DNA of 56,563 nucleotides, taken from Steroidobacteraceae bacterium (lineage in GTDB: Bacteria; Pseudomonadota; Gammaproteobacteria; Steroidobacterales; Steroidobacteraceae). This document shows, in pieces, positions 1-56,563 of the stretch (position 1 is the first letter of the stretch; each line of letters opens with the position of its first letter). Position numbers and translations under genes: made by a program. The stretch covers positions 1-56,563 of the forward strand of contig JBOHZO010000159.1 in assembly GCA_050738555.1 (NCBI GenBank), given 5' to 3'. The notes below the pieces were generated by a model. That model did not search any database. It was not told the origin of the DNA and worked only from the letters and a program-made list of their open reading frames with translations.

Positions 1-318
1 GCGCACGGCCGACCAACCAAGCGGTCCCTCGGTCGCGACGTAGACCGCATCCGGGCGCCACGCAGCGAATTCCCGCCTGAGCGCGCGGCCCGCCGGGAAG
101 CCGAAGCGAAGGCCGGGATACTTCGGCAGCGCGGCGCCGGCGACGAGCAGTTCGCGAATCGGCCGCGCCGGCGGGAGCGTCGAAACACCGGGCTGACGCG
201 GCCGCACCAGCTGCAGGTCATGGCCGTCTTCCACCATTCGCGAGACGAGCGTCTGCACGGTCAATGAAACGCCGTTGACTTCGGGCGGATAGGTTTCGGT
301 GATGACCGCAATGCGCAT
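1..318 (-). CDS. Glycosyltransferase family 4 (GT-B fold), N-terminal 106 codons; gene runs off the left edge
   Basis: Reverse-strand translation from ATG (revcomp of cat 316-318): MRIAVITETYPPEVNGVSLTVQTLVSRMVEDGHDLQLVRP..., a typical GT4 N-terminus. Open through position 1. Absent from the ORF track because it is truncated. Confidence 0.7.
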   Translation of the reverse strand, partial: MRIAVITETYPPEVNGVSLTVQTLVSRMVEDGHDLQLVRPRQPGVSTLPPARPIRELLVAGAALPKYPGLRFGFPAGRALRREFAAWRPDAVYVATEGPLGWSAVR

Positions 319-421
319 GAGGCTCCCCTGGGGCGGCGCCATTGTCGAAACCGTGCATGGCAGCGGGATTGCCGCTCCGTGACGCTTTGATGAAGGCCGC
401 GGATCCCGCGGCATCGAGGGC

Positions 422-1342
422 TTAGCGGCGGTCCAACCAGGCGTCCGGTGTCGGAAAGGCCGCCGCTTCTTCCCGGAGCCACGTACGCAGTGCAAGGACC
501 ATCGGCAGGTCGACGTACGAAGGGGGGCAGACGAACCAGTACTTGAATCGCGAGGGCACGATCGTCTTGCTCGCGAGCTTCAGGCGCCCGGCGATGAGGT
601 CGTGGGCGGCGATCGACCAACGCGCGGGCGCGTAACCGAGCCCCTCGATCACCGCCGACAGCACGCTGACGGAATCGTCGATGATCGTCGGCCCGGCGGG
701 CCAGGGTGTCGGCGCCGTATTCTTCTCGAACCGGGCCCAGGGCTCGTCGCGGGCCTGGAGCATCGGAATCCCCTGCAGGCTATCGCGATCGTCGATCGAG
801 CCGTGGCGTTTGAAGAGCTCCGGCGAGGCGACGACCACCAGCCATTCGTCCATGAGCTTGTCGTGTTCGAGGCCCGGCGTGACGCCCTCGCCGAGCCGGA
901 CCGCGGCATGAAAATCGCTGCGTGCGAAATCCACTGCCTCGCGCGACGTGTGCCAGTCAACGCGGAGATCCGGAAATCGCGCATGCAGCCGATGCAGCCG
1001 TGGTGTCAGCCATTTCTGCATCAGCGATGAGAGCGTGCTGACGTTGATGATGCCGCTCGCGCGCTGCATCCGCGTTTCGCGCAGGATCGCGACGAGCGAA
1101 TCGAGCCCGGACTGCACGCCGGGCAGCATTTTTGCGCCTTCCGGCGTCAACTCGACCTTGCGGCCGCTCCTTCGCAACACCGGTATTTGCAGGTAATCCT
1201 CGAGCGCCTTGATCTGCTGCGAAACCGCGGCCGGCGTCACGTTCAGCGCTTCCGCGGCCTCGGAAAAACTGAGGCGCGTGGCGACCGCCTCGAACACGCG
1301 AAGCGCGTTGAGCGGCAATCGGCCATAGGCGGAAGCGGCCAA
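422..1342 (-). CDS. LysR-family transcriptional regulator (GcvA-like)
   Basis: 306-aa ORF with TTG start. N-terminal HTH LPLNALRVFEAVATRLSFSEAAEALNVTPAAVSQQIKALE, followed by a LysR substrate-binding domain. Confidence 0.9.
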   Translation of the reverse strand: MAASAYGRLPLNALRVFEAVATRLSFSEAAEALNVTPAAVSQQIKALEDYLQIPVLRRSGRKVELTPEGAKMLPGVQSGLDSLVAILRETRMQRASGIINVSTLSSLMQKWLTPRLHRLHARFPDLRVDWHTSREAVDFARSDFHAAVRLGEGVTPGLEHDKLMDEWLVVVASPELFKRHGSIDDRDSLQGIPMLQARDEPWARFEKNTAPTPWPAGPTIIDDSVSVLSAVIEGLGYAPARWSIAAHDLIAGRLKLASKTIVPSRFKYWFVCPPSYVDLPMVLALRTWLREEAAAFPTPDAWLDRR

Positions 1343-1351
1343 AAGTTTCCC

Positions 1352-1370
1352 TTAATCGAGCTTGAGTTAA
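1352..1370. promoter_or_regulatory. Candidate LysR-type T-N11-A operator (TTAA-N11-TTAA)
   Basis: ttaaTCGAGCTTGAGttaa lies 10-28 bp upstream of the LysR start codon. This is the classical position for an autoregulatory site. Confidence 0.35.
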
Positions 1371-1465
1371 TGCGTTTGTTCGGAAGTCACCGGCACTTCA
1401 AAGTCTAGCCCGAACCGGGACGGAAGGGCGTAGTGCCCGCTCCGCCCGAACCCAGGAGAAAGGAC

Positions 1466-1684
1466 ATGAACGGACGTTTACAGGGTTTTCTGAGCTTTTT
1501 GGACCTGCTGGCCGAGGGCCAGCGCCGCCAGGCCGAAGTGGTCACGGGCCGTCGTTTCGAAGCGGCGCCCGGACTCCAGCCTGCCGTGGAACCCGCCAAG
1601 GTGGACAAGTTTCCCTTAACCGGCCATCAGAAAGCGCATTTGTTCCAGCCGGCCCCGAAGTCCAGAGTCTCATACAAGCATTGA
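1466..1684 (+). CDS. Hypothetical small protein (72 aa), doubtful
   Basis: Internal ATG of ORF 1433..1684, preceded by caGGAGAaaGGac. No recognisable domain. Divergent from the LysR gene. Confidence 0.25.
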   Translation: MNGRLQGFLSFLDLLAEGQRRQAEVVTGRRFEAAPGLQPAVEPAKVDKFPLTGHQKAHLFQPAPKSRVSYKH

Positions 1685-1733
1685 TTGTCGATTTTCATCA
1701 ACCCGATACGACTACTGACGAAGGAGAACTGAA

Positions 1734-1919
1734 ATGAGCACTTATTCGACGGTTCGCAATACGAGCTTCGCCACGATCCTCGTGGCAACGCTGGCCGGGA
1801 TCGTGAGCAACGGCCTGGCGCTCGACCAGAGGGTCGTCTACGAGCGCGATGTGCCGGGCGCCGCTGCGGTGGCGGTCCTGCCGGAGATCGTAGTCACTGC
1901 CACTCGGCTTGAGACGTGA
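1734..1919 (+). CDS. Small membrane-anchored protein (61 aa) with a TonB-dependent-receptor-like N-terminal motif (EIVVTATR)
   Basis: Strong RBS GAAGGAG 8 nt upstream of the ATG. Hydrophobic segment FATILVATLAGIV, then LPEIVVTATRLET, which resembles the plug-start/TonB-box region of TBDRs. Confidence 0.45.
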   Translation: MSTYSTVRNTSFATILVATLAGIVSNGLALDQRVVYERDVPGAAAVAVLPEIVVTATRLET

Positions 1920-1931
1920 TCGCCGTATACG

Positions 1932-2030
1932 GTGCCGGGCCACAGGTTCGCAGTCATTGAAGGTCAATCGTGCCGCTGCCTTCCTCCCCTCCAGCGCGCG
2001 AACGATGACTGCGAACCTGTGGCCCGGCAC
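1932..2030. repeat. Perfect 26-bp inverted repeat (arms 1932-1957 and 2005-2030) with a 47-nt spacer
   Basis: gtgccgggccacaggttcgcagtcat ... atgactgcgaacctgtggcccggcac are exact reverse complements. The repeat lies between the small ORF stop (1919) and the rhomboid start (2048). Confidence 0.9.
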
Positions 2031-2047
2031 TTCCTTACAATCGGCGG

Positions 2048-2827
2048 ATGTTTCCGATCCGGGATGACAATCCGCACTTCCTCACTCCGTACGCCACTTA
2101 CGGCCTGATCGCCGCGAATGTCGCGGCGTGGATCCTGCTGCAGGGCTTCGGGACCGAGCCGGCTCTCTCCGCATCGGTTTGCCGGCTGGGGCTGATACCG
2201 GGCGACCTCCTGCAATCGGTTCCCGCCGGAACGAGTTTCCCGATCGGACCGGCGACGGCCTGCGTGCTCGGCGAAGGCGCGTCCTGGCACACCGTGCTCA
2301 GCTCCATGTTCCTGCACGGCAGCTGGCTCCACCTGATCGGCAACATGTGGTTCCTGTGGATCTTCGGCAACAACGTCGAAGACGCCATGGGCCACCTGCG
2401 TTTCGTCCTTTTCTACCTGCTGTGCGGTTTCGCCGCATCAATGCTTCAAACGGCAACCGATCCGGATTCCGTGATCCCTATGGTCGGCGCCTCCGGCGCG
2501 ATCGGCGGCGTGATGGGCGCCTATGTCCTGATGTATCCGCGGGTGCACGTGCACCTGTTCGTCTTTCTGGGTTTCTACGCCACGACGATGGCCGTGCCGG
2601 CCGTGTTCATGCTCGGCTACTGGTTCGTGCTCCAGCTGCTGAGTGGCTGGACATCCTTCGGCGCGGAGGGCGGCGGCGTCGCTTTCTGGGCGCATGTCGG
2701 CGGATTCGTCGCCGGCGCGGCCCTCAGCCTGTTGTTCCGCAATCGGAAACTACTCGCGCGGCATCCCTATTACGGCTGGAAGCAGCACGGCTCGCCGACG
2801 GAGAGTTGGCATCGTGTCCGGCGCTGA
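2048..2827 (+). CDS. Rhomboid-family intramembrane serine protease
   Basis: 259 aa, multi-TM. Has the catalytic GASGAIGGVMGAY and downstream HVGGFVAG motifs typical of GlpG-like rhomboids. Confidence 0.9.
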   Translation: MFPIRDDNPHFLTPYATYGLIAANVAAWILLQGFGTEPALSASVCRLGLIPGDLLQSVPAGTSFPIGPATACVLGEGASWHTVLSSMFLHGSWLHLIGNMWFLWIFGNNVEDAMGHLRFVLFYLLCGFAASMLQTATDPDSVIPMVGASGAIGGVMGAYVLMYPRVHVHLFVFLGFYATTMAVPAVFMLGYWFVLQLLSGWTSFGAEGGGVAFWAHVGGFVAGAALSLLFRNRKLLARHPYYGWKQHGSPTESWHRVRR

Positions 2828-2922
2828 TCGGTGCGCGGTCCGGATAGCGCCGCTGCGAACCGTGGCTCGGCCCCCCGTCAACGACCGTTCGTCGTGTCGC
2901 CGGCCATTCTGTCAATAACGCG

Positions 2923-2951
2923 TTGACGCCCTTCCAAGGCGTCGCAAGAAT
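2923..2951 (+). promoter_or_regulatory. Sigma70-like promoter (TTGACG-17 bp-AAGAAT) driving the riboswitch leader
   Basis: -35 ttgacg at 2923-2928, 17-bp spacer, -10 aagaat at 2946-2951. The predicted TSS is about 2958, just before the aptamer. Confidence 0.45.
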
Positions 2952-2961
2952 GCATTGGAGT

Positions 2962-3049
2962 TGAAAGAGGCAAACCCATCGAAAGATGGGGACGCAAAGC
3001 CACCGGTCTACCGACGGAAACGTCCACGACAGCGGGGTCGCCAACGAAC
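2962..3049 (+). promoter_or_regulatory. c-di-GMP-I (GEMM-I) riboswitch aptamer
   Basis: GGCAAACC-CAUCGAAAGAUGG-GGACGCAAAGCC-ACCGG...GACGGAAACGUC...AGCGGGGUCGCC matches, block for block, the V. cholerae Vc2 aptamer as I recall it (GGCAAACCAUUCGAAAGAGUGGGACGCAAAGCCUCCGG...AGCGGGGUUACC). This includes the GAAA tetraloop hairpin and the ACGCAAAGCC core. Confidence 0.85.
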
Positions 3050-3168
3050 GGTGTGATCACTCCGGCCAGCGGGCCGGCCCGCCGTCCCCGCCGACATTCC
3101 ACCGGCACTCCTGGCTCACTGCGTCTTCGCAGCACGCGCATACCCGCGCATCCGATCGACAGGAGGTC

Positions 3169-3690
3169 ATGAAAATGTCCAGATTCCCGTTCTTCACCCC
3201 GCGGTTGCGGTTCGCGGCAGCGACGAGCGCCTTGATGCTCGCCATGCCGGGCGCAGCCAAAGCCGGACCCAGCACGGCTGAAACCGGCGCCTGCCTCGAG
3301 GACGCCAGCACGGTGCGTGCCTGCTCCGACAAGGAGCTGTCAAATGTCGTCCTGCAATGCGGCGACGAGTCCGGGTCGTTCTTCGTCAAGTACGATGAAC
3401 TCGACGACGGCACATACGAAGGGCTGACGAACCCTTACGAGGGTGCCTTCGCCTGTCCGGAAGGAGAGGTCATTGCAGTCTTCGTCAAGTCGGGCAGGAA
3501 TCATTACGACGGACCAGCGATCGAGGGCCTGCCGCCGGGCAGCGGCGCGTCGTGGTCACCGCTAGCCTGCGGAGCCGAGGCAGCGGGGTGCCCGTCGGAC
3601 GGTGACGAGGGTGGTGGCGACGAGGGTGGCGGCGACGAGGGCGGTGGCGACGAAAATGGAGGCGATGAAAGCAACGTGATCGCGGACTAG
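3169..3690 (+). CDS. Secreted Cys-rich protein with acidic C-terminal (GDEGG)n repeats; function unknown
   Basis: ATG at 3169, 3 nt after a consensus RBS AGGAGG (3161-3166). Signal peptide MKMSRFPFFTPRLRFAAATSALMLAMPGAAKA, 8 Cys, tail DGDEGGGDEGGGDEGGGDENGGDES. The longer ORF-track start (2986) would run through the riboswitch. Confidence 0.75.
   Translation: MKMSRFPFFTPRLRFAAATSALMLAMPGAAKAGPSTAETGACLEDASTVRACSDKELSNVVLQCGDESGSFFVKYDELDDGTYEGLTNPYEGAFACPEGEVIAVFVKSGRNHYDGPAIEGLPPGSGASWSPLACGAEAAGCPSDGDEGGGDEGGGDEGGGDENGGDESNVIAD
3601..3672 (+). repeat. 15-nt in-frame tandem repeat, about 4.8 copies (ggYgacgagggYggY)
   Basis: ggtgacgagggtggt / ggcgacgagggtggc / ggcgacgagggcggt / ggcgacgaaaatgga / ggcgatgaaagc, encoding GDEGG units. 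Confidence 0.9.
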
Positions 3691-3703
3691 CTGCTGTTCA
3701 AGT

Positions 3704-3764
3704 CCTCGACGTGGCCGCGGACTCGATCGAGCTCCTCGGCCACGTCCATTTCTGAACGAAGATC
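3704..3764 (-). pseudogene. Decayed duplicate of an internal yicC segment (about 60 bp)
   Basis: 3704-3764 aligns with yicC coding positions 3971-4032 at roughly 80% identity with one 1-nt indel. It would encode ..MDVAEELDRVRGHVE.. versus the genuine ..MDVAEELDRLRSHVE.. Confidence 0.6.
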
Positions 3765-3785
3765 ATGCCGCTCATGCACGCGGTA

Positions 3786-4655
3786 TCACTCGACATTCTG
3801 AATCTGTTCCCGCATCTGCTCGATCAGGACCTTGAGTTCGACCGCCTTGCGCGTCGTCTCGACGTCCTGCGACTTCGATGAGAGCGTGTTCGCCTCGCGG
3901 TTGAACTCCTGCATCAGGAAATCGAGCTTGCGGCCGACCGCCTCGCCGGAGGCGATGGTCGAAGTCAGCTCCTCGACGTGACTCCGCAGCCGATCGAGCT
4001 CCTCGGCGACATCCATCTTCTGTACCAGGATCGCGATCTCCTGCTCCAGCCGTTCCGGATTCGTGCCCTCCGCGCCCAAGGCGACCAGCCGTTCCTGCAG
4101 CTTCGCCCGGATCCGCGCCTGGACGTCGGGCAATCGGGCCACGACTTCGTCCGCGATCGCCCGCACCTGGGCGGCGCGGGACGAGAGCATCTGCGCGATG
4201 CGCTCGCCTTCTCCTGCGCGGGACGTCGTGAATGCGGCCAGTGCTTCCCCGAGCAGATCCATTGCCGCCGCCGCGAGCGGCGCCGAATCCCGCTCGGCCT
4301 CGCGCACGACGCCCGGCCAGCGCAGGAGATCGGCAGCGTCGATTCGGCCGGCGTCTCCGAGGCGGCGTTGTACCGCGGCGGCACTCTCGATCAATCGGTC
4401 GAGCAGGGCGTCATCGAGCGACAATTCGCGGCCGCCCGCGGCGGACGGGCGGAAATAGAACGCTGCATCGACTTTGCCGCGCCGCGCGACCGTGCCAATG
4501 GCGCGGCGGAATTCTGCTTCCGAACCACGCAATTCGTCCGGCAGCCGCAGGCTGATCTCGAGGAAGCGGTGATTGACGCTGCGGACTTCCCAGGCGAGGA
4601 GCCCGGCCGCCGTCGCCCGCTCGGAGCGCGCGAAGCCTGTCATGCTTCTCAGCAT
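3786..4655 (-). CDS. yicC: YicC-family stress-induced protein
   Basis: Start chosen at MLRSMTGFARSE (E. coli YicC starts MIRSMTAYARRE), giving 289 aa. The C-terminal DUF1732-like helix has the FNREANTLSSKS motif. The ORF-track N-terminal extension was rejected. Confidence 0.9.
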   Translation of the reverse strand: MLRSMTGFARSERATAAGLLAWEVRSVNHRFLEISLRLPDELRGSEAEFRRAIGTVARRGKVDAAFYFRPSAAGGRELSLDDALLDRLIESAAAVQRRLGDAGRIDAADLLRWPGVVREAERDSAPLAAAAMDLLGEALAAFTTSRAGEGERIAQMLSSRAAQVRAIADEVVARLPDVQARIRAKLQERLVALGAEGTNPERLEQEIAILVQKMDVAEELDRLRSHVEELTSTIASGEAVGRKLDFLMQEFNREANTLSSKSQDVETTRKAVELKVLIEQMREQIQNVE

Positions 4656-4749
4656 CGATTTGGCGCCCCCGGGATGCGGCACAGGCCGGTGATGTAAGCT
4701 CTGCGGCAGTTTAGCAGGGGGCGGCGGCCATCGGACCGCCGGAAGCCGC

Positions 4750-5496
4750 GTGGAAATCGAGTTCGCCGAGGTCAGCCTGACCGGCGATCGCGAAGACAAT
4801 CAGGATCGCGCCGCGGTCGCGTCAGGCGACGGCGCTGCGATGCTCGTCGTCATGGACGGCATGGGCGGCCACGCCTACGGCGCGCGCGCCGCTGAAACCG
4901 GCTGCAAGGTGATTCTCGAGATGTTTCGCGCCGAATCAAAACCCTTGTTCGATCCGCTGGGATTCCTTCACCTGGCGCTCGGGAGCGCGCACGCCGCGGT
5001 CGTGGCGATCGGCACCAAGCTGGCGCTGGACCTGCGGCCGCGCGCCACCTGCGCGATTTGCCTGGTGCAGCGCAATGAAGCCTGGTGGGCGCATGTCGGC
5101 GACAGCCGCATTTATCACTTGCGGGGCGGCGCGGTGATCGCGCGCACGCGGGACCACAGCCACGTCGAACAGTTGCTGCGCGAAGGATCGATCCGCGAAG
5201 AGGAAGTGCCCGGCCATCCGATGCGCAATTTCGTGGAATGCTGCATCGGCGGCGAGTCGGCTCTGCCCGAGATGTCGATTTCCGGGCGCCAGCCGCTCGA
5301 GGACGGGGACGTGCTCATGGTCTGCACCGATGGCGTCTGGGCGAACCTGAAGGACGGCGAAATCGCCGGGATCCTGCGGCCAAACGGCGTGGGAGGCTGC
5401 CAGCCCGCGCTCGAGCAGCTCGCCGAGCGCGCGATAGCCGCGTCCACGCCGCACAGCGACAATGCCTCGGCCGCCAGCCTGATCTGGCGCCACTGA
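4750..5496 (+). CDS. PP2C-family Ser/Thr protein phosphatase
   Basis: 248 aa, GTG start. Motifs GDREDNQD, VVMDGMGGH and VCTDGV are typical of PPM/PP2C. Confidence 0.85.
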   Translation: MEIEFAEVSLTGDREDNQDRAAVASGDGAAMLVVMDGMGGHAYGARAAETGCKVILEMFRAESKPLFDPLGFLHLALGSAHAAVVAIGTKLALDLRPRATCAICLVQRNEAWWAHVGDSRIYHLRGGAVIARTRDHSHVEQLLREGSIREEEVPGHPMRNFVECCIGGESALPEMSISGRQPLEDGDVLMVCTDGVWANLKDGEIAGILRPNGVGGCQPALEQLAERAIAASTPHSDNASAASLIWRH

Positions 5497-5515
5497 ACGG
5501 GCAAGGTGATCCCTG

Positions 5516-6244
5516 ATGCGTAACGGCGGCCGCGCAGCCGATCAACTGCGACCCGTGCGTTTCACGCGCCGCTATACCTCGCACGCGGAGGGCTCGGTGC
5601 TCTGCGAGTTCGGCGCGACGCGTGTGCTCTGCACCGCGAGCGTGGAGAACGGCGTGCCGGCGTTCCTGCGGAACAGCGGCCGCGGCTGGCTGACGGCGGA
5701 ATACGGCATGTTGCCGCGCGCCACCCACACGCGCAGCGCGCGCGAAGCGGCGCGCGGCAAGCAGGCGGGACGCACGCAGGAAATCCAGCGGCTGATCGGT
5801 CGCTCGCTTCGCGCCTGCATCGATCTCGGCGCGATCGGCGAGCGCACGATCACGATCGACTGCGACGTGCTCCAGGCGGACGGCGGCACGCGCACCGCCG
5901 GCATCACGGGCGGCTACGTCGCGCTCGCGGACGCGGTGGACACCCTCATCGAGCGGCGTGTTCTTCCGGCGAATCCGCTGCACGGCCAGATCGCCGCGAT
6001 CTCCGTCGGCATCGTCGGAGGCGAGCCGATCCTCGATCTCGACTATGCCGAGGATGTCGAGGCCGAGACCGACATGAATGTGGTGATGAATTCCGGCGGC
6101 GCCTTCATCGAGGTGCAGGGGACGGCGGAGGGCCATGCCTTCCGGCGCGAGGAGCTCGACGCGATGCTGAATCTCGCGGCGACCGGCACGGCGCGGCTCT
6201 TCGGCCTGCAGCTCGAGGCGCGGGAGGAGAAAAAGGGGACGTGA
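5516..6244 (+). CDS. rph: Ribonuclease PH
   Basis: 242 aa. RAADQLRPV...AEGSVL..FG.T.VLCTAS...[14 protein letters not shown] is a canonical RNase PH signature. The last codons (AAAAAGGGGACGTGA) form a copy of the dispersed repeat core. Confidence 0.95.
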
Positions 6245-6329
6245 TTAAAGGGGACGTTCACCTTCAGCCTCTGCACGTCGTCAAAAGGGGAGTTTGTCTT
6301 TAGGGGCTGAAGGTGAACGTCCCCTTTAA
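6245..6329. repeat. Dispersed palindromic repeat, locus 1: perfect 25-bp inverted repeat with a 35-nt spacer
   Basis: ttaaaggggacgttcaccttcagcc (6245-6269) and ggctgaaggtgaacgtcccctttaa (6305-6329). An extra half-copy aaaggggacg lies at 6232-6241 inside the rph 3' end. Confidence 0.9.
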
Positions 6330-6942
6330 TCCCTTCTTCTCCTCCCGCCGTGTCGTGCTCGCGACCGGCAATGCCGGCAAGCTCGGGGAAATGCGCGCGA
6401 TCCTCGCCGATCACGGGCTCGAGGTCGTCGCGCAATCGGAATTCGGAATCACGCCGCCGGTCGAGGATGGCGACAGTTTCGTCGCGAACGCGCTCCTGAA
6501 AGCGCGCCACGCGGCGGCGATCACCGGCCTTCCGGCCATTGCCGACGATTCGGGACTCGAGGTGGACACACTCGGCGGGCGTCCGGGACTGCACACCGCG
6601 CGCTATGCGGGTCCGCAAGGCGATGACCGCGCGAACAACGACCGGCTGCTCGCCGAGCTGGACGGCGTTTCAGCCGCGGAACGCGGCGCCCGCTATCGCT
6701 GCGCGATGGTATTCGTGCGAAACGCCGCGGATCCTGTCCCGGTCGTCGCGGAAGCCTCGTGGGAAGGCCGCATCGGCTTTGAGCGCCGCGGCGCAGGCGG
6801 CTTTGGCTACGACCCGCTCTTCATCGTCGCCGGCGGCAGCCTCACCGCCGCGGAACTGCCGCCGGCGGACAAGAATCGCGTCAGCCACCGGGGACAGGCG
6901 CTGGCCGCGCTGGCGGCCCGCATGAAAGCCGCCGGCTGGTAA
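6313..6942 (+). CDS. rdgB: dITP/XTP pyrophosphatase RdgB (Ham1 family); start uncertain
   Basis: VVLATGNAGKLGEMRAIL... aligns with E. coli RdgB (VVLATGNVGKVRE). The ORF-track GTG start (6313) lies inside the repeat arm. An alternative GTG at 6353 gives MLATGNAGK. Confidence 0.88.
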   Translation: MNVPFNPFFSSRRVVLATGNAGKLGEMRAILADHGLEVVAQSEFGITPPVEDGDSFVANALLKARHAAAITGLPAIADDSGLEVDTLGGRPGLHTARYAGPQGDDRANNDRLLAELDGVSAAERGARYRCAMVFVRNAADPVPVVAEASWEGRIGFERRGAGGFGYDPLFIVAGGSLTAAELPPADKNRVSHRGQALAALAARMKAAGW

Positions 6943-6953
6943 CGCCCTGCCGA

Positions 6954-8423
6954 TCAGCGGACGGTCTTGACCAGGTCGCCGGGTTTCGGCTCGCCATCCG
7001 GATAGAGTTTGTTGAAGAGCCGGAGCTGCTGCACCGGATACTTCTTGACCTGGGCCTCTTTCGCCAGCGACTCGATGGTCGTCGTCTGAGTCGCCCGCAC
7101 GATGTGCAGGCGATGCGGTTCGGCGAGTTGAAACTCGTTGCCACGCAGGCGCCGGAAGGTATTTGCCGTGGAGAGGAAGAATGCATCGCCCGAAGGCGCC
7201 GTGGTCCCGGCGCGGCTCGCGCCCTTGAAGACCCACATCAGGTTGGCGTAATAGATGACGATGTAGCGCACGTTCGTCGACTGCCCGTAGGGCGACGGGT
7301 CGCCGCGCACGATGCCGGTCCAGCCCTTGAGACCGTTGATGTCGAGGGTCTCGGTCCTGTCGAGGCGGCGGTTGGAAAGGCCGCGCATCGCGAAATCGCG
7401 CGGGTCGGTCACGTCGGCCGGCGGCGCCTGCGTGCGCATCTGGAGGTAGTGCTCCTTGTTCGGCGCGATGGCTAGGAGCTGCTGCGGCTCGTTGTTGATC
7501 TGCCAGCCGCGCGGCAAGGCGATCGTGAACTGGAAGTCAGAGTGATAGAAGCGGTTGTCCCGGAGCATGCCCTGGCGGGCGCTCGAACCGACTGGCAGCC
7601 CTTCGACGGCTTGCAGGAATCCTTCCCGGTTCGCGGTATTGCCCGTGGCCGACCCTGACGTTTTCCCGGCGGTGGCGATCGCCTGCTGGAGGCGGGTATC
7701 GTTGGCCGGGTGCGAAGCGAACACGCCGTGGTACAAGCGCGGCTGCCGGTTCTCGAGCCTCGCGCGCTCGCGCTCGAAAGTGTCCTGGTCCTTCAGTGTC
7801 GAGATCACGTCGATCATCGCGTCCGGGTCGTAGCCCGCTTTCGCCAGGTAGCGCGCGCCGAGGCGATCGGCTTCGAGCTCGGCCTCGCGGCCGTAGCCGC
7901 TGATGATGGCCTGGCCTGCCATATTGGTCAGGTCCGCAAGCGCCGGCATGCCGGTGAAGATCGCCGTCGCCGCGCTTGCGAGCCCGGAGAGCGTGGACTT
8001 GCGTTGGCGACTCTTGAGGTGCTCCGCGGTGATGTGGGCGATCTCGTGGCCGAGCACGGCGGCGAGCTCGGCCTCGTTCTGGAAGTACGGCAGGATGCCG
8101 CGCGAGATGTAGACGTAGCCGCCCATCGTCGCGAAGGCGTTCACGTCGTCGGTATCGATGATCGTAAATTTCCACTCGAGTTCGGGGCGTTCGCTGACGG
8201 CCGCGAGCTTTTCGCCGACGCGCTGGACGTATTCCTGGAGCTCGAGGTCCTGGTGCACGCCCATCTGCGACGTGAACTGGACGTGAAGCTGCTTGGCGGT
8301 CCGGACTTCCTTGCTGTCCTTCTGCGCCTTTTCTTCTTCCGCGCCGACGACAGGACCGCCGGCCATCGCGCCCAGGGCGGCGAAGGCGAACAAGCTGGCG
8401 AGCTTCGCGGACAAATTACCCAT
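6954..8423 (-). CDS. M48-family zinc metalloprotease, exported
   Basis: 489 aa. Signal peptide MGNLSAKLASLFAFAALGAMAGG, HExxH motif GHEIAHITAEH, RBS GGAGG upstream. Confidence 0.85.
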   Translation of the reverse strand: MGNLSAKLASLFAFAALGAMAGGPVVGAEEEKAQKDSKEVRTAKQLHVQFTSQMGVHQDLELQEYVQRVGEKLAAVSERPELEWKFTIIDTDDVNAFATMGGYVYISRGILPYFQNEAELAAVLGHEIAHITAEHLKSRQRKSTLSGLASAATAIFTGMPALADLTNMAGQAIISGYGREAELEADRLGARYLAKAGYDPDAMIDVISTLKDQDTFERERARLENRQPRLYHGVFASHPANDTRLQQAIATAGKTSGSATGNTANREGFLQAVEGLPVGSSARQGMLRDNRFYHSDFQFTIALPRGWQINNEPQQLLAIAPNKEHYLQMRTQAPPADVTDPRDFAMRGLSNRRLDRTETLDINGLKGWTGIVRGDPSPYGQSTNVRYIVIYYANLMWVFKGASRAGTTAPSGDAFFLSTANTFRRLRGNEFQLAEPHRLHIVRATQTTTIESLAKEAQVKKYPVQQLRLFNKLYPDGEPKPGDLVKTVR

Positions 8424-8515
8424 GAACCTCCGGACCCCGGCCCCAAGGGTACCGGTCTCGCATTAGACGTGGGGGATCCCGGAAAGTTGACGGCCGGGCA
8501 GACGCCGGAACGGAC

Positions 8516-8719
8516 TTATTTCAGGCCGTACTTCTTGCGGAAACGATCGACGCGGCCGCCGGAGTCCACGATCTTCTGCTTGCCCGTGTAGAACGGGTGG
8601 CAGTTCGAGCAGACCTCGACGTCCAGGTTGGTGCCGAGCGTGGAGCGCGTCTGGAAGGTGTTGCCGCAGGTGCAAGTCACCGTGATCTCGGTGTATTTCG
8701 GGTGAATGGCGTCTTTCAT
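8516..8719 (-). CDS. rpmE: 50S ribosomal protein L31 (zinc-ribbon type)
   Basis: [45 protein letters not shown]; CxC...CxxC zinc ligands are present. The start was moved to the conserved MK..IHP. Confidence 0.95.
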
Positions 8720-8845
8720 CGCTGCGATTCCGGTGCTCTGCTGCAAGGGGCGCGCAGTCTATCGGTAGCCCCCGCAGCCGGCAAGACAGGCCCGGCGCCT
8801 GGCGTGGCCTGAAGCTAAGTCACGGGAAGTACTCGGGTTTTGTGC

Positions 8846-8868
8846 TTATCCACAAATTCTGTGGATAA
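8846..8868. promoter_or_regulatory. Two perfect consensus DnaA boxes in inverted orientation (TTATCCACA-5 bp-TGTGGATAA)
   Basis: ttatccaca at 8846-8854 and tgtggataa at 8860-8868, plus a degenerate tgtggacc at 8872-8879. An AT-rich tract of about 100 bp follows (8900-8990). Confidence 0.6.
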
Positions 8869-8989
8869 CTCTGTGGACCGACGGCGGGGCGGAGATCACC
8901 CAATCGATCATTCCTGCATATATGGCGATTTGATTAAATTTTGAGCAGGCCCTTTTGTGAATATAAATCAAATAGTTACCTCACACGAG

Positions 8990-10216
8990 TTAAGGCACCT
9001 CGCTAACAAAGCGTCCAAAGTCCCTAACGGGCGCGAGCCGGGAAGGCACTGTGTACAACTCGCCGCCGGCGTGGCGGGCAATTTCCTCCGGCAGGAAGCG
9101 GGCCAGAACGTCGTTCAGGAAGCGAAAGCCGAGTCCGGTCGGGCGATACCGGCCGCCGGCATCGGTCACGAGCTGCCGCGCAGTCAGCTCGTCGAGCCCC
9201 GCAAGCACGGCCGCGGCCGGCAAGCCCGTCGTTCGCTCGAATTCGACGAGCGAGAAACCCTCGCGCAGGCGCAGCGCATTCAGCATGAACTCGAAGGGGA
9301 GTTCGGCCGGTGGCACTGCTCTTCGCACAGCACCCTGGCGGCCATCGCCCCGGAGGTACGCGCGGGGCGAGCGCGGCTTCTCAGTCCGGATGACTGAGCC
9401 GTCCAAGGTCGCCTTGCCGTGCGCGCCCGCGCCGATGCCGAGGTAATCGCCGAAGCGCCAGTAGTTGAGGTTATGCCGGCACTGCTTTCCCGGGCGTGCG
9501 TAAGCCGACACTTCGTATTGGTCGAAACCGGCGGCGGCGAGGCGTTTCTGGCAAGCGACCTGCATCTCGAACGCGAGATCGTCGTCCGGCAGCGGCGGCG
9601 GCCGGCGATGGAAAACGGTGCCCGGCTCTAGCGTCAACTGGTAGTGCGAAAGATGCGCGGGCGCGAGCTCGATCGCCGCCTCGAGGTCTGCGAGCGCAGC
9701 CTCGCGGGATTGCAGTGGCAGGGCGTACATCAGATCGAGATTGAAATTCTGGATGCCGGCGCCGACGAGCTCTTCGACCGCAGCGGATATTTCGCCCGGA
9801 CCGTGAATGCGCCCGAGTACCTTGAGCGCCTCCGGATCGAAGGACTGCGCCCCGAGTGATACGCGATTGACGCCCGCCTTCGCGTAGCCCGCGAAGCGGC
9901 CGTGCTCGACAGTCCCGGGATTGGCCTCCATCGTGATCTCGACGTTTGCCGCGAACGGCAGCCGCGCCGCGAGCCCATCGATGAGGTCTGCGATCGCGCT
10001 CACGCTGAAGAGCGACGGCGTTCCGCCGCCCAGGAAGACGCTGCCGGCTTCCCGCCCGGCGGCGAGATCGAGGTCGCCGTCGAGATCCGCGAGCAGGGCC
10101 GCGACGTACTCTTCTTCCGGAATGCGGTCGGGGCGCAGGTGCGAATTGAAATCGCAATACGGGCACTTGCGCACGCACCAGGGCAGGTGCACGTAGATCG
10201 CGATCGCTTCGCTCAT
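8990..10216 (-). CDS. hemW: Radical SAM heme chaperone HemW (HemN-like, YggW)
   Basis: 408 aa. N-terminal IYVHLPWCVRKCPYCDFNSH carries the CxxxCxxC radical SAM motif, and a HemN_C-like C-terminus follows. Confidence 0.9.
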   Translation of the reverse strand: MSEAIAIYVHLPWCVRKCPYCDFNSHLRPDRIPEEEYVAALLADLDGDLDLAAGREAGSVFLGGGTPSLFSVSAIADLIDGLAARLPFAANVEITMEANPGTVEHGRFAGYAKAGVNRVSLGAQSFDPEALKVLGRIHGPGEISAAVEELVGAGIQNFNLDLMYALPLQSREAALADLEAAIELAPAHLSHYQLTLEPGTVFHRRPPPLPDDDLAFEMQVACQKRLAAAGFDQYEVSAYARPGKQCRHNLNYWRFGDYLGIGAGAHGKATLDGSVIRTEKPRSPRAYLRGDGRQGAVRRAVPPAELPFEFMLNALRLREGFSLVEFERTTGLPAAAVLAGLDELTARQLVTDAGGRYRPTGLGFRFLNDVLARFLPEEIARHAGGELYTVPSRLAPVRDFGRFVSEVP

Positions 10217-10294
10217 CCGCGCATTCTAGGCGAAGCGAGGCGCGCAGCCTTGATTCCCGCAGTGCAGCATGACAGTCTCCCTCGCGGGCAAGCG

Positions 10295-11590
10295 ATGGCA
10301 ATCAAGAAATACAAGTTGACAGATTCGGCGACCGGCCGCTCCGCCGAGCTCGCGGCGCTGCCCGGCTCCGTCGGGCCCGAGGTGCTGGACATCAGCACGC
10401 TGTCGAAGGATCTCGGCGTATTCACTTACGACCCCGGCTTCATGGCGACCGCGGCGACCGCGAGCGCCATCACCTACATCGACGGCGACGCGGGCGTGCT
10501 GCTCTATCGCGGCTACCCGATCGAGCAGCTCGCAGAGCACAGCACGTTCCTCGAAGTGTCTTACCTCCTCCAGAAGGGCGAGCTACCGAGCGCGAAGGAA
10601 CTTGCCGCGTTCATACACTCGATCACGCGCCACACGATGCTGAACGAGTGGCTGCTGCGCCTGTATCGCGGCTTCCACCATGACGCGCACCCGATGGCGA
10701 TGGTCGCGACCATCGTCGCTTCGCTCGCGGCGTTTTATCACGATTCGACCGACATTTCGGACGATCGCCATCGCGAGATCTTCACGCACCGGATGATCGC
10801 GAAGCTGCCGACGATCGCCGCCGCCGCGTACAAGCACGCGCTCGGCCAGCCTTTCATCTATCCGCGCAACGACCTCGACTACACGGCGAACATGCTGCAC
10901 ATGTTCTTCGCCGTGCCCTGTGAGGACTACGCGCTCGACAGCCTGCATTCGAAGGCGCTCGATCTGCTTTTCATCCTGCACGCGGACCACGAGCAGAATG
11001 CGAGCACTTCGACGGTGCGCCTTGCCGGCAGCACCGGCTGCAATCCCTATACGGCGATGTCGGCCGGGGTGTCCGCGCTCTGGGGGCCGCAGCACGGCGG
11101 CGCCAACGAGGCGGTCGTGGACATGCTCGAGAAAATCGGCGACGCGAGTCACGTCGACGCATTCCTGACGCGCGTCAAGGACAAGAAGGATGGCCTGCGG
11201 CTCATGGGTTTCGGCCACCGCGTGTACAAGAACTTCGACCCGCGCGCGACGATCATCCGCGAGATGTGCCACAAGGTGCTCGCGAAGCTCGGCCAGAGCG
11301 ACAACCCGCTGTTCGAGCTCGCGCTCAGGCTCGAAGAAGTCGCGCTCAAGGACGACTATTTCATCAGCCGCAAGCTCTATCCGAACGTCGAATTCTATTC
11401 CGGCATCATCTACCGCGCGCTCGGCATTCCGCGCGAGATGTTCACGGTGATGTTCGCGATCGCGCGGACCGCCGGGTGGGTGGCGCACTGGTCGGAGATG
11501 ATCTCGGACCCGGAGGTGAGGATCGCGCGGCCGCGCCAGCTCTACACCGGCCCGACCCGGCGCGACTACGTGCCCGTCAAGAAGCGCTAG
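10295..11590 (+). CDS. gltA: Citrate synthase (type II)
   Basis: Start at MAIKKYKLTD (ATG 10295), 431 aa. Has the GFGHRVYKNFDPRA signature. The ORF-track N-terminal extension from 9902 overlaps hemW and was rejected. Confidence 0.95.
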   Translation: MAIKKYKLTDSATGRSAELAALPGSVGPEVLDISTLSKDLGVFTYDPGFMATAATASAITYIDGDAGVLLYRGYPIEQLAEHSTFLEVSYLLQKGELPSAKELAAFIHSITRHTMLNEWLLRLYRGFHHDAHPMAMVATIVASLAAFYHDSTDISDDRHREIFTHRMIAKLPTIAAAAYKHALGQPFIYPRNDLDYTANMLHMFFAVPCEDYALDSLHSKALDLLFILHADHEQNASTSTVRLAGSTGCNPYTAMSAGVSALWGPQHGGANEAVVDMLEKIGDASHVDAFLTRVKDKKDGLRLMGFGHRVYKNFDPRATIIREMCHKVLAKLGQSDNPLFELALRLEEVALKDDYFISRKLYPNVEFYSGIIYRALGIPREMFTVMFAIARTAGWVAHWSEMISDPEVRIARPRQLYTGPTRRDYVPVKKR

Positions 11591-12203
11591 CCGGCCGGAC
11601 CGGCGCCAGCAATCCTTCCACTTCCGCGAGCGTGGCACGGCGCATCGGCCGGCCGTCCACGGGACCGGGCGGCGCCTGGCGGATCCCGTCGAGCGGAAAG
11701 ATGGTTGCGTCCACTTCGTGCTGGCCGGCGGTGAAGCGCACGGCCGGAAAGGATTCGATCTCGTCGCGCTGCATGCGAAAGCGCCGTTCGGCGACTTCGT
11801 GCGGGATGCCGCGATCGAGGAGCCGCACGGCGACGGTCTCCGGGGTGTCGGCGAAGAGATGCAGGGTGATGTCGTTGTGCGCGGTCGCCGTGCCCGAGAG
11901 CAGGGGCCCCACGAGGCGCGGCTCGAATTCGGCGAGCAGCCGCATCGCTTCGAGCGCCGTGCTTCGCATCGAGGTGAGCTCGCTCGCATGGGTTTCGGGC
12001 ACGAACAGCCGCTGGTGCTCGGCGAGCGCTTCCTCGATCTCGAGGTTCTTCGGCAGCACCGCGAGGTCGGTGACGCCGAAGCGCTCCGCGGCCTTGCGCT
12101 TGGCGAAGCCGTAATCCTCGTGGCCATGCTCGATCATGAGGCGCGCCGCCTCGCGCGCAATCGCCTGGCGCATCATGTCGCCGCGCGCGGATCGCCGGGC
12201 CAT
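11577..12203 (-). CDS. Hypothetical protein, possibly a minimal nucleotidyltransferase fold; translationally coupled to ponA
   Basis: Start ATG at 12203 overlaps the ponA stop (ATGA), 208 aa. VGPLLSGTATAHNDITLHLFAD resembles the GS..x..D.D motif of Pol-beta-type nucleotidyltransferases. The function call is weak. Confidence 0.55.
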   Translation of the reverse strand: MARRSARGDMMRQAIAREAARLMIEHGHEDYGFAKRKAAERFGVTDLAVLPKNLEIEEALAEHQRLFVPETHASELTSMRSTALEAMRLLAEFEPRLVGPLLSGTATAHNDITLHLFADTPETVAVRLLDRGIPHEVAERRFRMQRDEIESFPAVRFTAGQHEVDATIFPLDGIRQAPPGPVDGRPMRRATLAEVEGLLAPVRPASAS

Positions 12204-14719
12204 CAGAAAATCGGCTCTTCGTATTTCTGCGGGGGCGTCACGCCCTCGCCCCTGGCGTCGCCGGCGACGCCCGACGGCAGGTGATCCGCGAGGAAATACT
12301 CGAAGTCCGCGGGTACGTCGTCGCCGAACCCGGTCGGGTCGCCTCCGATGCGCGCCGTCACGACCCCGTCCGGCATCGGCATGCGCCGCTCCGGCAGGCC
12401 CTCGAGCGCCTCGCGCATGAAGTAGATCCACATCGGGAGCGCGGTGCGGGCGCCTTCCTCGTCCGCGCCGAGCGGGCGTTCCTGGTCGAAGCCGACCCAG
12501 GCGGTCGCAACCAGGTCCGGGACGAAACCCGAGAACCAGGCGTCACGGCCGTCGTTGGTCGTTCCGGTCTTCCCGGCGATGTCGCCGCGCCCGAGCGCGC
12601 GGGCGCGCTGCCCGGTGCCGCGACGCACGACGTCGCGCAGGAGATCGGTGATGATCCAGGCGTTCGCCTCCGTGATCACCTGCGGGGCCAGTCTTTCCGG
12701 CTGCGGTTCCGGCAGGCTGCCGCCGATGTCCGCCGCGCGCAACACGCCCGATGCATTGCCCTCAACGACCGCCGGCGGCGGCGCGACGAGTTCGGGTTCG
12801 GGCGCCGGGGCATTGCAGCCGGCACAGGCGATCGCGGGCTCCGTCTGCTCGAGCACCGAGCCGTCGGCCGCGAGAATGCGGTCGATGAGGTACGGCTTCA
12901 CGAGCGATCCGCCGTTCGCGAAGACCGTGAAGCCGTTGGCCATCTCGAGCGGCGTGAGCTGGGCCGTGCCGAGCGCGGCCGTCAGGTCCGCCGGGATGTG
13001 CTCTTTCGGCAGCCCGAATCTTTCAGCGTAGTCGCGCGTGTAGCCGACGCCGATCTGGCGCATGACGCGGATCGTGACGAGATTGCGCGAGCGCGTGAGC
13101 GCATCGCGCAGCCGCGTCGGGCCGTAGAAGCGCCGCGAATCGTTGACCGGACGCCAGTCCTCCTGCTCCGGTTCCTCGCCTTCGACCGCTTCGGTGCCAA
13201 GCCCGATACCGACGGCGGGATCCGGCGCTTCGTAGACTACAGGCGCGTCGAGCACGACGGACGCCGGCGTCAGTCCGGCCTCGAGCGCGGCGGAATAAAT
13301 GAACGGCTTGAACGAAGAGCCTGGCTGCCGGCGCGCCTGCATCACGCGATTGAACTTGGAGGCGGCGTAGTCGAATCCGCCGGACATGGCGACGACCGCG
13401 CCGTCGTGCGGATCGAGGGCGACGATCGCTCCCTGGACTTCCGGCAACTGCGCAAGGAGCGCCTCGCCCTCGCCGGACGGCAGGACATAGACCACGTCGC
13501 CGATCTTCGTGACGTCGCGCGGCGACTTCGGCGTGCCTTCCGGCGTGCGTGCCCAGCGGATGCCTTCCATTGGCAGGCGGTAACGCAGGCCGCTTCGCGC
13601 CACGACCGTCGCCTCGGTCGAGTCCGTGCCGACCACGATCGCCGGAATGAGCCCGCCGACCACGGGATAGTCTTTGATCGCGCCGGCGACGATCTCGTCG
13701 GTCCCTTCGCTGACTTCGACGCGGCCCGCGCGCCCGCGCCAGCCATGGCGCCGGTCGTACTCGAGCACCGCCGCGCGAAGCGCCACGTCGGCCGCGCGCT
13801 GCAGGCGGCTGTCCACCGTGGTGATGACCTGGAATCCCTCGGAATAGATGCGATCGCCGTACTTCTCGATCAGCGCGAGCCGCACCATCTCGCCGACGTA
13901 GGGCGCGTCGATCTGCACGCGCGGGCCGTGCACGCCGCGCGACACGGGCTTCTCCGATGCCGTCTGCCAGGCCGGTTCGTCGAGGTACCCGAGCTCGCGC
14001 ATGCGGCGGAGCACATAGGCGCGCCGCTCCGTCGCCTGCTCGATGCTCGCGACGGGATTCTGCCGCGACGGCGCCTGGAGAATGCCGGCGAGGAGCGCCG
14101 CCTCGCTGGCGTCGACCTCGGTGAGCGCCTTGCCGAAGTACGTCTCGGCCGCGGCCGCGAATCCGTAGGAGCGCTGGCCGAGGAACTGCGTGTTGACGAA
14201 GAGCGTGAAGATCTCCTGCTTGGTCAGCTCGTTTTCGAGCGAGAGCGCGAGGAAGATCTCCCGGAGCTTGCGGCGAAGCTGCTTCTCCTTCGTGATCAGG
14301 GTGGTGCGCACGAGTTGCTGGGTCAGCGTGCTGCCGCCCTGCGAGAGCTCCATTGTCGCGGCGGCGACGATGAGCGCGCGCGTCACGCCCTGCCAGTCCA
14401 CACCCGGATGCTCGAAAAATCGATCGTCTTCGGCGGCGAGCACCGCCTGTACGACGACCGGCGGAATGTCGTCCCAGGCCACCGGCACGCGGCGCTGCTC
14501 GCCGATCTGCGCGAGCAGCTTGCCGTCGCGGCTGTAGACGCGAAGCGGCACCTGCAACCGCACGTCGCGCAGCTGCGCGACGTCCGGCAGCGTCGGCTTC
14601 AGGTAGTAGTAAGTGGCGAGAAAGGCAAGCCCGATCAGGCCCGCAACCGACACGATGACGGTCGCCGCGATGCGCAGCCGGCGGTTCAGTCGTGTAATCA
14701 CCGGGGTCCGATTATGCAT
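12203..14719 (-). CDS. mrcA: Penicillin-binding protein 1A (bifunctional transglycosylase/transpeptidase)
   Basis: 838 aa. N-terminal TM; GT51 motif AAEDDRFFEHPGVD; transpeptidase motifs SSFKP and KTGTT. Confidence 0.95.
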   Translation of the reverse strand: MHNRTPVITRLNRRLRIAATVIVSVAGLIGLAFLATYYYLKPTLPDVAQLRDVRLQVPLRVYSRDGKLLAQIGEQRRVPVAWDDIPPVVVQAVLAAEDDRFFEHPGVDWQGVTRALIVAAATMELSQGGSTLTQQLVRTTLITKEKQLRRKLREIFLALSLENELTKQEIFTLFVNTQFLGQRSYGFAAAAETYFGKALTEVDASEAALLAGILQAPSRQNPVASIEQATERRAYVLRRMRELGYLDEPAWQTASEKPVSRGVHGPRVQIDAPYVGEMVRLALIEKYGDRIYSEGFQVITTVDSRLQRAADVALRAAVLEYDRRHGWRGRAGRVEVSEGTDEIVAGAIKDYPVVGGLIPAIVVGTDSTEATVVARSGLRYRLPMEGIRWARTPEGTPKSPRDVTKIGDVVYVLPSGEGEALLAQLPEVQGAIVALDPHDGAVVAMSGGFDYAASKFNRVMQARRQPGSSFKPFIYSAALEAGLTPASVVLDAPVVYEAPDPAVGIGLGTEAVEGEEPEQEDWRPVNDSRRFYGPTRLRDALTRSRNLVTIRVMRQIGVGYTRDYAERFGLPKEHIPADLTAALGTAQLTPLEMANGFTVFANGGSLVKPYLIDRILAADGSVLEQTEPAIACAGCNAPAPEPELVAPPPAVVEGNASGVLRAADIGGSLPEPQPERLAPQVITEANAWIITDLLRDVVRRGTGQRARALGRGDIAGKTGTTNDGRDAWFSGFVPDLVATAWVGFDQERPLGADEEGARTALPMWIYFMREALEGLPERRMPMPDGVVTARIGGDPTGFGDDVPADFEYFLADHLPSGVAGDARGEGVTPPQKYEEPIF

Positions 14720-15051
14720 AGTAATGTCGGGCGCTGCCCGGGGCGGGGTCGCGCTCCCGCGACGCCGGGACCGTGACGCCAGACACGGTGTGGCTTTCCG
14801 TTCACGTGCAGCATCGTCCGCGGATTCGGCACCGGAAGCCCGTGGGCGAGAAGGTCGCCGGCGCCAGCGGTCAGGGCCGGGGGCGGACCCTCCCGGCTGC
14901 GCCCGTGCCGCCTCGCTAAAGGGGCGAAATACGAGTGATTTGCGAGTCGGGTCACGTTCAATTTAACAGTTGCTTGCTATATAGTTGGCCGCTAACTTGA
15001 CCCAGCGCAGCGATTGACCTCGTAATAGCCTGACCTGAAAAGGAAATTTCT

Positions 15052-16146
15052 GTGCTCAAGTTGCCTAAGTTTTCGCTGGGACCCCGCTACTCGCCGTTGA
15101 TCGGGCTGGACATTACGACGTCCTCGATCAAGCTCATCGAGCTTGCGCAGTCGGGTGGTCAATACCGGGTCGAGTCCTACGCGGCCGAACCGACCCCCCA
15201 CAACGCCATCAACGAAAAAGCCATCGTCGACGCGGCAGCGGTCGGCGACGCCATCCGCCGGGCGGTCAAACGCTCCGGTGTCCGTTGCAAGGAATGCGCG
15301 GTCGCGATCTCGGGCGACGCGGCCATCACGAAGGCCGTGCAGATGCCGCGGAACCTGTCGGACGCCGACCTCGAGCAGCAGATCGAGATGCAGGCGGACC
15401 AGTACATCCCCTTCCCGATGGAGGAAGTCAGCTACGACTTCCAGGTGCTCGGCCCATCGGACAAGGATCCGGACATGCGCGACGTGCTCCTCGTCGCCTC
15501 TCGCTCCGAGAACGTCGAGCAGCGCGTCGCCGCGGTGAACGCTTCAGGCCTCGTCGCCAAGCTCGTGGACGTCGAAGCCTTCGCGCTCGAGAACGCCTGC
15601 CGTCTGCTGACGCACCAGATGCCGGACGGCGGCATCGACCACACGATCGCGGTCGTGGACTTCGGCGCGAGCACGACGACTTTCAGCGTGCTCAAGAATC
15701 TCGTCGTCGTGTACACGCGCGACTTCGCGTTCGGCGGCCAGTCGCTGACCGAAGAGATCATGCGCACCTACGGGCTCTCGATGGAGGAAGCTGGCCGCGC
15801 GAAGAAGGAAGGCGGCCTGCCCTCGAACTACCAGCCCGAGGTGCTCGATCCGTTCATCGACGACATGACCCAGCAGGTCAGCCGCTCGCTCCAGTTCTAC
15901 CTGGCGTCCGGCAGCGGCCGCAGCCAGCCGGAGCAGATCCTGATCTGCGGCGGCTGCGCCAACATACCCGGCGTCGCGGACGTGATCGCGAGCCGCGTGG
16001 GAATTCCGGCCGAGCGCGGCGATCCGCTCGGACAAATGAAGATTTCATCGAAAGCCAAGGCACTGGGCGTGACGCGGGATGCGACGGCGTTGCTGCTCGC
16101 TTGTGGCCTGGCACTGCGGAGCTTCGACGAAGATGCCAAGTATTAA
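15052..16146 (+). CDS. pilM: Type IV pilus assembly protein PilM
   Basis: 364 aa, GTG start. Actin-like ATPase fold protein, first gene of the pilMNOPQ block divergent from ponA. Confidence 0.9.
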   Translation: MLKLPKFSLGPRYSPLIGLDITTSSIKLIELAQSGGQYRVESYAAEPTPHNAINEKAIVDAAAVGDAIRRAVKRSGVRCKECAVAISGDAAITKAVQMPRNLSDADLEQQIEMQADQYIPFPMEEVSYDFQVLGPSDKDPDMRDVLLVASRSENVEQRVAAVNASGLVAKLVDVEAFALENACRLLTHQMPDGGIDHTIAVVDFGASTTTFSVLKNLVVVYTRDFAFGGQSLTEEIMRTYGLSMEEAGRAKKEGGLPSNYQPEVLDPFIDDMTQQVSRSLQFYLASGSGRSQPEQILICGGCANIPGVADVIASRVGIPAERGDPLGQMKISSKAKALGVTRDATALLLACGLALRSFDEDAKY

Positions 16147-16729
16147 CCTACTTCCCTGGCGGCAAGCGCTCCGCCAGCGGAGACGGAAGGAATTCCTCAT
16201 CGGGCTCGGAGCGGCGGTGGGTTTCGCCGCTCTCATCACTCTGCTCACGCACCTGACGGTGAGCGCGATGATCGATTCGCAGAACCGCCGCAATGACCTG
16301 CTGAAGGCGGAGATCGCCGAGCTCGACAAGGCGATCGAGCAGATCCTCGCGCTCGAGGACCAGAAGGCGCGGATGATCGCCCGCATGGAAGTGATCGACA
16401 CGCTCCAGGCTAGCCGCCCGGAAGTCGTCAAGCTGTTCGACCAGATGGTCTCGACGCTGCCGGAAGGCGTTTACCTGACCTCGGTCAAGCAAAGCGGCAA
16501 GAAGCTCGAGTTCAACGGCGTCGCGCAGTCGAGCACGCGCGTCTCCGCGTTCATGCGCAACATCGATGCGTCGGAGTCGCTGGCCGCGCCCGAGCTCAAG
16601 GTCATCCAGACGGGCGGCGGTACTAGCCCCGGCGCTCAGTTCACGCTGTTCGCGCAGCAGCGCGCCCCGGCAGGAGATGCGGCGGAGACTGAGAAACGCA
16701 ATACGCGCGTTTCGGAGGCACGCCAATGA
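16133..16729 (+). CDS. pilN: Type IV pilus assembly protein PilN
   Basis: Starts MPSINLLPWRQ (conserved PilN N-terminus), followed by a single TM. Overlaps pilM by 14 nt. Confidence 0.9.
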   Translation: MPSINLLPWRQALRQRRRKEFLIGLGAAVGFAALITLLTHLTVSAMIDSQNRRNDLLKAEIAELDKAIEQILALEDQKARMIARMEVIDTLQASRPEVVKLFDQMVSTLPEGVYLTSVKQSGKKLEFNGVAQSSTRVSAFMRNIDASESLAAPELKVIQTGGGTSPGAQFTLFAQQRAPAGDAAETEKRNTRVSEARQ

Positions 16730-17418
16730 CCTTCGTCGAACAGCTCCGCCAGCTCGACTTCAAGGACATCGGGCGCTGGCCGTTCGCGTTCCGCGCGCTC
16801 GGCATCCTGATCGTGCTCGTCCTCACGACCACGTTGCTGGTCTGGTATTTCGTCTGGGGCGAGAGCGGCAACCGGCCCGAGCTTCTAAAGGCGGAGGCCG
16901 AGCAGAAGTCCTTGTGGGCCACCTTCGACCAGAAGCAGCGCAAGGCCGCAAACCTCGAGGCTTACCGGCAGCAGCTCGCGGAGATCGAGCGCACCTTCGG
17001 CGCGATGCTCCGGCAGCTCCCCGGCAGGACCGAGGTGCCTTCCCTGCTCGTCGACATCTCGCAGACCGGACTCGCGGCGGGGCTTCAGGAGCGCCTGTTC
17101 CAGCCGGGCGGCGAGTCCAAGATGGATTTTTACGCGGAGCTGCCGATCAAGATCCAGCTCACCGGCGGGTTCCACGAATTCGGCCTGTTCGTGTCGGGGA
17201 TAGCGGCGCTGCCGCGCATCGTCACGCTGCATGATCTCGAGATCACCCGCGGCTCCACCCGCGGCGCGGGGCGGCGCGGCACGCCGGCGCCGTCTGACGA
17301 GCTGACGCTCAACCTGACGGCCAAGACTTACCGCTACCTCGACGAGGACGAGACCGATTCGGCCCCCGCGGAAAAAGCCAAGCCGAAGACCCGGCGCGAA
17401 CGGGAAAAGAAGACATGA
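16726..17418 (+). CDS. pilO: Type IV pilus assembly protein PilO
   Basis: 230 aa. TM plus coiled coil plus ferredoxin-like domain. ATGA overlap with pilN. Has an unusual charged C-terminal tail (EKAKPKTRREREKKT). Confidence 0.85.
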   Translation: MTFVEQLRQLDFKDIGRWPFAFRALGILIVLVLTTTLLVWYFVWGESGNRPELLKAEAEQKSLWATFDQKQRKAANLEAYRQQLAEIERTFGAMLRQLPGRTEVPSLLVDISQTGLAAGLQERLFQPGGESKMDFYAELPIKIQLTGGFHEFGLFVSGIAALPRIVTLHDLEITRGSTRGAGRRGTPAPSDELTLNLTAKTYRYLDEDETDSAPAEKAKPKTRREREKKT

Positions 17419-17930
17419 GCCAGGAACGCATGCGCAAGATTCTCACGGCTGCCGGCCTCGCCGGCACGCTCGCGCTCGGTGGCTGCGGGGACGGCCTCGA
17501 CGATCTGCGCGCCGAGATCGAGGCGGCGAAGCAACGGCCGGGCGGGCGCATCCAACCCCTGCCGGAAGTGCGGCCCTATGTCAGCCATGAATACCAGATG
17601 GCCGACCGCCGCTCGCCGTTCCTCCAGAGCCTCGCCGGAGAGAATCCGAGCGGGCCGCGGCCGGACGTGCAGCGCCCGCGCGAATACCTCGAGCAGTTTC
17701 CGCTCGACACGCTGAAGATGGTCGGTACGCTCCGACTCGGCAGCGGGAATTACGCCCTGGTCCAGACCAAGGACGGGCTGATTCATCGCGTCCTGCCCGG
17801 CAATCACCTGGGCCAGAACGACGGCCGCGTGATGACGGTCGGCGAGGCGCGCGTCACATTGATCGAGATCGTTCCTGACGGGCTTGGGGGCTATATCGAG
17901 CGACCCGCCGCACTGGCGCTCGCCGACTGA
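17415..17930 (+). CDS. pilP: Type IV pilus lipoprotein PilP
   Basis: 171 aa with lipobox LALGGC. Positioned between pilO and pilQ. Confidence 0.85.
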   Translation: MSQERMRKILTAAGLAGTLALGGCGDGLDDLRAEIEAAKQRPGGRIQPLPEVRPYVSHEYQMADRRSPFLQSLAGENPSGPRPDVQRPREYLEQFPLDTLKMVGTLRLGSGNYALVQTKDGLIHRVLPGNHLGQNDGRVMTVGEARVTLIEIVPDGLGGYIERPAALALAD

Positions 17931-17948
17931 TTTCTGGGAGAAAGTCTG

Positions 17949-20120
17949 ATGGCTGGCAACAACCGGACTACGGTGTGGAATATGGACACGGCACGCAGCT
18001 TCCTGCGGCTCGTGGGCGGCGCATTGGTCATCCTGGCCATTGCGTGGTCGCAACTCGCACAGGCGCAGGGTGCGGTGCGGCTGACCGCAGTCGAGGTGCA
18101 GCCGATGCAGGGTGGAACCCTGCAGATCAGGCTGCGCACCGACGGCGTCGCGCCCCAGCCGCTGACGTTCACGATTGATCGCCCGGCACGCCTGTCGGTC
18201 GATCTGCCTGACGTCGCGCTCGCGCTCGAGAACCGGCGCATTGACGTCGGAACCGGCGGTGTCGACACGATCGTCGCGGCCGAGGCCACGGGCCGCACGC
18301 GCGTCGTGTTCAACCTGGATTCCCTCGTTCCGTATACGGCGCAGGCCAGCGGCGACAGCGTCATCGTGACCCTTGGTGCCGGCGCTGCCGCCTCGCAGAC
18401 GGCGTCGACCGCGGCCCCGGCGGGCGCTGTCGCAGCGTCCGCGGGCCCGCGCAGCATCACGGGCGTCGATTTCCGCCGCTCGGCGGAAGGCGCCGGCCGC
18501 GTCGTGATCCAGCTCTCGGACCCCTCGACGCCAGCGAGTCTCCGGCAGGAAGGCAATCGCATAATCGTCGACTTCACCGGCGTCTCGATGAGCGAAGACC
18601 TCATGAAGCGCTATGACGTCGTGGACTTCGCGACGCCCGTGACGATGTTCGACACCCTGCGCGTCGGCGACAGCGCGCGGCTCGTCGTGACCGCGACGGG
18701 CGACTACGAGCAGCTCGCCTACCAGACCGACAACCAGTACGTGGTCGAGGTCAAGCAGCGCCCGCGCGCCACGGCCGCGGTCGCGCAGAAGGACAAGGTC
18801 TATACCGGCGAGCGCCTCACGCTCAACTTCCAGGACATCGACGTGCGCCCGCTGCTGCAGCTCCTGGCCGACACCAGCGGACAGAACATCGTGGTGTCCG
18901 ATTCGGTCAAGGGCCGCGTGACGCTCAGGCTCCAGAACGTGCCCTGGGACCAGGCGCTCGACATCGTGCTGAAGACCAAGGGCCTCGACATGCGCCGCAA
19001 GGACAACGTGATCCTGGTGGCGCCGCAGGCGGAGCTCGCCGCGCAGGAGAAGGCGGAGCTCGAAGCGCAGAAGGACATCCAGGAGCTGGCGCCGCTGCGC
19101 ACCGAGTTCCTCACCGTCAACTACGCCAAGGGGTCCGAGATCGCGCGCCTCATCAAGTCGGCGGGCGGCGGCTCGCTGCTGTCCAATCGCGGCAACGTGA
19201 CGGTGGACGAGCGCACGAACACGCTGCTCGTGCAGGACACGGCGGAGAACCTGACCGCGGTGCGCTCGATGGTCGCGACGCTCGACATCCCGGTGCGCCA
19301 GGTGCTGATCGAGTCGCGCATCGTGATCGTCAACGACGACTTCAGCCGCGAGCTCGGCGTCCGCGCGGGTTTCACGCGGGTCTCGGACGAGATTGGCGAC
19401 CTGATGGCGGTCAGCGGCAGCGCGACCTCGACCGATACGATCATGGGGTCGGCGCTCGACAACCTGGCGGCGAGCGGCCAGCCGTTCCCGGTCGAGGTGC
19501 CGTTCGGCCCGAACTTCGACCGCTACAACGTAAACATGCCGGTCGCGAACCCAGCGGGCCGGATCGCGCTCTCGATCCTCGACTTCGACGACTTCCTGAT
19601 CGACCTCGAGCTGTCGGCCGCGCAGAGCGAAGGCCGCGGCGAGATCAAGTCGACCCCGCGCGTGATCACGGCGAACCAGCGCGAGGCGATTATCGAGCAG
19701 GGCGTCGAGATCCCGTACCAGGAGTCGGCCTCCTCGGGCGCGACGACGACACAGTTCAAGAAGGCCGTGCTGTCGCTCAAGGTGACGCCGCAGGTCACGC
19801 CGGATGACCGCGTGATCCTCGACCTGACCGTCACCAAGGACAGCGTCGGCCAGCTCGTGCCCTCGGCGACCGGCGGCTTCGTGCCCTCGATCGACACGCG
19901 TAACATCCAGACCCAGGTGCTCGTCAAGGACGGCCAGACGGTCGTGTTGGGCGGCATCATGGAGACGGAGCGCCGCGACGCCGTGAGGAAGGTGCCGCTC
20001 CTGGGCGACGTGCCGGTGATCGGCAACCTGTTCAAGACCAAGAGCAAGATCAACAACCGCGACGAGCTCCTGATCTTCGTGACGCCGAAGATCCTGCGCG
20101 AGGGCTCCACGATCGAGTGA
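17949..20120 (+). CDS. pilQ: Type IV pilus secretin PilQ
   Basis: 723 aa. Two AMIN-like N-terminal repeats and a secretin C-domain with VPLLGDVPVIGNLFK. Confidence 0.95.
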   Translation: MAGNNRTTVWNMDTARSFLRLVGGALVILAIAWSQLAQAQGAVRLTAVEVQPMQGGTLQIRLRTDGVAPQPLTFTIDRPARLSVDLPDVALALENRRIDVGTGGVDTIVAAEATGRTRVVFNLDSLVPYTAQASGDSVIVTLGAGAAASQTASTAAPAGAVAASAGPRSITGVDFRRSAEGAGRVVIQLSDPSTPASLRQEGNRIIVDFTGVSMSEDLMKRYDVVDFATPVTMFDTLRVGDSARLVVTATGDYEQLAYQTDNQYVVEVKQRPRATAAVAQKDKVYTGERLTLNFQDIDVRPLLQLLADTSGQNIVVSDSVKGRVTLRLQNVPWDQALDIVLKTKGLDMRRKDNVILVAPQAELAAQEKAELEAQKDIQELAPLRTEFLTVNYAKGSEIARLIKSAGGGSLLSNRGNVTVDERTNTLLVQDTAENLTAVRSMVATLDIPVRQVLIESRIVIVNDDFSRELGVRAGFTRVSDEIGDLMAVSGSATSTDTIMGSALDNLAASGQPFPVEVPFGPNFDRYNVNMPVANPAGRIALSILDFDDFLIDLELSAAQSEGRGEIKSTPRVITANQREAIIEQGVEIPYQESASSGATTTQFKKAVLSLKVTPQVTPDDRVILDLTVTKDSVGQLVPSATGGFVPSIDTRNIQTQVLVKDGQTVVLGGIMETERRDAVRKVPLLGDVPVIGNLFKTKSKINNRDELLIFVTPKILREGSTIE

Positions 20121-20169
20121 CCGCGGCGGACCCGGCTTGCGTCCGGGCCCGGTTCCCATGCACAGTCAC

Positions 20170-20197
20170 ACGGCCGCCTTCGGGCGGCCGTTTTCTT
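20170..20197 (+). terminator. Rho-independent terminator after pilQ
   Basis: acggccgcc-ttcg-ggcggccgt stem-loop followed by ttttctt. Confidence 0.8.
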
Positions 20198-20204
20198 GGT
20201 GCCT

Positions 20205-20291
20205 TCTCAAAAGGGGACGTTCACCTTTACCTGATCACCCTGCTTCCGCGAGCAGGCTATAGTCGGTAAAGGTGAACGTCCCCTATTGAGA
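20205..20291. repeat. Dispersed palindromic repeat, locus 2: 26-bp inverted repeat (1 mismatch) with a 35-nt spacer
   Basis: tctcaaaaggggacgttcacctttac (20205-20230) and gtaaaggtgaacgtcccctattgaga (20266-20291). The right arm ends on the base before the aroK ATG. Confidence 0.9.
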
Positions 20292-20816
20292 ATGTCCGAC
20301 CCGGCACCGAACAACGTCTTTCTGGTAGGGCCCATGGGTTCCGGCAAGACCGCGGTCGGGCGCCAGCTCGCCCGGCGCCTCGGTTTGCCTTTCGCCGACA
20401 GCGACGTGGAAATCGAATCTCGCACCGGTGTCGACATCGCCTACATATTCGAACGCGAGGGCGAAGCGGGCTTCCGGATCCGTGAGCGCGACGTGATCGA
20501 CGCATTGACGAAGACCGAGGGCATCGTGCTCGCGACCGGTGGCGGAGCGATCCTCCTGCCGGAGAATCGCGAACGGCTCGCCGCGCGGGGGACCGTGGTT
20601 TTTCTCGACACGACCATCGACCAGCAGCTGCAGCGCACCCGCCGGAGCAAGCACCGCCCGCTGCTGGCGGCCGCGGACCGCCGCGCGAAGCTCGAGGAAC
20701 TCGCCCTCGCGCGCGACCCGCTCTACCGCTCGATCGCCGCGATCACGATCAGGACCGATGGACGCGCGCCCGGCGCGGTCGCGGGCGACATCGCGCGGGC
20801 CCTGAAAGGCTCCTGA
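20292..20816 (+). CDS. aroK: Shikimate kinase
   Basis: MSDPAPNNVFLVGPMGSGKTAVGRQLA, with the Walker A motif. ATG at 20292 is preferred over the TTG at 20286. Confidence 0.92.
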   Translation: MSDPAPNNVFLVGPMGSGKTAVGRQLARRLGLPFADSDVEIESRTGVDIAYIFEREGEAGFRIRERDVIDALTKTEGIVLATGGGAILLPENRERLAARGTVVFLDTTIDQQLQRTRRSKHRPLLAAADRRAKLEELALARDPLYRSIAAITIRTDGRAPGAVAGDIARALKGS

Positions 20817-20818
20817 GA

Positions 20819-21898
20819 ATGCAGCGCCTCGAAGTCAAGCTCGGCCGCCGGGCCTACCCGATCCTGATCGGACCGGGGCTGCTCGCCTCGCCCGAGGTAC
20901 TCGCCGCGCATGCCGGGGCGGCGAAGCTGCTGGTCGTGACCGATGACGTCGTCGGCCCGCTCTGGCTGCCGAAACTGGAGCAGGGACTTGCGGGCCGCGA
21001 GTTCGAAGTCTGCGTGCTGCCCGGTGGCGAGGAGCAGAAGACGCTCGGCAACGTCGCGCTCATCATCGATGCGCTCGTCGCCGCGCGGCAGAACCGCGAC
21101 GGGATGGTGCTCGCGCTCGGCGGCGGCGTGATCGGCGACGTCGCGGGCTTCGCGGCGGCGTCCTACCAGCGCGGCATCGCGATCGTGCAGCTCCCGACCA
21201 CGCTGCTCGCGCAGGTGGACTCCTCGGTCGGCGGCAAGACCGGTGTCAATCACCCGGGCGGGAAGAACCTGATCGGGGCCTTTCACCAGCCGTCGGCCGT
21301 CATCACCGACACCGAGACGCTCGCAACTCTGCCCGAGCGCCACATGCGCGCGGGCTTCACCGAGATCGTGAAGGCGGCGCTCGTCGCGGACGCGGGGTTC
21401 TTCGCCTGGCTCGAAGCGAATGCCGCGCGGCTCCTCGGCCACGACGCCGCCGTGCTCGAGCAGGCGATCCGCCGCGCCTGCGAGATCAAGGCCGCGATCG
21501 TCGCGGAAGACGAGCGCGAGCGCGGCCGCCGGGCGCTCCTGAATCTCGGCCACACGTTCGGTCATGCGATCGAAGCGGGCGCGGGCTATGGCCGCGTGCT
21601 GCACGGCGAAGCCGTTGCCGCGGGCCTCGTTCTCGCCGCGGAACTTTCCGCGCGCTTGGGAAGGCTCGCGGGCGCGGATGCACGCCGGATCCGGGAACTT
21701 CTCTCCGTCGCGGGCCTGCCTGTCGATCCGCCGCGCCTCGGGCGCACGCGCATGCTCGATCTCATGGGCATGGACAAGAAAGTCGCGGGAGGGCGGCTTC
21801 GCCTCGTGCTCCTCGACGGCATCGGCCGGGCTACCGTCACGGCTGAATATCCGCGTGAGGCACTCGAATCACTCCTGGAAGAACGGGTGGGCGCGTGA
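20819..21898 (+). CDS. aroB: 3-dehydroquinate synthase
   Basis: 359 aa. LGGGVIGDVAGFAAA and HTFGHAIE motifs. Sits immediately after aroK. Confidence 0.95.
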   Translation: MQRLEVKLGRRAYPILIGPGLLASPEVLAAHAGAAKLLVVTDDVVGPLWLPKLEQGLAGREFEVCVLPGGEEQKTLGNVALIIDALVAARQNRDGMVLALGGGVIGDVAGFAAASYQRGIAIVQLPTTLLAQVDSSVGGKTGVNHPGGKNLIGAFHQPSAVITDTETLATLPERHMRAGFTEIVKAALVADAGFFAWLEANAARLLGHDAAVLEQAIRRACEIKAAIVAEDERERGRRALLNLGHTFGHAIEAGAGYGRVLHGEAVAAGLVLAAELSARLGRLAGADARRIRELLSVAGLPVDPPRLGRTRMLDLMGMDKKVAGGRLRLVLLDGIGRATVTAEYPREALESLLEERVGA

Positions 21899-23070
21899 GG
21901 AAGGGCCGCGATCCGGACGCCGGGCTTGCACCGTATGCCGCGCTCGAAAAGCACTCGCGCGGCCGCCGTCACCCGGAGCCGCCTGCCGACTACCGCGGCG
22001 AGTTCCAGCGCGACCGCGACCGCATCATCCATTCGAACGCCTTTCGCCGCCTGGTTTACAAGACGCAGGTCTTCATCAATCACGAAGGCGACATGTACCG
22101 CACGCGCCTCACGCATTCGATCGAAGTGGCACAGATCGGCCGTTCGGTTGCGAACGCGTTGGCGCTCTCCGAGCCGCTGACCGAGGCGATCTGCCTCGCC
22201 CACGATCTCGGCCACACGCCCTTCGGCCACGCCGGCCAGGACGTGCTGCACGACTGCATGCGCGAATACGGCGGCTTCGAGCACAACCTCCAGTCGCTGC
22301 GCGTCGTGGACGAGCTCGAGGAGCGCTATGCGGACTTCCGGGGCCTCAACCTCTGCTTCGAGACCCGCGAGGGGGTCCTGAAGCATTGCTCGCTCGCGAA
22401 TGCGCGCCAACTGGGAGAGCTGGGGACTCGTTTCCTCGAGCGGACGCAGCCGGGACTCGAAGCCCAGATCTCGGATCTCGCCGACGCGATCGCCTACAAC
22501 AATCACGACGTGGACGACGGTCTGCGCTCCGGGCTCGTGACGATCGAGGAGTTCCGGAGCGTCGGGCTCTTTGCACGCCAGTACGACGCGGTCATGGCGC
22601 GCTACGGCGAGCTGCCGGGGCGACGCATGGTGCACGAAATCATCCGGCGCATGATTCACGAGGTCGTGAGTGACCTGATCGAGGAAACCGCCCGCCGGCT
22701 GGCCGCGTCGAAGCCGGCCGACATCGATGCGGTGCGCGCGGCGCCGCAGCCGATCGTCGGTTTCTCCGGCCCGCGCGAAGCCGATCATCACCAGATGAAG
22801 AAGTTCCTGCGCACGAAGCTTTATCGGCACGAGCGCATGCAGGCGACCCGCGTGGGCGCGTCCAAGGTACTCGAGGGATTGTTCGGCGGCTTCATGCGGG
22901 ATGTCGCACGCATGCCGCCGGAACACCGTGACGCGGCGCTCGCCCAGGAATCCGCCTCCGGCACGGCCGGACGGGCGCGCGCCGTCGCCGACTACATCGC
23001 GGGCATGACGGATCGCTACGCATTCCAGGAGTACGCACGGCTCCGGGGGGAGGTGGAGCCCGCGAGGTGA
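21895..23070 (+). CDS. dGTPase-like deoxyguanosinetriphosphate triphosphohydrolase (HD domain)
   Basis: 391 aa. FQRDRDRIIHSNAFRRL, HSIEVAQIGRS and HDLGHTPFGH motifs. The GTG start overlaps the aroB stop. Confidence 0.9.
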   Translation: MRKGRDPDAGLAPYAALEKHSRGRRHPEPPADYRGEFQRDRDRIIHSNAFRRLVYKTQVFINHEGDMYRTRLTHSIEVAQIGRSVANALALSEPLTEAICLAHDLGHTPFGHAGQDVLHDCMREYGGFEHNLQSLRVVDELEERYADFRGLNLCFETREGVLKHCSLANARQLGELGTRFLERTQPGLEAQISDLADAIAYNNHDVDDGLRSGLVTIEEFRSVGLFARQYDAVMARYGELPGRRMVHEIIRRMIHEVVSDLIEETARRLAASKPADIDAVRAAPQPIVGFSGPREADHHQMKKFLRTKLYRHERMQATRVGASKVLEGLFGGFMRDVARMPPEHRDAALAQESASGTAGRARAVADYIAGMTDRYAFQEYARLRGEVEPAR

Positions 23071-23110
23071 GGCGCGACGTTTGATAGCATGGCAGCCTCG
23101 GGGAGACGGT

Positions 23111-23824
23111 GTGGCGAGAGCGACAGTACCGGCGCGCGAGCGCCTGATCTTTGCGATGGACGTGCCGACCGCGGATGCCGCGCGGCGGCTCGCGGACACG
23201 CTCGGCGATTCTGTGACCTTCTACAAGCTTGGCTTGGAGCTGTTCATGTCCGGCGGCGCGTTCGAGCTGCTGGACTGGATGGTCGGGCGCGGCAAGCGCG
23301 TGTTCCTCGACCTGAAGCTCTTCGACGTGCCGGCGACGGTCGCGGGCGCGGTGCGCAACCTCAGGAACCGCGGCGTGAGCTTCGCGACCGTGCACGGCAA
23401 CCAGACGATCATGGAAGCGGCGGTCGAGGCCGCCGGCGACGTCGGCATCCTCGCGGTGACGGTGCTGACGAGCCTCGATCGCGGTGACCTCGACGACCTC
23501 GGATTCCAGTGCGACGTGGAAGAGCTCGTGCTCTCGCGCGCGCGGCGCGCGCTCGCCGCCGGTTGCGCCGGCGTGGTTTCGTCGGGTCTCGAGGCGAAAC
23601 TCCTGCGCGCGGGAGTGGACGATCGCCTCATCGTCGTGACGCCCGGCATCCGCCCCGTGGAAAACCGGCCCGTCGACGACCAGAAGCGGGTCGTCGGCGT
23701 GGCCGAGGCATTCGGCAACGGCGCCGACTACATCGTGGTCGGGCGGCCGATCCGCGACGCACCCGATCCGCGCATCGCTGCCGAGGCGATCCAGGCGACG
23801 ATCGCCGGCCTGTTTCCGCGCTGA
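23111..23824 (+). CDS. pyrF: Orotidine 5'-phosphate decarboxylase; start uncertain (TTG 23081 or GTG 23111)
   Basis: LIFAMDVPT...[13 protein letters not shown]...VVGRPI are canonical PyrF motifs. Confidence 0.88.
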
Positions 23825-24903
23825 TGAGCGAATTGAAGAATGATCGCCTGTTGCGCGCGCTGGCGCGCGAGCCGGTCGATCGCACGCCCGTCTGGATCAT
23901 GCGCCAGGCGGGAAGGTATTTGCCCGAGTACCGCGCGACCCGCGCGAAGGCCGGCAGCTTTCTCGGGCTCGCCACGAATCCGGAGCTCGCCTGCGAAGTG
24001 ACGCTCCAGCCGCTCGCGCGGTACCCGCTCGACGCGGCGATCCTCTTTTCCGACATCCTGATGATTCCGCAGGCGATGGGCGTCGGTCTCGCCTTCGAGG
24101 AGGGCGAGGGACCGCGCATCGAGCGCCCGGTGCGTAGCGCCGCCGAAATCGACGCGCTCACCATGCCCGATCCATCCCGCGAACTGCGCTTCGTGATGGA
24201 CACGGTTTCGCTTGTGCGCCGCGAGCTCGCGGGCCGCGCACCGCTCATCGGATTCGCGGGCTCGCCCTGGACAGTCGCGGCCTACATGATCGAAGGCGGC
24301 GGCAGCCGCGACTTCCCGAAGTCCAAGGCGCTGCTCTACGGCGATCCGAAGGCGCTGCATCGTTTGCTGCAGAAACTCGCGCGCGCGACGACGGATTACC
24401 TGAACGCGCAGATAACCTCGGGCGCGCAGGCCGCGATGATCTTCGATACCTGGGGCGGGATACTGTCCACGCCGGCTTTCCTCGAGTTCTCGCTTCCGTA
24501 CATGGAACAGATCGCTGCCGACCTCGTGCGCGAGCGCGAGGGACGGCGCGTGCCCGTGATCCTGTTCACCAAGGGCGGCGGCGCCTGGCTCGAGCGCATG
24601 TCGATGACCGGCGTCGACGCGCTCGGCGTGGACTGGATGACGGAGCTCGCCGGGGCGCGTCGCGTCGTCTTCGATCGCGTCGCGCTACAGGGCAATCTCG
24701 ACCCCGGCGTGCTGTTCGCGCCGCCCGCGGCGATCCGCGCCGAAGTCGCGCGTGTACTTGAGAGCTATGGTCACGCCGCAGGCCATGTCTTCAACCTCGG
24801 CCACGGCGTGCAGCCCGGCGTTGACCCGGACCACGTTGCCGCGATGGTCGCAGCGGTACACGAGCTGTCGCCCGCTTATCACAAAGGGGACGCTCACCTT
24901 TAA
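23824..24903 (+). CDS. hemE: Uroporphyrinogen decarboxylase
   Basis: [42 protein letters not shown] overlap with pyrF. The last 6 codons plus the stop (KGDAHL*) are encoded by a copy of the dispersed repeat. Confidence 0.95.
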
Positions 24904-24938
24904 AGGTAAGCGTCCCCTTTCAAGTCAGCGTCCCCTTT
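24883..24938. repeat. Dispersed palindromic repeat, locus 3: tight 18-bp hairpin (1 mismatch, 2-nt loop) plus an extra half-site
   Basis: aaaggggacgctcacctt (24883-24900), ta, aaggtaagcgtccccttt (24903-24920), then cagcgtccccttt (24926-24938). It fills the gap between the convergent hemE and regulator genes. Confidence 0.85.
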
Positions 24939-26236
24939 CAGGTGGCGCTCGCCGCCGCGCCGCGGGGCTTTCCGCACTCCGTCATCATGGCCGTGAAGCG
25001 CGGATGCTCGCGGAGCGGATCGAACGACGGATCGTGCGCGATCCACTTGCAGTTGCCGACGGGCGACAACGGCACGCGCCGGAGATAGTCGAGCGCAAGG
25101 TCGAATTCCCCGAGCAGCGTCAGCGCGCAGGCCGCGTTGAGATTGACATAGGGCTCTTCCGGCTCGAGCGCCAGCGCCCGCTCCGTCCAGCGCCTCCCTT
25201 CCTGGCGGCGACCGAGGCCGGGGAGCATGCAGCCACCCAGCGAGAGGGACCGCACGTCATCCGGGCGCCGCCGCAGGGTCCGCTCGGCGGCTTTCACGCT
25301 CGCGGCGGCCGTGCGGCGGGCATCCTTGCGAAGCCCCAGCCGCTTCAATGAAAGCTCGCAGAGCGCCGACGCCTGGCAATCGAACTCGTCTGCGGCCGAC
25401 GCTTTCTCGTAGAGGCCCACGGCGCGGTCGTGCTCACGGCTCTCGGCGCAAACCCTTCCGTGGTAGTACCAGGCCTGGAACAGCCGCGGGCTAAGGCTCT
25501 CGGCGAAGGCGAACGCGGCATCCGCTTCCACGTAGTCGCCGCGCATCACCGCGACGTGCGCGCGGGCGATCTGCGACTCGGCCGAATCGGTTTTTCGCTC
25601 CAGCGCTTCCTTCATCGCGCGTATCGCGCCGTTCCAGTGATGCTCCAGCCGTTCCGCGTGGAGATACTGCAGGGAGTGGCTCGCTGCCATTCCTGCCCAG
25701 GCCCTGTAGTCGTCGGGATCAAATGCGAGCGCTGCGCGGAACATCTCGAGCGCATAGCGCTGGTTGCGAAGCCCGAAGCGGCTCAGGTAGCTGTTTCCCC
25801 GTCGCACCAGGCGATCGGTCGCGGTCGAGTCGATCCGTGACGAGTAGCGCACGCGCTTCCGACCGCCCGCGGGACCTCGGGCCGCGCGCATTGCGTGCGC
25901 GGCGCGCGGCGCGGCGGCGATCTCCTCGCAAGGCCCGACGAAGCGGTAGCCCTCCGTCCATCGCGTTTCGACATAACGGGCCGGGCTGGCCTGGTCATCG
26001 AGCGCCTTGCGCACCGTGCTGAGGCAGCGAGTCAGGGCGTCCTCGTAGACGTCGCGGCCGTCCCAGAATTGCTCGATCAGCTCCGACCGCGGAACGATCC
26101 GGTCGTGATGGACGACCAGGTAAAGCAGGACCTGGAACGGCCGGTTCGCGAGGTGAACGAGCTCGCCCGCGCACCGCCGCAGGCGGCGCGTCGCCGGCTC
26201 GATCTCGAATTCCCCGATGACGAATCCCTCGACCAT
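24938..26236 (-). CDS. Winged-helix (OmpR/CadC-type) DNA-binding regulator with C-terminal TPR repeats, no TM
   Basis: 432 aa. N-terminal FEIEPATRRLRRCAGELVHLANRPFQVLLYLV...YVETRWTEGYRF is a trans_reg_C-type domain. The remainder is TPR-like helical repeats. Confidence 0.8.
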   Translation of the reverse strand: MVEGFVIGEFEIEPATRRLRRCAGELVHLANRPFQVLLYLVVHHDRIVPRSELIEQFWDGRDVYEDALTRCLSTVRKALDDQASPARYVETRWTEGYRFVGPCEEIAAAPRAAHAMRAARGPAGGRKRVRYSSRIDSTATDRLVRRGNSYLSRFGLRNQRYALEMFRAALAFDPDDYRAWAGMAASHSLQYLHAERLEHHWNGAIRAMKEALERKTDSAESQIARAHVAVMRGDYVEADAAFAFAESLSPRLFQAWYYHGRVCAESREHDRAVGLYEKASAADEFDCQASALCELSLKRLGLRKDARRTAAASVKAAERTLRRRPDDVRSLSLGGCMLPGLGRRQEGRRWTERALALEPEEPYVNLNAACALTLLGEFDLALDYLRRVPLSPVGNCKWIAHDPSFDPLREHPRFTAMMTECGKPRGAAASAT

Positions 26237-26291
26237 AAGCCGCCGGAGCCTGACACAAGCCGTTGCGCGAAGCCGCGGTCCGGCGGATGAA

Positions 26292-26327
26292 TTCCGGTTT
26301 ATTTCAGCTTTTCTTCCGGTCTTCCGA
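26292..26327. promoter_or_regulatory. Direct repeats TTCCGGT (x2, 22 bp apart) plus TTCCGA: candidate winged-helix regulator binding sites
   Basis: ttccggt at 26292-26298 and 26314-26320, ttccga at 26322-27. They lie in the divergent intergenic region between the regulator and the DsrE-like operon. Confidence 0.3.
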
Positions 26328-26399
26328 CGGGCCAGGCCCCAGGATCGGCCAAAAGGCTACAGGGCCTGTCCACGACGCACAAGCACCGGGGAGACGAGC

Positions 26400-26726
26400 G
26401 TGTCCAAGTACCTCCTGATCGAGTCTCAAGACTCATTCTCGACCAGCGCCGTCGGCGAGCACGTCGAGCTCGCCGCCTCGCTCAAGCGCTCCGGCAGCGA
26501 GGTGACGCTCTATCTCCTGCAGAACGGCGTCTTGCCCTGCCGCTCCGGCGCCGATGGCGAGGCGCTTCACGAAGCGATCGCCGCGGGCGTCGAGGTGCTG
26601 GCCGACGACTACTCGCTGCGCGAGCGCGGCATCGCCGACTCCGACCTCGCGCGCGGCGTGAAGCCCGCCGCGATCGACCTCGTGGTCAAGCGCCTCGCGG
26701 CATCCTGGAAAGTGATGTTCCTCTGA
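26400..26726 (+). CDS. DsrE/DsrF-family protein (DsrF/TusC-like, no active-site Cys)
   Basis: GTG start after GGGGAG, 108 aa. ...GVEVLADDYSLRERGIADSDLARGV...VMFL matches the DsrE/F C-terminal pattern. Confidence 0.65.
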   Translation: MSKYLLIESQDSFSTSAVGEHVELAASLKRSGSEVTLYLLQNGVLPCRSGADGEALHEAIAAGVEVLADDYSLRERGIADSDLARGVKPAAIDLVVKRLAASWKVMFL

Positions 26727-26739
26727 ATCGGAGAATCGC

Positions 26740-27147
26740 ATGACGAGCGCATTGACCTTCGCGATCATGGACGCGCCGTTCGAGAACGCGCGCACCGTCA
26801 CCGTTTTCCGCCTGATCCAGGCGGCCCTGAAGGCGGGGCACGACGTCAACGTCTTCGCCTACGAGGGCGCGGTCGGGCTTGCCTTCGCGCGGCAGGCAGC
26901 GCATCCGAATGCCGTGCACGGCCGTGACGCAGCCGCGGAGAACCATCCCCTGCCGCGCGTCTGGATCGCGGAGCTCCTGCGGCTCGCGCAGAACGCCGGC
27001 AGGAAACTGGACTGGGTGAACTGCGGGCTCTGCGTCGACGAGCGCGGCATGGGCGAGGCGATCGAGGGCGTCCGCCGCGGGACCCCGGCAGATCTCTGGA
27101 AGCTGTCCGTCGAGTCCGCCAACACGCTCACCGTCGGGACGCGCTGA
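26740..27147 (+). CDS. DsrE/TusD-like sulfurtransferase subunit (Cys-containing)
   Basis: 135 aa, RBS GGAGA. WVNCGLCVDERGMG resembles the DsrE/TusD active-site Cys context (vCvaaaqrRGi). Confidence 0.65.
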   Translation: MTSALTFAIMDAPFENARTVTVFRLIQAALKAGHDVNVFAYEGAVGLAFARQAAHPNAVHGRDAAAENHPLPRVWIAELLRLAQNAGRKLDWVNCGLCVDERGMGEAIEGVRRGTPADLWKLSVESANTLTVGTR

Positions 27148-27157
27148 AGGAGCCGAC

Positions 27158-27538
27158 ATGAAGACGCTGCAAGTGGTCGAAACCGCCTATCGCGCGACCG
27201 TGGAAGAGCAGGACGACACGATCGTCTGGCTGACGCATGCCATGGCGGGCGCGGGCGGCCAGTTCGGCATGCTGCTGACAGGGAACGCGGTCTGCTACGC
27301 CGTGCCGGGGCAGCGCGCGCCCGCGCTCGCGATCGGCGAGTGGCAGCAGAGCCATTCGCCGGACCTTTCCGCCGATCTCGCGGCGCTCATTCCGAAGGGC
27401 GTGTCGCTGTACGCGGTCGAGGAGGATCTCGAGGAGCGCGGGCTGCGCGACGCGAAGCTCATTGCTCCGCTGACCGTCATTGCGCGGGACGAGCTGCCGC
27501 GGCTCTTCGAGGAGTATCCACGCATCTGGAAATGGTGA
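27158..27538 (+). CDS. DsrH/TusB-like protein
   Basis: 126 aa, RBS GAAGGAG. The C-terminus LYAVEEDLEERGL...ELPRLFEEYPRIWKW matches the DsrH/TusB pattern (D..aRG...W at the end). Confidence 0.6.
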   Translation: MKTLQVVETAYRATVEEQDDTIVWLTHAMAGAGGQFGMLLTGNAVCYAVPGQRAPALAIGEWQQSHSPDLSADLAALIPKGVSLYAVEEDLEERGLRDAKLIAPLTVIARDELPRLFEEYPRIWKW

Positions 27539-27552
27539 AGAGGAGAGGCGAG

Positions 27553-27621
27553 ATGACGAGAGCAAGGATGTCAGTCATTGCATTGCCGTTGCTCGCCGCC
27601 ACGGGCGGGCAAACCAATTAG
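27553..27621 (+). CDS. Mini-ORF (22 aa, MTRARMSVIALPLLAATGGQTN), speculative
   Basis: Good RBS GAGGAGAGG 5 nt upstream. Lies between the dsrH-like gene and the FAD oxidase. No homology was recognised. Confidence 0.2.
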   Translation: MTRARMSVIALPLLAATGGQTN

Positions 27622-27695
27622 GCGCGAGCGACACTCCATCAACCCGCCTCACGCGCTGATTGCACCGTTCCGTTCAGGAAATGGCGAGGTGTCAC

Positions 27696-29183
27696 ATGGA
27701 TCGACGCAGATTCTGTCAGACGACCCTGGCAACGGGATTAGCGGCCGCCTTTCCGTACACCGCCGTGTGCGACGCGCCCGCCGGCGTCCCCACGACCGCC
27801 GACACGAACATTGCCGCCGTATCCTTGGACGGCGCCGCGATCGAGCTGGAGAAGGCCGAGATCAACGAGCTGGCGCGAAGCCTGACCGGAGCGTTGCTGC
27901 TGTCCGGTCATCCCGATTACGACAGTGCCCGCAAGATCTGGAACGGTATGCACGACAAGCGCCCGGCCCTGATCGCCCGCTGCGCGAATGCCGGGGACAT
28001 CAGCCTCGCCGTCACGTTTGCCCGTGAGCGCGGACTCCTGACCGCCGTGCGCGGCGGCGGGCACAGCTGGCCGGGAAAATCCGTCTGCGACGGCGGGCTG
28101 ATGATCGATCTCGCGCGCATGAATACCGTCACCGTCGATCGCGGCAAGCAACGCGCCTACGCCATGGGCGGCGCCTGGTTGCACGCGCTCGATACCGCCG
28201 CGCGTGAACACGGCCTCATCACGACGGCCGGCGTCGTGTCGCACACCGGTGTCGGCGGTTTTACGCTCGGCGGTGGCTTCGGCCGCCTCAATCGCAAGTT
28301 CGGTCTGGCCATCGACAATCTGGCGTCCGCCGAGCTCGTAACCGCCGACGGCGCGGTTCGCCGCGTCAGCGACGATGAAAATGCCGATCTGTACTGGGCC
28401 ATTCGTGGCGGCGGCGGCAATTTCGGCGTCGTCTCGCAGTTCGAGTACCGGTTGCATCCGTTTCCGCTGCAAGTGTATTCGGGAAATATCGTCTGGCCCG
28501 TCGAGCAGGCACGTGAAGTACTGGACTTCTACGGCGACTGGCACGCGGGATTATCCGATGACCTGTACGTCGGACCGGCTATGGTCACGATGCCGGATGG
28601 CAAGGGCGTACTGATCATGGAAGTCGTCCATGCGGGCGATCCGGCGCTGGGGGAGAAGGAGCTGGCGCCCTTGCTCAGAGTCGGCAAGCCGGTTGAAAAC
28701 GGCGTCGCGCTGAACGATTACATGATGATGCAGACGCAGGAAGACGCGAATTTCGCGCATGGCATCCGCTCCTACGCCAAGAATGGCGTGGTCAAGGCGT
28801 TCACGCCCGAACTGATCGATGCGATGATCGAAGCCTACGTTCCGGATCCGCGAATCGCGTTATTTACGCATACGGCGGGTGGGGCCGTGAAGCGCGTCGG
28901 CGAGCTTGCAACGGCGTTTCCGCACCGCAATGCCGAGTCGATGATCATCGTCGCGGGAGGCTGGACCGATCCCGATCACGATGCCGAGGCGATGGCGATC
29001 GCTCGGGACTGGTTCAGGATGCTCGAGCCCTTCACCGGCGGCTACTATGACAACATCGAATTCGAACCGGAGTCAGTCTCCGGAAATTACGGGCCGGCAT
29101 ACAAGCGCCTGGCCGAGACCAAGGCCCGGCACGACCCGACGAACCTGTTCCGCCTGAACAGCAATATCCTGCCGGCGACCTAA
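27696..29183 (+). CDS. FAD-binding oxidoreductase (PCMH/BBE-like), Tat-exported
   Basis: RBS GAGGTG precedes MDRRRFCQTTLATGLAAAFPYTAV (twin-arginine signal). FAD_binding_4 motifs (RGGGHSW, GGG.G) and a BBE-like C-terminus (NLFRLNSNI) are present. Confidence 0.85.
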   Translation: MDRRRFCQTTLATGLAAAFPYTAVCDAPAGVPTTADTNIAAVSLDGAAIELEKAEINELARSLTGALLLSGHPDYDSARKIWNGMHDKRPALIARCANAGDISLAVTFARERGLLTAVRGGGHSWPGKSVCDGGLMIDLARMNTVTVDRGKQRAYAMGGAWLHALDTAAREHGLITTAGVVSHTGVGGFTLGGGFGRLNRKFGLAIDNLASAELVTADGAVRRVSDDENADLYWAIRGGGGNFGVVSQFEYRLHPFPLQVYSGNIVWPVEQAREVLDFYGDWHAGLSDDLYVGPAMVTMPDGKGVLIMEVVHAGDPALGEKELAPLLRVGKPVENGVALNDYMMMQTQEDANFAHGIRSYAKNGVVKAFTPELIDAMIEAYVPDPRIALFTHTAGGAVKRVGELATAFPHRNAESMIIVAGGWTDPDHDAEAMAIARDWFRMLEPFTGGYYDNIEFEPESVSGNYGPAYKRLAETKARHDPTNLFRLNSNILPAT

Positions 29184-29184
29184 G

Positions 29185-30879
29185 CTATACAGCGCGCAGT
29201 TCGTCGCGCAGGCTCCGCCTGAGGATCTTGCCGACGTTGGTCTTCGGCAGCTCGTCCCGGAAGTAGATGAACTTCGGCACCTTGTAGGGCGTCAGCTCGC
29301 GCTTGCAGCAGGCGACGACGTCTTCGGCGGTCAGCTTCGGATCCTTGCGGACGATGAACAGCGCGACGACCTCGCCCGACTTCTCGTCCGGTTGCGCGAC
29401 AGCCGCGACCTCGCAGACGCCCGGCATCTGCGCGACCACGCCTTCGACTTCGTTCGGATAGACGTTGAAGCCCGACACCAGGATCATGTCTTTCTTGCGG
29501 TCCTCGATGAAGGTTCGCCCGCGTTCGTCCATGCGGCCGATGTCGCCGGTGCGCAGCCACCCGTTCGGCAACATCACCTTGGCCGTTTCTTCCGGGCGAT
29601 TCCAGTAACCGCGCATCACCTGCGGCCCGCGCAGGCAGATTTCACCGACCGAGCCGGTCGGCAGCGCATTGCCGTCGTCGTCGCGGATCGAGATTTCGGT
29701 CGACGGCAACGGATAGCCGATCGAACCGGTGAACTCGAGTGTGCGCGGCAGGTTCGCCGTGCCGACCGGCGAGGATTCGGTGAGTCCCCAGCCCTGGCAG
29801 ATGTGCCGGCCGGTGACCTCCCGCCAGCGCTCGGAAACCGCGGCCTGCACTGCCATGCCGCCGCCGAGCGCGACCTTGAGCGAGCTGAAATCGAGTTGCG
29901 CGAATCCGGGGGTGTTCAGCAGCGCATTGAAGAGCGTGTTGACGCCCGTGATGAACGTGAAGCGCACCTTCGACAATTCCTTGACGAAACCAGCCATGTC
30001 GCGCGGGTTGGTGATCAGGACATTGTGACCGCCGACCCTGGTGAACACGAGCAGGTTCGTGGTGAGGGCGAATACGTGATAGAGGGGCAGCGCCGTGATG
30101 ACCGCGGGATTCTTGAATTCGGACAGCTCCGGCATGAACGCGACGGTCTGGAGCGTGTTCGCAACCATGTTGCGGTGAGTGAGCACCGCGCCCTTCGAGA
30201 TGCCCGTCGTCCCGCCCGTGTATTGCAGGAAAGCGACGTCTTCGCCCGAGACGTCCACCGCGTCCAGATTGTGCGAGGCGCCGCGGGCCAGCGCTTCCTT
30301 GAAACGCACCGCGCCCGGCAGCGACCAGGCGGGCACCATCTTCTTGACGCGCCGGATCACGAGATTCGTGATCGGGCCCTTCGGGAAGCCGAGCAGATCG
30401 CCGATTCCGGTCACGATGACGCGCTTGACCGGCGTGCGCGGCAGCACCTGTTCGAGCGTCGCGCAGGCGTTCTCGAAGACCACGATCACGGTCGCGCCGG
30501 AATCCTTGAGCTGGTGCTCGAGCTCGCGCGCCGTGTAGAGCGGATTGACGTTGACGACGGTGCAGCCGGCCCGCAGTGTGCCGATGATCGCGATGGGGTA
30601 TTGCAGGATGTTCGGCATCATCAGGGCAACGCGGTCGCCCTTTCCGAGGCCGGCTTCCTTCTGGAGCCAGGCGCCGAAGTGGCGCGAGTTCTCCGCGATC
30701 GCGGCGTAGTCCAGCGCGCGCCCCATGTTGGAAAACGCGGTCGAGGCCGCGTGATCCCGGCAGGCATCCTCGAACAGCTGTTTCAGCGAGCGGATCGAAT
30801 CCGGATCGATTTCCGCGGGAACGTCGGGCGGGTAGTCGCGGAGCCATGACTTTTCCGCGGTATCGTTCGCGTCATTCAT
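29185..30879 (-). CDS. fadD: Long-chain fatty-acid--CoA ligase
   Basis: 564 aa. AMP-binding motif LQYTGGTTGISKGAVLTH and C-terminal PKTNVGKILRR. Confidence 0.9.
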   Translation of the reverse strand: MNDANDTAEKSWLRDYPPDVPAEIDPDSIRSLKQLFEDACRDHAASTAFSNMGRALDYAAIAENSRHFGAWLQKEAGLGKGDRVALMMPNILQYPIAIIGTLRAGCTVVNVNPLYTARELEHQLKDSGATVIVVFENACATLEQVLPRTPVKRVIVTGIGDLLGFPKGPITNLVIRRVKKMVPAWSLPGAVRFKEALARGASHNLDAVDVSGEDVAFLQYTGGTTGISKGAVLTHRNMVANTLQTVAFMPELSEFKNPAVITALPLYHVFALTTNLLVFTRVGGHNVLITNPRDMAGFVKELSKVRFTFITGVNTLFNALLNTPGFAQLDFSSLKVALGGGMAVQAAVSERWREVTGRHICQGWGLTESSPVGTANLPRTLEFTGSIGYPLPSTEISIRDDDGNALPTGSVGEICLRGPQVMRGYWNRPEETAKVMLPNGWLRTGDIGRMDERGRTFIEDRKKDMILVSGFNVYPNEVEGVVAQMPGVCEVAAVAQPDEKSGEVVALFIVRKDPKLTAEDVVACCKRELTPYKVPKFIYFRDELPKTNVGKILRRSLRDELRAV

Positions 30880-30945
30880 TGCTGCAACGCAAAAATGGCG
30901 CCGGTTTTTCCGGCCGGCAATCGTCGCGATTTGACGCGCCTTTGA

Positions 30946-31563
30946 CTAGGGGCGCAAGAGCGGCGAGAGCTGGACCCAGACGTTGTCCAGGAGGAGCGGT
31001 TGCGCCTTGGCATTCGGGTGAATGCCGTCCGGCTGGAAATATGCCAGGTCGAGCGCGACCGCGGGGTCCATGAGCCCGGCGACGCCAATGCGGTAGCGCG
31101 TCGCCAGGTCGCGATAGATCTGCTGGAAGGAATTGCTGTACTGCGGTCCATAGTTGGTCGGCACGCGGACCGTGAGCAGGAGCACCTCGGCGCCAGCCGC
31201 GCGGCTCTTCGTGATGAGGAGCGCCAGGTTCGCCTGCACGCGGGATACGGGGAGCCCGCGCAGGCCGTCATTGCCTCCGAGCTCGATGATCACGATGCCG
31301 GGCTCGTGTGTCGCGAGCGCGCGATCGAGCCGCGCGACGCCCCCGTCCGTCGTCTCGCCGCTGACGCTGGCGTTGACGACACGGTGACCGTAACCTTGTT
31401 TTTTCAATCGCTGCTGCAACAGGGCGACCCAGCCCTGGCCGGGCGCGAGCCCGTAGCCGGCCGACAGCGAATCGCCTACCACGAGGATTACCGGCGGTTC
31501 GGCCGCCCGCGAAGGCAGCGCCGCCGCCAAGAGCCATAACGTCAGGACCAGAACGTAGCGCAT
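30946..31563 (-). CDS. tesA: SGNH/GDSL arylesterase - acyl-CoA thioesterase I / lysophospholipase L1
   Basis: Start at MRYVLVLTLWLLAAALPSRA (signal peptide). SGNH blocks GDSLSAGYG, GGNDG and DGIHP. Shows the classical divergent tesA/ybbA arrangement. Confidence 0.9.
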   Translation of the reverse strand: MRYVLVLTLWLLAAALPSRAAEPPVILVVGDSLSAGYGLAPGQGWVALLQQRLKKQGYGHRVVNASVSGETTDGGVARLDRALATHEPGIVIIELGGNDGLRGLPVSRVQANLALLITKSRAAGAEVLLLTVRVPTNYGPQYSNSFQQIYRDLATRYRIGVAGLMDPAVALDLAYFQPDGIHPNAKAQPLLLDNVWVQLSPLLRP

Positions 31564-32236
31564 GGACAACAAGACCGTTCTCGAAGCCAGGAGTTTACGC
31601 AAGCAGGTTACCAGCCCGGAGGGAATGCTGACCATCCTGGACGACGTGAGCCTCGCAGTCACGGCGGGCGAAACCGTCGCCGTGGTCGGCGCATCGGGCG
31701 CCGGAAAATCCACTCTGCTCGCATTGCTGGCCGGGCTCGACGAGCCGTCGGACGGCGAGGTCTGGCTCGAAGGGATCGAGCTGTCGGCACTGGACGAAGA
31801 CGGTCGTGCGGCCGCGCGAGCGAGACATGTCGGCTTCGTATTCCAGTCGTTTCATCTTGTGCCTTCCCTGACGGCGCTGGAGAACGTGATGCTGCCGCTC
31901 GAGCTTGCGGGGCGGTCCGATGCGCGCGCCACCGCGCGAACCGCGCTGCAGCAGGTCGGGTTGGGGCCGCGGCTCGGGCATTATCCGCGGCAGCTCTCCG
32001 GCGGCGAGCAGCAACGCGTCGCGATCGCCCGGGCGTTCGTCACGCGTCCCTCGGTGCTGTTCGCGGACGAGCCGACCGGCAATCTCGACGCTGCGACCGG
32101 CGCGCGGGTGATCGATTTGCTGTTCGACCTGAATGCCGCAAACGGGACCACGCTCGTGCTCGTGACGCACGATCGCGAAATCGCGAGGCGCTGCAGCCGC
32201 GTCGTCGAAATGGACGCTGGAAGGCTGGTGCACTGA
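31562..32236 (+). CDS. ybbA: ABC transporter ATP-binding protein (YbbA/LolD-like)
   Basis: 224 aa. Walker A GASGAGKST, signature LSGGEQQR, Walker B LFADEPT. Confidence 0.9.
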   Translation: MDNKTVLEARSLRKQVTSPEGMLTILDDVSLAVTAGETVAVVGASGAGKSTLLALLAGLDEPSDGEVWLEGIELSALDEDGRAAARARHVGFVFQSFHLVPSLTALENVMLPLELAGRSDARATARTALQQVGLGPRLGHYPRQLSGGEQQRVAIARAFVTRPSVLFADEPTGNLDAATGARVIDLLFDLNAANGTTLVLVTHDREIARRCSRVVEMDAGRLVH

Positions 32237-34725
32237 TGCGCGCACTGCGGTTCGCGATGGTTGCGCTCTTGCGCGACTGGCGCTCGGGCGAGCTCGCGGT
32301 GCTCCTCGCCGCGCTCCTCGTCGCGGTGACCGCGCTGACGGGCGTCGGATTCTTCACCGACCGCATCGGCCAGGCGGTGGAGCAGCGCGCCGCCGAGGTG
32401 ATCGCCGCGGACCTTCGGCTGCGCTCCGGACAGCCGGTCGCAACGACGTATGAGAAGCTCGCCGCCGAACGCGACATCCAGACGGCGCGAACGACGGCAT
32501 TCCCCAGCGTCGTGTTCTTCGGCGCGGACTCGGCGCTGGCGGCGGTGCGGGCCGTGGGCCCGGGCTATCCGCTCCGCGGCCGCGTCAAGATCTCGGATGC
32601 GCCATTCGAGCCGGCGCGCGAAACGGACACGCTGCCCCGGCGTGGCGAGGTCTGGCTCGATTCGCGCCTGCTCGCGCGCCTCGGCGCCGGCATCGGCGAT
32701 CGCGTCACCATCGGCGCGCGCGCTTTCACGGTCACCCGGGTTCTGGACTACCGGCCTGATCAGGGCTCGGCTTTCGTCGATCTTGCGCCGTCACTCCTCA
32801 TCCCGCTCGCCGACCTGGATTCGACCGAGCTCCTCGGCCCCGGCAGCCGCGCGACATATTCCGTCCTTTTCGCCGGCAGGCCCGCGGCGATCCGCGCGTT
32901 CAAGTCGCTGCTCGGCGAGCGCAAGCAGCCGGGTGAACGGCTCGTCGACGTCTCCGAGGAAAGTCCGCAGATCCAGTCCTCGACCCGGCGCGCCGGGCGC
33001 TTCCTGAATCTCTCCGCGATGATCACGGTGCTGCTCGCCGCGGTCGCGGTCGCCATGGCGGCGCGGCGCTACACGGAGCGGCATCTCGACAATGTCGCCC
33101 TCATGAAATGCATGGGTGCGCCGCAGCGTCTCGTCCTCCAGGTCACGGTCATCGAGCTCGCCTTGATCGCGCTCATCGCGGCGGTTTTCGGCAGCGCCCT
33201 CGGTTACGTCGCGCAGGAACTGCTGACGCGGCTCCTCGGCGATCTCGTCCGCGCGGATCTGCCGCCACCCACGCTCGCACCCGCGATTCTCGGAGCGGCG
33301 ACGGCGCTCGCGATCCTGGTCGGATTCGCGCTGCCGCCGATGCTGCAACTGAAGCGAGTGCCGCCGGCGCGGGTATTGCGGCGCAATCTCGAGCCGCCGC
33401 CGCTGCTTTATTCAGTCTCAATCGGGCTCGCGGTCGCGGCCTTGCTCGGCGTCCTGTACTGGCTGGTGCGCGACGCGAAGCTCGTCGGTTTCGTCGCGGC
33501 GGGAATCGCGGTCACACTCGCCGTCCTGTATGCGGCAGGCTTTGTGCTCGTGCGGCTCGCAGGGCGGATGCGCGGCGCCGTGGGCGTCGCCTGGCGCTAC
33601 GGGGTCGCCAATCTCGCGCGCCGCGGGCGCGAGAGCGTGGTGCAGGTGGTGGCTTTCGGCCTGAGCCTGATGGTGCTGCTCCTGCTCGCCATCGTGCGGA
33701 ACGATCTCCTCGAAGACTGGCGCGCGAGCCTGCCTGCCGACACGCCGAATTTCTTCATGATCAACATCCCGGCGGCGGATACGCGGGATTTCGTGAGATT
33801 CATCGAAGAGCGCGGCCTGCCGGCGCCGCGGCTCTTTCCGATGATCCGCGCGCGCCTGACGGCCATCAACGGCGAGTCGCTCGATGACATGAAACCCGCG
33901 ACCGATCGCGGCCGCGGCTTCGCCGAACGCGAGCAGAATCTCTCCTGGGCCGAGACGCCGCAGGAGGGCAACAGGATCGTCGCGGGGCGCTGGTGGACCG
34001 AGGCGGATCGCGGCAAGGCGCTCGTCTCGGTCGCGACCGACTACGAAGAGGAGCTGGGTCTGAAACTCGGCGACAAGCTTCGCTTCGACGTCGCCGGCGA
34101 GACGATCGAAGCGGAGGTCGCGAGTTTTCGCGAGGTGGAATGGGACAGTTTCCGGCCGAATTTCTTCCTGGTGTTCTCGCCGGGCACCCTCGATGGCCTC
34201 GCCGGCACCTGGCTCACGAGCATGCGGCTCGACTCCGGGCAGCGGAAAATGCTGGTGGATCTCGTGCGGCGATTCCCTTCGGTCTCGGTATTCGATATCG
34301 ATGCCATTCTGTCGCAGGTGCGTGACGTGATCGATCGCGCCTCGATCGCCGTTCAATACGTGTTCCTCTTCACGCTCGCAGCCGGCATCACGGTGCTCTT
34401 GGCCGCCATCCAGTCGACCCGCGACGAGCGCCGTTACGAGAGCGCGATGTTGCGGACGCTGGGCGCGAGGCGGCGTGTCGTGCTCGCGGGGGTCGCCTCG
34501 GAGTTCACGGCGCTCGGCATGCTGTCAGGCGTGCTCGCCGCGATCGGTGCGACGCTCGCCGGCTGGTTGCTGGCGAGGGAAGTATTCGATCTCAGCTACT
34601 CGATCAATCCCTGGGTCTGGGCCATCGGCCTGGCTGCGGGTGCGATCATTGTCGGCGGCGCAGGAACATTCGCGGCGAGAAAGGTGATCAATCATCCGCC
34701 GATCAGCACGCTGCGTGAGCACTAG
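32236..34725 (+). CDS. ybbP: ABC transporter permease, duplicated FtsX-like domains (YbbP-like)
   Basis: 829 aa, multi-TM, with two FtsX-type 4-TM modules. TGATG overlap with ybbA. Confidence 0.88.
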   Translation: MRALRFAMVALLRDWRSGELAVLLAALLVAVTALTGVGFFTDRIGQAVEQRAAEVIAADLRLRSGQPVATTYEKLAAERDIQTARTTAFPSVVFFGADSALAAVRAVGPGYPLRGRVKISDAPFEPARETDTLPRRGEVWLDSRLLARLGAGIGDRVTIGARAFTVTRVLDYRPDQGSAFVDLAPSLLIPLADLDSTELLGPGSRATYSVLFAGRPAAIRAFKSLLGERKQPGERLVDVSEESPQIQSSTRRAGRFLNLSAMITVLLAAVAVAMAARRYTERHLDNVALMKCMGAPQRLVLQVTVIELALIALIAAVFGSALGYVAQELLTRLLGDLVRADLPPPTLAPAILGAATALAILVGFALPPMLQLKRVPPARVLRRNLEPPPLLYSVSIGLAVAALLGVLYWLVRDAKLVGFVAAGIAVTLAVLYAAGFVLVRLAGRMRGAVGVAWRYGVANLARRGRESVVQVVAFGLSLMVLLLLAIVRNDLLEDWRASLPADTPNFFMINIPAADTRDFVRFIEERGLPAPRLFPMIRARLTAINGESLDDMKPATDRGRGFAEREQNLSWAETPQEGNRIVAGRWWTEADRGKALVSVATDYEEELGLKLGDKLRFDVAGETIEAEVASFREVEWDSFRPNFFLVFSPGTLDGLAGTWLTSMRLDSGQRKMLVDLVRRFPSVSVFDIDAILSQVRDVIDRASIAVQYVFLFTLAAGITVLLAAIQSTRDERRYESAMLRTLGARRRVVLAGVASEFTALGMLSGVLAAIGATLAGWLLAREVFDLSYSINPWVWAIGLAAGAIIVGGAGTFAARKVINHPPISTLREH

Positions 34726-36668
34726 GGCAGCGCGAACGCGATCAGGTGGTCGCCCTCGCCGAAAATCTCACCACCGCCGGCGGCGACCACGACAAATTGC
34801 CTGCCACCCGCGCGATAGCTGACCGGCGTGGCGCGTGCGCCGGCGGGAAGCTCGGCCCGCCACAACAGTTCACCGGTCTCGACGTCGAACGCGCGAAACG
34901 CCTTTTCGACGGTCGCGCCGATGAACACGAGGCCGCCGGCCGTCGCGATCGGACCACCGAGATTCGGCGAACCGGGCACCGCACCGTCCAGGTGGGTGCC
35001 GAGCGGAACTTCCCAGACTTTTTTCAGATTTAAAAGATCCACGCCGACCAGCGCGCCCCAGGGCGGCGGCGAGCAGAGCGCCCCCGAGGGCGCGCGCAGG
35101 AACCGGCGGCGCATCACGTAGCCGGTGCCGACCATGTTCGTGTACTCGTATCCCTGATTCAGGCGGTCCGATTCCTCTTCCGCCGCGTCGTCGTCGAAAT
35201 CCGCAGGCATCAACTGCACCATCGAAGCGATCGTGTTGACCGGCACAACCGCGATCTGCCGGTCGGAGTTGATCGCCAGCCCGCCCCAGTGCGCGCCGCC
35301 GATGTTGGACGGGCGCACGAGCGTGCCCTGCAGGCTCGGCGGCGTAAAGATGCCTTCGTTGCGGAGTTCCTTGATCAGCGAGCCGCAGACCAGCCGATCG
35401 GCTTCAGCCAGGCCGTCGAGTTCCTTCTCTGCGAGTCCGTGCGGGCTCAACTGGATTGCGCTGAATGGCTGCGTGGCGGAAGCGCGTTCACGCGGCACGT
35501 CGCTCGCGGGGACGGCGCGCTCTTCTACTGGAACCAGCGGCTCGCCGGTCTCGCGGTGCAGCACGAACAGCATGCCGGTCTTCGTCGCTTGCAGGACTGC
35601 CGGGATCGATTCTCCGCCGCGCCGGAGCGTCGCGAGCGCCGGCGGCGCGGCATTGTCGTAGTCCCAGAGATCGTGATGCACGGTCTGGAGATGCCAGGCG
35701 ACTTCACCCGTCGCGGCACGGAGCGCGACGATCGAATTCGCGTAGCGGTTGCTGCCGGGACGCAAGCCGCCGAAGTAGTCGGGTCCCGGGCTCGAAGTCG
35801 GCGCAAAGATCAGGCCTCTCTCGGGATCGGCGACCATCACCGACCAGACGTTGGCGGCGCCGGTCGCCGGCGCGCTGTCATTCTCCCAGGTCGCATAGGC
35901 AGGGTCCTTTGCGTCCTGCGGGATCGGGTCCCAGCGCCAGCGGAGCTTGCCGGTGCGAACGTCGAAAGCGCGGACCTCGCCGCTTGCCGGCGCGATGCGG
36001 CTGTTGTCCGCGATCGCGGAGCCCGTGACGACGAGATCGCCGACCACGAGCGGCGGGGACGTCACCTGGTACGCCGGGAACTCGAATGGCGCATGCCGCA
36101 GGCCCTTGCGCAGATCGATCATGCCCCGCGCACCGAAGTCGCCGCAGGCACGGCCGGTGGCGCCGTCCACCGCGAAGAGCCGCGCATCGATGGTCGCGAC
36201 GAAGATCCGGCGCCGGCAGGGCGAACCCGCCGGCGCCTTGTCGTCGAGCCAGCTGCTGACGCCGCGGTTCGCGAAGTCCCCGTAGTGCGCCTTGCGGCGC
36301 GACTTCGGGTCGAAGCGCCAGCGTTCCGTGCCGGCCGCCGGATCGAGCGCGATCAGCTCGCCGAGCGGTGTCGTGAGATAGAGCGTCCCATCCACCACGA
36401 TCGGCGTCGTTTCGAAGCGCGGGTCTTTGCTGGTCTTGATGCCGCGATGGCCGGTGCGGAATGTCCAGGCGACCGCGAGCCGCGAAACATTGGTGCGATT
36501 GATGTCCGTGAGCGGCGAATAACGCGCGCCGCCCGGGTCGCGGCCGTAGGCGGGCCAGTCGTCGCTTGCGGACTGCGCGGATGCGACCGGTGCTTGCATT
36601 GGAATCGCAAGACACGCGACAAGCATGGCAAGACATGTCGTTGCACAACCTCTCGTTCCGTGCTCCAT
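34722..36668 (-). CDS. PQQ-dependent dehydrogenase (glucose/quinate/shikimate family), periplasmic
   Basis: Start at MEHGTRGCATTCLAMLVACLAIPMQAPVASA (signal peptide; RBS GGGAGG). DDWPAYGRDPGGARYSPL and repeated PQQ beta-propeller motifs. Confidence 0.85.
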   Translation of the reverse strand: MEHGTRGCATTCLAMLVACLAIPMQAPVASAQSASDDWPAYGRDPGGARYSPLTDINRTNVSRLAVAWTFRTGHRGIKTSKDPRFETTPIVVDGTLYLTTPLGELIALDPAAGTERWRFDPKSRRKAHYGDFANRGVSSWLDDKAPAGSPCRRRIFVATIDARLFAVDGATGRACGDFGARGMIDLRKGLRHAPFEFPAYQVTSPPLVVGDLVVTGSAIADNSRIAPASGEVRAFDVRTGKLRWRWDPIPQDAKDPAYATWENDSAPATGAANVWSVMVADPERGLIFAPTSSPGPDYFGGLRPGSNRYANSIVALRAATGEVAWHLQTVHHDLWDYDNAAPPALATLRRGGESIPAVLQATKTGMLFVLHRETGEPLVPVEERAVPASDVPRERASATQPFSAIQLSPHGLAEKELDGLAEADRLVCGSLIKELRNEGIFTPPSLQGTLVRPSNIGGAHWGGLAINSDRQIAVVPVNTIASMVQLMPADFDDDAAEEESDRLNQGYEYTNMVGTGYVMRRRFLRAPSGALCSPPPWGALVGVDLLNLKKVWEVPLGTHLDGAVPGSPNLGGPIATAGGLVFIGATVEKAFRAFDVETGELLWRAELPAGARATPVSYRAGGRQFVVVAAGGGEIFGEGDHLIAFALP

Positions 36669-36672
36669 GGCC

Positions 36673-37179
36673 TTACCTCCCGACCACCCGCATCTGCGCC
36701 TCCGCGAAACGCTGCAGCTTCCCGCCGCGCGCATAACCCTCGACGCGGATCAGGTACGGGCCTTCCGGCAGCATCGACGTGTTGAACGACAGGCGCAGGT
36801 CGTAGTTCGAATCGCGCACCACCTGGTCGGCATGCACGAGCAGGGTGCCGTCGTGCCGCAGCAGGCTCACGCGGAACCGCGAGTGCTGATTGGTCCGTGC
36901 GTTGATCAAGAGGTCGATGCGCTCGGGAAACTGGCCGCCGCCCACTGAGAGGGCACGCGGCGAGCGCGGGTCGATTCGCACGGTGCGGTTCGACGAAGGC
37001 GCTTGCAGGAACCCCACCGCCGCCTGCTGCTCGAGCACTTCGAGCCGATCCTCGGCAACGCCCCAACGCCACGCGACCCAGATGAGTGCCACGGCCAGCG
37101 CGAGCATTGCCGCTGCGGTGCCGACCAGGACCTTGTGTTCCTGGATCTTGTCGATCCAGGGCGAAATTTCGGTAGGCAT
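36673..37179 (-). CDS. Single-pass membrane protein, unknown function; upstream of and co-oriented with the PQQ dehydrogenase
   Basis: Start MPTEISPW (RBS AGGAG). TM segment VLVGTAAAMLALAVALIWVAWRW, about 110-aa C-terminal domain. Its stop is 4 nt from the PQQ-DH start. Confidence 0.6.
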   Translation of the reverse strand: MPTEISPWIDKIQEHKVLVGTAAAMLALAVALIWVAWRWGVAEDRLEVLEQQAAVGFLQAPSSNRTVRIDPRSPRALSVGGGQFPERIDLLINARTNQHSRFRVSLLRHDGTLLVHADQVVRDSNYDLRLSFNTSMLPEGPYLIRVEGYARGGKLQRFAEAQMRVVGR

Positions 37180-37241
37180 TGACCCAACTCCTGGGGCTCG
37201 CCCGTTTATTCTATGCATTCGCCGCCCAAGGAGGGCCTGTC

Positions 37242-38774
37242 ATGCCTGTGCCCGTTGCCCGATCCGGCCTGCTGACGGCCGGTGCCCTGCTCGCACTCAA
37301 TGCCGTCGCCGCCGAGCCGCGGGTTTCGCTCACCGTCTACAGCTCGGCGCAGCCGGGCGGCATCCCCGCGGAGTGGTACCGGCCATTGCCCGGCATGGGC
37401 ACGCCGCAGGCCAGTCAATTGCCGGGCTTCGCGCTGGTGCGGCTCGACCGGGACCTGCAGATCCCGCGCGGGCGCGGAACGATCCAGTTCACGGATGTCG
37501 CGGCGCTCATCGACCCGACGACGGTGCAGTTCCTCTCGCTGACCGATCCGGACGGCACCAGGGTGCTCGAACAGAATTTCCAGTTCGATCTCGTGAGCCA
37601 GGACAAGCTCCTGTCGCGCTACATCGATCGCGAAGTGAGCGTGGAGCAGCAGAGCGGAGACGGCGTCAAGGTGGTCGACGGCACGCTGGTTTCATCGAAC
37701 GACGGACTGGTGCTCCGCGGCTCGGACGGCCAGATTCACGCGCTCCGCGAGTGGAGCAACGTGCGCTTCGGCGAGCTGCCGGGCGGGCTGATCACGCGAC
37801 CGACGCTCGAATGGGACATGCAGTCGGGGCAGGGCGGCGCGCAGCGTGCGCGGGTCTCGTACCAGACGGGCGGCATCACCTGGTGGGCCGATTACAACCT
37901 GATTTTCAGCGAAGGCGCGGACGCAAATTCCGGATTCGTGGATATCGGCGCCTGGGTGAGCCTCCTGAACCAGTCGGGAGCGCGTTATCAGGATGCGAAG
38001 CTGAAGCTCATCGCGGGCGACGTGAACCGCGTCGAAGCGGCGCAGAAGTTTGCCCGCGGGCGCGTCGCGGAAACTTCGTTTATGACTGACGCCGCAGCAC
38101 CCGGCTTCGAGGAAAAAGCCTTCTTCGAATACCACCTCTACACGCTCGGCCGGCCGGCGACCATTCCGAACAACTCGACCAAGCAGATCGAACTCTTCGA
38201 CGCGGCGACCCGGGTACCCGCGAAGAAGCAGCTTGTTTACTACGGCGCAGTTCTCGAGGGGTACTTCGTCTACGGCGCGCCGATGATGGACCGCGAGTTC
38301 GGTCCTGCGTCGAACACCAAGGTGGACGTGTGGCTCAACTTCAAGAACGACAAGGCCTCCGGGATGGGCATGCCGCTGCCTGCCGGGCGGATCCGCGTCT
38401 CGCAGCAGGACAAGGCGGACGGAAGCCTCGAGTTCGTCGGCGAGGACAAGATCGACCACACGCCGAAGGACGAGGACGTGCGCGTGAAGCTCGGAACGGC
38501 GTTCGACGTCGTCGGCGAGCGCCGCCAGACGGATTTCCGGATCAATACCAGCGGCAAGGTCATGGAGGAAGCGTTCGAGATCAAGGTCCGGAACCACAAG
38601 GACCAGCCGGTCGAAGTGATCGTTCGCGAAAACCTGTATCGCTGGAGCCAGTGGACGCTGATCGAGCAGTCGATGCCGCCGGTCAAGAAAGACGTGCGGA
38701 CGGTCGAGTTTCCGGTGCGGATCGCCGCGGACGGCGAGGCGACTGTGACTTACCGCGTGCGCTACAACTGGTGA
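37242..38774 (+). CDS. Exported conserved protein, DUF4139-like (tentative)
   Basis: RBS AAGGAGGG, signal peptide MPVPVARSGLLTAGALLALNAVAAEP. About 510 aa, beta-rich. Family assignment is from memory of DUF4139/DUF4140 proteins. Confidence 0.6.
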   Translation: MPVPVARSGLLTAGALLALNAVAAEPRVSLTVYSSAQPGGIPAEWYRPLPGMGTPQASQLPGFALVRLDRDLQIPRGRGTIQFTDVAALIDPTTVQFLSLTDPDGTRVLEQNFQFDLVSQDKLLSRYIDREVSVEQQSGDGVKVVDGTLVSSNDGLVLRGSDGQIHALREWSNVRFGELPGGLITRPTLEWDMQSGQGGAQRARVSYQTGGITWWADYNLIFSEGADANSGFVDIGAWVSLLNQSGARYQDAKLKLIAGDVNRVEAAQKFARGRVAETSFMTDAAAPGFEEKAFFEYHLYTLGRPATIPNNSTKQIELFDAATRVPAKKQLVYYGAVLEGYFVYGAPMMDREFGPASNTKVDVWLNFKNDKASGMGMPLPAGRIRVSQQDKADGSLEFVGEDKIDHTPKDEDVRVKLGTAFDVVGERRQTDFRINTSGKVMEEAFEIKVRNHKDQPVEVIVRENLYRWSQWTLIEQSMPPVKKDVRTVEFPVRIAADGEATVTYRVRYNW

Positions 38775-39583
38775 GGATCGATCGAAAGCGCCGCGCCGAC
38801 GCGGAGCCGTTCGCCGACGCCCGCTACCAGGGTGCAGTTCTGCCCGAAAGTGACGCCGTTGAGCGTGTAATCGTGGCGGTACTTGCCGAGGGCGCGCAAT
38901 GGCTGCTGATGCGCGTCACGCTCGCCGCTCAGCTGATCGGTGGTCGTGACCGCGCAGCGGGTGCAGAGCCTGACCCCCCGCAGCACGATTGAATCACTGC
39001 GAAAAAGTGTCATCGCGTCTTCCGCATGCGCCGGGACTCCTTCGATCACGAGATTCGGCCGGAAGCGCGCCATCGGGATCGGCTCCGGCAGCCGGCGGTT
39101 CAGTTCCGCGAGCGACTCGTTCGAGATCATCAGGATCGGATAGCCGTCCGCGAAAGTGACAGGCTGCGGCTGCGATCCCGCGTATTTCGGATTGGCGAGG
39201 CGCGGCGCCGCGGGGTCGACTCGAACGAGCCGGACGGTGTCGTCGAGGACACGTGACAGCCAGGCGGCCGCTTCGTCGCCGGCGTCGATCCCCAGGCACT
39301 CGTCAGCCCAGATCCGCACGCGCCGCGATACGCCCGCGTGATTCACATCCAGGGTGAGCGGCGCATGGCCGGCTGCCGAGAGGCGGAGCTTTCCATCGCC
39401 GACCGACACCGTGATGGTTGCGAGCCTCGGGTGCGATCGCTGGGTGATGAATTGATCCGGCGGCTGGATGATCATCCAGCGGCGATCCCACTCGGGGCCG
39501 GTCGGCGTCATCAGCGTCGATTCGATGTCGATGCCGCGGCAGGACTTCACCGGATAGATGTGCAGGCTCGCGATTCTGGCCAT
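38762..39583 (-). CDS. MOSC domain protein (MOSC_N beta-barrel + MOSC, YcbX-like but without the ferredoxin domain)
   Basis: MARIASLHIYPVKSCRG... and the conserved Cys context LCTRCAVTT. ATG at 39583 with GAGG overlapping the stop codon of the upstream CHAT gene. Confidence 0.85.
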   Translation of the reverse strand: MARIASLHIYPVKSCRGIDIESTLMTPTGPEWDRRWMIIQPPDQFITQRSHPRLATITVSVGDGKLRLSAAGHAPLTLDVNHAGVSRRVRIWADECLGIDAGDEAAAWLSRVLDDTVRLVRVDPAAPRLANPKYAGSQPQPVTFADGYPILMISNESLAELNRRLPEPIPMARFRPNLVIEGVPAHAEDAMTLFRSDSIVLRGVRLCTRCAVTTTDQLSGERDAHQQPLRALGKYRHDYTLNGVTFGQNCTLVAGVGERLRVGAALSIDPHQL

Positions 39584-39593
39584 GCGCAATGCC

Positions 39594-42398
39594 TCAGGTC
39601 TTCGGCGCCTTCAACGTGAAGTCGAAGCTGCCGTAGTGCAGGTAGTTCGCCCAGTCGGCGGAGGGCAGCCCGCGGACCGCGGCGCGGGCAGCGTTGAGTG
39701 CGGCGCCGATTGAATCGCCCTTGGCGAGGTCGCTATAGAGCGTTGCGGCGAAGGCGGTCGCCGCCGTGTCGGAAACCGGCCACCAGGTGCCGATGAAATT
39801 CGCGACACCGCCGCGCAGGAAAGCTTCGGCGAATCCCACGCTGCGGTCGAGCTGCCGGAGCGGATTGACCGTCGCGCGGAGCCGCCCCGATTCGCAGGCG
39901 TTGAAGAAGACGAGCGCCGGCACTGAATCCATCGCCGCGAGGTCTGCGCCGGACAGCACGCGCCCGCCCGCGCAGAGGATGCCGCTCGAGGCCGGCGCCG
40001 CGGCATCGAACCAGGCGTGGCCCGCAAAATGGATGGCGTCGTAATCGCCGGAGCGGAACTCTGCGAGGAGGCGCGCGCGCGTCGCGTCCGCGTCGCGAAT
40101 GGCGGTGATCCCCGCGCCGGGGAGTTGCGCGAGCATGGCAGCGACGCGCTCGCCTTCCTCGACCGCGCCCGGCAGGTCGCCGGTCGGATTGATCACGAGC
40201 AGCACGTTGAATTCGCGCGCGCGGCGGCGCTGCTCGCGCCACTTCGCGACCGACATGCCTTCCGCGGCATAGCGGCGGCTGAGTCCCATGGCCGCGGCCG
40301 GCGCCCAGCCCCTGAGGCTCAGGACTTCCCAGGGCCAGTGCGCGCTCGCCGTGTCGTGCACCACGACGAGCGGCGCATTCTTCACGGATGGGAGGGCCTC
40401 TGCGATTTCTTCCGGCAGCAGCAACTCCGCCAGCCTCTGCCCGAACTCCTCCAGTTCACCGATGCCCATGCCGGGCACGAGACGCGAGTGCTCGCGTTCG
40501 AGCAGCCGCAGGTCGAGCCGGCGGCTGGCGACGAGGGCGGTCGCTTTCGGCGCGGGGCCCAGCAGCGCGACGCGGAGATGCGCGGCAGATTCCTGCACGA
40601 AGAGCCAGGCGAGCGGCGTCGCCGTCGGCTTCTCGACGCGTGCGGGCTTGCGCGAGGGCTTGCGCTGCGGCGCGAGGCGCAGGAGCGGCGCGGCCGGATG
40701 CAGCCGCAGCAGATCCTCGGCCACACGGCGCGCCGTGGCGAGGCGATCGCTACTCCGCGACACGACGGTAATGCGCCGCAGCCGCTGTTCGGGCGCGAGA
40801 TCGCTCAATGCCGTCAGCACGCCCTCGAGTTGCGCGCGCGCGGCATCCGCCGGCTCGGCGCCCGAGGCCGTGCCCCAGAGCACCATCGAAAAGTTCTCGA
40901 CCCCGGCGAGCGCGAGCGTGCGGGTCACGTTCGCCGCCGCCAGGCGCTGAACGTCCGGACCATAGCGGCCGAAATGGCCCAGTCCCGCGAACACGACGAG
41001 CCGCGGCACGAGCCCGCGCCGTCCGACCGGCAGCACGAAGACCTCGCCGGCCGCCGCGCTGATCGCGCGCCGGCGCGCCAGGTCGCTGATTGCGCCGTGC
41101 AGCATTCGGTCGATCGCCTGCGCCGCGCCCGCGGGCTCGACGTTCGCGAAGGCGCCGAGCACGATCGCGGTGCTGCCACTCTGCGTGATGCTGCCCTCCA
41201 TGAATGAAAGCTCGACGGGCTTGACGACCGCCTTGCGTTTCGGCGTGATCGCGACGGTCGAGGTCTGTGTGACGCCGACGAACTCGTGCAGGAACTCGCG
41301 TTGCTCGCGCTCGGAGAGATCATTCCAGGCGATCTTGGGTGCGGGCCCCGCGCGCAGGTCCTCCTGCCACAGCGTCGGCACGCCGCGGTGGCGCGGCAAC
41401 ACGCGCGGCAAGGCATTCGTCGAATCGCCGCGCGCGAGATCGGTGACGGCTCGGCCAACTTCGGCGTTGCCAGGCAGCGAGCCGTGGCTTTCTTCGGTGT
41501 ACCAGGTCTTGAGATTCGGCCACTGCGCGAGCGCGAGGGGCACCGTGCCGTCGCCCGCCGGGCCGCGTCCGAACTCCAGCTTGCGGTTGATGCGGCGAAG
41601 TCCCAGCACCGTGTCCTGGCCGAAGCCTGCGATCAGCCGGAAGCGCTCGTCAGGCGGCGGCAGGGCCTTGATGGCCTCGTGCGCTTCCTCGAGCAGGTCC
41701 GCAGCCGGCTTCGGCCCGTCGGGCCACTGTTCGGCATCGAATGGATCGAAATCCTTGCAGAGGTTGGCCGCGGGAAGCATTCCGCAGAGTCCCGGCAGGG
41801 TCGTCATCATCTTGCGCGCGAGATCGTCCGCGCTGTGCTTGAGATCGAGCATCGAGATCCGGCGGATCAAGGGGTAAGTGCCGCGCAGGGCCTGCACCGC
41901 GACGAATACGCCTTTGTTCGGCGTACCGAGCTGGATCACGCGGCTGATGCGCTCCGCGCCCTTGTTCGCAAGCGCTGCGCGCGCGACGAGCCCACCCATG
42001 CTGTGGCCGACGAGCACGATGTCCTGGCGGCGCTCGCGCAGCAGCCGGTCGGCGAGCTCGCGGCCGTTCCAGAGCATGTCGCGGCGCCAGTCGTAGGGAT
42101 GGAACGCGGCGTCGAAGCCGGCGATGCGCAGCACGAGCCGCAGGCGCTCGTAGGCGAATCGCAGCACGCCGAGTGCCCAGTAACGGCTGCCGCCTGGCAA
42201 GGCGAGCTTGACGAGCTGCCCCTGCGCGATTTCGACCGGGTCGAACCAGGTGACGTCCATGCCGCCGTTCTTGCGCAGCCGCCCGATGCTCGAACCCATG
42301 ATGCCGGGAAGGATCAGGAGTCGCGGGCCGCCGCGCATGCCCGCCGCGCGCCGCGCCAGCCGCGACAGCTCTTGATCGGCTTCGAGGTATGCGGGCAT
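39594..42398 (-). CDS. 934-aa fusion protein: LCAT/PGAP1-like alpha/beta-hydrolase (lipase) + M17_N/macro-like domain + C-terminal CHAT (caspase-like) protease
   Basis: N-terminus: HPYDWR (aa 100-105), nucleophile elbow VGHSMGG (Ser133), GDGTVP, EESHGSL. Middle (about aa 395-520): IVLGAFAN..AAQAIDRMLHGAISDLARRR..GEVFVLP..PRLVVFAGLGH aligns by eye with the E. coli PepA N-domain. C-terminus: AIHFAGHAWFD ... ALVFFNACESG is the CHAT His/Cys dyad. Confidence 0.8.
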   Translation of the reverse strand: MPAYLEADQELSRLARRAAGMRGGPRLLILPGIMGSSIGRLRKNGGMDVTWFDPVEIAQGQLVKLALPGGSRYWALGVLRFAYERLRLVLRIAGFDAAFHPYDWRRDMLWNGRELADRLLRERRQDIVLVGHSMGGLVARAALANKGAERISRVIQLGTPNKGVFVAVQALRGTYPLIRRISMLDLKHSADDLARKMMTTLPGLCGMLPAANLCKDFDPFDAEQWPDGPKPAADLLEEAHEAIKALPPPDERFRLIAGFGQDTVLGLRRINRKLEFGRGPAGDGTVPLALAQWPNLKTWYTEESHGSLPGNAEVGRAVTDLARGDSTNALPRVLPRHRGVPTLWQEDLRAGPAPKIAWNDLSEREQREFLHEFVGVTQTSTVAITPKRKAVVKPVELSFMEGSITQSGSTAIVLGAFANVEPAGAAQAIDRMLHGAISDLARRRAISAAAGEVFVLPVGRRGLVPRLVVFAGLGHFGRYGPDVQRLAAANVTRTLALAGVENFSMVLWGTASGAEPADAARAQLEGVLTALSDLAPEQRLRRITVVSRSSDRLATARRVAEDLLRLHPAAPLLRLAPQRKPSRKPARVEKPTATPLAWLFVQESAAHLRVALLGPAPKATALVASRRLDLRLLEREHSRLVPGMGIGELEEFGQRLAELLLPEEIAEALPSVKNAPLVVVHDTASAHWPWEVLSLRGWAPAAAMGLSRRYAAEGMSVAKWREQRRRAREFNVLLVINPTGDLPGAVEEGERVAAMLAQLPGAGITAIRDADATRARLLAEFRSGDYDAIHFAGHAWFDAAAPASSGILCAGGRVLSGADLAAMDSVPALVFFNACESGRLRATVNPLRQLDRSVGFAEAFLRGGVANFIGTWWPVSDTAATAFAATLYSDLAKGDSIGAALNAARAAVRGLPSADWANYLHYGSFDFTLKAPKT

Positions 42399-42419
42399 CG
42401 CGCGATTCTACCGGTGCGC

Positions 42420-42570
42420 GTCTTAAAGGGGACGTCGTCTTAAAGGGGACGTTCACCTTTACGTCTTAAAGGGGACGTTCACCTTTAATTTGGCCAGAGT
42501 CGAACAGGATCGCCGTTATCCCGATTAAAGGTGAACGTCCCCTTTAAGACGAAGACGTCCCCTTTAAGAC
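42420..42570. repeat. Dispersed palindromic repeat, locus 4: nested compound palindrome (5 core copies)
   Basis: gtcttaaaggggacgtc (42420-36) pairs with gacgtcccctttaagac (42554-70). Tandem gtcttaaaggggacgttcaccttta (42437-61) and cgtcttaaaggggacgttcacctttaa (42462-88) both match ttaaaggtgaacgtcccctttaagac (42525-50). The central spacer is 36 nt. Confidence 0.9.
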
Positions 42571-42603
42571 GCCCTTTAATACGCGCGCCATTAGAATGCC
42601 GCC

Positions 42604-44208
42604 GTGGACACGTTCGCGAAGGACCGGTTGCCGCCGAATGAAATGTGGCCGAGGCTGCATTTTGACCTGCCAGAGTTGCGTTACCCCGATCGGCTGAATT
42701 GCGCGACGGTGCTGCTGGACGATGCCGTCGCCGAGGGTCATGGCGAGCGGCCGGCGATTCTGACCGCCACCGGGACCATCACATATCGTGAGCTGCTCGG
42801 CCGCGCGAACCGCATCGCCAACGTGCTGACGGGAGCGGGCGTTGCCCCGGGCAACCGGGTGCTGCTTCGCGGCTACAACGGCCCGGAGATGTATGCCGCC
42901 TGGCTTGCGGTGATGAAGACGGGCGCGATCGCAGTCACCACGATGCCGATGCTGCGCGCGCCGGAACTCACCGCGATCGTCGCAAAAGCGCGCCCCGCGT
43001 TCGCACTCTGCGATCACCGCCTCCAGAGCGAGCTGCAGGCGGTCACCGCGGAGGGCGGCGTCGGAACGACCGTCACCTGGGGCGCCGGCGATCTCGAAGC
43101 ACGCACGGCGATGGCTTCCGACCGTTTCGTCAATGCCGATATCGCGGCGGACGACGTCTGCTTGCTCGCCTTCACTTCCGGCACGACCGGCCAGCCCAAG
43201 GCCTGCGCGCACTTCCACCGGGACGTGCTCGCGATGGCGGATGTGGTCGCGCGCCACTTGCTGCACACGGCGCCGGATGACGTCTACGCCGGCAGCCCGC
43301 CGCTGGGATTTACCTTCGGGCTCGGGGCGCTGCTCGTCTTCCCGCTGCGCTTTCGCGCGGCGACCGTGCCGATCGAAGCGCCCGCGCCGGCGACGGTCCT
43401 CGCCGCGATCGAGCGCCACCGCGTGACCTGCCTCTTCACCGCGCCCCTCGCCTATCGCGGGCTCGCTGCCGAGCTCGCAGGCCGCGATCTCTCCTCACTC
43501 AAGCGCTGCGTCTCCGCGGGCGAGTTCCTGCCAAAGTCCGTGTCCGACGCGTGGTTCGAGAAAACCGGCATCCGCATCATCGACGGCATCGGTGCCACGG
43601 AGATGATCCACATCTTCATCTCCGCGAGCGGCGACGAGATCCGTCCCGGTTCGACCGGCAAGCCGCTGCCTGGGTACCGGGCCTGCGTGCTCGACGACGA
43701 CGGCAAGCCCTTGCCGCCCGGCAGCACCGGCCGCCTCGCGGTGACCGGGCCGACGGGCTGCCGCTATCTCGACGATGAACGCCAACGCGACTACGTCGTG
43801 GACGGCTGGAACGTCACGGGCGACCTCTACCGCGTTGACGAGGACGGCTACTTCTGGTTCGTATCGCGCGCTGACGACATGATCGTCTCGGCCGGCTACA
43901 ACATCGCTGGCCTGGAGGTGGAATGGGCGCTGCTCGCGCACCCGGCGGTCCGCGAGTGCGCCGTGATCGGCGCGGCGGACCCCGAGCGCGGCACGATCGT
44001 GAAAGCCTGCGTCGTGCTCGCCGCGGGCAGGGCGGGGGACATCGCGCTCGTCAAGGAGCTCCAGGACTTCGTGAAGCAGCGCATCGCGCCCTACAAGTAC
44101 CCGCGGGCGATCGAGTTTCTCGAGACGCTCCCGAAGACCGCGACCGGCAAGCTCCAGCGCAAGGCGCTCCGCAAATTGGGCGTCGCATCGCAGTTTCCGC
44201 CCAATTAG
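42604..44208 (+). CDS. Aryl-CoA ligase (2-aminobenzoate/benzoate-CoA ligase family, AMP-binding)
   Basis: 534 aa, GTG start. FTSGTTGQPKA AMP-binding motif and C-terminal PKTATGKLQR. The N-terminus is typical of aminobenzoate-CoA ligases. Confidence 0.8.
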   Translation: MDTFAKDRLPPNEMWPRLHFDLPELRYPDRLNCATVLLDDAVAEGHGERPAILTATGTITYRELLGRANRIANVLTGAGVAPGNRVLLRGYNGPEMYAAWLAVMKTGAIAVTTMPMLRAPELTAIVAKARPAFALCDHRLQSELQAVTAEGGVGTTVTWGAGDLEARTAMASDRFVNADIAADDVCLLAFTSGTTGQPKACAHFHRDVLAMADVVARHLLHTAPDDVYAGSPPLGFTFGLGALLVFPLRFRAATVPIEAPAPATVLAAIERHRVTCLFTAPLAYRGLAAELAGRDLSSLKRCVSAGEFLPKSVSDAWFEKTGIRIIDGIGATEMIHIFISASGDEIRPGSTGKPLPGYRACVLDDDGKPLPPGSTGRLAVTGPTGCRYLDDERQRDYVVDGWNVTGDLYRVDEDGYFWFVSRADDMIVSAGYNIAGLEVEWALLAHPAVRECAVIGAADPERGTIVKACVVLAAGRAGDIALVKELQDFVKQRIAPYKYPRAIEFLETLPKTATGKLQRKALRKLGVASQFPPN

Positions 44209-44237
44209 TTGACATTTAAACTATTCAGGCCTGTAAT
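44209..44237 (+). promoter_or_regulatory. Near-consensus sigma70 promoter (TTGACA-17 bp-TGTAAT) between the ligase and monooxygenase genes
   Basis: ttgaca at 44209-44214, 17-bp AT-rich spacer, tgtaat at 44232-44237, 23 nt before the GTG at 44261. The spacer carries the dyad tcaggcctg(t). Confidence 0.45.
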
Positions 44238-44260
44238 GCTGCCGGCATGGACAGGCGCCC

Positions 44261-46543
44261 GTGAAACGCATCGTCTGCCTCGGCGGCGGACCGGCGGGAC
44301 TTTATTCCGCCATCCTGTACCGCAAGGCCCTGCCGCGGGCACGGGTCGAGGTCTACGAGCGCAACCGCCCCGATGACACATTCGGCTGGGGCGTCGTGTT
44401 CTCGGACCGGACGATGGAGGGCTTCCAGGCCGCCGATGCGCCCTCGCATGCCGCGATCACCGGCAGTTTTCATCACTGGGACGACATCGACGTGCACTAC
44501 CGCGGCACGACGACGACCACAGGCGGTCACGGCTTCTGCGGCATCGAGCGGAAGCGCCTCCTCAACATCCTCCAGGAGCGCGGAGCGGAGCTCGGCGTCG
44601 CACACCACTTCCAGCGCGAGATCGAGGACGATGCGGCTTTTGCCGACGCCGACCTGATCGTCGCCGCCGACGGCGTCAACAGCCGCACGCGCAAGCGCTT
44701 CGACGCCGTGTTCGAGCCGGACATCGACACGCGCGAATGCCGCTTCATCTGGCTCGGCACGACGAAGCCATTCCCGGCCTTCACTTTCGCCTTCGAGGAA
44801 ACCGGGCACGGCTGGTTCCAGATTCACGCCTACCAGTTCAGCAAGACGCTTTCGACCGTGATCGTCGAGACCCGCGAGGAGACATGGCTCGCGCACGGGC
44901 TCGACCGCGCCGATCACGAGCAGTCGATCGCCTTCTGCGAGCAGCTCTTCGCGAAGTACCTCGGCGGCCACAAGCTCATGAGCAACGCGGCGCATCTGCG
45001 CGGCTCCGCCTGGCTCAACTTCCAGCGCGTCCTCTGCCAGCGCTGGCATCACGGCAACCGCGTGCTGATCGGCGACGCCGCGCACACGGCGCACTTTTCG
45101 ATCGGTTCCGGAACGAAGCTCGCGATGGAAGACGCGATCGCGCTCGTCGCCCGCACCGCGGGTGCCGCCGACATTCCGGCAGCACTCGCCGACTACCAGG
45201 AAGAGCGCTCGACCGAGGCGCTGAAGCTCCAGAGCGCGGCGCGAAACCGCATGCGCTGGTTCGAGGACGTCGCCCGCTACACGCGGCTCGAGCCCTGGCA
45301 GTTCACCTACAGCCTGTTGAGCGGCAGCCAGCGGATCGGCCACGCGAATCTGAAGCTCCGCGACCCGGCCTTCGTCGCCGACGTCGAGGCACGACTTGCG
45401 TCCCGCGTTGGAGTGCTGAAACCGCGTCCGCCGATGTTCCTGCCGTTTCAGGTGCGCGGCCTCAGCCTCGAGAACCGGATCGTGGTCTCGCCGATGGCGC
45501 AGTACTCGGCGCAGGACGGCATGCCGCAAGACTGGCATCTCGTGCACCTCGGGTCGCGCGCGACCGGCGGGGCGGGCCTCGTGTTCACGGAGATGAACTG
45601 CGTGTCGCCCCAGGGCCGCATTTCGCCGGGATGCTCCGGTTTATGGAACGAGGCGCAGCGCGATGCCTGGCGGCGCATCGCGGAATTCGTGCATCGGCAC
45701 AGCCGGGCCAGGCTCTGCATGCAGCTCGGGCATTCGGGCCGCAAGGGCTCGACGCAGCTCGGCTGGGAGGACGACGATCATCCGCTCAAGGAAGGCAACT
45801 GGGAGACCATCGCGCCGTCGCCGCTGCCGTATTTCGACGGCATCAGCGCGCCGCCGCGCGAGATGACGCGTGCCGACATGGATCGCGTGCGGTCCGAGTT
45901 CGTGCGTAGCGCCCGATTCGCCGACGAGGCGGGTTACGACATGCTCGAGCTCCATATGGCGCACGGTTACCTGCTCGCGAGTTTCCTGTCGCCGCTCACC
46001 AACCGGCGGAAGGACCCGTACGGCGGCTGCGTCGCGAACCGCCTGCGATTCCCGCTCGAAGTGCTCGCCGCGGTGCGCGCGGCCTGGCCGGAAGAAAAGC
46101 CGCTTTCCGTCCGCCTCTCCTCGAGCGACTGGGCGAAGGGCGGCCTGGGTGAAGACGAACTCCTGGAGATCGCCCGGGCGATGAAGTCCGGCGGCGCCGA
46201 CATGCTCGATCTCTCGAGCGGCCAGACCGTACCCTGGCAGAAGCCGGTCTATGGGCGCATGTGGCAGACGCCGTTCTCGGATCTCGTCCGCAATGTCGTC
46301 GGGATTCCGACGATCGCGGTCGGCAACATCTACGAACCGGATCACGCGAACTCGATCATCGCTTCCGGGCGCGCCGACCTCTGCGCGCTCGCGCGGCCCC
46401 ACCTGGCGGATCCCGCGTGGACGCTCCGCGCCGCCGCGGAACAGCGCTGGCCAGATCAATGGTGGCCGCCGCAGTACGAGTCCGCGAAGCTTCAGCTCGA
46501 ACGCAATCTCGAGCGGGCGGCACTGACGGCCGGGCCGGTTTAG
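44261..46543 (+). CDS. Bifunctional FAD monooxygenase / Old-Yellow-Enzyme reductase (2-aminobenzoyl-CoA monooxygenase/reductase; salicylyl-CoA 5-hydroxylase family)
   Basis: 760 aa. N-terminal [14 protein letters not shown] (GxGxxG) aromatic-ring hydroxylase, [14 protein letters not shown]-terminal OYE TIM barrel ([12 protein letters not shown]..., HMAHGYLL). Confidence 0.85.
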
Positions 46544-46562
46544 GTTCCGCAAGGAGAACTCC

Positions 46563-47333
46563 ATGACGCAGGAACTCGCAGGCCGGCATGCCCTGGTGAC
46601 GGGCGGCGGGCGCGGCATCGGGGCCGCGATCGCGCAGGCGCTTTCGGCGGCCGGCGCGCGCGTGACCCTGCTTGGCCGGACGACGGCGCAGCTCGATGAA
46701 ACGGCGATCGGGATGGCCGGCAGCACGGTCACCGTCACCGCGGATGTCACCGATCCGAAGCAGGTCGGGCGCGCCTTCGCCGAAGCGCGAAATGCCGCGG
46801 GCGAAGTCTCGATCCTCGTCAACAACGCCGGCCGGCCCGCGAGCCGGCCGCTGGCGAAGAGTGATGAGGATTTTTGGCGTCAGATACTGGAGGTGAACCT
46901 GACCGGGACCTATCACTGCACGCGCGCCGCGATCCCGGCCATGCTTGCGGCCAACTGGGGCCGCATCGTGAACGTGTCGAGCACGGCGGGACTGCGCGGC
47001 TACGCGTACTGCACGGCTTACTGCGCGGCCAAGCACGGCGTCATCGGCCTGACGCGCGCGCTCGCGCTCGAAGTCGCAAAGACCGGCATCACCGTGAATG
47101 CCGTCTGTCCCGGATACACCGACACGGGCGTGGTGCGGGATGCCATTCGCAGCATCAGCGAAAAAACGGCCCGCAGCGAAGCCGACGCGCGCGGGACGCT
47201 CGTGTCATTCAACCCGCAGCAACGACTGGTGAAGCCCGAAGAAGTCGCGAACGCGGTCCTCTGGCTCTGCCGCCCAGGCAGCGAGAGCGTCACCGGGCAG
47301 AGCATTGCGATCGCCGGCGGCGAGGTCACCTGA
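46563..47333 (+). CDS. SDR-family oxidoreductase (3-hydroxyacyl-CoA dehydrogenase-like)
   Basis: 256 aa, RBS AAGGAG. TGGGRGIG cofactor motif and catalytic YCAAKHG. Confidence 0.85.
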   Translation: MTQELAGRHALVTGGGRGIGAAIAQALSAAGARVTLLGRTTAQLDETAIGMAGSTVTVTADVTDPKQVGRAFAEARNAAGEVSILVNNAGRPASRPLAKSDEDFWRQILEVNLTGTYHCTRAAIPAMLAANWGRIVNVSSTAGLRGYAYCTAYCAAKHGVIGLTRALALEVAKTGITVNAVCPGYTDTGVVRDAIRSISEKTARSEADARGTLVSFNPQQRLVKPEEVANAVLWLCRPGSESVTGQSIAIAGGEVT

Positions 47334-47824
47334 TGGCTCGACGCACGATGGATGCGGAAACGCGCGCCGCCCGCGACGACCACGGCGCGATCCGCCTGTG
47401 GCTCCGGATGCTGGCGACGAACCGGCTGGTCGAGACGCGGACCCGGCGGATGCTGCAGGAACGTTACGCGACCACCCTGCCGCGCTTCGACCTGATGGCG
47501 CAGCTCGAGCGGATGCCCCGGGGCCTCAAGATGGGCGAGCTGTCGAGGCGCATGATGGTGACTGGCGGCAATGTGACCGGCATTACCGACATGCTGGAAG
47601 ATGAGGGCCTGGTCGAGCGTGTCGCCGATCCGGGCGACCGCCGCGCCTGGGTCGTGCAATTGACACCGGCGGGCCGACGGGCGTTTACCGCGATGGCACA
47701 GGAGCATGAGCGCTGGATCGTCGAGTCGTTCGCGGAACTGTCGGGCCGCGAGATGTCGACCATGGCGGCGCTGCTCGCGCGGCTGAAGACGCATGTCCGT
47801 TCACTGGAGGAGCGGGACACATGA
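47333..47824 (+). CDS. MarR-family transcriptional regulator embedded in the operon
   Basis: 163 aa. [57 protein letters not shown] is a winged HTH. TGATG overlap upstream and ATGA overlap downstream. Confidence 0.85.
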
Positions 47825-48645
47825 AGACCGAGATTCCGGACCTGACCGGCTATCAGGCGAAGCATTTTCTCTGGCACGTGGAGAACCGCGTCGGTCACCT
47901 GACGCTGAACCGGCCGGAGAAGAAGAATCCGCTGACCTTCGAGTCGTACGCGGAATTGCGCGACCTGTTCCGGCTGCTGGCGGATGGTTGCGGCGTACGG
48001 GCCGTCGTCATCGACGGCGCCGGCGCAAATTTCTGCTCGGGCGGCGACGTGCAGGAAATCATCGGGCCGTTGACCCAGATGGACGAGAAGGGTCTGCTCG
48101 AATTCACGCGCATGACGGGCGACCTGATCCGCGCGATGCGCGGCTGCCCGCAACCGCTCATCGCCGCCATCGACGGCATCTGCGCGGGCGCGGGCGCGAT
48201 GATCGCGCTCGCTTCGGATTTCCGCATCGCGACGCCGGCGGCGCGAACCGCATTCCTGTTCGTGCGTGTGGGCCTCGCGGGTTGCGACATGGGCGCCTGC
48301 GCGCTGCTGCCGCGGCTCATCGGCCAGGGACGCGCGGCGGAGCTGCTCTACACCGGCCGGGCTTTCGACGCCGCGGAAGGGGAGCGCATCGGCTTCCATC
48401 ATTCGGTCGTCGCGCCGGAAGCGCTCCTGCCCGCGGCGATGAAGCTCGCGGCGGAACTCGCTTCGGGACCGACGCTCGCGCACGCGCTGACGAAGAGGAT
48501 GCTGCATCTCGAATGGAACATGAGCGTCAACGAGGCGTTGGATGCGGAGGCGCGCGCGCAGGCGAGCCTGATGCGGAGCAACGACTTCCGGCGCGCCTAC
48601 GAGGCTTTCTCGAAGAAACAGAAACCGGTCTTCGAAGGAGACTGA
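47821..48645 (+). CDS. Enoyl-CoA hydratase/isomerase (crotonase) family protein
   Basis: 274 aa. [14 protein letters not shown] and FCSGGDV are crotonase motifs. Confidence 0.85.
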
Positions 48646-49832
48646 TGGGCACTCATGACGATCGCCTGCAATGGCCCTTCTTTGACGAGCCCCATCGGCG
48701 GCTTGAGACGGAGGCGGAGCGATGGGCCGCTGCGACGCTCGCGAGCGAGGCACATCCCTCCGACCGTGCCGCCGTGGACGCGCGCTGCCGCGAGCTGGTC
48801 GGAAGGCTGGGCCATGCCGGCCTGTTGCGGCATTGCCTGCGCGCGGCGGACGGTGGCGCGACGCCGGACTTCGACGCGCGTTCGATCTGCCTGTTGCGAC
48901 AGACGCTCGCGTATCGCGACGGGCTCGCCGACTTCGCATTCGCGATGCAGGGTCTCGGCAGCGCGCCGCTCTCGCTCGCAGGCAGCGAGCGGCTGCGCGC
49001 AGCCTACCTGCCGCGCGTCGCCGAGGGAGCGGCGATCGCGGCGTTCGCGCTGTCGGAACCGGAGGCTGGATCCGACGTGGCGGCCATGCAAACCAGCGCC
49101 CGCCGGGACGGCTCGTCGTACGTGCTGAACGGCTCGAAGACCTGGGTCTCCAACGGCGGCATCGCGGATTTCTATTGCGTGTTCGCGCGCACGGCGCCGG
49201 GGCGGCGCCGCAACGACGGCAGCGTGTCGGCCGATGGCATCAGCGCCTTCGTGGTCGAACCGGCGGATCGCGGCTTCGCGATCGCCGAGCGAATCGATGC
49301 GATGGCGCCGCATCCGCTGGCGCGGCTGGCGTTCGAGGACTGCCGAATTCCCGAGGAACGGCTGATCGGCGAGGAGGACGAGGGTTTCCGGACGGCGATG
49401 CGCACGCTCGACATCTTTCGCACTTCGGTGGCGGCCGCAGCCTGCGGATTCGGGCGCCGCGCGCTCGACGAGGCGCTCGGCCACACGCGCTCGCGCGGCA
49501 TGTTCGGCCGCATGCTCGCGGACTTCCAGTTGACGCAGACGGCGCTCGCGGAGATGGCGACCGCGCTCGATGCGGCGGAACTCCTGACCTACCGCGCGGC
49601 CTGGCTGCGCGATGCCGGGCAGACATTCACCGCCGCCGCGGCGATGGCGAAGCTGACCGCGACCGAGAACGCCCAGACCGTCATCGACCGCGGCTTACAG
49701 ATGTTCGGCGGTCGCGGCCTGGTGCGGGGAGAAATCATCGAGCGGCTTTACCGTGAGATCCGCGCCTTGCGCATCTACGAGGGCGCGAGCGAAGTACAGA
49801 AACTGGTGATCGGCCGGGAGCTCCTGAAATGA
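48645..49832 (+). CDS. Acyl-CoA dehydrogenase family protein
   Basis: Start [14 protein letters not shown] (ATG 48645 overlapping the ECH stop), 395 aa. ALSEPEAGSD, WVSNG and the C-terminal YEGASEVQKLVIGRELL are ACAD hallmarks. Confidence 0.88.
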   Translation: MGTHDDRLQWPFFDEPHRRLETEAERWAAATLASEAHPSDRAAVDARCRELVGRLGHAGLLRHCLRAADGGATPDFDARSICLLRQTLAYRDGLADFAFAMQGLGSAPLSLAGSERLRAAYLPRVAEGAAIAAFALSEPEAGSDVAAMQTSARRDGSSYVLNGSKTWVSNGGIADFYCVFARTAPGRRRNDGSVSADGISAFVVEPADRGFAIAERIDAMAPHPLARLAFEDCRIPEERLIGEEDEGFRTAMRTLDIFRTSVAAAACGFGRRALDEALGHTRSRGMFGRMLADFQLTQTALAEMATALDAAELLTYRAAWLRDAGQTFTAAAAMAKLTATENAQTVIDRGLQMFGGRGLVRGEIIERLYREIRALRIYEGASEVQKLVIGRELLK

Positions 49833-50224
49833 GCCGCACGATTCTGCAACCTCCTGGCTGGATGCGGCCGCGCGGCTACGCGAACGGCATCGCGGCGGAA
49901 GGCCGCCAGGTCTTCGTCGCGGGGCAGATCGGATGGGACGCCGAGCAGCGCATCGTCAGCGATGATTTCGCGATCCAGGCCCGCCAGGCGCTCGCGAACA
50001 TCATCGACGTGCTCGCCTGTGCCGGAGCCGGGCCCGCGCACCTGGTGCGGCTCACCTGGTATGTCACGAGCCGCGAGGAGTACAACGCCTCGCTCGCGGA
50101 AATCGGCGCGAGCTACCGCGAACTCTTCGGCCGCAATTTCCCCGCGATGTCCGTGGTCGTTGTCGCGTCGCTCTTGGAGCCGCGCGCGAAGGTCGAGATC
50201 GAGGCCACCGCGGTCGTGGATTAA
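49829..50224 (+). CDS. RidA/YjgF-family reactive intermediate deaminase
   Basis: 131 aa. GQIGWD..., SVVVVASLLEPRAKVEIEATAV. ATGA overlap with the ACAD gene. Its TAA stop lies inside the first repeat unit of locus 5. Confidence 0.85.
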   Translation: MSRTILQPPGWMRPRGYANGIAAEGRQVFVAGQIGWDAEQRIVSDDFAIQARQALANIIDVLACAGAGPAHLVRLTWYVTSREEYNASLAEIGASYRELFGRNFPAMSVVVVASLLEPRAKVEIEATAVVD

Positions 50225-50356
50225 AGGGGAAATCAAAGGGGACAATTAAAGGGGACGTTCCCCTTTAAGGGGTCTTGCCTCAACTTTAAAGGGGAACGTC
50301 CCCTTTAATAATTAGGGGAACGTCCCCTTTAATTCCCGTTAATTTCCCCTTTAATC
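50221..50356. repeat. Dispersed palindromic repeat, locus 5: array of short self-complementary variants filling the whole convergent gap
   Basis: Outer pair ttaaaggggaaat (50221-33) and atttcccctttaa (50342-54). Inner ttaaaggggacgttcccctttaa (50246-68) and its exact reverse complement ttaaaggggaacgtcccctttaa (50286-308). Additional copies at 50235-44 and 50312-32. Confidence 0.9.
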
Positions 50357-51124
50357 CTACTGAGCCGTCCAGCCGCCGTCGAGGGCGAGGGCCTGGGCGG
50401 TGACGTTCTTCGCCGCATCGCCGAGGAAATAGTCGACCGCGGCGGCGATCTCGGGGATCGTGATGAAGGCCTTCTTCGGCATCGGCTTCAACATGATCTC
50501 GCGGATCACGTGTTCCTCCGGCAGGCCGTGCTCGGCCGCCTGCCGCGCGATCTGCTGATCGACGAGCGCCGTGCGGACATAGGCCGGGCAAATCGTGTTG
50601 ACCGTGATGTCCACGTCGCCGTTTTCGAGCGCAACGGTCTTCGACAGGCCGATCAGCCCGTGCTTGGCCGCGATGTACGCGCTCTTGTAGGGCGACGCGA
50701 CCAGCGAGTGGATCGAGCCGATGTTGACGATGCGCCCGTGTCCGCGCGCGCGCATGCCGGGCAGCGCCGCATGCATCAGGTTGGCGGCGCCGACCAGCAT
50801 CACATTGACGAGCAGCTGCCAGCGCGCAGGATCAAAATCCTCGAGCCGGCTCACGTGCTGCAGGCCCGCATTATTGATCAGCGCATCCACCGGCCCGGTG
50901 TTCGGATCCGCGAACAGCGCGGCGACCGCTTCGGCGTCCGCGACATCCACGGTCGCGGAATGAGACCGTCCGCCTGCTGCCGTGATGCCGTGGGCAGCGG
51001 CAGCAGCGGCGGATCCGTTCAAGTCCGTGACAATGATGCGGTGTCCCGCTTCGGCGAGGTGATTCGCGAGCCCCGCGCCGATACCGCTGCCGGCCCCGGT
51101 AATCAGGATGTTGCGTTTATGCAA
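50357..51124 (-). CDS. bdhA: 3-hydroxybutyrate dehydrogenase (SDR)
   Basis: 255 aa. TTG start 5 nt after GGAGG. ILITGAGSGIG, YIAAKHG. Genomic context is PHB degradation genes. Confidence 0.8.
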   Translation of the reverse strand: MHKRNILITGAGSGIGAGLANHLAEAGHRIIVTDLNGSAAAAAAHGITAAGGRSHSATVDVADAEAVAALFADPNTGPVDALINNAGLQHVSRLEDFDPARWQLLVNVMLVGAANLMHAALPGMRARGHGRIVNIGSIHSLVASPYKSAYIAAKHGLIGLSKTVALENGDVDITVNTICPAYVRTALVDQQIARQAAEHGLPEEHVIREIMLKPMPKKAFITIPEIAAAVDYFLGDAAKNVTAQALALDGGWTAQ

Positions 51125-51241
51125 GCTGCCTCCGGAGTGACATTATCGCCCGGCGGCGCGGCCGGCCTCATACGTTAGTACTATTCACGCGCGACGCGCC
51201 AATGACGAAAGTTCGTGCGGACACAGCAGGGTGCCGAGACA

Positions 51242-53239
51242 ATGATTCTCGATCGAAAACTTCGGCGAGCGTCCGCCGGCGGCCTGGCGAGCCTTGCAAT
51301 TGCCTGCGGCGCGCCCGCGCCGGCTCATGCGAAGGACCCGTTGCCTGCAGAAATCGTCGGTGAACCGATCCGCCGCGTGTTCGACGGCCGGAGCGACGAC
51401 CTGCTGAGCGCCGGCCTCGGCGCCCCGGGCCTGCGCGGGCCGGCGCCGGGATTCGCCGATCCGCTCGCGCCCAGCGCGCTGGAACTCCGCCGGCGGGCGA
51501 TCTGGACCAACTATCGCGGCCTGGCGGACCTGAGCGAGGCCGGCGGCTTCGGACGGCTTGCCGGACCACGCGAGGGCGAACGCATCGCAGGCGTCGAGTA
51601 TCTCGCGGCGGTGCGAAAGACCGGCGGTGACGGCATCACGACCGTGATGCTGCAGATTCCTTCGCATTTCGATCCAGCGAAACCCTGCCTCATCGCGGTC
51701 GCATCCTCCGGTTCGCGAGGCGTTTACGGTGCGCTGCCGACCGCGGCGGAATGGGGTCTGCGCAAGGGCTGCGCCGTCGTGCACAGCGACAAGGGCACCG
51801 GGACCGGTTTCCATGACCTGGACAGCGGCACGACCTGGCGAATCGATCTGGTTGCGACCGTCGATGCGGACGACCCGCTCGTGACCTGGCACGCGCAAGA
51901 CACGCCGGCACTCGCCGAATGGCGCCGCAAGCATCCGCATCGCATCGCGATCCGCCATGCGCATGACGGCGAGAACAGCGAACGCGACTGGGGACAGTAC
52001 CTGCTGCAGGCGGTCAAGGCGGGATTCACGTTGTTGCAGCGGGAATTTCCGGCCCCGGCCGGGCGACCGGCGATCACGCGCGAGCGCACGCTCGTCATCG
52101 CCGCGGGCATCTCGAACGGCGGCGGGGCCGTGCTCCGGGCCCTGGAAGCGGACCGCGAGAATCTGCTCGATGGCGCCGTCGTTTCGGAACCGAACGTGTC
52201 GATCGAGCAAGGCCACCGGATCGCGATCCGCATGGGCGCGCAGGCATTGATCACCGATTCGATGCCGGCGCTCTTCGATCACGTGCTGATGCATTACCTG
52301 CTGCAACCGGCCGCAGTGCTCGCGCCGGAACAGCCGACCGCCATGACCGCGATTCCCGCTGCGCTGCGCGGCGGGCTCGAAGCCTGGACGGCAGAACTCG
52401 CGGAACGGGGCATTGTCGCCGGCGAGTCGCCGGCTGCGCGCGCCCGCGACGCAAGGCGGCAGCTCGTGGCTGCCGGCGTGCTGCGCGAGGCGCTCGATGG
52501 CGGCATCGCCAACGTCTCGTTCGGGCTGTGGCCCGCGCTCGCGGAGGCGTATGCGAGCGCCTATGCCCGGCTCGGGCCGGAGGCGTCGCCCTGCGGCATG
52601 TCCTATGCGGCGGTCGACGCCGGTTTTCAGGCGCGCGCGCCTGGCGCTGAAGAGCTCGCACGGCTCGCCGCGGATTCCACCGGCGTGCCGCCGACCGCCG
52701 GCATCCAGATCGTCGACGGGGCCGGCCGCTTCGCGTCGTTCGGCAGCATCGAACACCTGTTCTGCGTGCGCGAGTTCTCCAGGTTGGTGGAACTGCGCGC
52801 GGGCATCCGGGCGTCGCAGAGCAGCGCGCAGTCCGGCGGCAAGCCGGTCATCATCCTGCACGGCCGCCGCGACGCGCTGATTCCGGTGAACTTCAGTTCA
52901 CGCGCCTGGTATGCGCTGCACCGCCTGCGGGGTGGCCGTTCCGCGCATTATTACGAGATCGAGCACGGGCATCACTTCGATGCATTCAACGCATTGCCGG
53001 GCTGGGGCGAGCGCTTCGTGCCGATGCAGCCGCAGCTCCTCGCCGCGATGCAGCTGATGGATGCGCATCTGCGCGAAGGGCGGCGCCTGCCGCCGAGCCA
53101 GGTCGTGCGATCGCATACCCGCCGGCTCATCGACGGCCAGCCCGAGCCCGTGACGGCCGAGCATCTCGGCCGCATCGTCGACGTTCCCGCCGCCGACGCG
53201 ATCCGCTTTCGACGCAAGACGCTCGAGGTCCCCGAGTAA
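51242..53239 (+). CDS. D-(-)-3-hydroxybutyrate oligomer hydrolase family protein, exported; start uncertain (51215 or 51242)
   Basis: About 665 aa. Signal peptide ...GGLASLAIACGAPAPAHA, nucleophile elbow GISNGGG. Size and sequence are typical of the 3HB-oligomer hydrolase family as I recall it. Confidence 0.75.
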   Translation: MILDRKLRRASAGGLASLAIACGAPAPAHAKDPLPAEIVGEPIRRVFDGRSDDLLSAGLGAPGLRGPAPGFADPLAPSALELRRRAIWTNYRGLADLSEAGGFGRLAGPREGERIAGVEYLAAVRKTGGDGITTVMLQIPSHFDPAKPCLIAVASSGSRGVYGALPTAAEWGLRKGCAVVHSDKGTGTGFHDLDSGTTWRIDLVATVDADDPLVTWHAQDTPALAEWRRKHPHRIAIRHAHDGENSERDWGQYLLQAVKAGFTLLQREFPAPAGRPAITRERTLVIAAGISNGGGAVLRALEADRENLLDGAVVSEPNVSIEQGHRIAIRMGAQALITDSMPALFDHVLMHYLLQPAAVLAPEQPTAMTAIPAALRGGLEAWTAELAERGIVAGESPAARARDARRQLVAAGVLREALDGGIANVSFGLWPALAEAYASAYARLGPEASPCGMSYAAVDAGFQARAPGAEELARLAADSTGVPPTAGIQIVDGAGRFASFGSIEHLFCVREFSRLVELRAGIRASQSSAQSGGKPVIILHGRRDALIPVNFSSRAWYALHRLRGGRSAHYYEIEHGHHFDAFNALPGWGERFVPMQPQLLAAMQLMDAHLREGRRLPPSQVVRSHTRRLIDGQPEPVTAEHLGRIVDVPAADAIRFRRKTLEVPE

Positions 53240-53685
53240 TCGTCACGGCCGGCCAGCTGCCAGATGAAAATGATCGCGGCCGCAAGGCCGAGCACGCTGC
53301 GAATCGCGTGGAACCGGCCCCATCGGACCAGGAGATCATGGGTTTCTGCGGAGCGAAGGTCGCGCCCAGGCGCGAGCAGCCGCTTGTTGATCATCGGCTC
53401 GATGACGATCAACGTGAAGGGCACGACCGCCAGAATGAGCAGTGCGGCGATGAGCCAGGCGAGGCCTGACCCAAGCCACCAGGCGGCGATGCCGCTGAGC
53501 GAGCCGATGAGCGCAAGCGGCGCCTGCATCAGGGTCGCGCGCTGATAGCTCGGCGCCCATTCGGTCGCAGCGAGCTCGGTGGAGCAGCCCATCCGCGCGG
53601 GATGCTCGACGAGATTGATGTAAATGGCGGCGCCGGCAAAGATAGTCGTGGCGAGCACGGCGACGAATTGAATGATTGGAAGCAT
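52972..53685 (-). CDS. DUF1772 (anthrone-oxygenase-like) membrane protein; only the first ~150 codons look genuine, and the tail overlaps the convergent hydrolase gene
   Basis: MLPIIQFVAVLATTIFAGAAIYINLVEHPAR... with 4 TM segments, RBS AGGAA. After ...IWQLAGRDD the frame stays open for about 90 Arg/Ser-rich codons antisense to the hydrolase 3' end. Confidence 0.6.
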   Translation of the reverse strand: MLPIIQFVAVLATTIFAGAAIYINLVEHPARMGCSTELAATEWAPSYQRATLMQAPLALIGSLSGIAAWWLGSGLAWLIAALLILAVVPFTLIVIEPMINKRLLAPGRDLRSAETHDLLVRWGRFHAIRSVLGLAAAIIFIWQLAGRDDYSGTSSVLRRKRIASAAGTSTMRPRCSAVTGSGWPSMSRRVCDRTTWLGGRRRPSRRCASISCIAARSCGCIGTKRSPQPGNALNASK

Positions 53686-53694
53686 GGCTGTTTC

Positions 53695-54702
53695 CTAACG
53701 CGCACCGACTGCCTCGAGCATGCGCCGAACGCCCGCGAGCTGCAGGCCGTTCCGCGCCGTGTAATTCGCGCCCGAATAGCCCCACCAGTCCCAGCAACCC
53801 TGCGGGTTGAACGGCCAGAAGCGGCTGCGGGCGATCTGCGGATACAGCACGACGATGCGATTGGCGCCGGCCCAGCGGTTGTAGCCGGCGTCGCGCGCGA
53901 AGCTCTTGCCGATGAAGTCGCTGCCCTGCTGGCAGCCGTGAAAGGCCACGTGAATGCGGCAGGGCTTGCCCGCGGCGCAGTCCTCTGGCACGAACAGGAA
54001 GCCGCTGTCCGCGAGCGACGCCAGCATGCCGCCCGTGACATAGCGCCCCTGGCCGAATGTTCGCAACTCACCGGATACTTTACCCGCGGGTTGCCGCAGA
54101 TCGTCGTACAGATGCCGAAGCATCAGGCCCGCGGCATCGTAGGAACAATCGTTGATCCAGGGCGACTGGGCGACACCGCAGGGCCCGCCCCGGCCGTCGG
54201 CCGGAAAACCATGGGCGGCCTCGACCTGGGTCTCGTAATGAATGCGCTCCGGCGGCACGAATTCCCGATAGAAACGCAGCAGTGAATCGGACACCGCCGC
54301 GCCGACTTTCGTGTCGCGCTTGCCGTGGAAGATCCAGACGCGATCCGGCGCGATCCAGGACGGATCGTCGATCGCCCGCGCCAGCGCGCTTGCGCGCAAG
54401 ACCGCGATGAGCGGCCTGACTTCCGGGCCGATCACGCTGCCTTTCGTGCATTCGTCGAGTGCGCGCATCAGCGAGCCCTGCGCGCAGAACCAGGGGCCGG
54501 CGGCGACGATCGCGGCGCCGATCACGTCCTTCGCGTAGGCGACCTGGTATTGCGTCGCCATGTAGCCGCCCGACGAGACACCGGAAACCGTCAGGCTGCC
54601 CGGCAGGATGTTGAAACGCGGCAGGGCATCGGCGGCCCGCGCCGCCGGGATCGCGCTGCCGGCGAGCAGCAGCGCCAGTACCGCGGGACCGGCACCATTC
54701 AT
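53695..54702 (-). CDS. Extracellular PHB depolymerase-family esterase
   Basis: 335 aa. Signal peptide MNGAGPAVLALLLAGSAIPAARA, lipase box GVSSGG, HG.RD and WDWWGY motifs typical of esterase/PHB-depolymerase family proteins. Confidence 0.8.
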   Translation of the reverse strand: MNGAGPAVLALLLAGSAIPAARAADALPRFNILPGSLTVSGVSSGGYMATQYQVAYAKDVIGAAIVAAGPWFCAQGSLMRALDECTKGSVIGPEVRPLIAVLRASALARAIDDPSWIAPDRVWIFHGKRDTKVGAAVSDSLLRFYREFVPPERIHYETQVEAAHGFPADGRGGPCGVAQSPWINDCSYDAAGLMLRHLYDDLRQPAGKVSGELRTFGQGRYVTGGMLASLADSGFLFVPEDCAAGKPCRIHVAFHGCQQGSDFIGKSFARDAGYNRWAGANRIVVLYPQIARSRFWPFNPQGCWDWWGYSGANYTARNGLQLAGVRRMLEAVGAR

Positions 54703-54718
54703 GGTGCCGACGATAGCA

Positions 54719-56563
<1,845 letters not shown>

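What the first reader, a model, noticed from the sequence alone, without database searches (positions are those of the whole stretch)
39594..42398. 934-aa single-polypeptide lipase / macro-like / CHAT-protease fusion: candidate conflict-system or regulated effector
**Three modules**
- aa ~25-330: an LCAT/PGAP1-like alpha/beta-hydrolase (HPYDWR, GHSMGG with Ser133, GDGTVP, HGS). This is a phospholipase/acyltransferase-type module.
- aa ~395-520: a region that aligns by eye with the N-terminal macro-fold domain of M17 leucyl aminopeptidase. Compare IVLGAFAN..AIDRMLHGAISDLARRR..GEVFVLP..RLVVFAGLG with PepA IVVGVFEP..QLDKISDGYISALLRRG..GQTLLLH..RILLIGCG.
- aa ~640-930: a CHAT caspase-like protease with the His (HFAGHA) and Cys (FFNACESG) dyad.

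**Why it matters.** CHAT proteases are recurrent in prokaryotic conflict systems, for example type III CRISPR-associated proteases, gasdermin-activating proteases and NTPase-based systems. Here there is no sensor NTPase, CRISPR or gasdermin partner. A membrane-attacking lipase is instead fused in cis, possibly with a nucleotide/ADP-ribose-binding macro-like sensor between the two.

**Context.** The gene is bounded by the largest repeat cluster (42420-42570) and by a co-transcribed MOSC gene.
Basis: partly seen in the sequence, partly recalled or inferred. Interest (0 to 1): 0.7.

Follow-up and report, generated by a model that had tools for sequence, protein, structure and literature searches.

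The report
Lipase–macro-like–CHAT protease fusion protein
This gene encodes a large cytoplasmic protein that joins a lipase, a macro-fold domain and a caspase-like (CHAT) protease; it belongs to a widespread, unstudied family that looks built for regulated self-destruction or defence, although here it sits as a stable core-chromosome gene, not in a defence island.

Summary
The 934-aa ORF (39594-42398, minus strand) has three modules: an LCAT/PGAP1/Tle4-like lipase-type hydrolase, an M17_N-type macro-fold domain and a CHAT protease. Pfam, a confident AlphaFold model and Foldseek all support them. Ser133-Asp283-His305 and His794-Cys835 are invariant in 146 homologs. It belongs to a large, apparently undescribed family: 1,040 clusters at E<=1e-30 and relatives in 265 GTDB species, spread patchily over at least 10 phyla.

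The M17_N+CHAT pair is a constant core. It also occurs alone, or with a TIR or caspase head instead of the lipase. The same lipase head also occurs fused to a trypsin-like protease. This modularity, and some TIR-rich neighbourhoods, fit conflict or regulated-cell-death logic.

The window's copy, however, lies in core chromosome with conserved synteny across Steroidobacteraceae and evolves as slowly as its neighbours. No partner gene is conserved, and no phage or viral-contig relatives were found. ADP-ribose sensing by the middle domain is not established. The flanking repeat is a dispersed REP-like element. MOSC linkage is lineage-specific.

Most likely this is a self-contained protease-gated lipase effector.

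The parts
39594..42398 (-). Complete 934-aa ORF (about 101 kDa, pI 9.8, no signal peptide, no TM helix)
   Evidence: 98% identical to a protein of Steroidobacteraceae MAG LejiaA_66_279
41283..42335 (-). N-terminal head, aa 22-372: lipase-type alpha/beta hydrolase (LCAT/PGAP1/Tle4-like). Oxyanion motif LPGIMGS (aa 30-36), nucleophile Ser133 (codon 42000-42002), Asp283 (41550-41552), His305 (41484-41486)
   Evidence: Pfam; family profile against PDB lipases: 7x2p E 1.6e-8, BlEst2 2.8e-8, Tle4 5.6e-5, LPLA2 3e-3; Foldseek Tle4 and LCAT, target-normalised TM 0.44-0.47; triad invariant in 146 sequences
41223..41282 (-). Interdomain linker, aa 373-392. The only long disordered segment; variable in length, Pro/Ala-rich, ending in a basic patch (KRK 387-389; 'GRRRQHR' in distant homologs). 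This is the boundary where the head is swapped or absent in other family members
   Evidence: pLDDT <50 for 375-390; alignment of the linker; head-swap boundaries
40674..41222 (-). Middle domain, aa 393-575: macro fold of the M17 leucyl-aminopeptidase N-domain type. Invariant P422, G424, G435, R443, R444, G451, P457, G472, G474, R493, G526
   Evidence: Pfam PF02789; Foldseek to LAP N-domains and to stand-alone macro domains (TTHA0132 target-normalised TM 0.86, YmdB, O. iheyensis macrodomain with ADPR); profile against PDB sequences; conservation
40449..40673 (-). Bridge region, aa 576-650: beta-strands 597-627 plus helices that connect the macro-like domain to CHAT. No Pfam match; part of the conserved core
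   Evidence: secondary structure and pLDDT; covered by core-only homologs
39627..40448 (-). CHAT caspase-like cysteine protease, aa 651-924. Dyad His794 (codon 40017-40019; His790 is also invariant) and Cys835 (39894-39896); a flexible loop 836-843 follows the Cys
   Evidence: Pfam CHAT 113 bits; Foldseek to DdvA CHAT, separases and the SAVED-CHAT filament at E 1e-9 to 1e-6; PADLOC BovA and SAVED_CHAT partial hits; invariance
38762..39589 (-). Downstream MOSC_N+MOSC gene, 4-10 nt after the stop codon and probably co-transcribed. The linkage is lineage-specific and not part of the family-wide unit
   Evidence: MOSC is adjacent in 17 close loci plus 1 intermediate locus and in none of 22 distant loci; MOSC evolves faster (68% against 84% mean identity)
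42419..42583 (.). Upstream intergenic nested palindromic array of the motif CGTCTTAAAGGGGACGT. It is a dispersed REP-like element, not a dedicated operator
   Evidence: 12 copies at 4 sites in the window against 0.07 expected; absent from syntenic loci of related genomes

Best explanation
The gene encodes a cytoplasmic, self-contained 'effector - regulator - protease' protein. The N-terminal head is a catalytically competent lipase or phospholipase-type serine hydrolase. A disordered linker ending in basic residues tethers it to a conserved core made of a macro-fold (M17_N-type) domain and an active CHAT caspase-like protease.

Shown: the architecture, the intact active sites, the family's size and spread, the modular core with swappable heads, the lack of any conserved partner gene, and the stable vertical inheritance in Steroidobacteraceae.

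Inferred: the core acts as a switch. The macro-like domain either binds a small ligand or drives oligomerisation, as LAP N-domains do in hexamers and as SAVED does in SAVED-CHAT filaments. That turns on the CHAT protease. The protease then activates or releases the fused head, most simply by cutting in or near the linker, and may also cleave other targets. The freed lipase attacks membrane phospholipids, causing growth arrest or cell death.

In other family members the same core would gate a TIR NADase or a caspase. In Steroidobacteraceae the module has been retained as a core gene, which suggests a regulated physiological or stress-triggered death or defence role and not a fast-turnover phage-defence cassette.
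For: All three modules are supported by Pfam, a pLDDT-89 model and Foldseek. The triad and dyad are invariant in 146 sequences down to 41% identity.

The family is large: 16,991 hits, 1,040 representative clusters at E<=1e-30, and more than 100 full-length architectures. Relatives occur in 265 GTDB species, including Nitrospira, Chloroflexota, Acidobacteriota, Planctomycetota, Gemmatimonadota, Desulfobacterota and Verrucomicrobiota.

The core occurs alone (L091, with no head-like DNA), with a TIR head (P0385, on 4 independent contigs), or with a caspase C14 head (P0359). The same head is also fused to Trypsin_2 or embedded in a larger CHAT protein.

The only long disordered segment lies exactly at the head/core boundary. 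No neighbour is conserved across phyla. Defence-like contexts exist for some members: a TIR-rich island in N. defluvii, an AAA_21 ATPase plus TIR plus SLOG neighbourhood around the TIR-headed variant, and SIR2_2-pYEATS plus an endonuclease next to the Rhizobium copy.

Precedents from the literature: SAVED-CHAT activates PCaspase by cleavage, and a Macro domain senses His-ADPR in type II Thoeris. Kaur et al. 2020 noted an obligate alpha/beta-hydrolase-caspase pairing in conflict systems.
Against: This copy and its clade sit in conserved, housekeeping-type synteny. The gene diverges no faster than its neighbours, which is atypical for defence genes.

Neighbourhoods of 22 distant homologs are mostly metabolic, with only sporadic defence hits. 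No relatives were found on phages or viral contigs, and only a few on large plasmids.

Alternative heads are rare among the 150 best representatives (2 of 150). Two apparent variants turned out to be frameshift artefacts.

No cleavage site, ligand or oligomeric state could be tested. By sequence the macro-like domain is closest to LAP N-domains, which are not known ligand sensors. The lipid substrate is inferred only from homology.
Confidence: 0.5

Rival explanations
1. Housekeeping or physiological enzyme. The protein performs a regulated but non-lethal cellular task, for example membrane-lipid or lipoprotein remodelling, or turnover under stress. CHAT would handle maturation or quality control and the macro-like domain would handle assembly. 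The resemblance to conflict systems would reflect shared domains only.
For: Conserved synteny over all close homologs on long contigs. Same divergence as FtsX, DUF4139 and FAD-OYE neighbours, and slower than MOSC. The window is core chromosome: hemE, gltA, ponA-pilMNOPQ-aroK-aroB. Neighbours elsewhere are mostly metabolic. No phage or viral carriage.
Against: The distribution is patchy over at least 10 phyla and the context differs in each, which implies horizontal transfer of a self-sufficient unit. The lipase head is replaced by TIR or caspase in relatives, which is hard to reconcile with one metabolic role. Defence-like contexts exist for several members.
Confidence: 0.3
2. Two-enzyme processing machine. 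The alpha/beta hydrolase is not a membrane-attacking lipase. It acts together with the CHAT protease on one shared protein, peptide or acylated substrate (esterase or deacylase plus endopeptidase), as proposed for the hydrolase-caspase gene pairs of VMAP/MoxR-vWA systems. Neither domain would be the 'effector' of the other.
For: Kaur et al. [quoted passage not shown] The same head is also fused to a trypsin-like protease, so hydrolase+protease is a recurrent pair. The Pfam hits to LCAT and PGAP1 cover only the nucleophile-elbow region.
Against: The best sequence and fold matches of the head are true lipases and phospholipases. The core functions without any hydrolase in stand-alone, TIR-headed and caspase-headed members, so the hydrolase is dispensable to the core. 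No MoxR, vWA or VMAP genes are nearby.
Confidence: 0.12
3. Exported anti-competitor toxin. The head would be a Tle-like lipase delivered by a secretion system, and CHAT would act as a maturation or auto-release protease in the target or during export.
For: The head resembles the T6SS phospholipase Tle4 by sequence and fold. A Tle1-like gene lies in the N. defluvii neighbourhood.
Against: There is no signal peptide and no TM segment. There are no VgrG, PAAR, Hcp or immunity-type genes next to the gene in the window or in the surveyed loci. The context is a conserved core chromosome region.
Confidence: 0.03

Closest known systems
SAVED-CHAT protease of type III-B CRISPR systems (PDB 8tl0) and its PCaspase cascade
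   Same: A sensor or regulatory domain sits N-terminal to an active CHAT protease. Activation is by ligand-driven oligomerisation, and CHAT then cleaves and activates a downstream death effector (text quoted). Foldseek hit at E about 7e-7; PADLOC SAVED_CHAT partial hit. The caspase-headed relative P0359 resembles that cascade fused into one chain.
   Different: There is no SAVED domain; a macro-fold M17_N-type domain takes its place. There are no CRISPR or CD-NTase genes nearby. The effector is fused in cis. The ligand and the oligomerisation are untested.
Borvo (BovA), a single-gene CHAT anti-phage system
   Same: A single-gene unit containing a CHAT protease. The PADLOC BovA model matches at E 3.9e-11.
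   Different: The match covers only 156 of 711 model positions, which is the CHAT core. The N-terminal architecture is not shared, so this is not a BovA orthologue.
Thoeris type II (Macro-domain effector) and type IV (TIR + caspase-like ThsE)
   Same: A macro fold can act as a receptor for a TIR-made ADPR derivative, and a caspase-like protease can act as an executioner. Relatives of this protein carry a fused TIR or sit among TIR genes.
   Different: No TIR gene is adjacent in the window. The presumed sensor of the type IV caspase is a C-terminal unknown domain, not an N-terminal macro fold. The macro-like domain here belongs to the LAP N-domain branch.
alpha/beta-hydrolase-caspase pairing in VMAP / MoxR-vWA ternary conflict systems (Kaur et al. 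2020, PMC7159879)
   Same: A caspase-superfamily peptidase is obligatorily coupled to an alpha/beta hydrolase, with trypsin as the alternative peptidase. Here the coupling is a fusion, and the same head also occurs fused to trypsin.
   Different: No MoxR, vWA, VMAP or NTPase components are present. Homology between the two hydrolase families was not tested. Here an M17_N macro-like domain lies between the two enzymes.
M17 leucyl aminopeptidase N-terminal domain (PepA, P. aeruginosa and P. putida LAPs); Pfam Macro clan CL0223
   Same: This is the best sequence-profile match of the middle domain (E 2e-4 to 9e-3) and a structural match (rmsd about 3 A over 180 columns). PF02789 is listed in the Macro clan.
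   Different: No M17 catalytic domain follows; a CHAT protease does. The protein is therefore not an aminopeptidase.
Tle4 (T6SS phospholipase effector, PDB 4r1d), LCAT and LPLA2
   Same: The head shares the PGIMGS-type oxyanion motif, the GHSMGG nucleophile elbow and the overall fold.
   Different: It is cytoplasmic, has no secretion-system or immunity-gene context, and is fused to a protease core.
Separase, and the DdvA anti-sigma factor CHAT domain (PDB 8rot)
   Same: These are the top Foldseek matches for the C-terminal half (E about 1e-9). They share the caspase-hemoglobinase fold and the His/Cys dyad.
   Different: Their biological contexts are unrelated (cohesin cleavage; a transmembrane anti-sigma factor) and their N-terminal regions differ.

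Membership tests
CHAT domain proteases (Pfam PF12770; caspase/separase clan) | Profile match above the curated threshold over the whole domain | tested here: met
   113.4 bits against a cut-off of 24; profile positions 2-289 of 289
CHAT domain proteases (Pfam PF12770; caspase/separase clan) | Conserved catalytic His and Cys | tested here: met
   H794 (also H790) and C835 are invariant in 146 homologs. Assignment of H794 as the catalytic His is by analogy with the caspase 'GH' motif (own knowledge).
CHAT domain proteases (Pfam PF12770; caspase/separase clan) | Caspase/separase-like fold | tested here: met
   Foldseek: DdvA CHAT 1.3e-9, separases 2e-9 to 1e-7, SAVED-CHAT 7e-7, on a pLDDT-89 model
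CHAT domain proteases (Pfam PF12770; caspase/separase clan) | Proteolytic activity and cleavage specificity | not testable with these tools
   Requires biochemistry
Lipase-type alpha/beta hydrolases (LCAT PF02450 / PGAP1 PF07819 / Tle4-like) | Profile matches above curated thresholds | tested here: met
   PGAP1 32.6 against 24.3, LCAT 28.1 against 21, Abhydrolase_6 34.9 against 26.3. The LCAT and PGAP1 matches cover only the nucleophile-elbow region. Family profile against PDB lipases reaches E 1.6e-8.
Lipase-type alpha/beta hydrolases (LCAT PF02450 / PGAP1 PF07819 / Tle4-like) | Ser-Asp-His triad and oxyanion motif | tested here: met
   S133, D283, H305 and G32/G35/S36 are invariant in 146 sequences
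Lipase-type alpha/beta hydrolases (LCAT PF02450 / PGAP1 PF07819 / Tle4-like) | Lipid (phospholipid or acyl-ester) substrate | not testable with these tools
   Inferred only from the nearest relatives being lipases and phospholipases
Macro clan / Peptidase_M17_N (PF02789) | Profile match above threshold, and a macro fold | tested here: met
   40.3 bits against 23.4. Foldseek: TTHA0132 target-normalised TM 0.86, YmdB 0.75-0.78, LAP N-domains rmsd about 3 A.
Macro clan / Peptidase_M17_N (PF02789) | ADP-ribose (or derivative) binding, as in MacroD, Af1521 or the Thoeris II Macro | tested here: inconclusive
   The profile reaches Af1521 only at E about 0.4, against 2e-4 for LAP N-domains. Gly-rich loops are conserved (G424; G509/S512/G513), but they differ from the canonical GGG and GIxG motifs (own knowledge). 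No coordinates were available for pocket analysis.
M17 leucyl aminopeptidases | C-terminal M17 catalytic (di-zinc) domain | tested here: not met
   No Peptidase_M17 catalytic domain. NCBIfam LAP models score 12-17 bits against cut-offs of 415-826.
Borvo (BovA) | Full-length match to the BovA model | tested here: not met
   Only model positions 512-667 of 711 align
SAVED-CHAT (type III CRISPR / CBASS-associated) | SAVED sensor domain, and a CRISPR or CD-NTase neighbourhood | tested here: not met
   No SAVED domain. The PADLOC SAVED_CHAT hit is limited to aa 855-921. No cas or cyclase genes in the window.
Thoeris type IV (TIR + caspase-like ThsE) | Adjacent TIR gene, and a caspase with a C-terminal sensor domain | tested here: not met
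   No TIR gene in the window. Domain order differs from ThsE as described. No ThsE model or sequence was available for direct comparison.
T6SS Tle lipase effectors | Genomic linkage to VgrG, PAAR or Hcp and a cognate immunity gene | tested here: not met
   None found in the window or in surveyed loci
VMAP / MoxR-vWA ternary conflict systems | MoxR AAA+ and vWA genes plus a VMAP component next to the hydrolase-caspase pair | tested here: not met
   No such genes among the window's ORFs or among 117 neighbours of distant homologs

The most novel reading that the evidence does not exclude
The M17_N-type macro domain is a previously unrecognised receptor for a nucleotide-derived signal, for example a TIR-made ADPR derivative. 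Ligand binding assembles and switches on the adjacent CHAT protease, which then cuts the linker and releases a fused death effector: a lipase here, TIR or caspase in relatives. This would be a complete sensor-protease-executioner immune or cell-suicide pathway in a single polypeptide, and one that has been domesticated as a core gene in Steroidobacteraceae.
Probability: 0.2. Interest if true: 0.8.

Novelty: new variant of a known kind. Interest (0 to 1): 0.55.

Why it matters
CHAT and caspase-like proteases are emerging as central switches of bacterial immunity and regulated cell death (Craspase, SAVED-CHAT to PCaspase, type IV Thoeris, gasdermin activation). Every characterised case depends on separate partner proteins.

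This family would be a partner-free, single-chain version that couples such a protease directly to a lipase, or to TIR or a caspase in relatives, through a new regulatory domain of the macro fold. It is abundant in soil and freshwater bacteria, including the nitrifier Nitrospira and cultured Rhizobium, and I found no paper describing it.

If the gating model holds, it gives a compact system for studying protease-controlled effector release. It would add a possible new class of signal receptor, and it would be an example of a conflict-type module being retained as a stable core gene.

Tried and rejected
1. The first AlphaFold job used a shallow 29-sequence alignment and gave pLDDT 61. I discarded it in favour of the 146-sequence model.

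2. A 'split' hydrolase gene plus core gene in Nitrospira (L089) looked like Rosetta-stone evidence. It is a 1-nt frameshift: the conserved motif GGRQG|KELTEQEI continues in the other frame. Rejected.

3. The 843-aa 'other N-terminus' variant (P0402 in L090) is also a frameshifted hydrolase head. Rejected. P0323, P0340, P0341 and P0356 are likewise probably truncated heads: phmmer detects head residues in them.

4. The palindromic repeat upstream as a dedicated operator: rejected. It is a dispersed REP-like element.

5. A functional link to MOSC: the adjacency is confined to the close clade, so it is not part of the family-wide unit.

6. Membership in Borvo, SAVED-CHAT, type IV Thoeris, Tle effectors or VMAP systems: the defining features are not met.

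7. Carriage on phages, viral contigs or mobile plasmids: none or negligible.

8. A single-sequence phmmer search of the CHAT region against the PDB was uninformative.

9. Interdomain geometry, pocket analysis and linker docking could not be done, because model coordinates are not exposed.

10. Literature searches for the architecture found no description. One of them was poorly targeted.


Full report
**1. Observation**

The ORF is real but lies on the minus strand: ATG at 42398, TGA at 39594-39596, 934 aa. Pfam supports all three modules above curated thresholds:
- CHAT, aa 651-924: E 1.8e-32, 113 bits against a cut-off of 24, with full profile coverage.
- Peptidase_M17_N, aa 413-530: E 3.6e-10, 40.3 bits against 23.4.
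- Lipase-type alpha/beta-hydrolase families around the GHSMGG elbow: PGAP1 32.6 against 24.3, LCAT 28.1 against 21, Abhydrolase_6 34.9 against 26.3.

NCBIfam gives only sub-threshold LAP and esterase hits. PADLOC matches only the CHAT part of BovA (Borvo) and of SAVED_CHAT. The protein has no signal peptide and no TM helix (maximum 19-residue hydropathy 1.48). It is about 101 kDa with pI 9.8.

**2. Structure**

A shallow alignment gave a poor model (pLDDT 61). A 146-sequence alignment spanning 41-93% identity gave pLDDT 89.1 and pTM 0.66. Only two segments fall below pLDDT 50: residues 375-390, the linker between head and core, and residues 836-843, a loop just after Cys835.

Foldseek against the PDB matched each part separately:
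- The C-terminal half matches the DdvA CHAT domain, separases and the SAVED-CHAT filament (E 1e-9 to 1e-6).
- The middle domain matches LAP N-domains (rmsd about 3 A over 180 columns). It also matches true stand-alone macro domains: TTHA0132 (target-normalised TM 0.86), YmdB, and the O. iheyensis macrodomain with ADPR.
- The head matches the T6SS phospholipase Tle4, LCAT and a Bacillus lipase.

The family profile searched against PDB sequences puts the head among lipases: 7x2p at 1.6e-8, BlEst2 at 2.8e-8, Tle4 at 5.6e-5 (including the PGIMG oxyanion motif), family I.2 lipases at about 3e-4, and LPLA2 at 3e-3.

A profile of the middle domain finds LAP N-domains at E 2e-4 to 9e-3, but the Af1521 macro domain only at about 0.4. 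So the fold is macro, and PF02789 is in Pfam's Macro clan. ADP-ribose binding, however, is not established.

**3. Conservation**

Invariant in all 146 sequences:
- Head: G32, G35, S36, H132-S133-x-G135-G136, G282-D283, H305.
- Macro-like domain: P422, G424, G435, R443, R444, G451, P457, G472, G474, R493, G526.
- CHAT: P689-W690-E691, H790, H794, N833-A834-C835, E858, R862-G863-G864, D877, D915.

Both enzymes are therefore predicted to be active.

**4. Family size and spread**

The window is 98% identical to a Steroidobacteraceae MAG. An exhaustive phmmer search of 1.84 billion representative proteins gave 16,991 hits, of which 1,040 score E<=1e-30. More than 100 representative clusters are full-length three-module proteins.

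In GTDB species representatives, 265 species encode a relative. These fall into three groups:
- A close clade at 76-98% identity (Steroidobacteraceae).
- A clade at 54-61% identity (other Gammaproteobacteria MAGs).
- Full-length homologs at 40-44% identity in Nitrospira (including N. defluvii), Chloroflexota, Gemmatimonadota, Acidobacteriota, Planctomycetota, Desulfobacterota and Verrucomicrobiota.

Database names are generic, such as 'CHAT domain-containing protein', 'alpha/beta fold hydrolase' and 'pimeloyl-ACP methyl ester carboxylesterase'. I found no paper describing the architecture.

**5. Modularity**

Of the 150 best representatives, 117 have head plus core. About 20 look like stand-alone cores (M17_N+CHAT, 550-670 aa). 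Two carry other heads:
- P0385 is TIR_2 + M17_N + CHAT. It occurs on four independent contigs.
- P0359 is caspase C14 + M17_N + CHAT.

tblastn confirms that the stand-alone (L091), TIR-headed (L092) and caspase-headed (L094) loci contain no hydrolase-head DNA.

The reverse swap also occurs. The same head is fused to Trypsin_2 in a Qingshengfaniella plasmid protein. It is also embedded in a 1,789-aa DUF7379x2 + LCAT-like + CHAT protein of Paracoccus yeei.

Two apparent variants were artefacts, and I withdraw them as evidence. The 'split' Nitrospira locus L089 is a 1-nt frameshift. The 843-aa P0402 is a frameshifted head.

The head/core boundary coincides with the disordered linker. The linker is variable and Pro/Ala-rich, and it ends in a basic patch: KRK here, GRRRQHR in distant members.

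**6. Context**

In the window the gene lies between a divergently transcribed aromatic-acyl-CoA-type cluster and a set of downstream genes:
- Upstream, divergent: AMP ligase, a FAD-monooxygenase-OYE fusion, SDR, MarR, enoyl-CoA hydratase and acyl-CoA dehydrogenase.
- Downstream: MOSC, DUF4139, a 181-aa ORF, a PQQ dehydrogenase, an FtsX/ABC transporter, a TesA-like GDSL lipase and FadD.

The rest of the window is core chromosome: hemE, citrate synthase, ponA-pilMNOPQ-aroK-aroB, rdgB and yicC. It has only isolated, generic PADLOC hits.

The same synteny holds on Mb-scale contigs of homologs at 79-85% identity. It holds partly at 59% identity.

Identity to the window across the clade is 77-98% for this gene (mean 84%). 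That matches FtsX (86%), DUF4139 (83%) and FAD-OYE (86%), and is higher than MOSC (68%). This indicates vertical inheritance under strong purifying selection.

MOSC is immediately downstream in 17 close loci plus 1 intermediate locus only. Among 117 ORFs flanking 22 distant homologs, no family recurs in more than 4, and defence-model hits are sporadic.

Some members do sit in conflict-type surroundings:
- N. defluvii: three TIR-WD40 or TIR-AAA genes, a CAP12-type TIR, a Tle1-like lipase, GDPD, another TIR and a transposase.
- The TIR-headed variant: an AAA_21/AAA_15 ATPase pair, TIR_2 plus a SLOG-type LD_cluster3, and a metallo-beta-lactamase-fold gene.
- R. leguminosarum GLR17: SIR2_2-pYEATS and a non-specific endonuclease.
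- One MAG: a 928-aa patatin gene directly downstream.

No relatives were found in 50,697 phage genomes or in IMG/VR. There were only 8 plasmid hits, mostly on large non-mobilizable replicons.

**7. The flanking repeat**

The intergenic region 42419-42583 holds nested palindromes of CGTCTTAAAGGGGACGT. The core motif occurs 12 times at four separate intergenic sites in the window, against 0.07 expected. It is absent from syntenic loci of related genomes. It is therefore a species-specific REP-like element and not a regulator of this gene.

**8. Interpretation**

The domain logic argues that the core is a protease switch gating a fused effector. The supporting features are a constant M17_N+CHAT core, interchangeable death-type heads (lipase, TIR, caspase), a flexible tether at the swap point, no conserved partner, and a patchy phyletic spread.

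This is analogous to SAVED-CHAT activating PCaspase by cleavage. It also parallels the hydrolase-caspase pairs noted in NTP-dependent conflict systems.

The role of the macro-like domain is inferred. It could be a ligand receptor, as the Macro domain is in type II Thoeris. It could equally be an oligomerisation scaffold, as the N-domain is in LAP hexamers (own knowledge).

Against a classical defence-cassette reading, this copy is a stably inherited core gene. I therefore rate the protease-gated lipase effector with a conflict or regulated-cell-death role at about 0.5. A non-lethal physiological role rates about 0.3, a joint hydrolase+protease processing machine about 0.12, and an exported toxin about 0.03.

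**9. Verdict**

The protein is made of known domains, and it follows a known principle (a CHAT protease with a regulatory domain and an effector). The single-chain arrangement and the M17_N-type macro domain as CHAT partner appear undescribed, so I class it as a new variant of a known kind. Interest is 0.55. It is a large, testable, uncharacterised family relevant to bacterial caspase-like immunity. It has no experimental anchor, however, and this copy sits in a housekeeping-like context.

Noticed in passing
window 6245-6329, 24911-24940, 42419-42583, 50246-50332: A dispersed AT-rich palindromic REP/MITE-like element (core TTAAAGGGGACG) in a 67% GC genome. There are 12 copies at four intergenic sites against 0.07 expected, arranged as inverted or nested hairpins. 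It is absent from syntenic loci of related genomes.
   Followed up: partly
window 42604-49832 (+ strand): An aromatic-acyl-CoA-type catabolic cluster, divergent from the CHAT gene: AMP-dependent ligase, a 760-aa FAD_binding_3 + Oxidored_FMN (OYE) fusion, SDR, MarR, enoyl-CoA hydratase and acyl-CoA dehydrogenase. It resembles 2-aminobenzoyl-CoA/salicylyl-CoA monooxygenase-reductase loci (resemblance from own knowledge) and is conserved in L001.
   Followed up: no
window 34722-36734 (-): A PQQ-dependent dehydrogenase (PF01011, E 1e-216) lies between the 181-aa ORF and the FtsX permease. It is missing at this position in the otherwise syntenic L001 and L002, so it is a lineage-specific insertion. 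It was found in only 8 loci.
   Followed up: no
window 36673-38774: A DUF4139 protein (531 aa) and a divergent 181-aa ORF with no Pfam hit form a pair that stays next to the FtsX/ABC/TesA/FadD block. The pair is retained even in the 59%-identity locus L005, where MOSC is replaced.
   Followed up: no
L086 (Nitrospira defluvii-type contig) 1-17800: A dense conflict-type island around the homolog: TIR-WD40 proteins, TIR_2+AAA, a T6SS_Tle1-like lipase, a CAP12-PCTIR TIR, GDPD, a small TIR_2 protein, an rve transposase and a large WD40 protein.
   Followed up: partly
L092 5140-11311 and 200-2196: The TIR-M17_N-CHAT variant is flanked by a 612-aa AAA_21/AAA_15/AAA_23 ATPase, a 318-aa unknown protein and a metallo-beta-lactamase-fold gene. 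A TIR_2 plus LD_cluster3 (SLOG) pair lies nearby. This may be a multi-gene defence locus.
   Followed up: partly
L095 5833-8355; L097 4426-9795: The same lipase-type head occurs fused to a Trypsin_2 protease (840 aa, Qingshengfaniella plasmid). It also occurs inside a 1,789-aa DUF7379x2 + LCAT-like + CHAT protein (Paracoccus yeei plasmids). So hydrolase+protease fusions recur with different proteases.
   Followed up: partly
L089 7900-8010; L090 7510-8753: Single-nucleotide frameshifts in long MAG contigs split or truncate the gene. They create false 'two-gene' and 'novel N-terminus' variants. This is a caution for any architecture census of this family.
   Followed up: yes
L096 9234-11193 (Rhizobium leguminosarum GLR17 plasmid p1): A SIR2_2 + prokaryotic-YEATS protein and a DNA/RNA non-specific endonuclease lie directly downstream of the full-length homolog in a cultured strain. 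The strain could serve as an experimental host.
   Followed up: partly
protein P0114 (723 aa): One homolog is annotated with M17_N + CHAT + MOSC_N. This is either a read-through or frameshift fusion with the downstream MOSC gene, or a real fusion. I did not examine it.
   Followed up: no
window, ORF not identified: One window ORF matches the PADLOC model mad3 at E 6.7e-30. Others match mad8, PDC-M21C and AriA weakly. These are probably generic housekeeping homologs, but the ORFs responsible were not identified.
   Followed up: no
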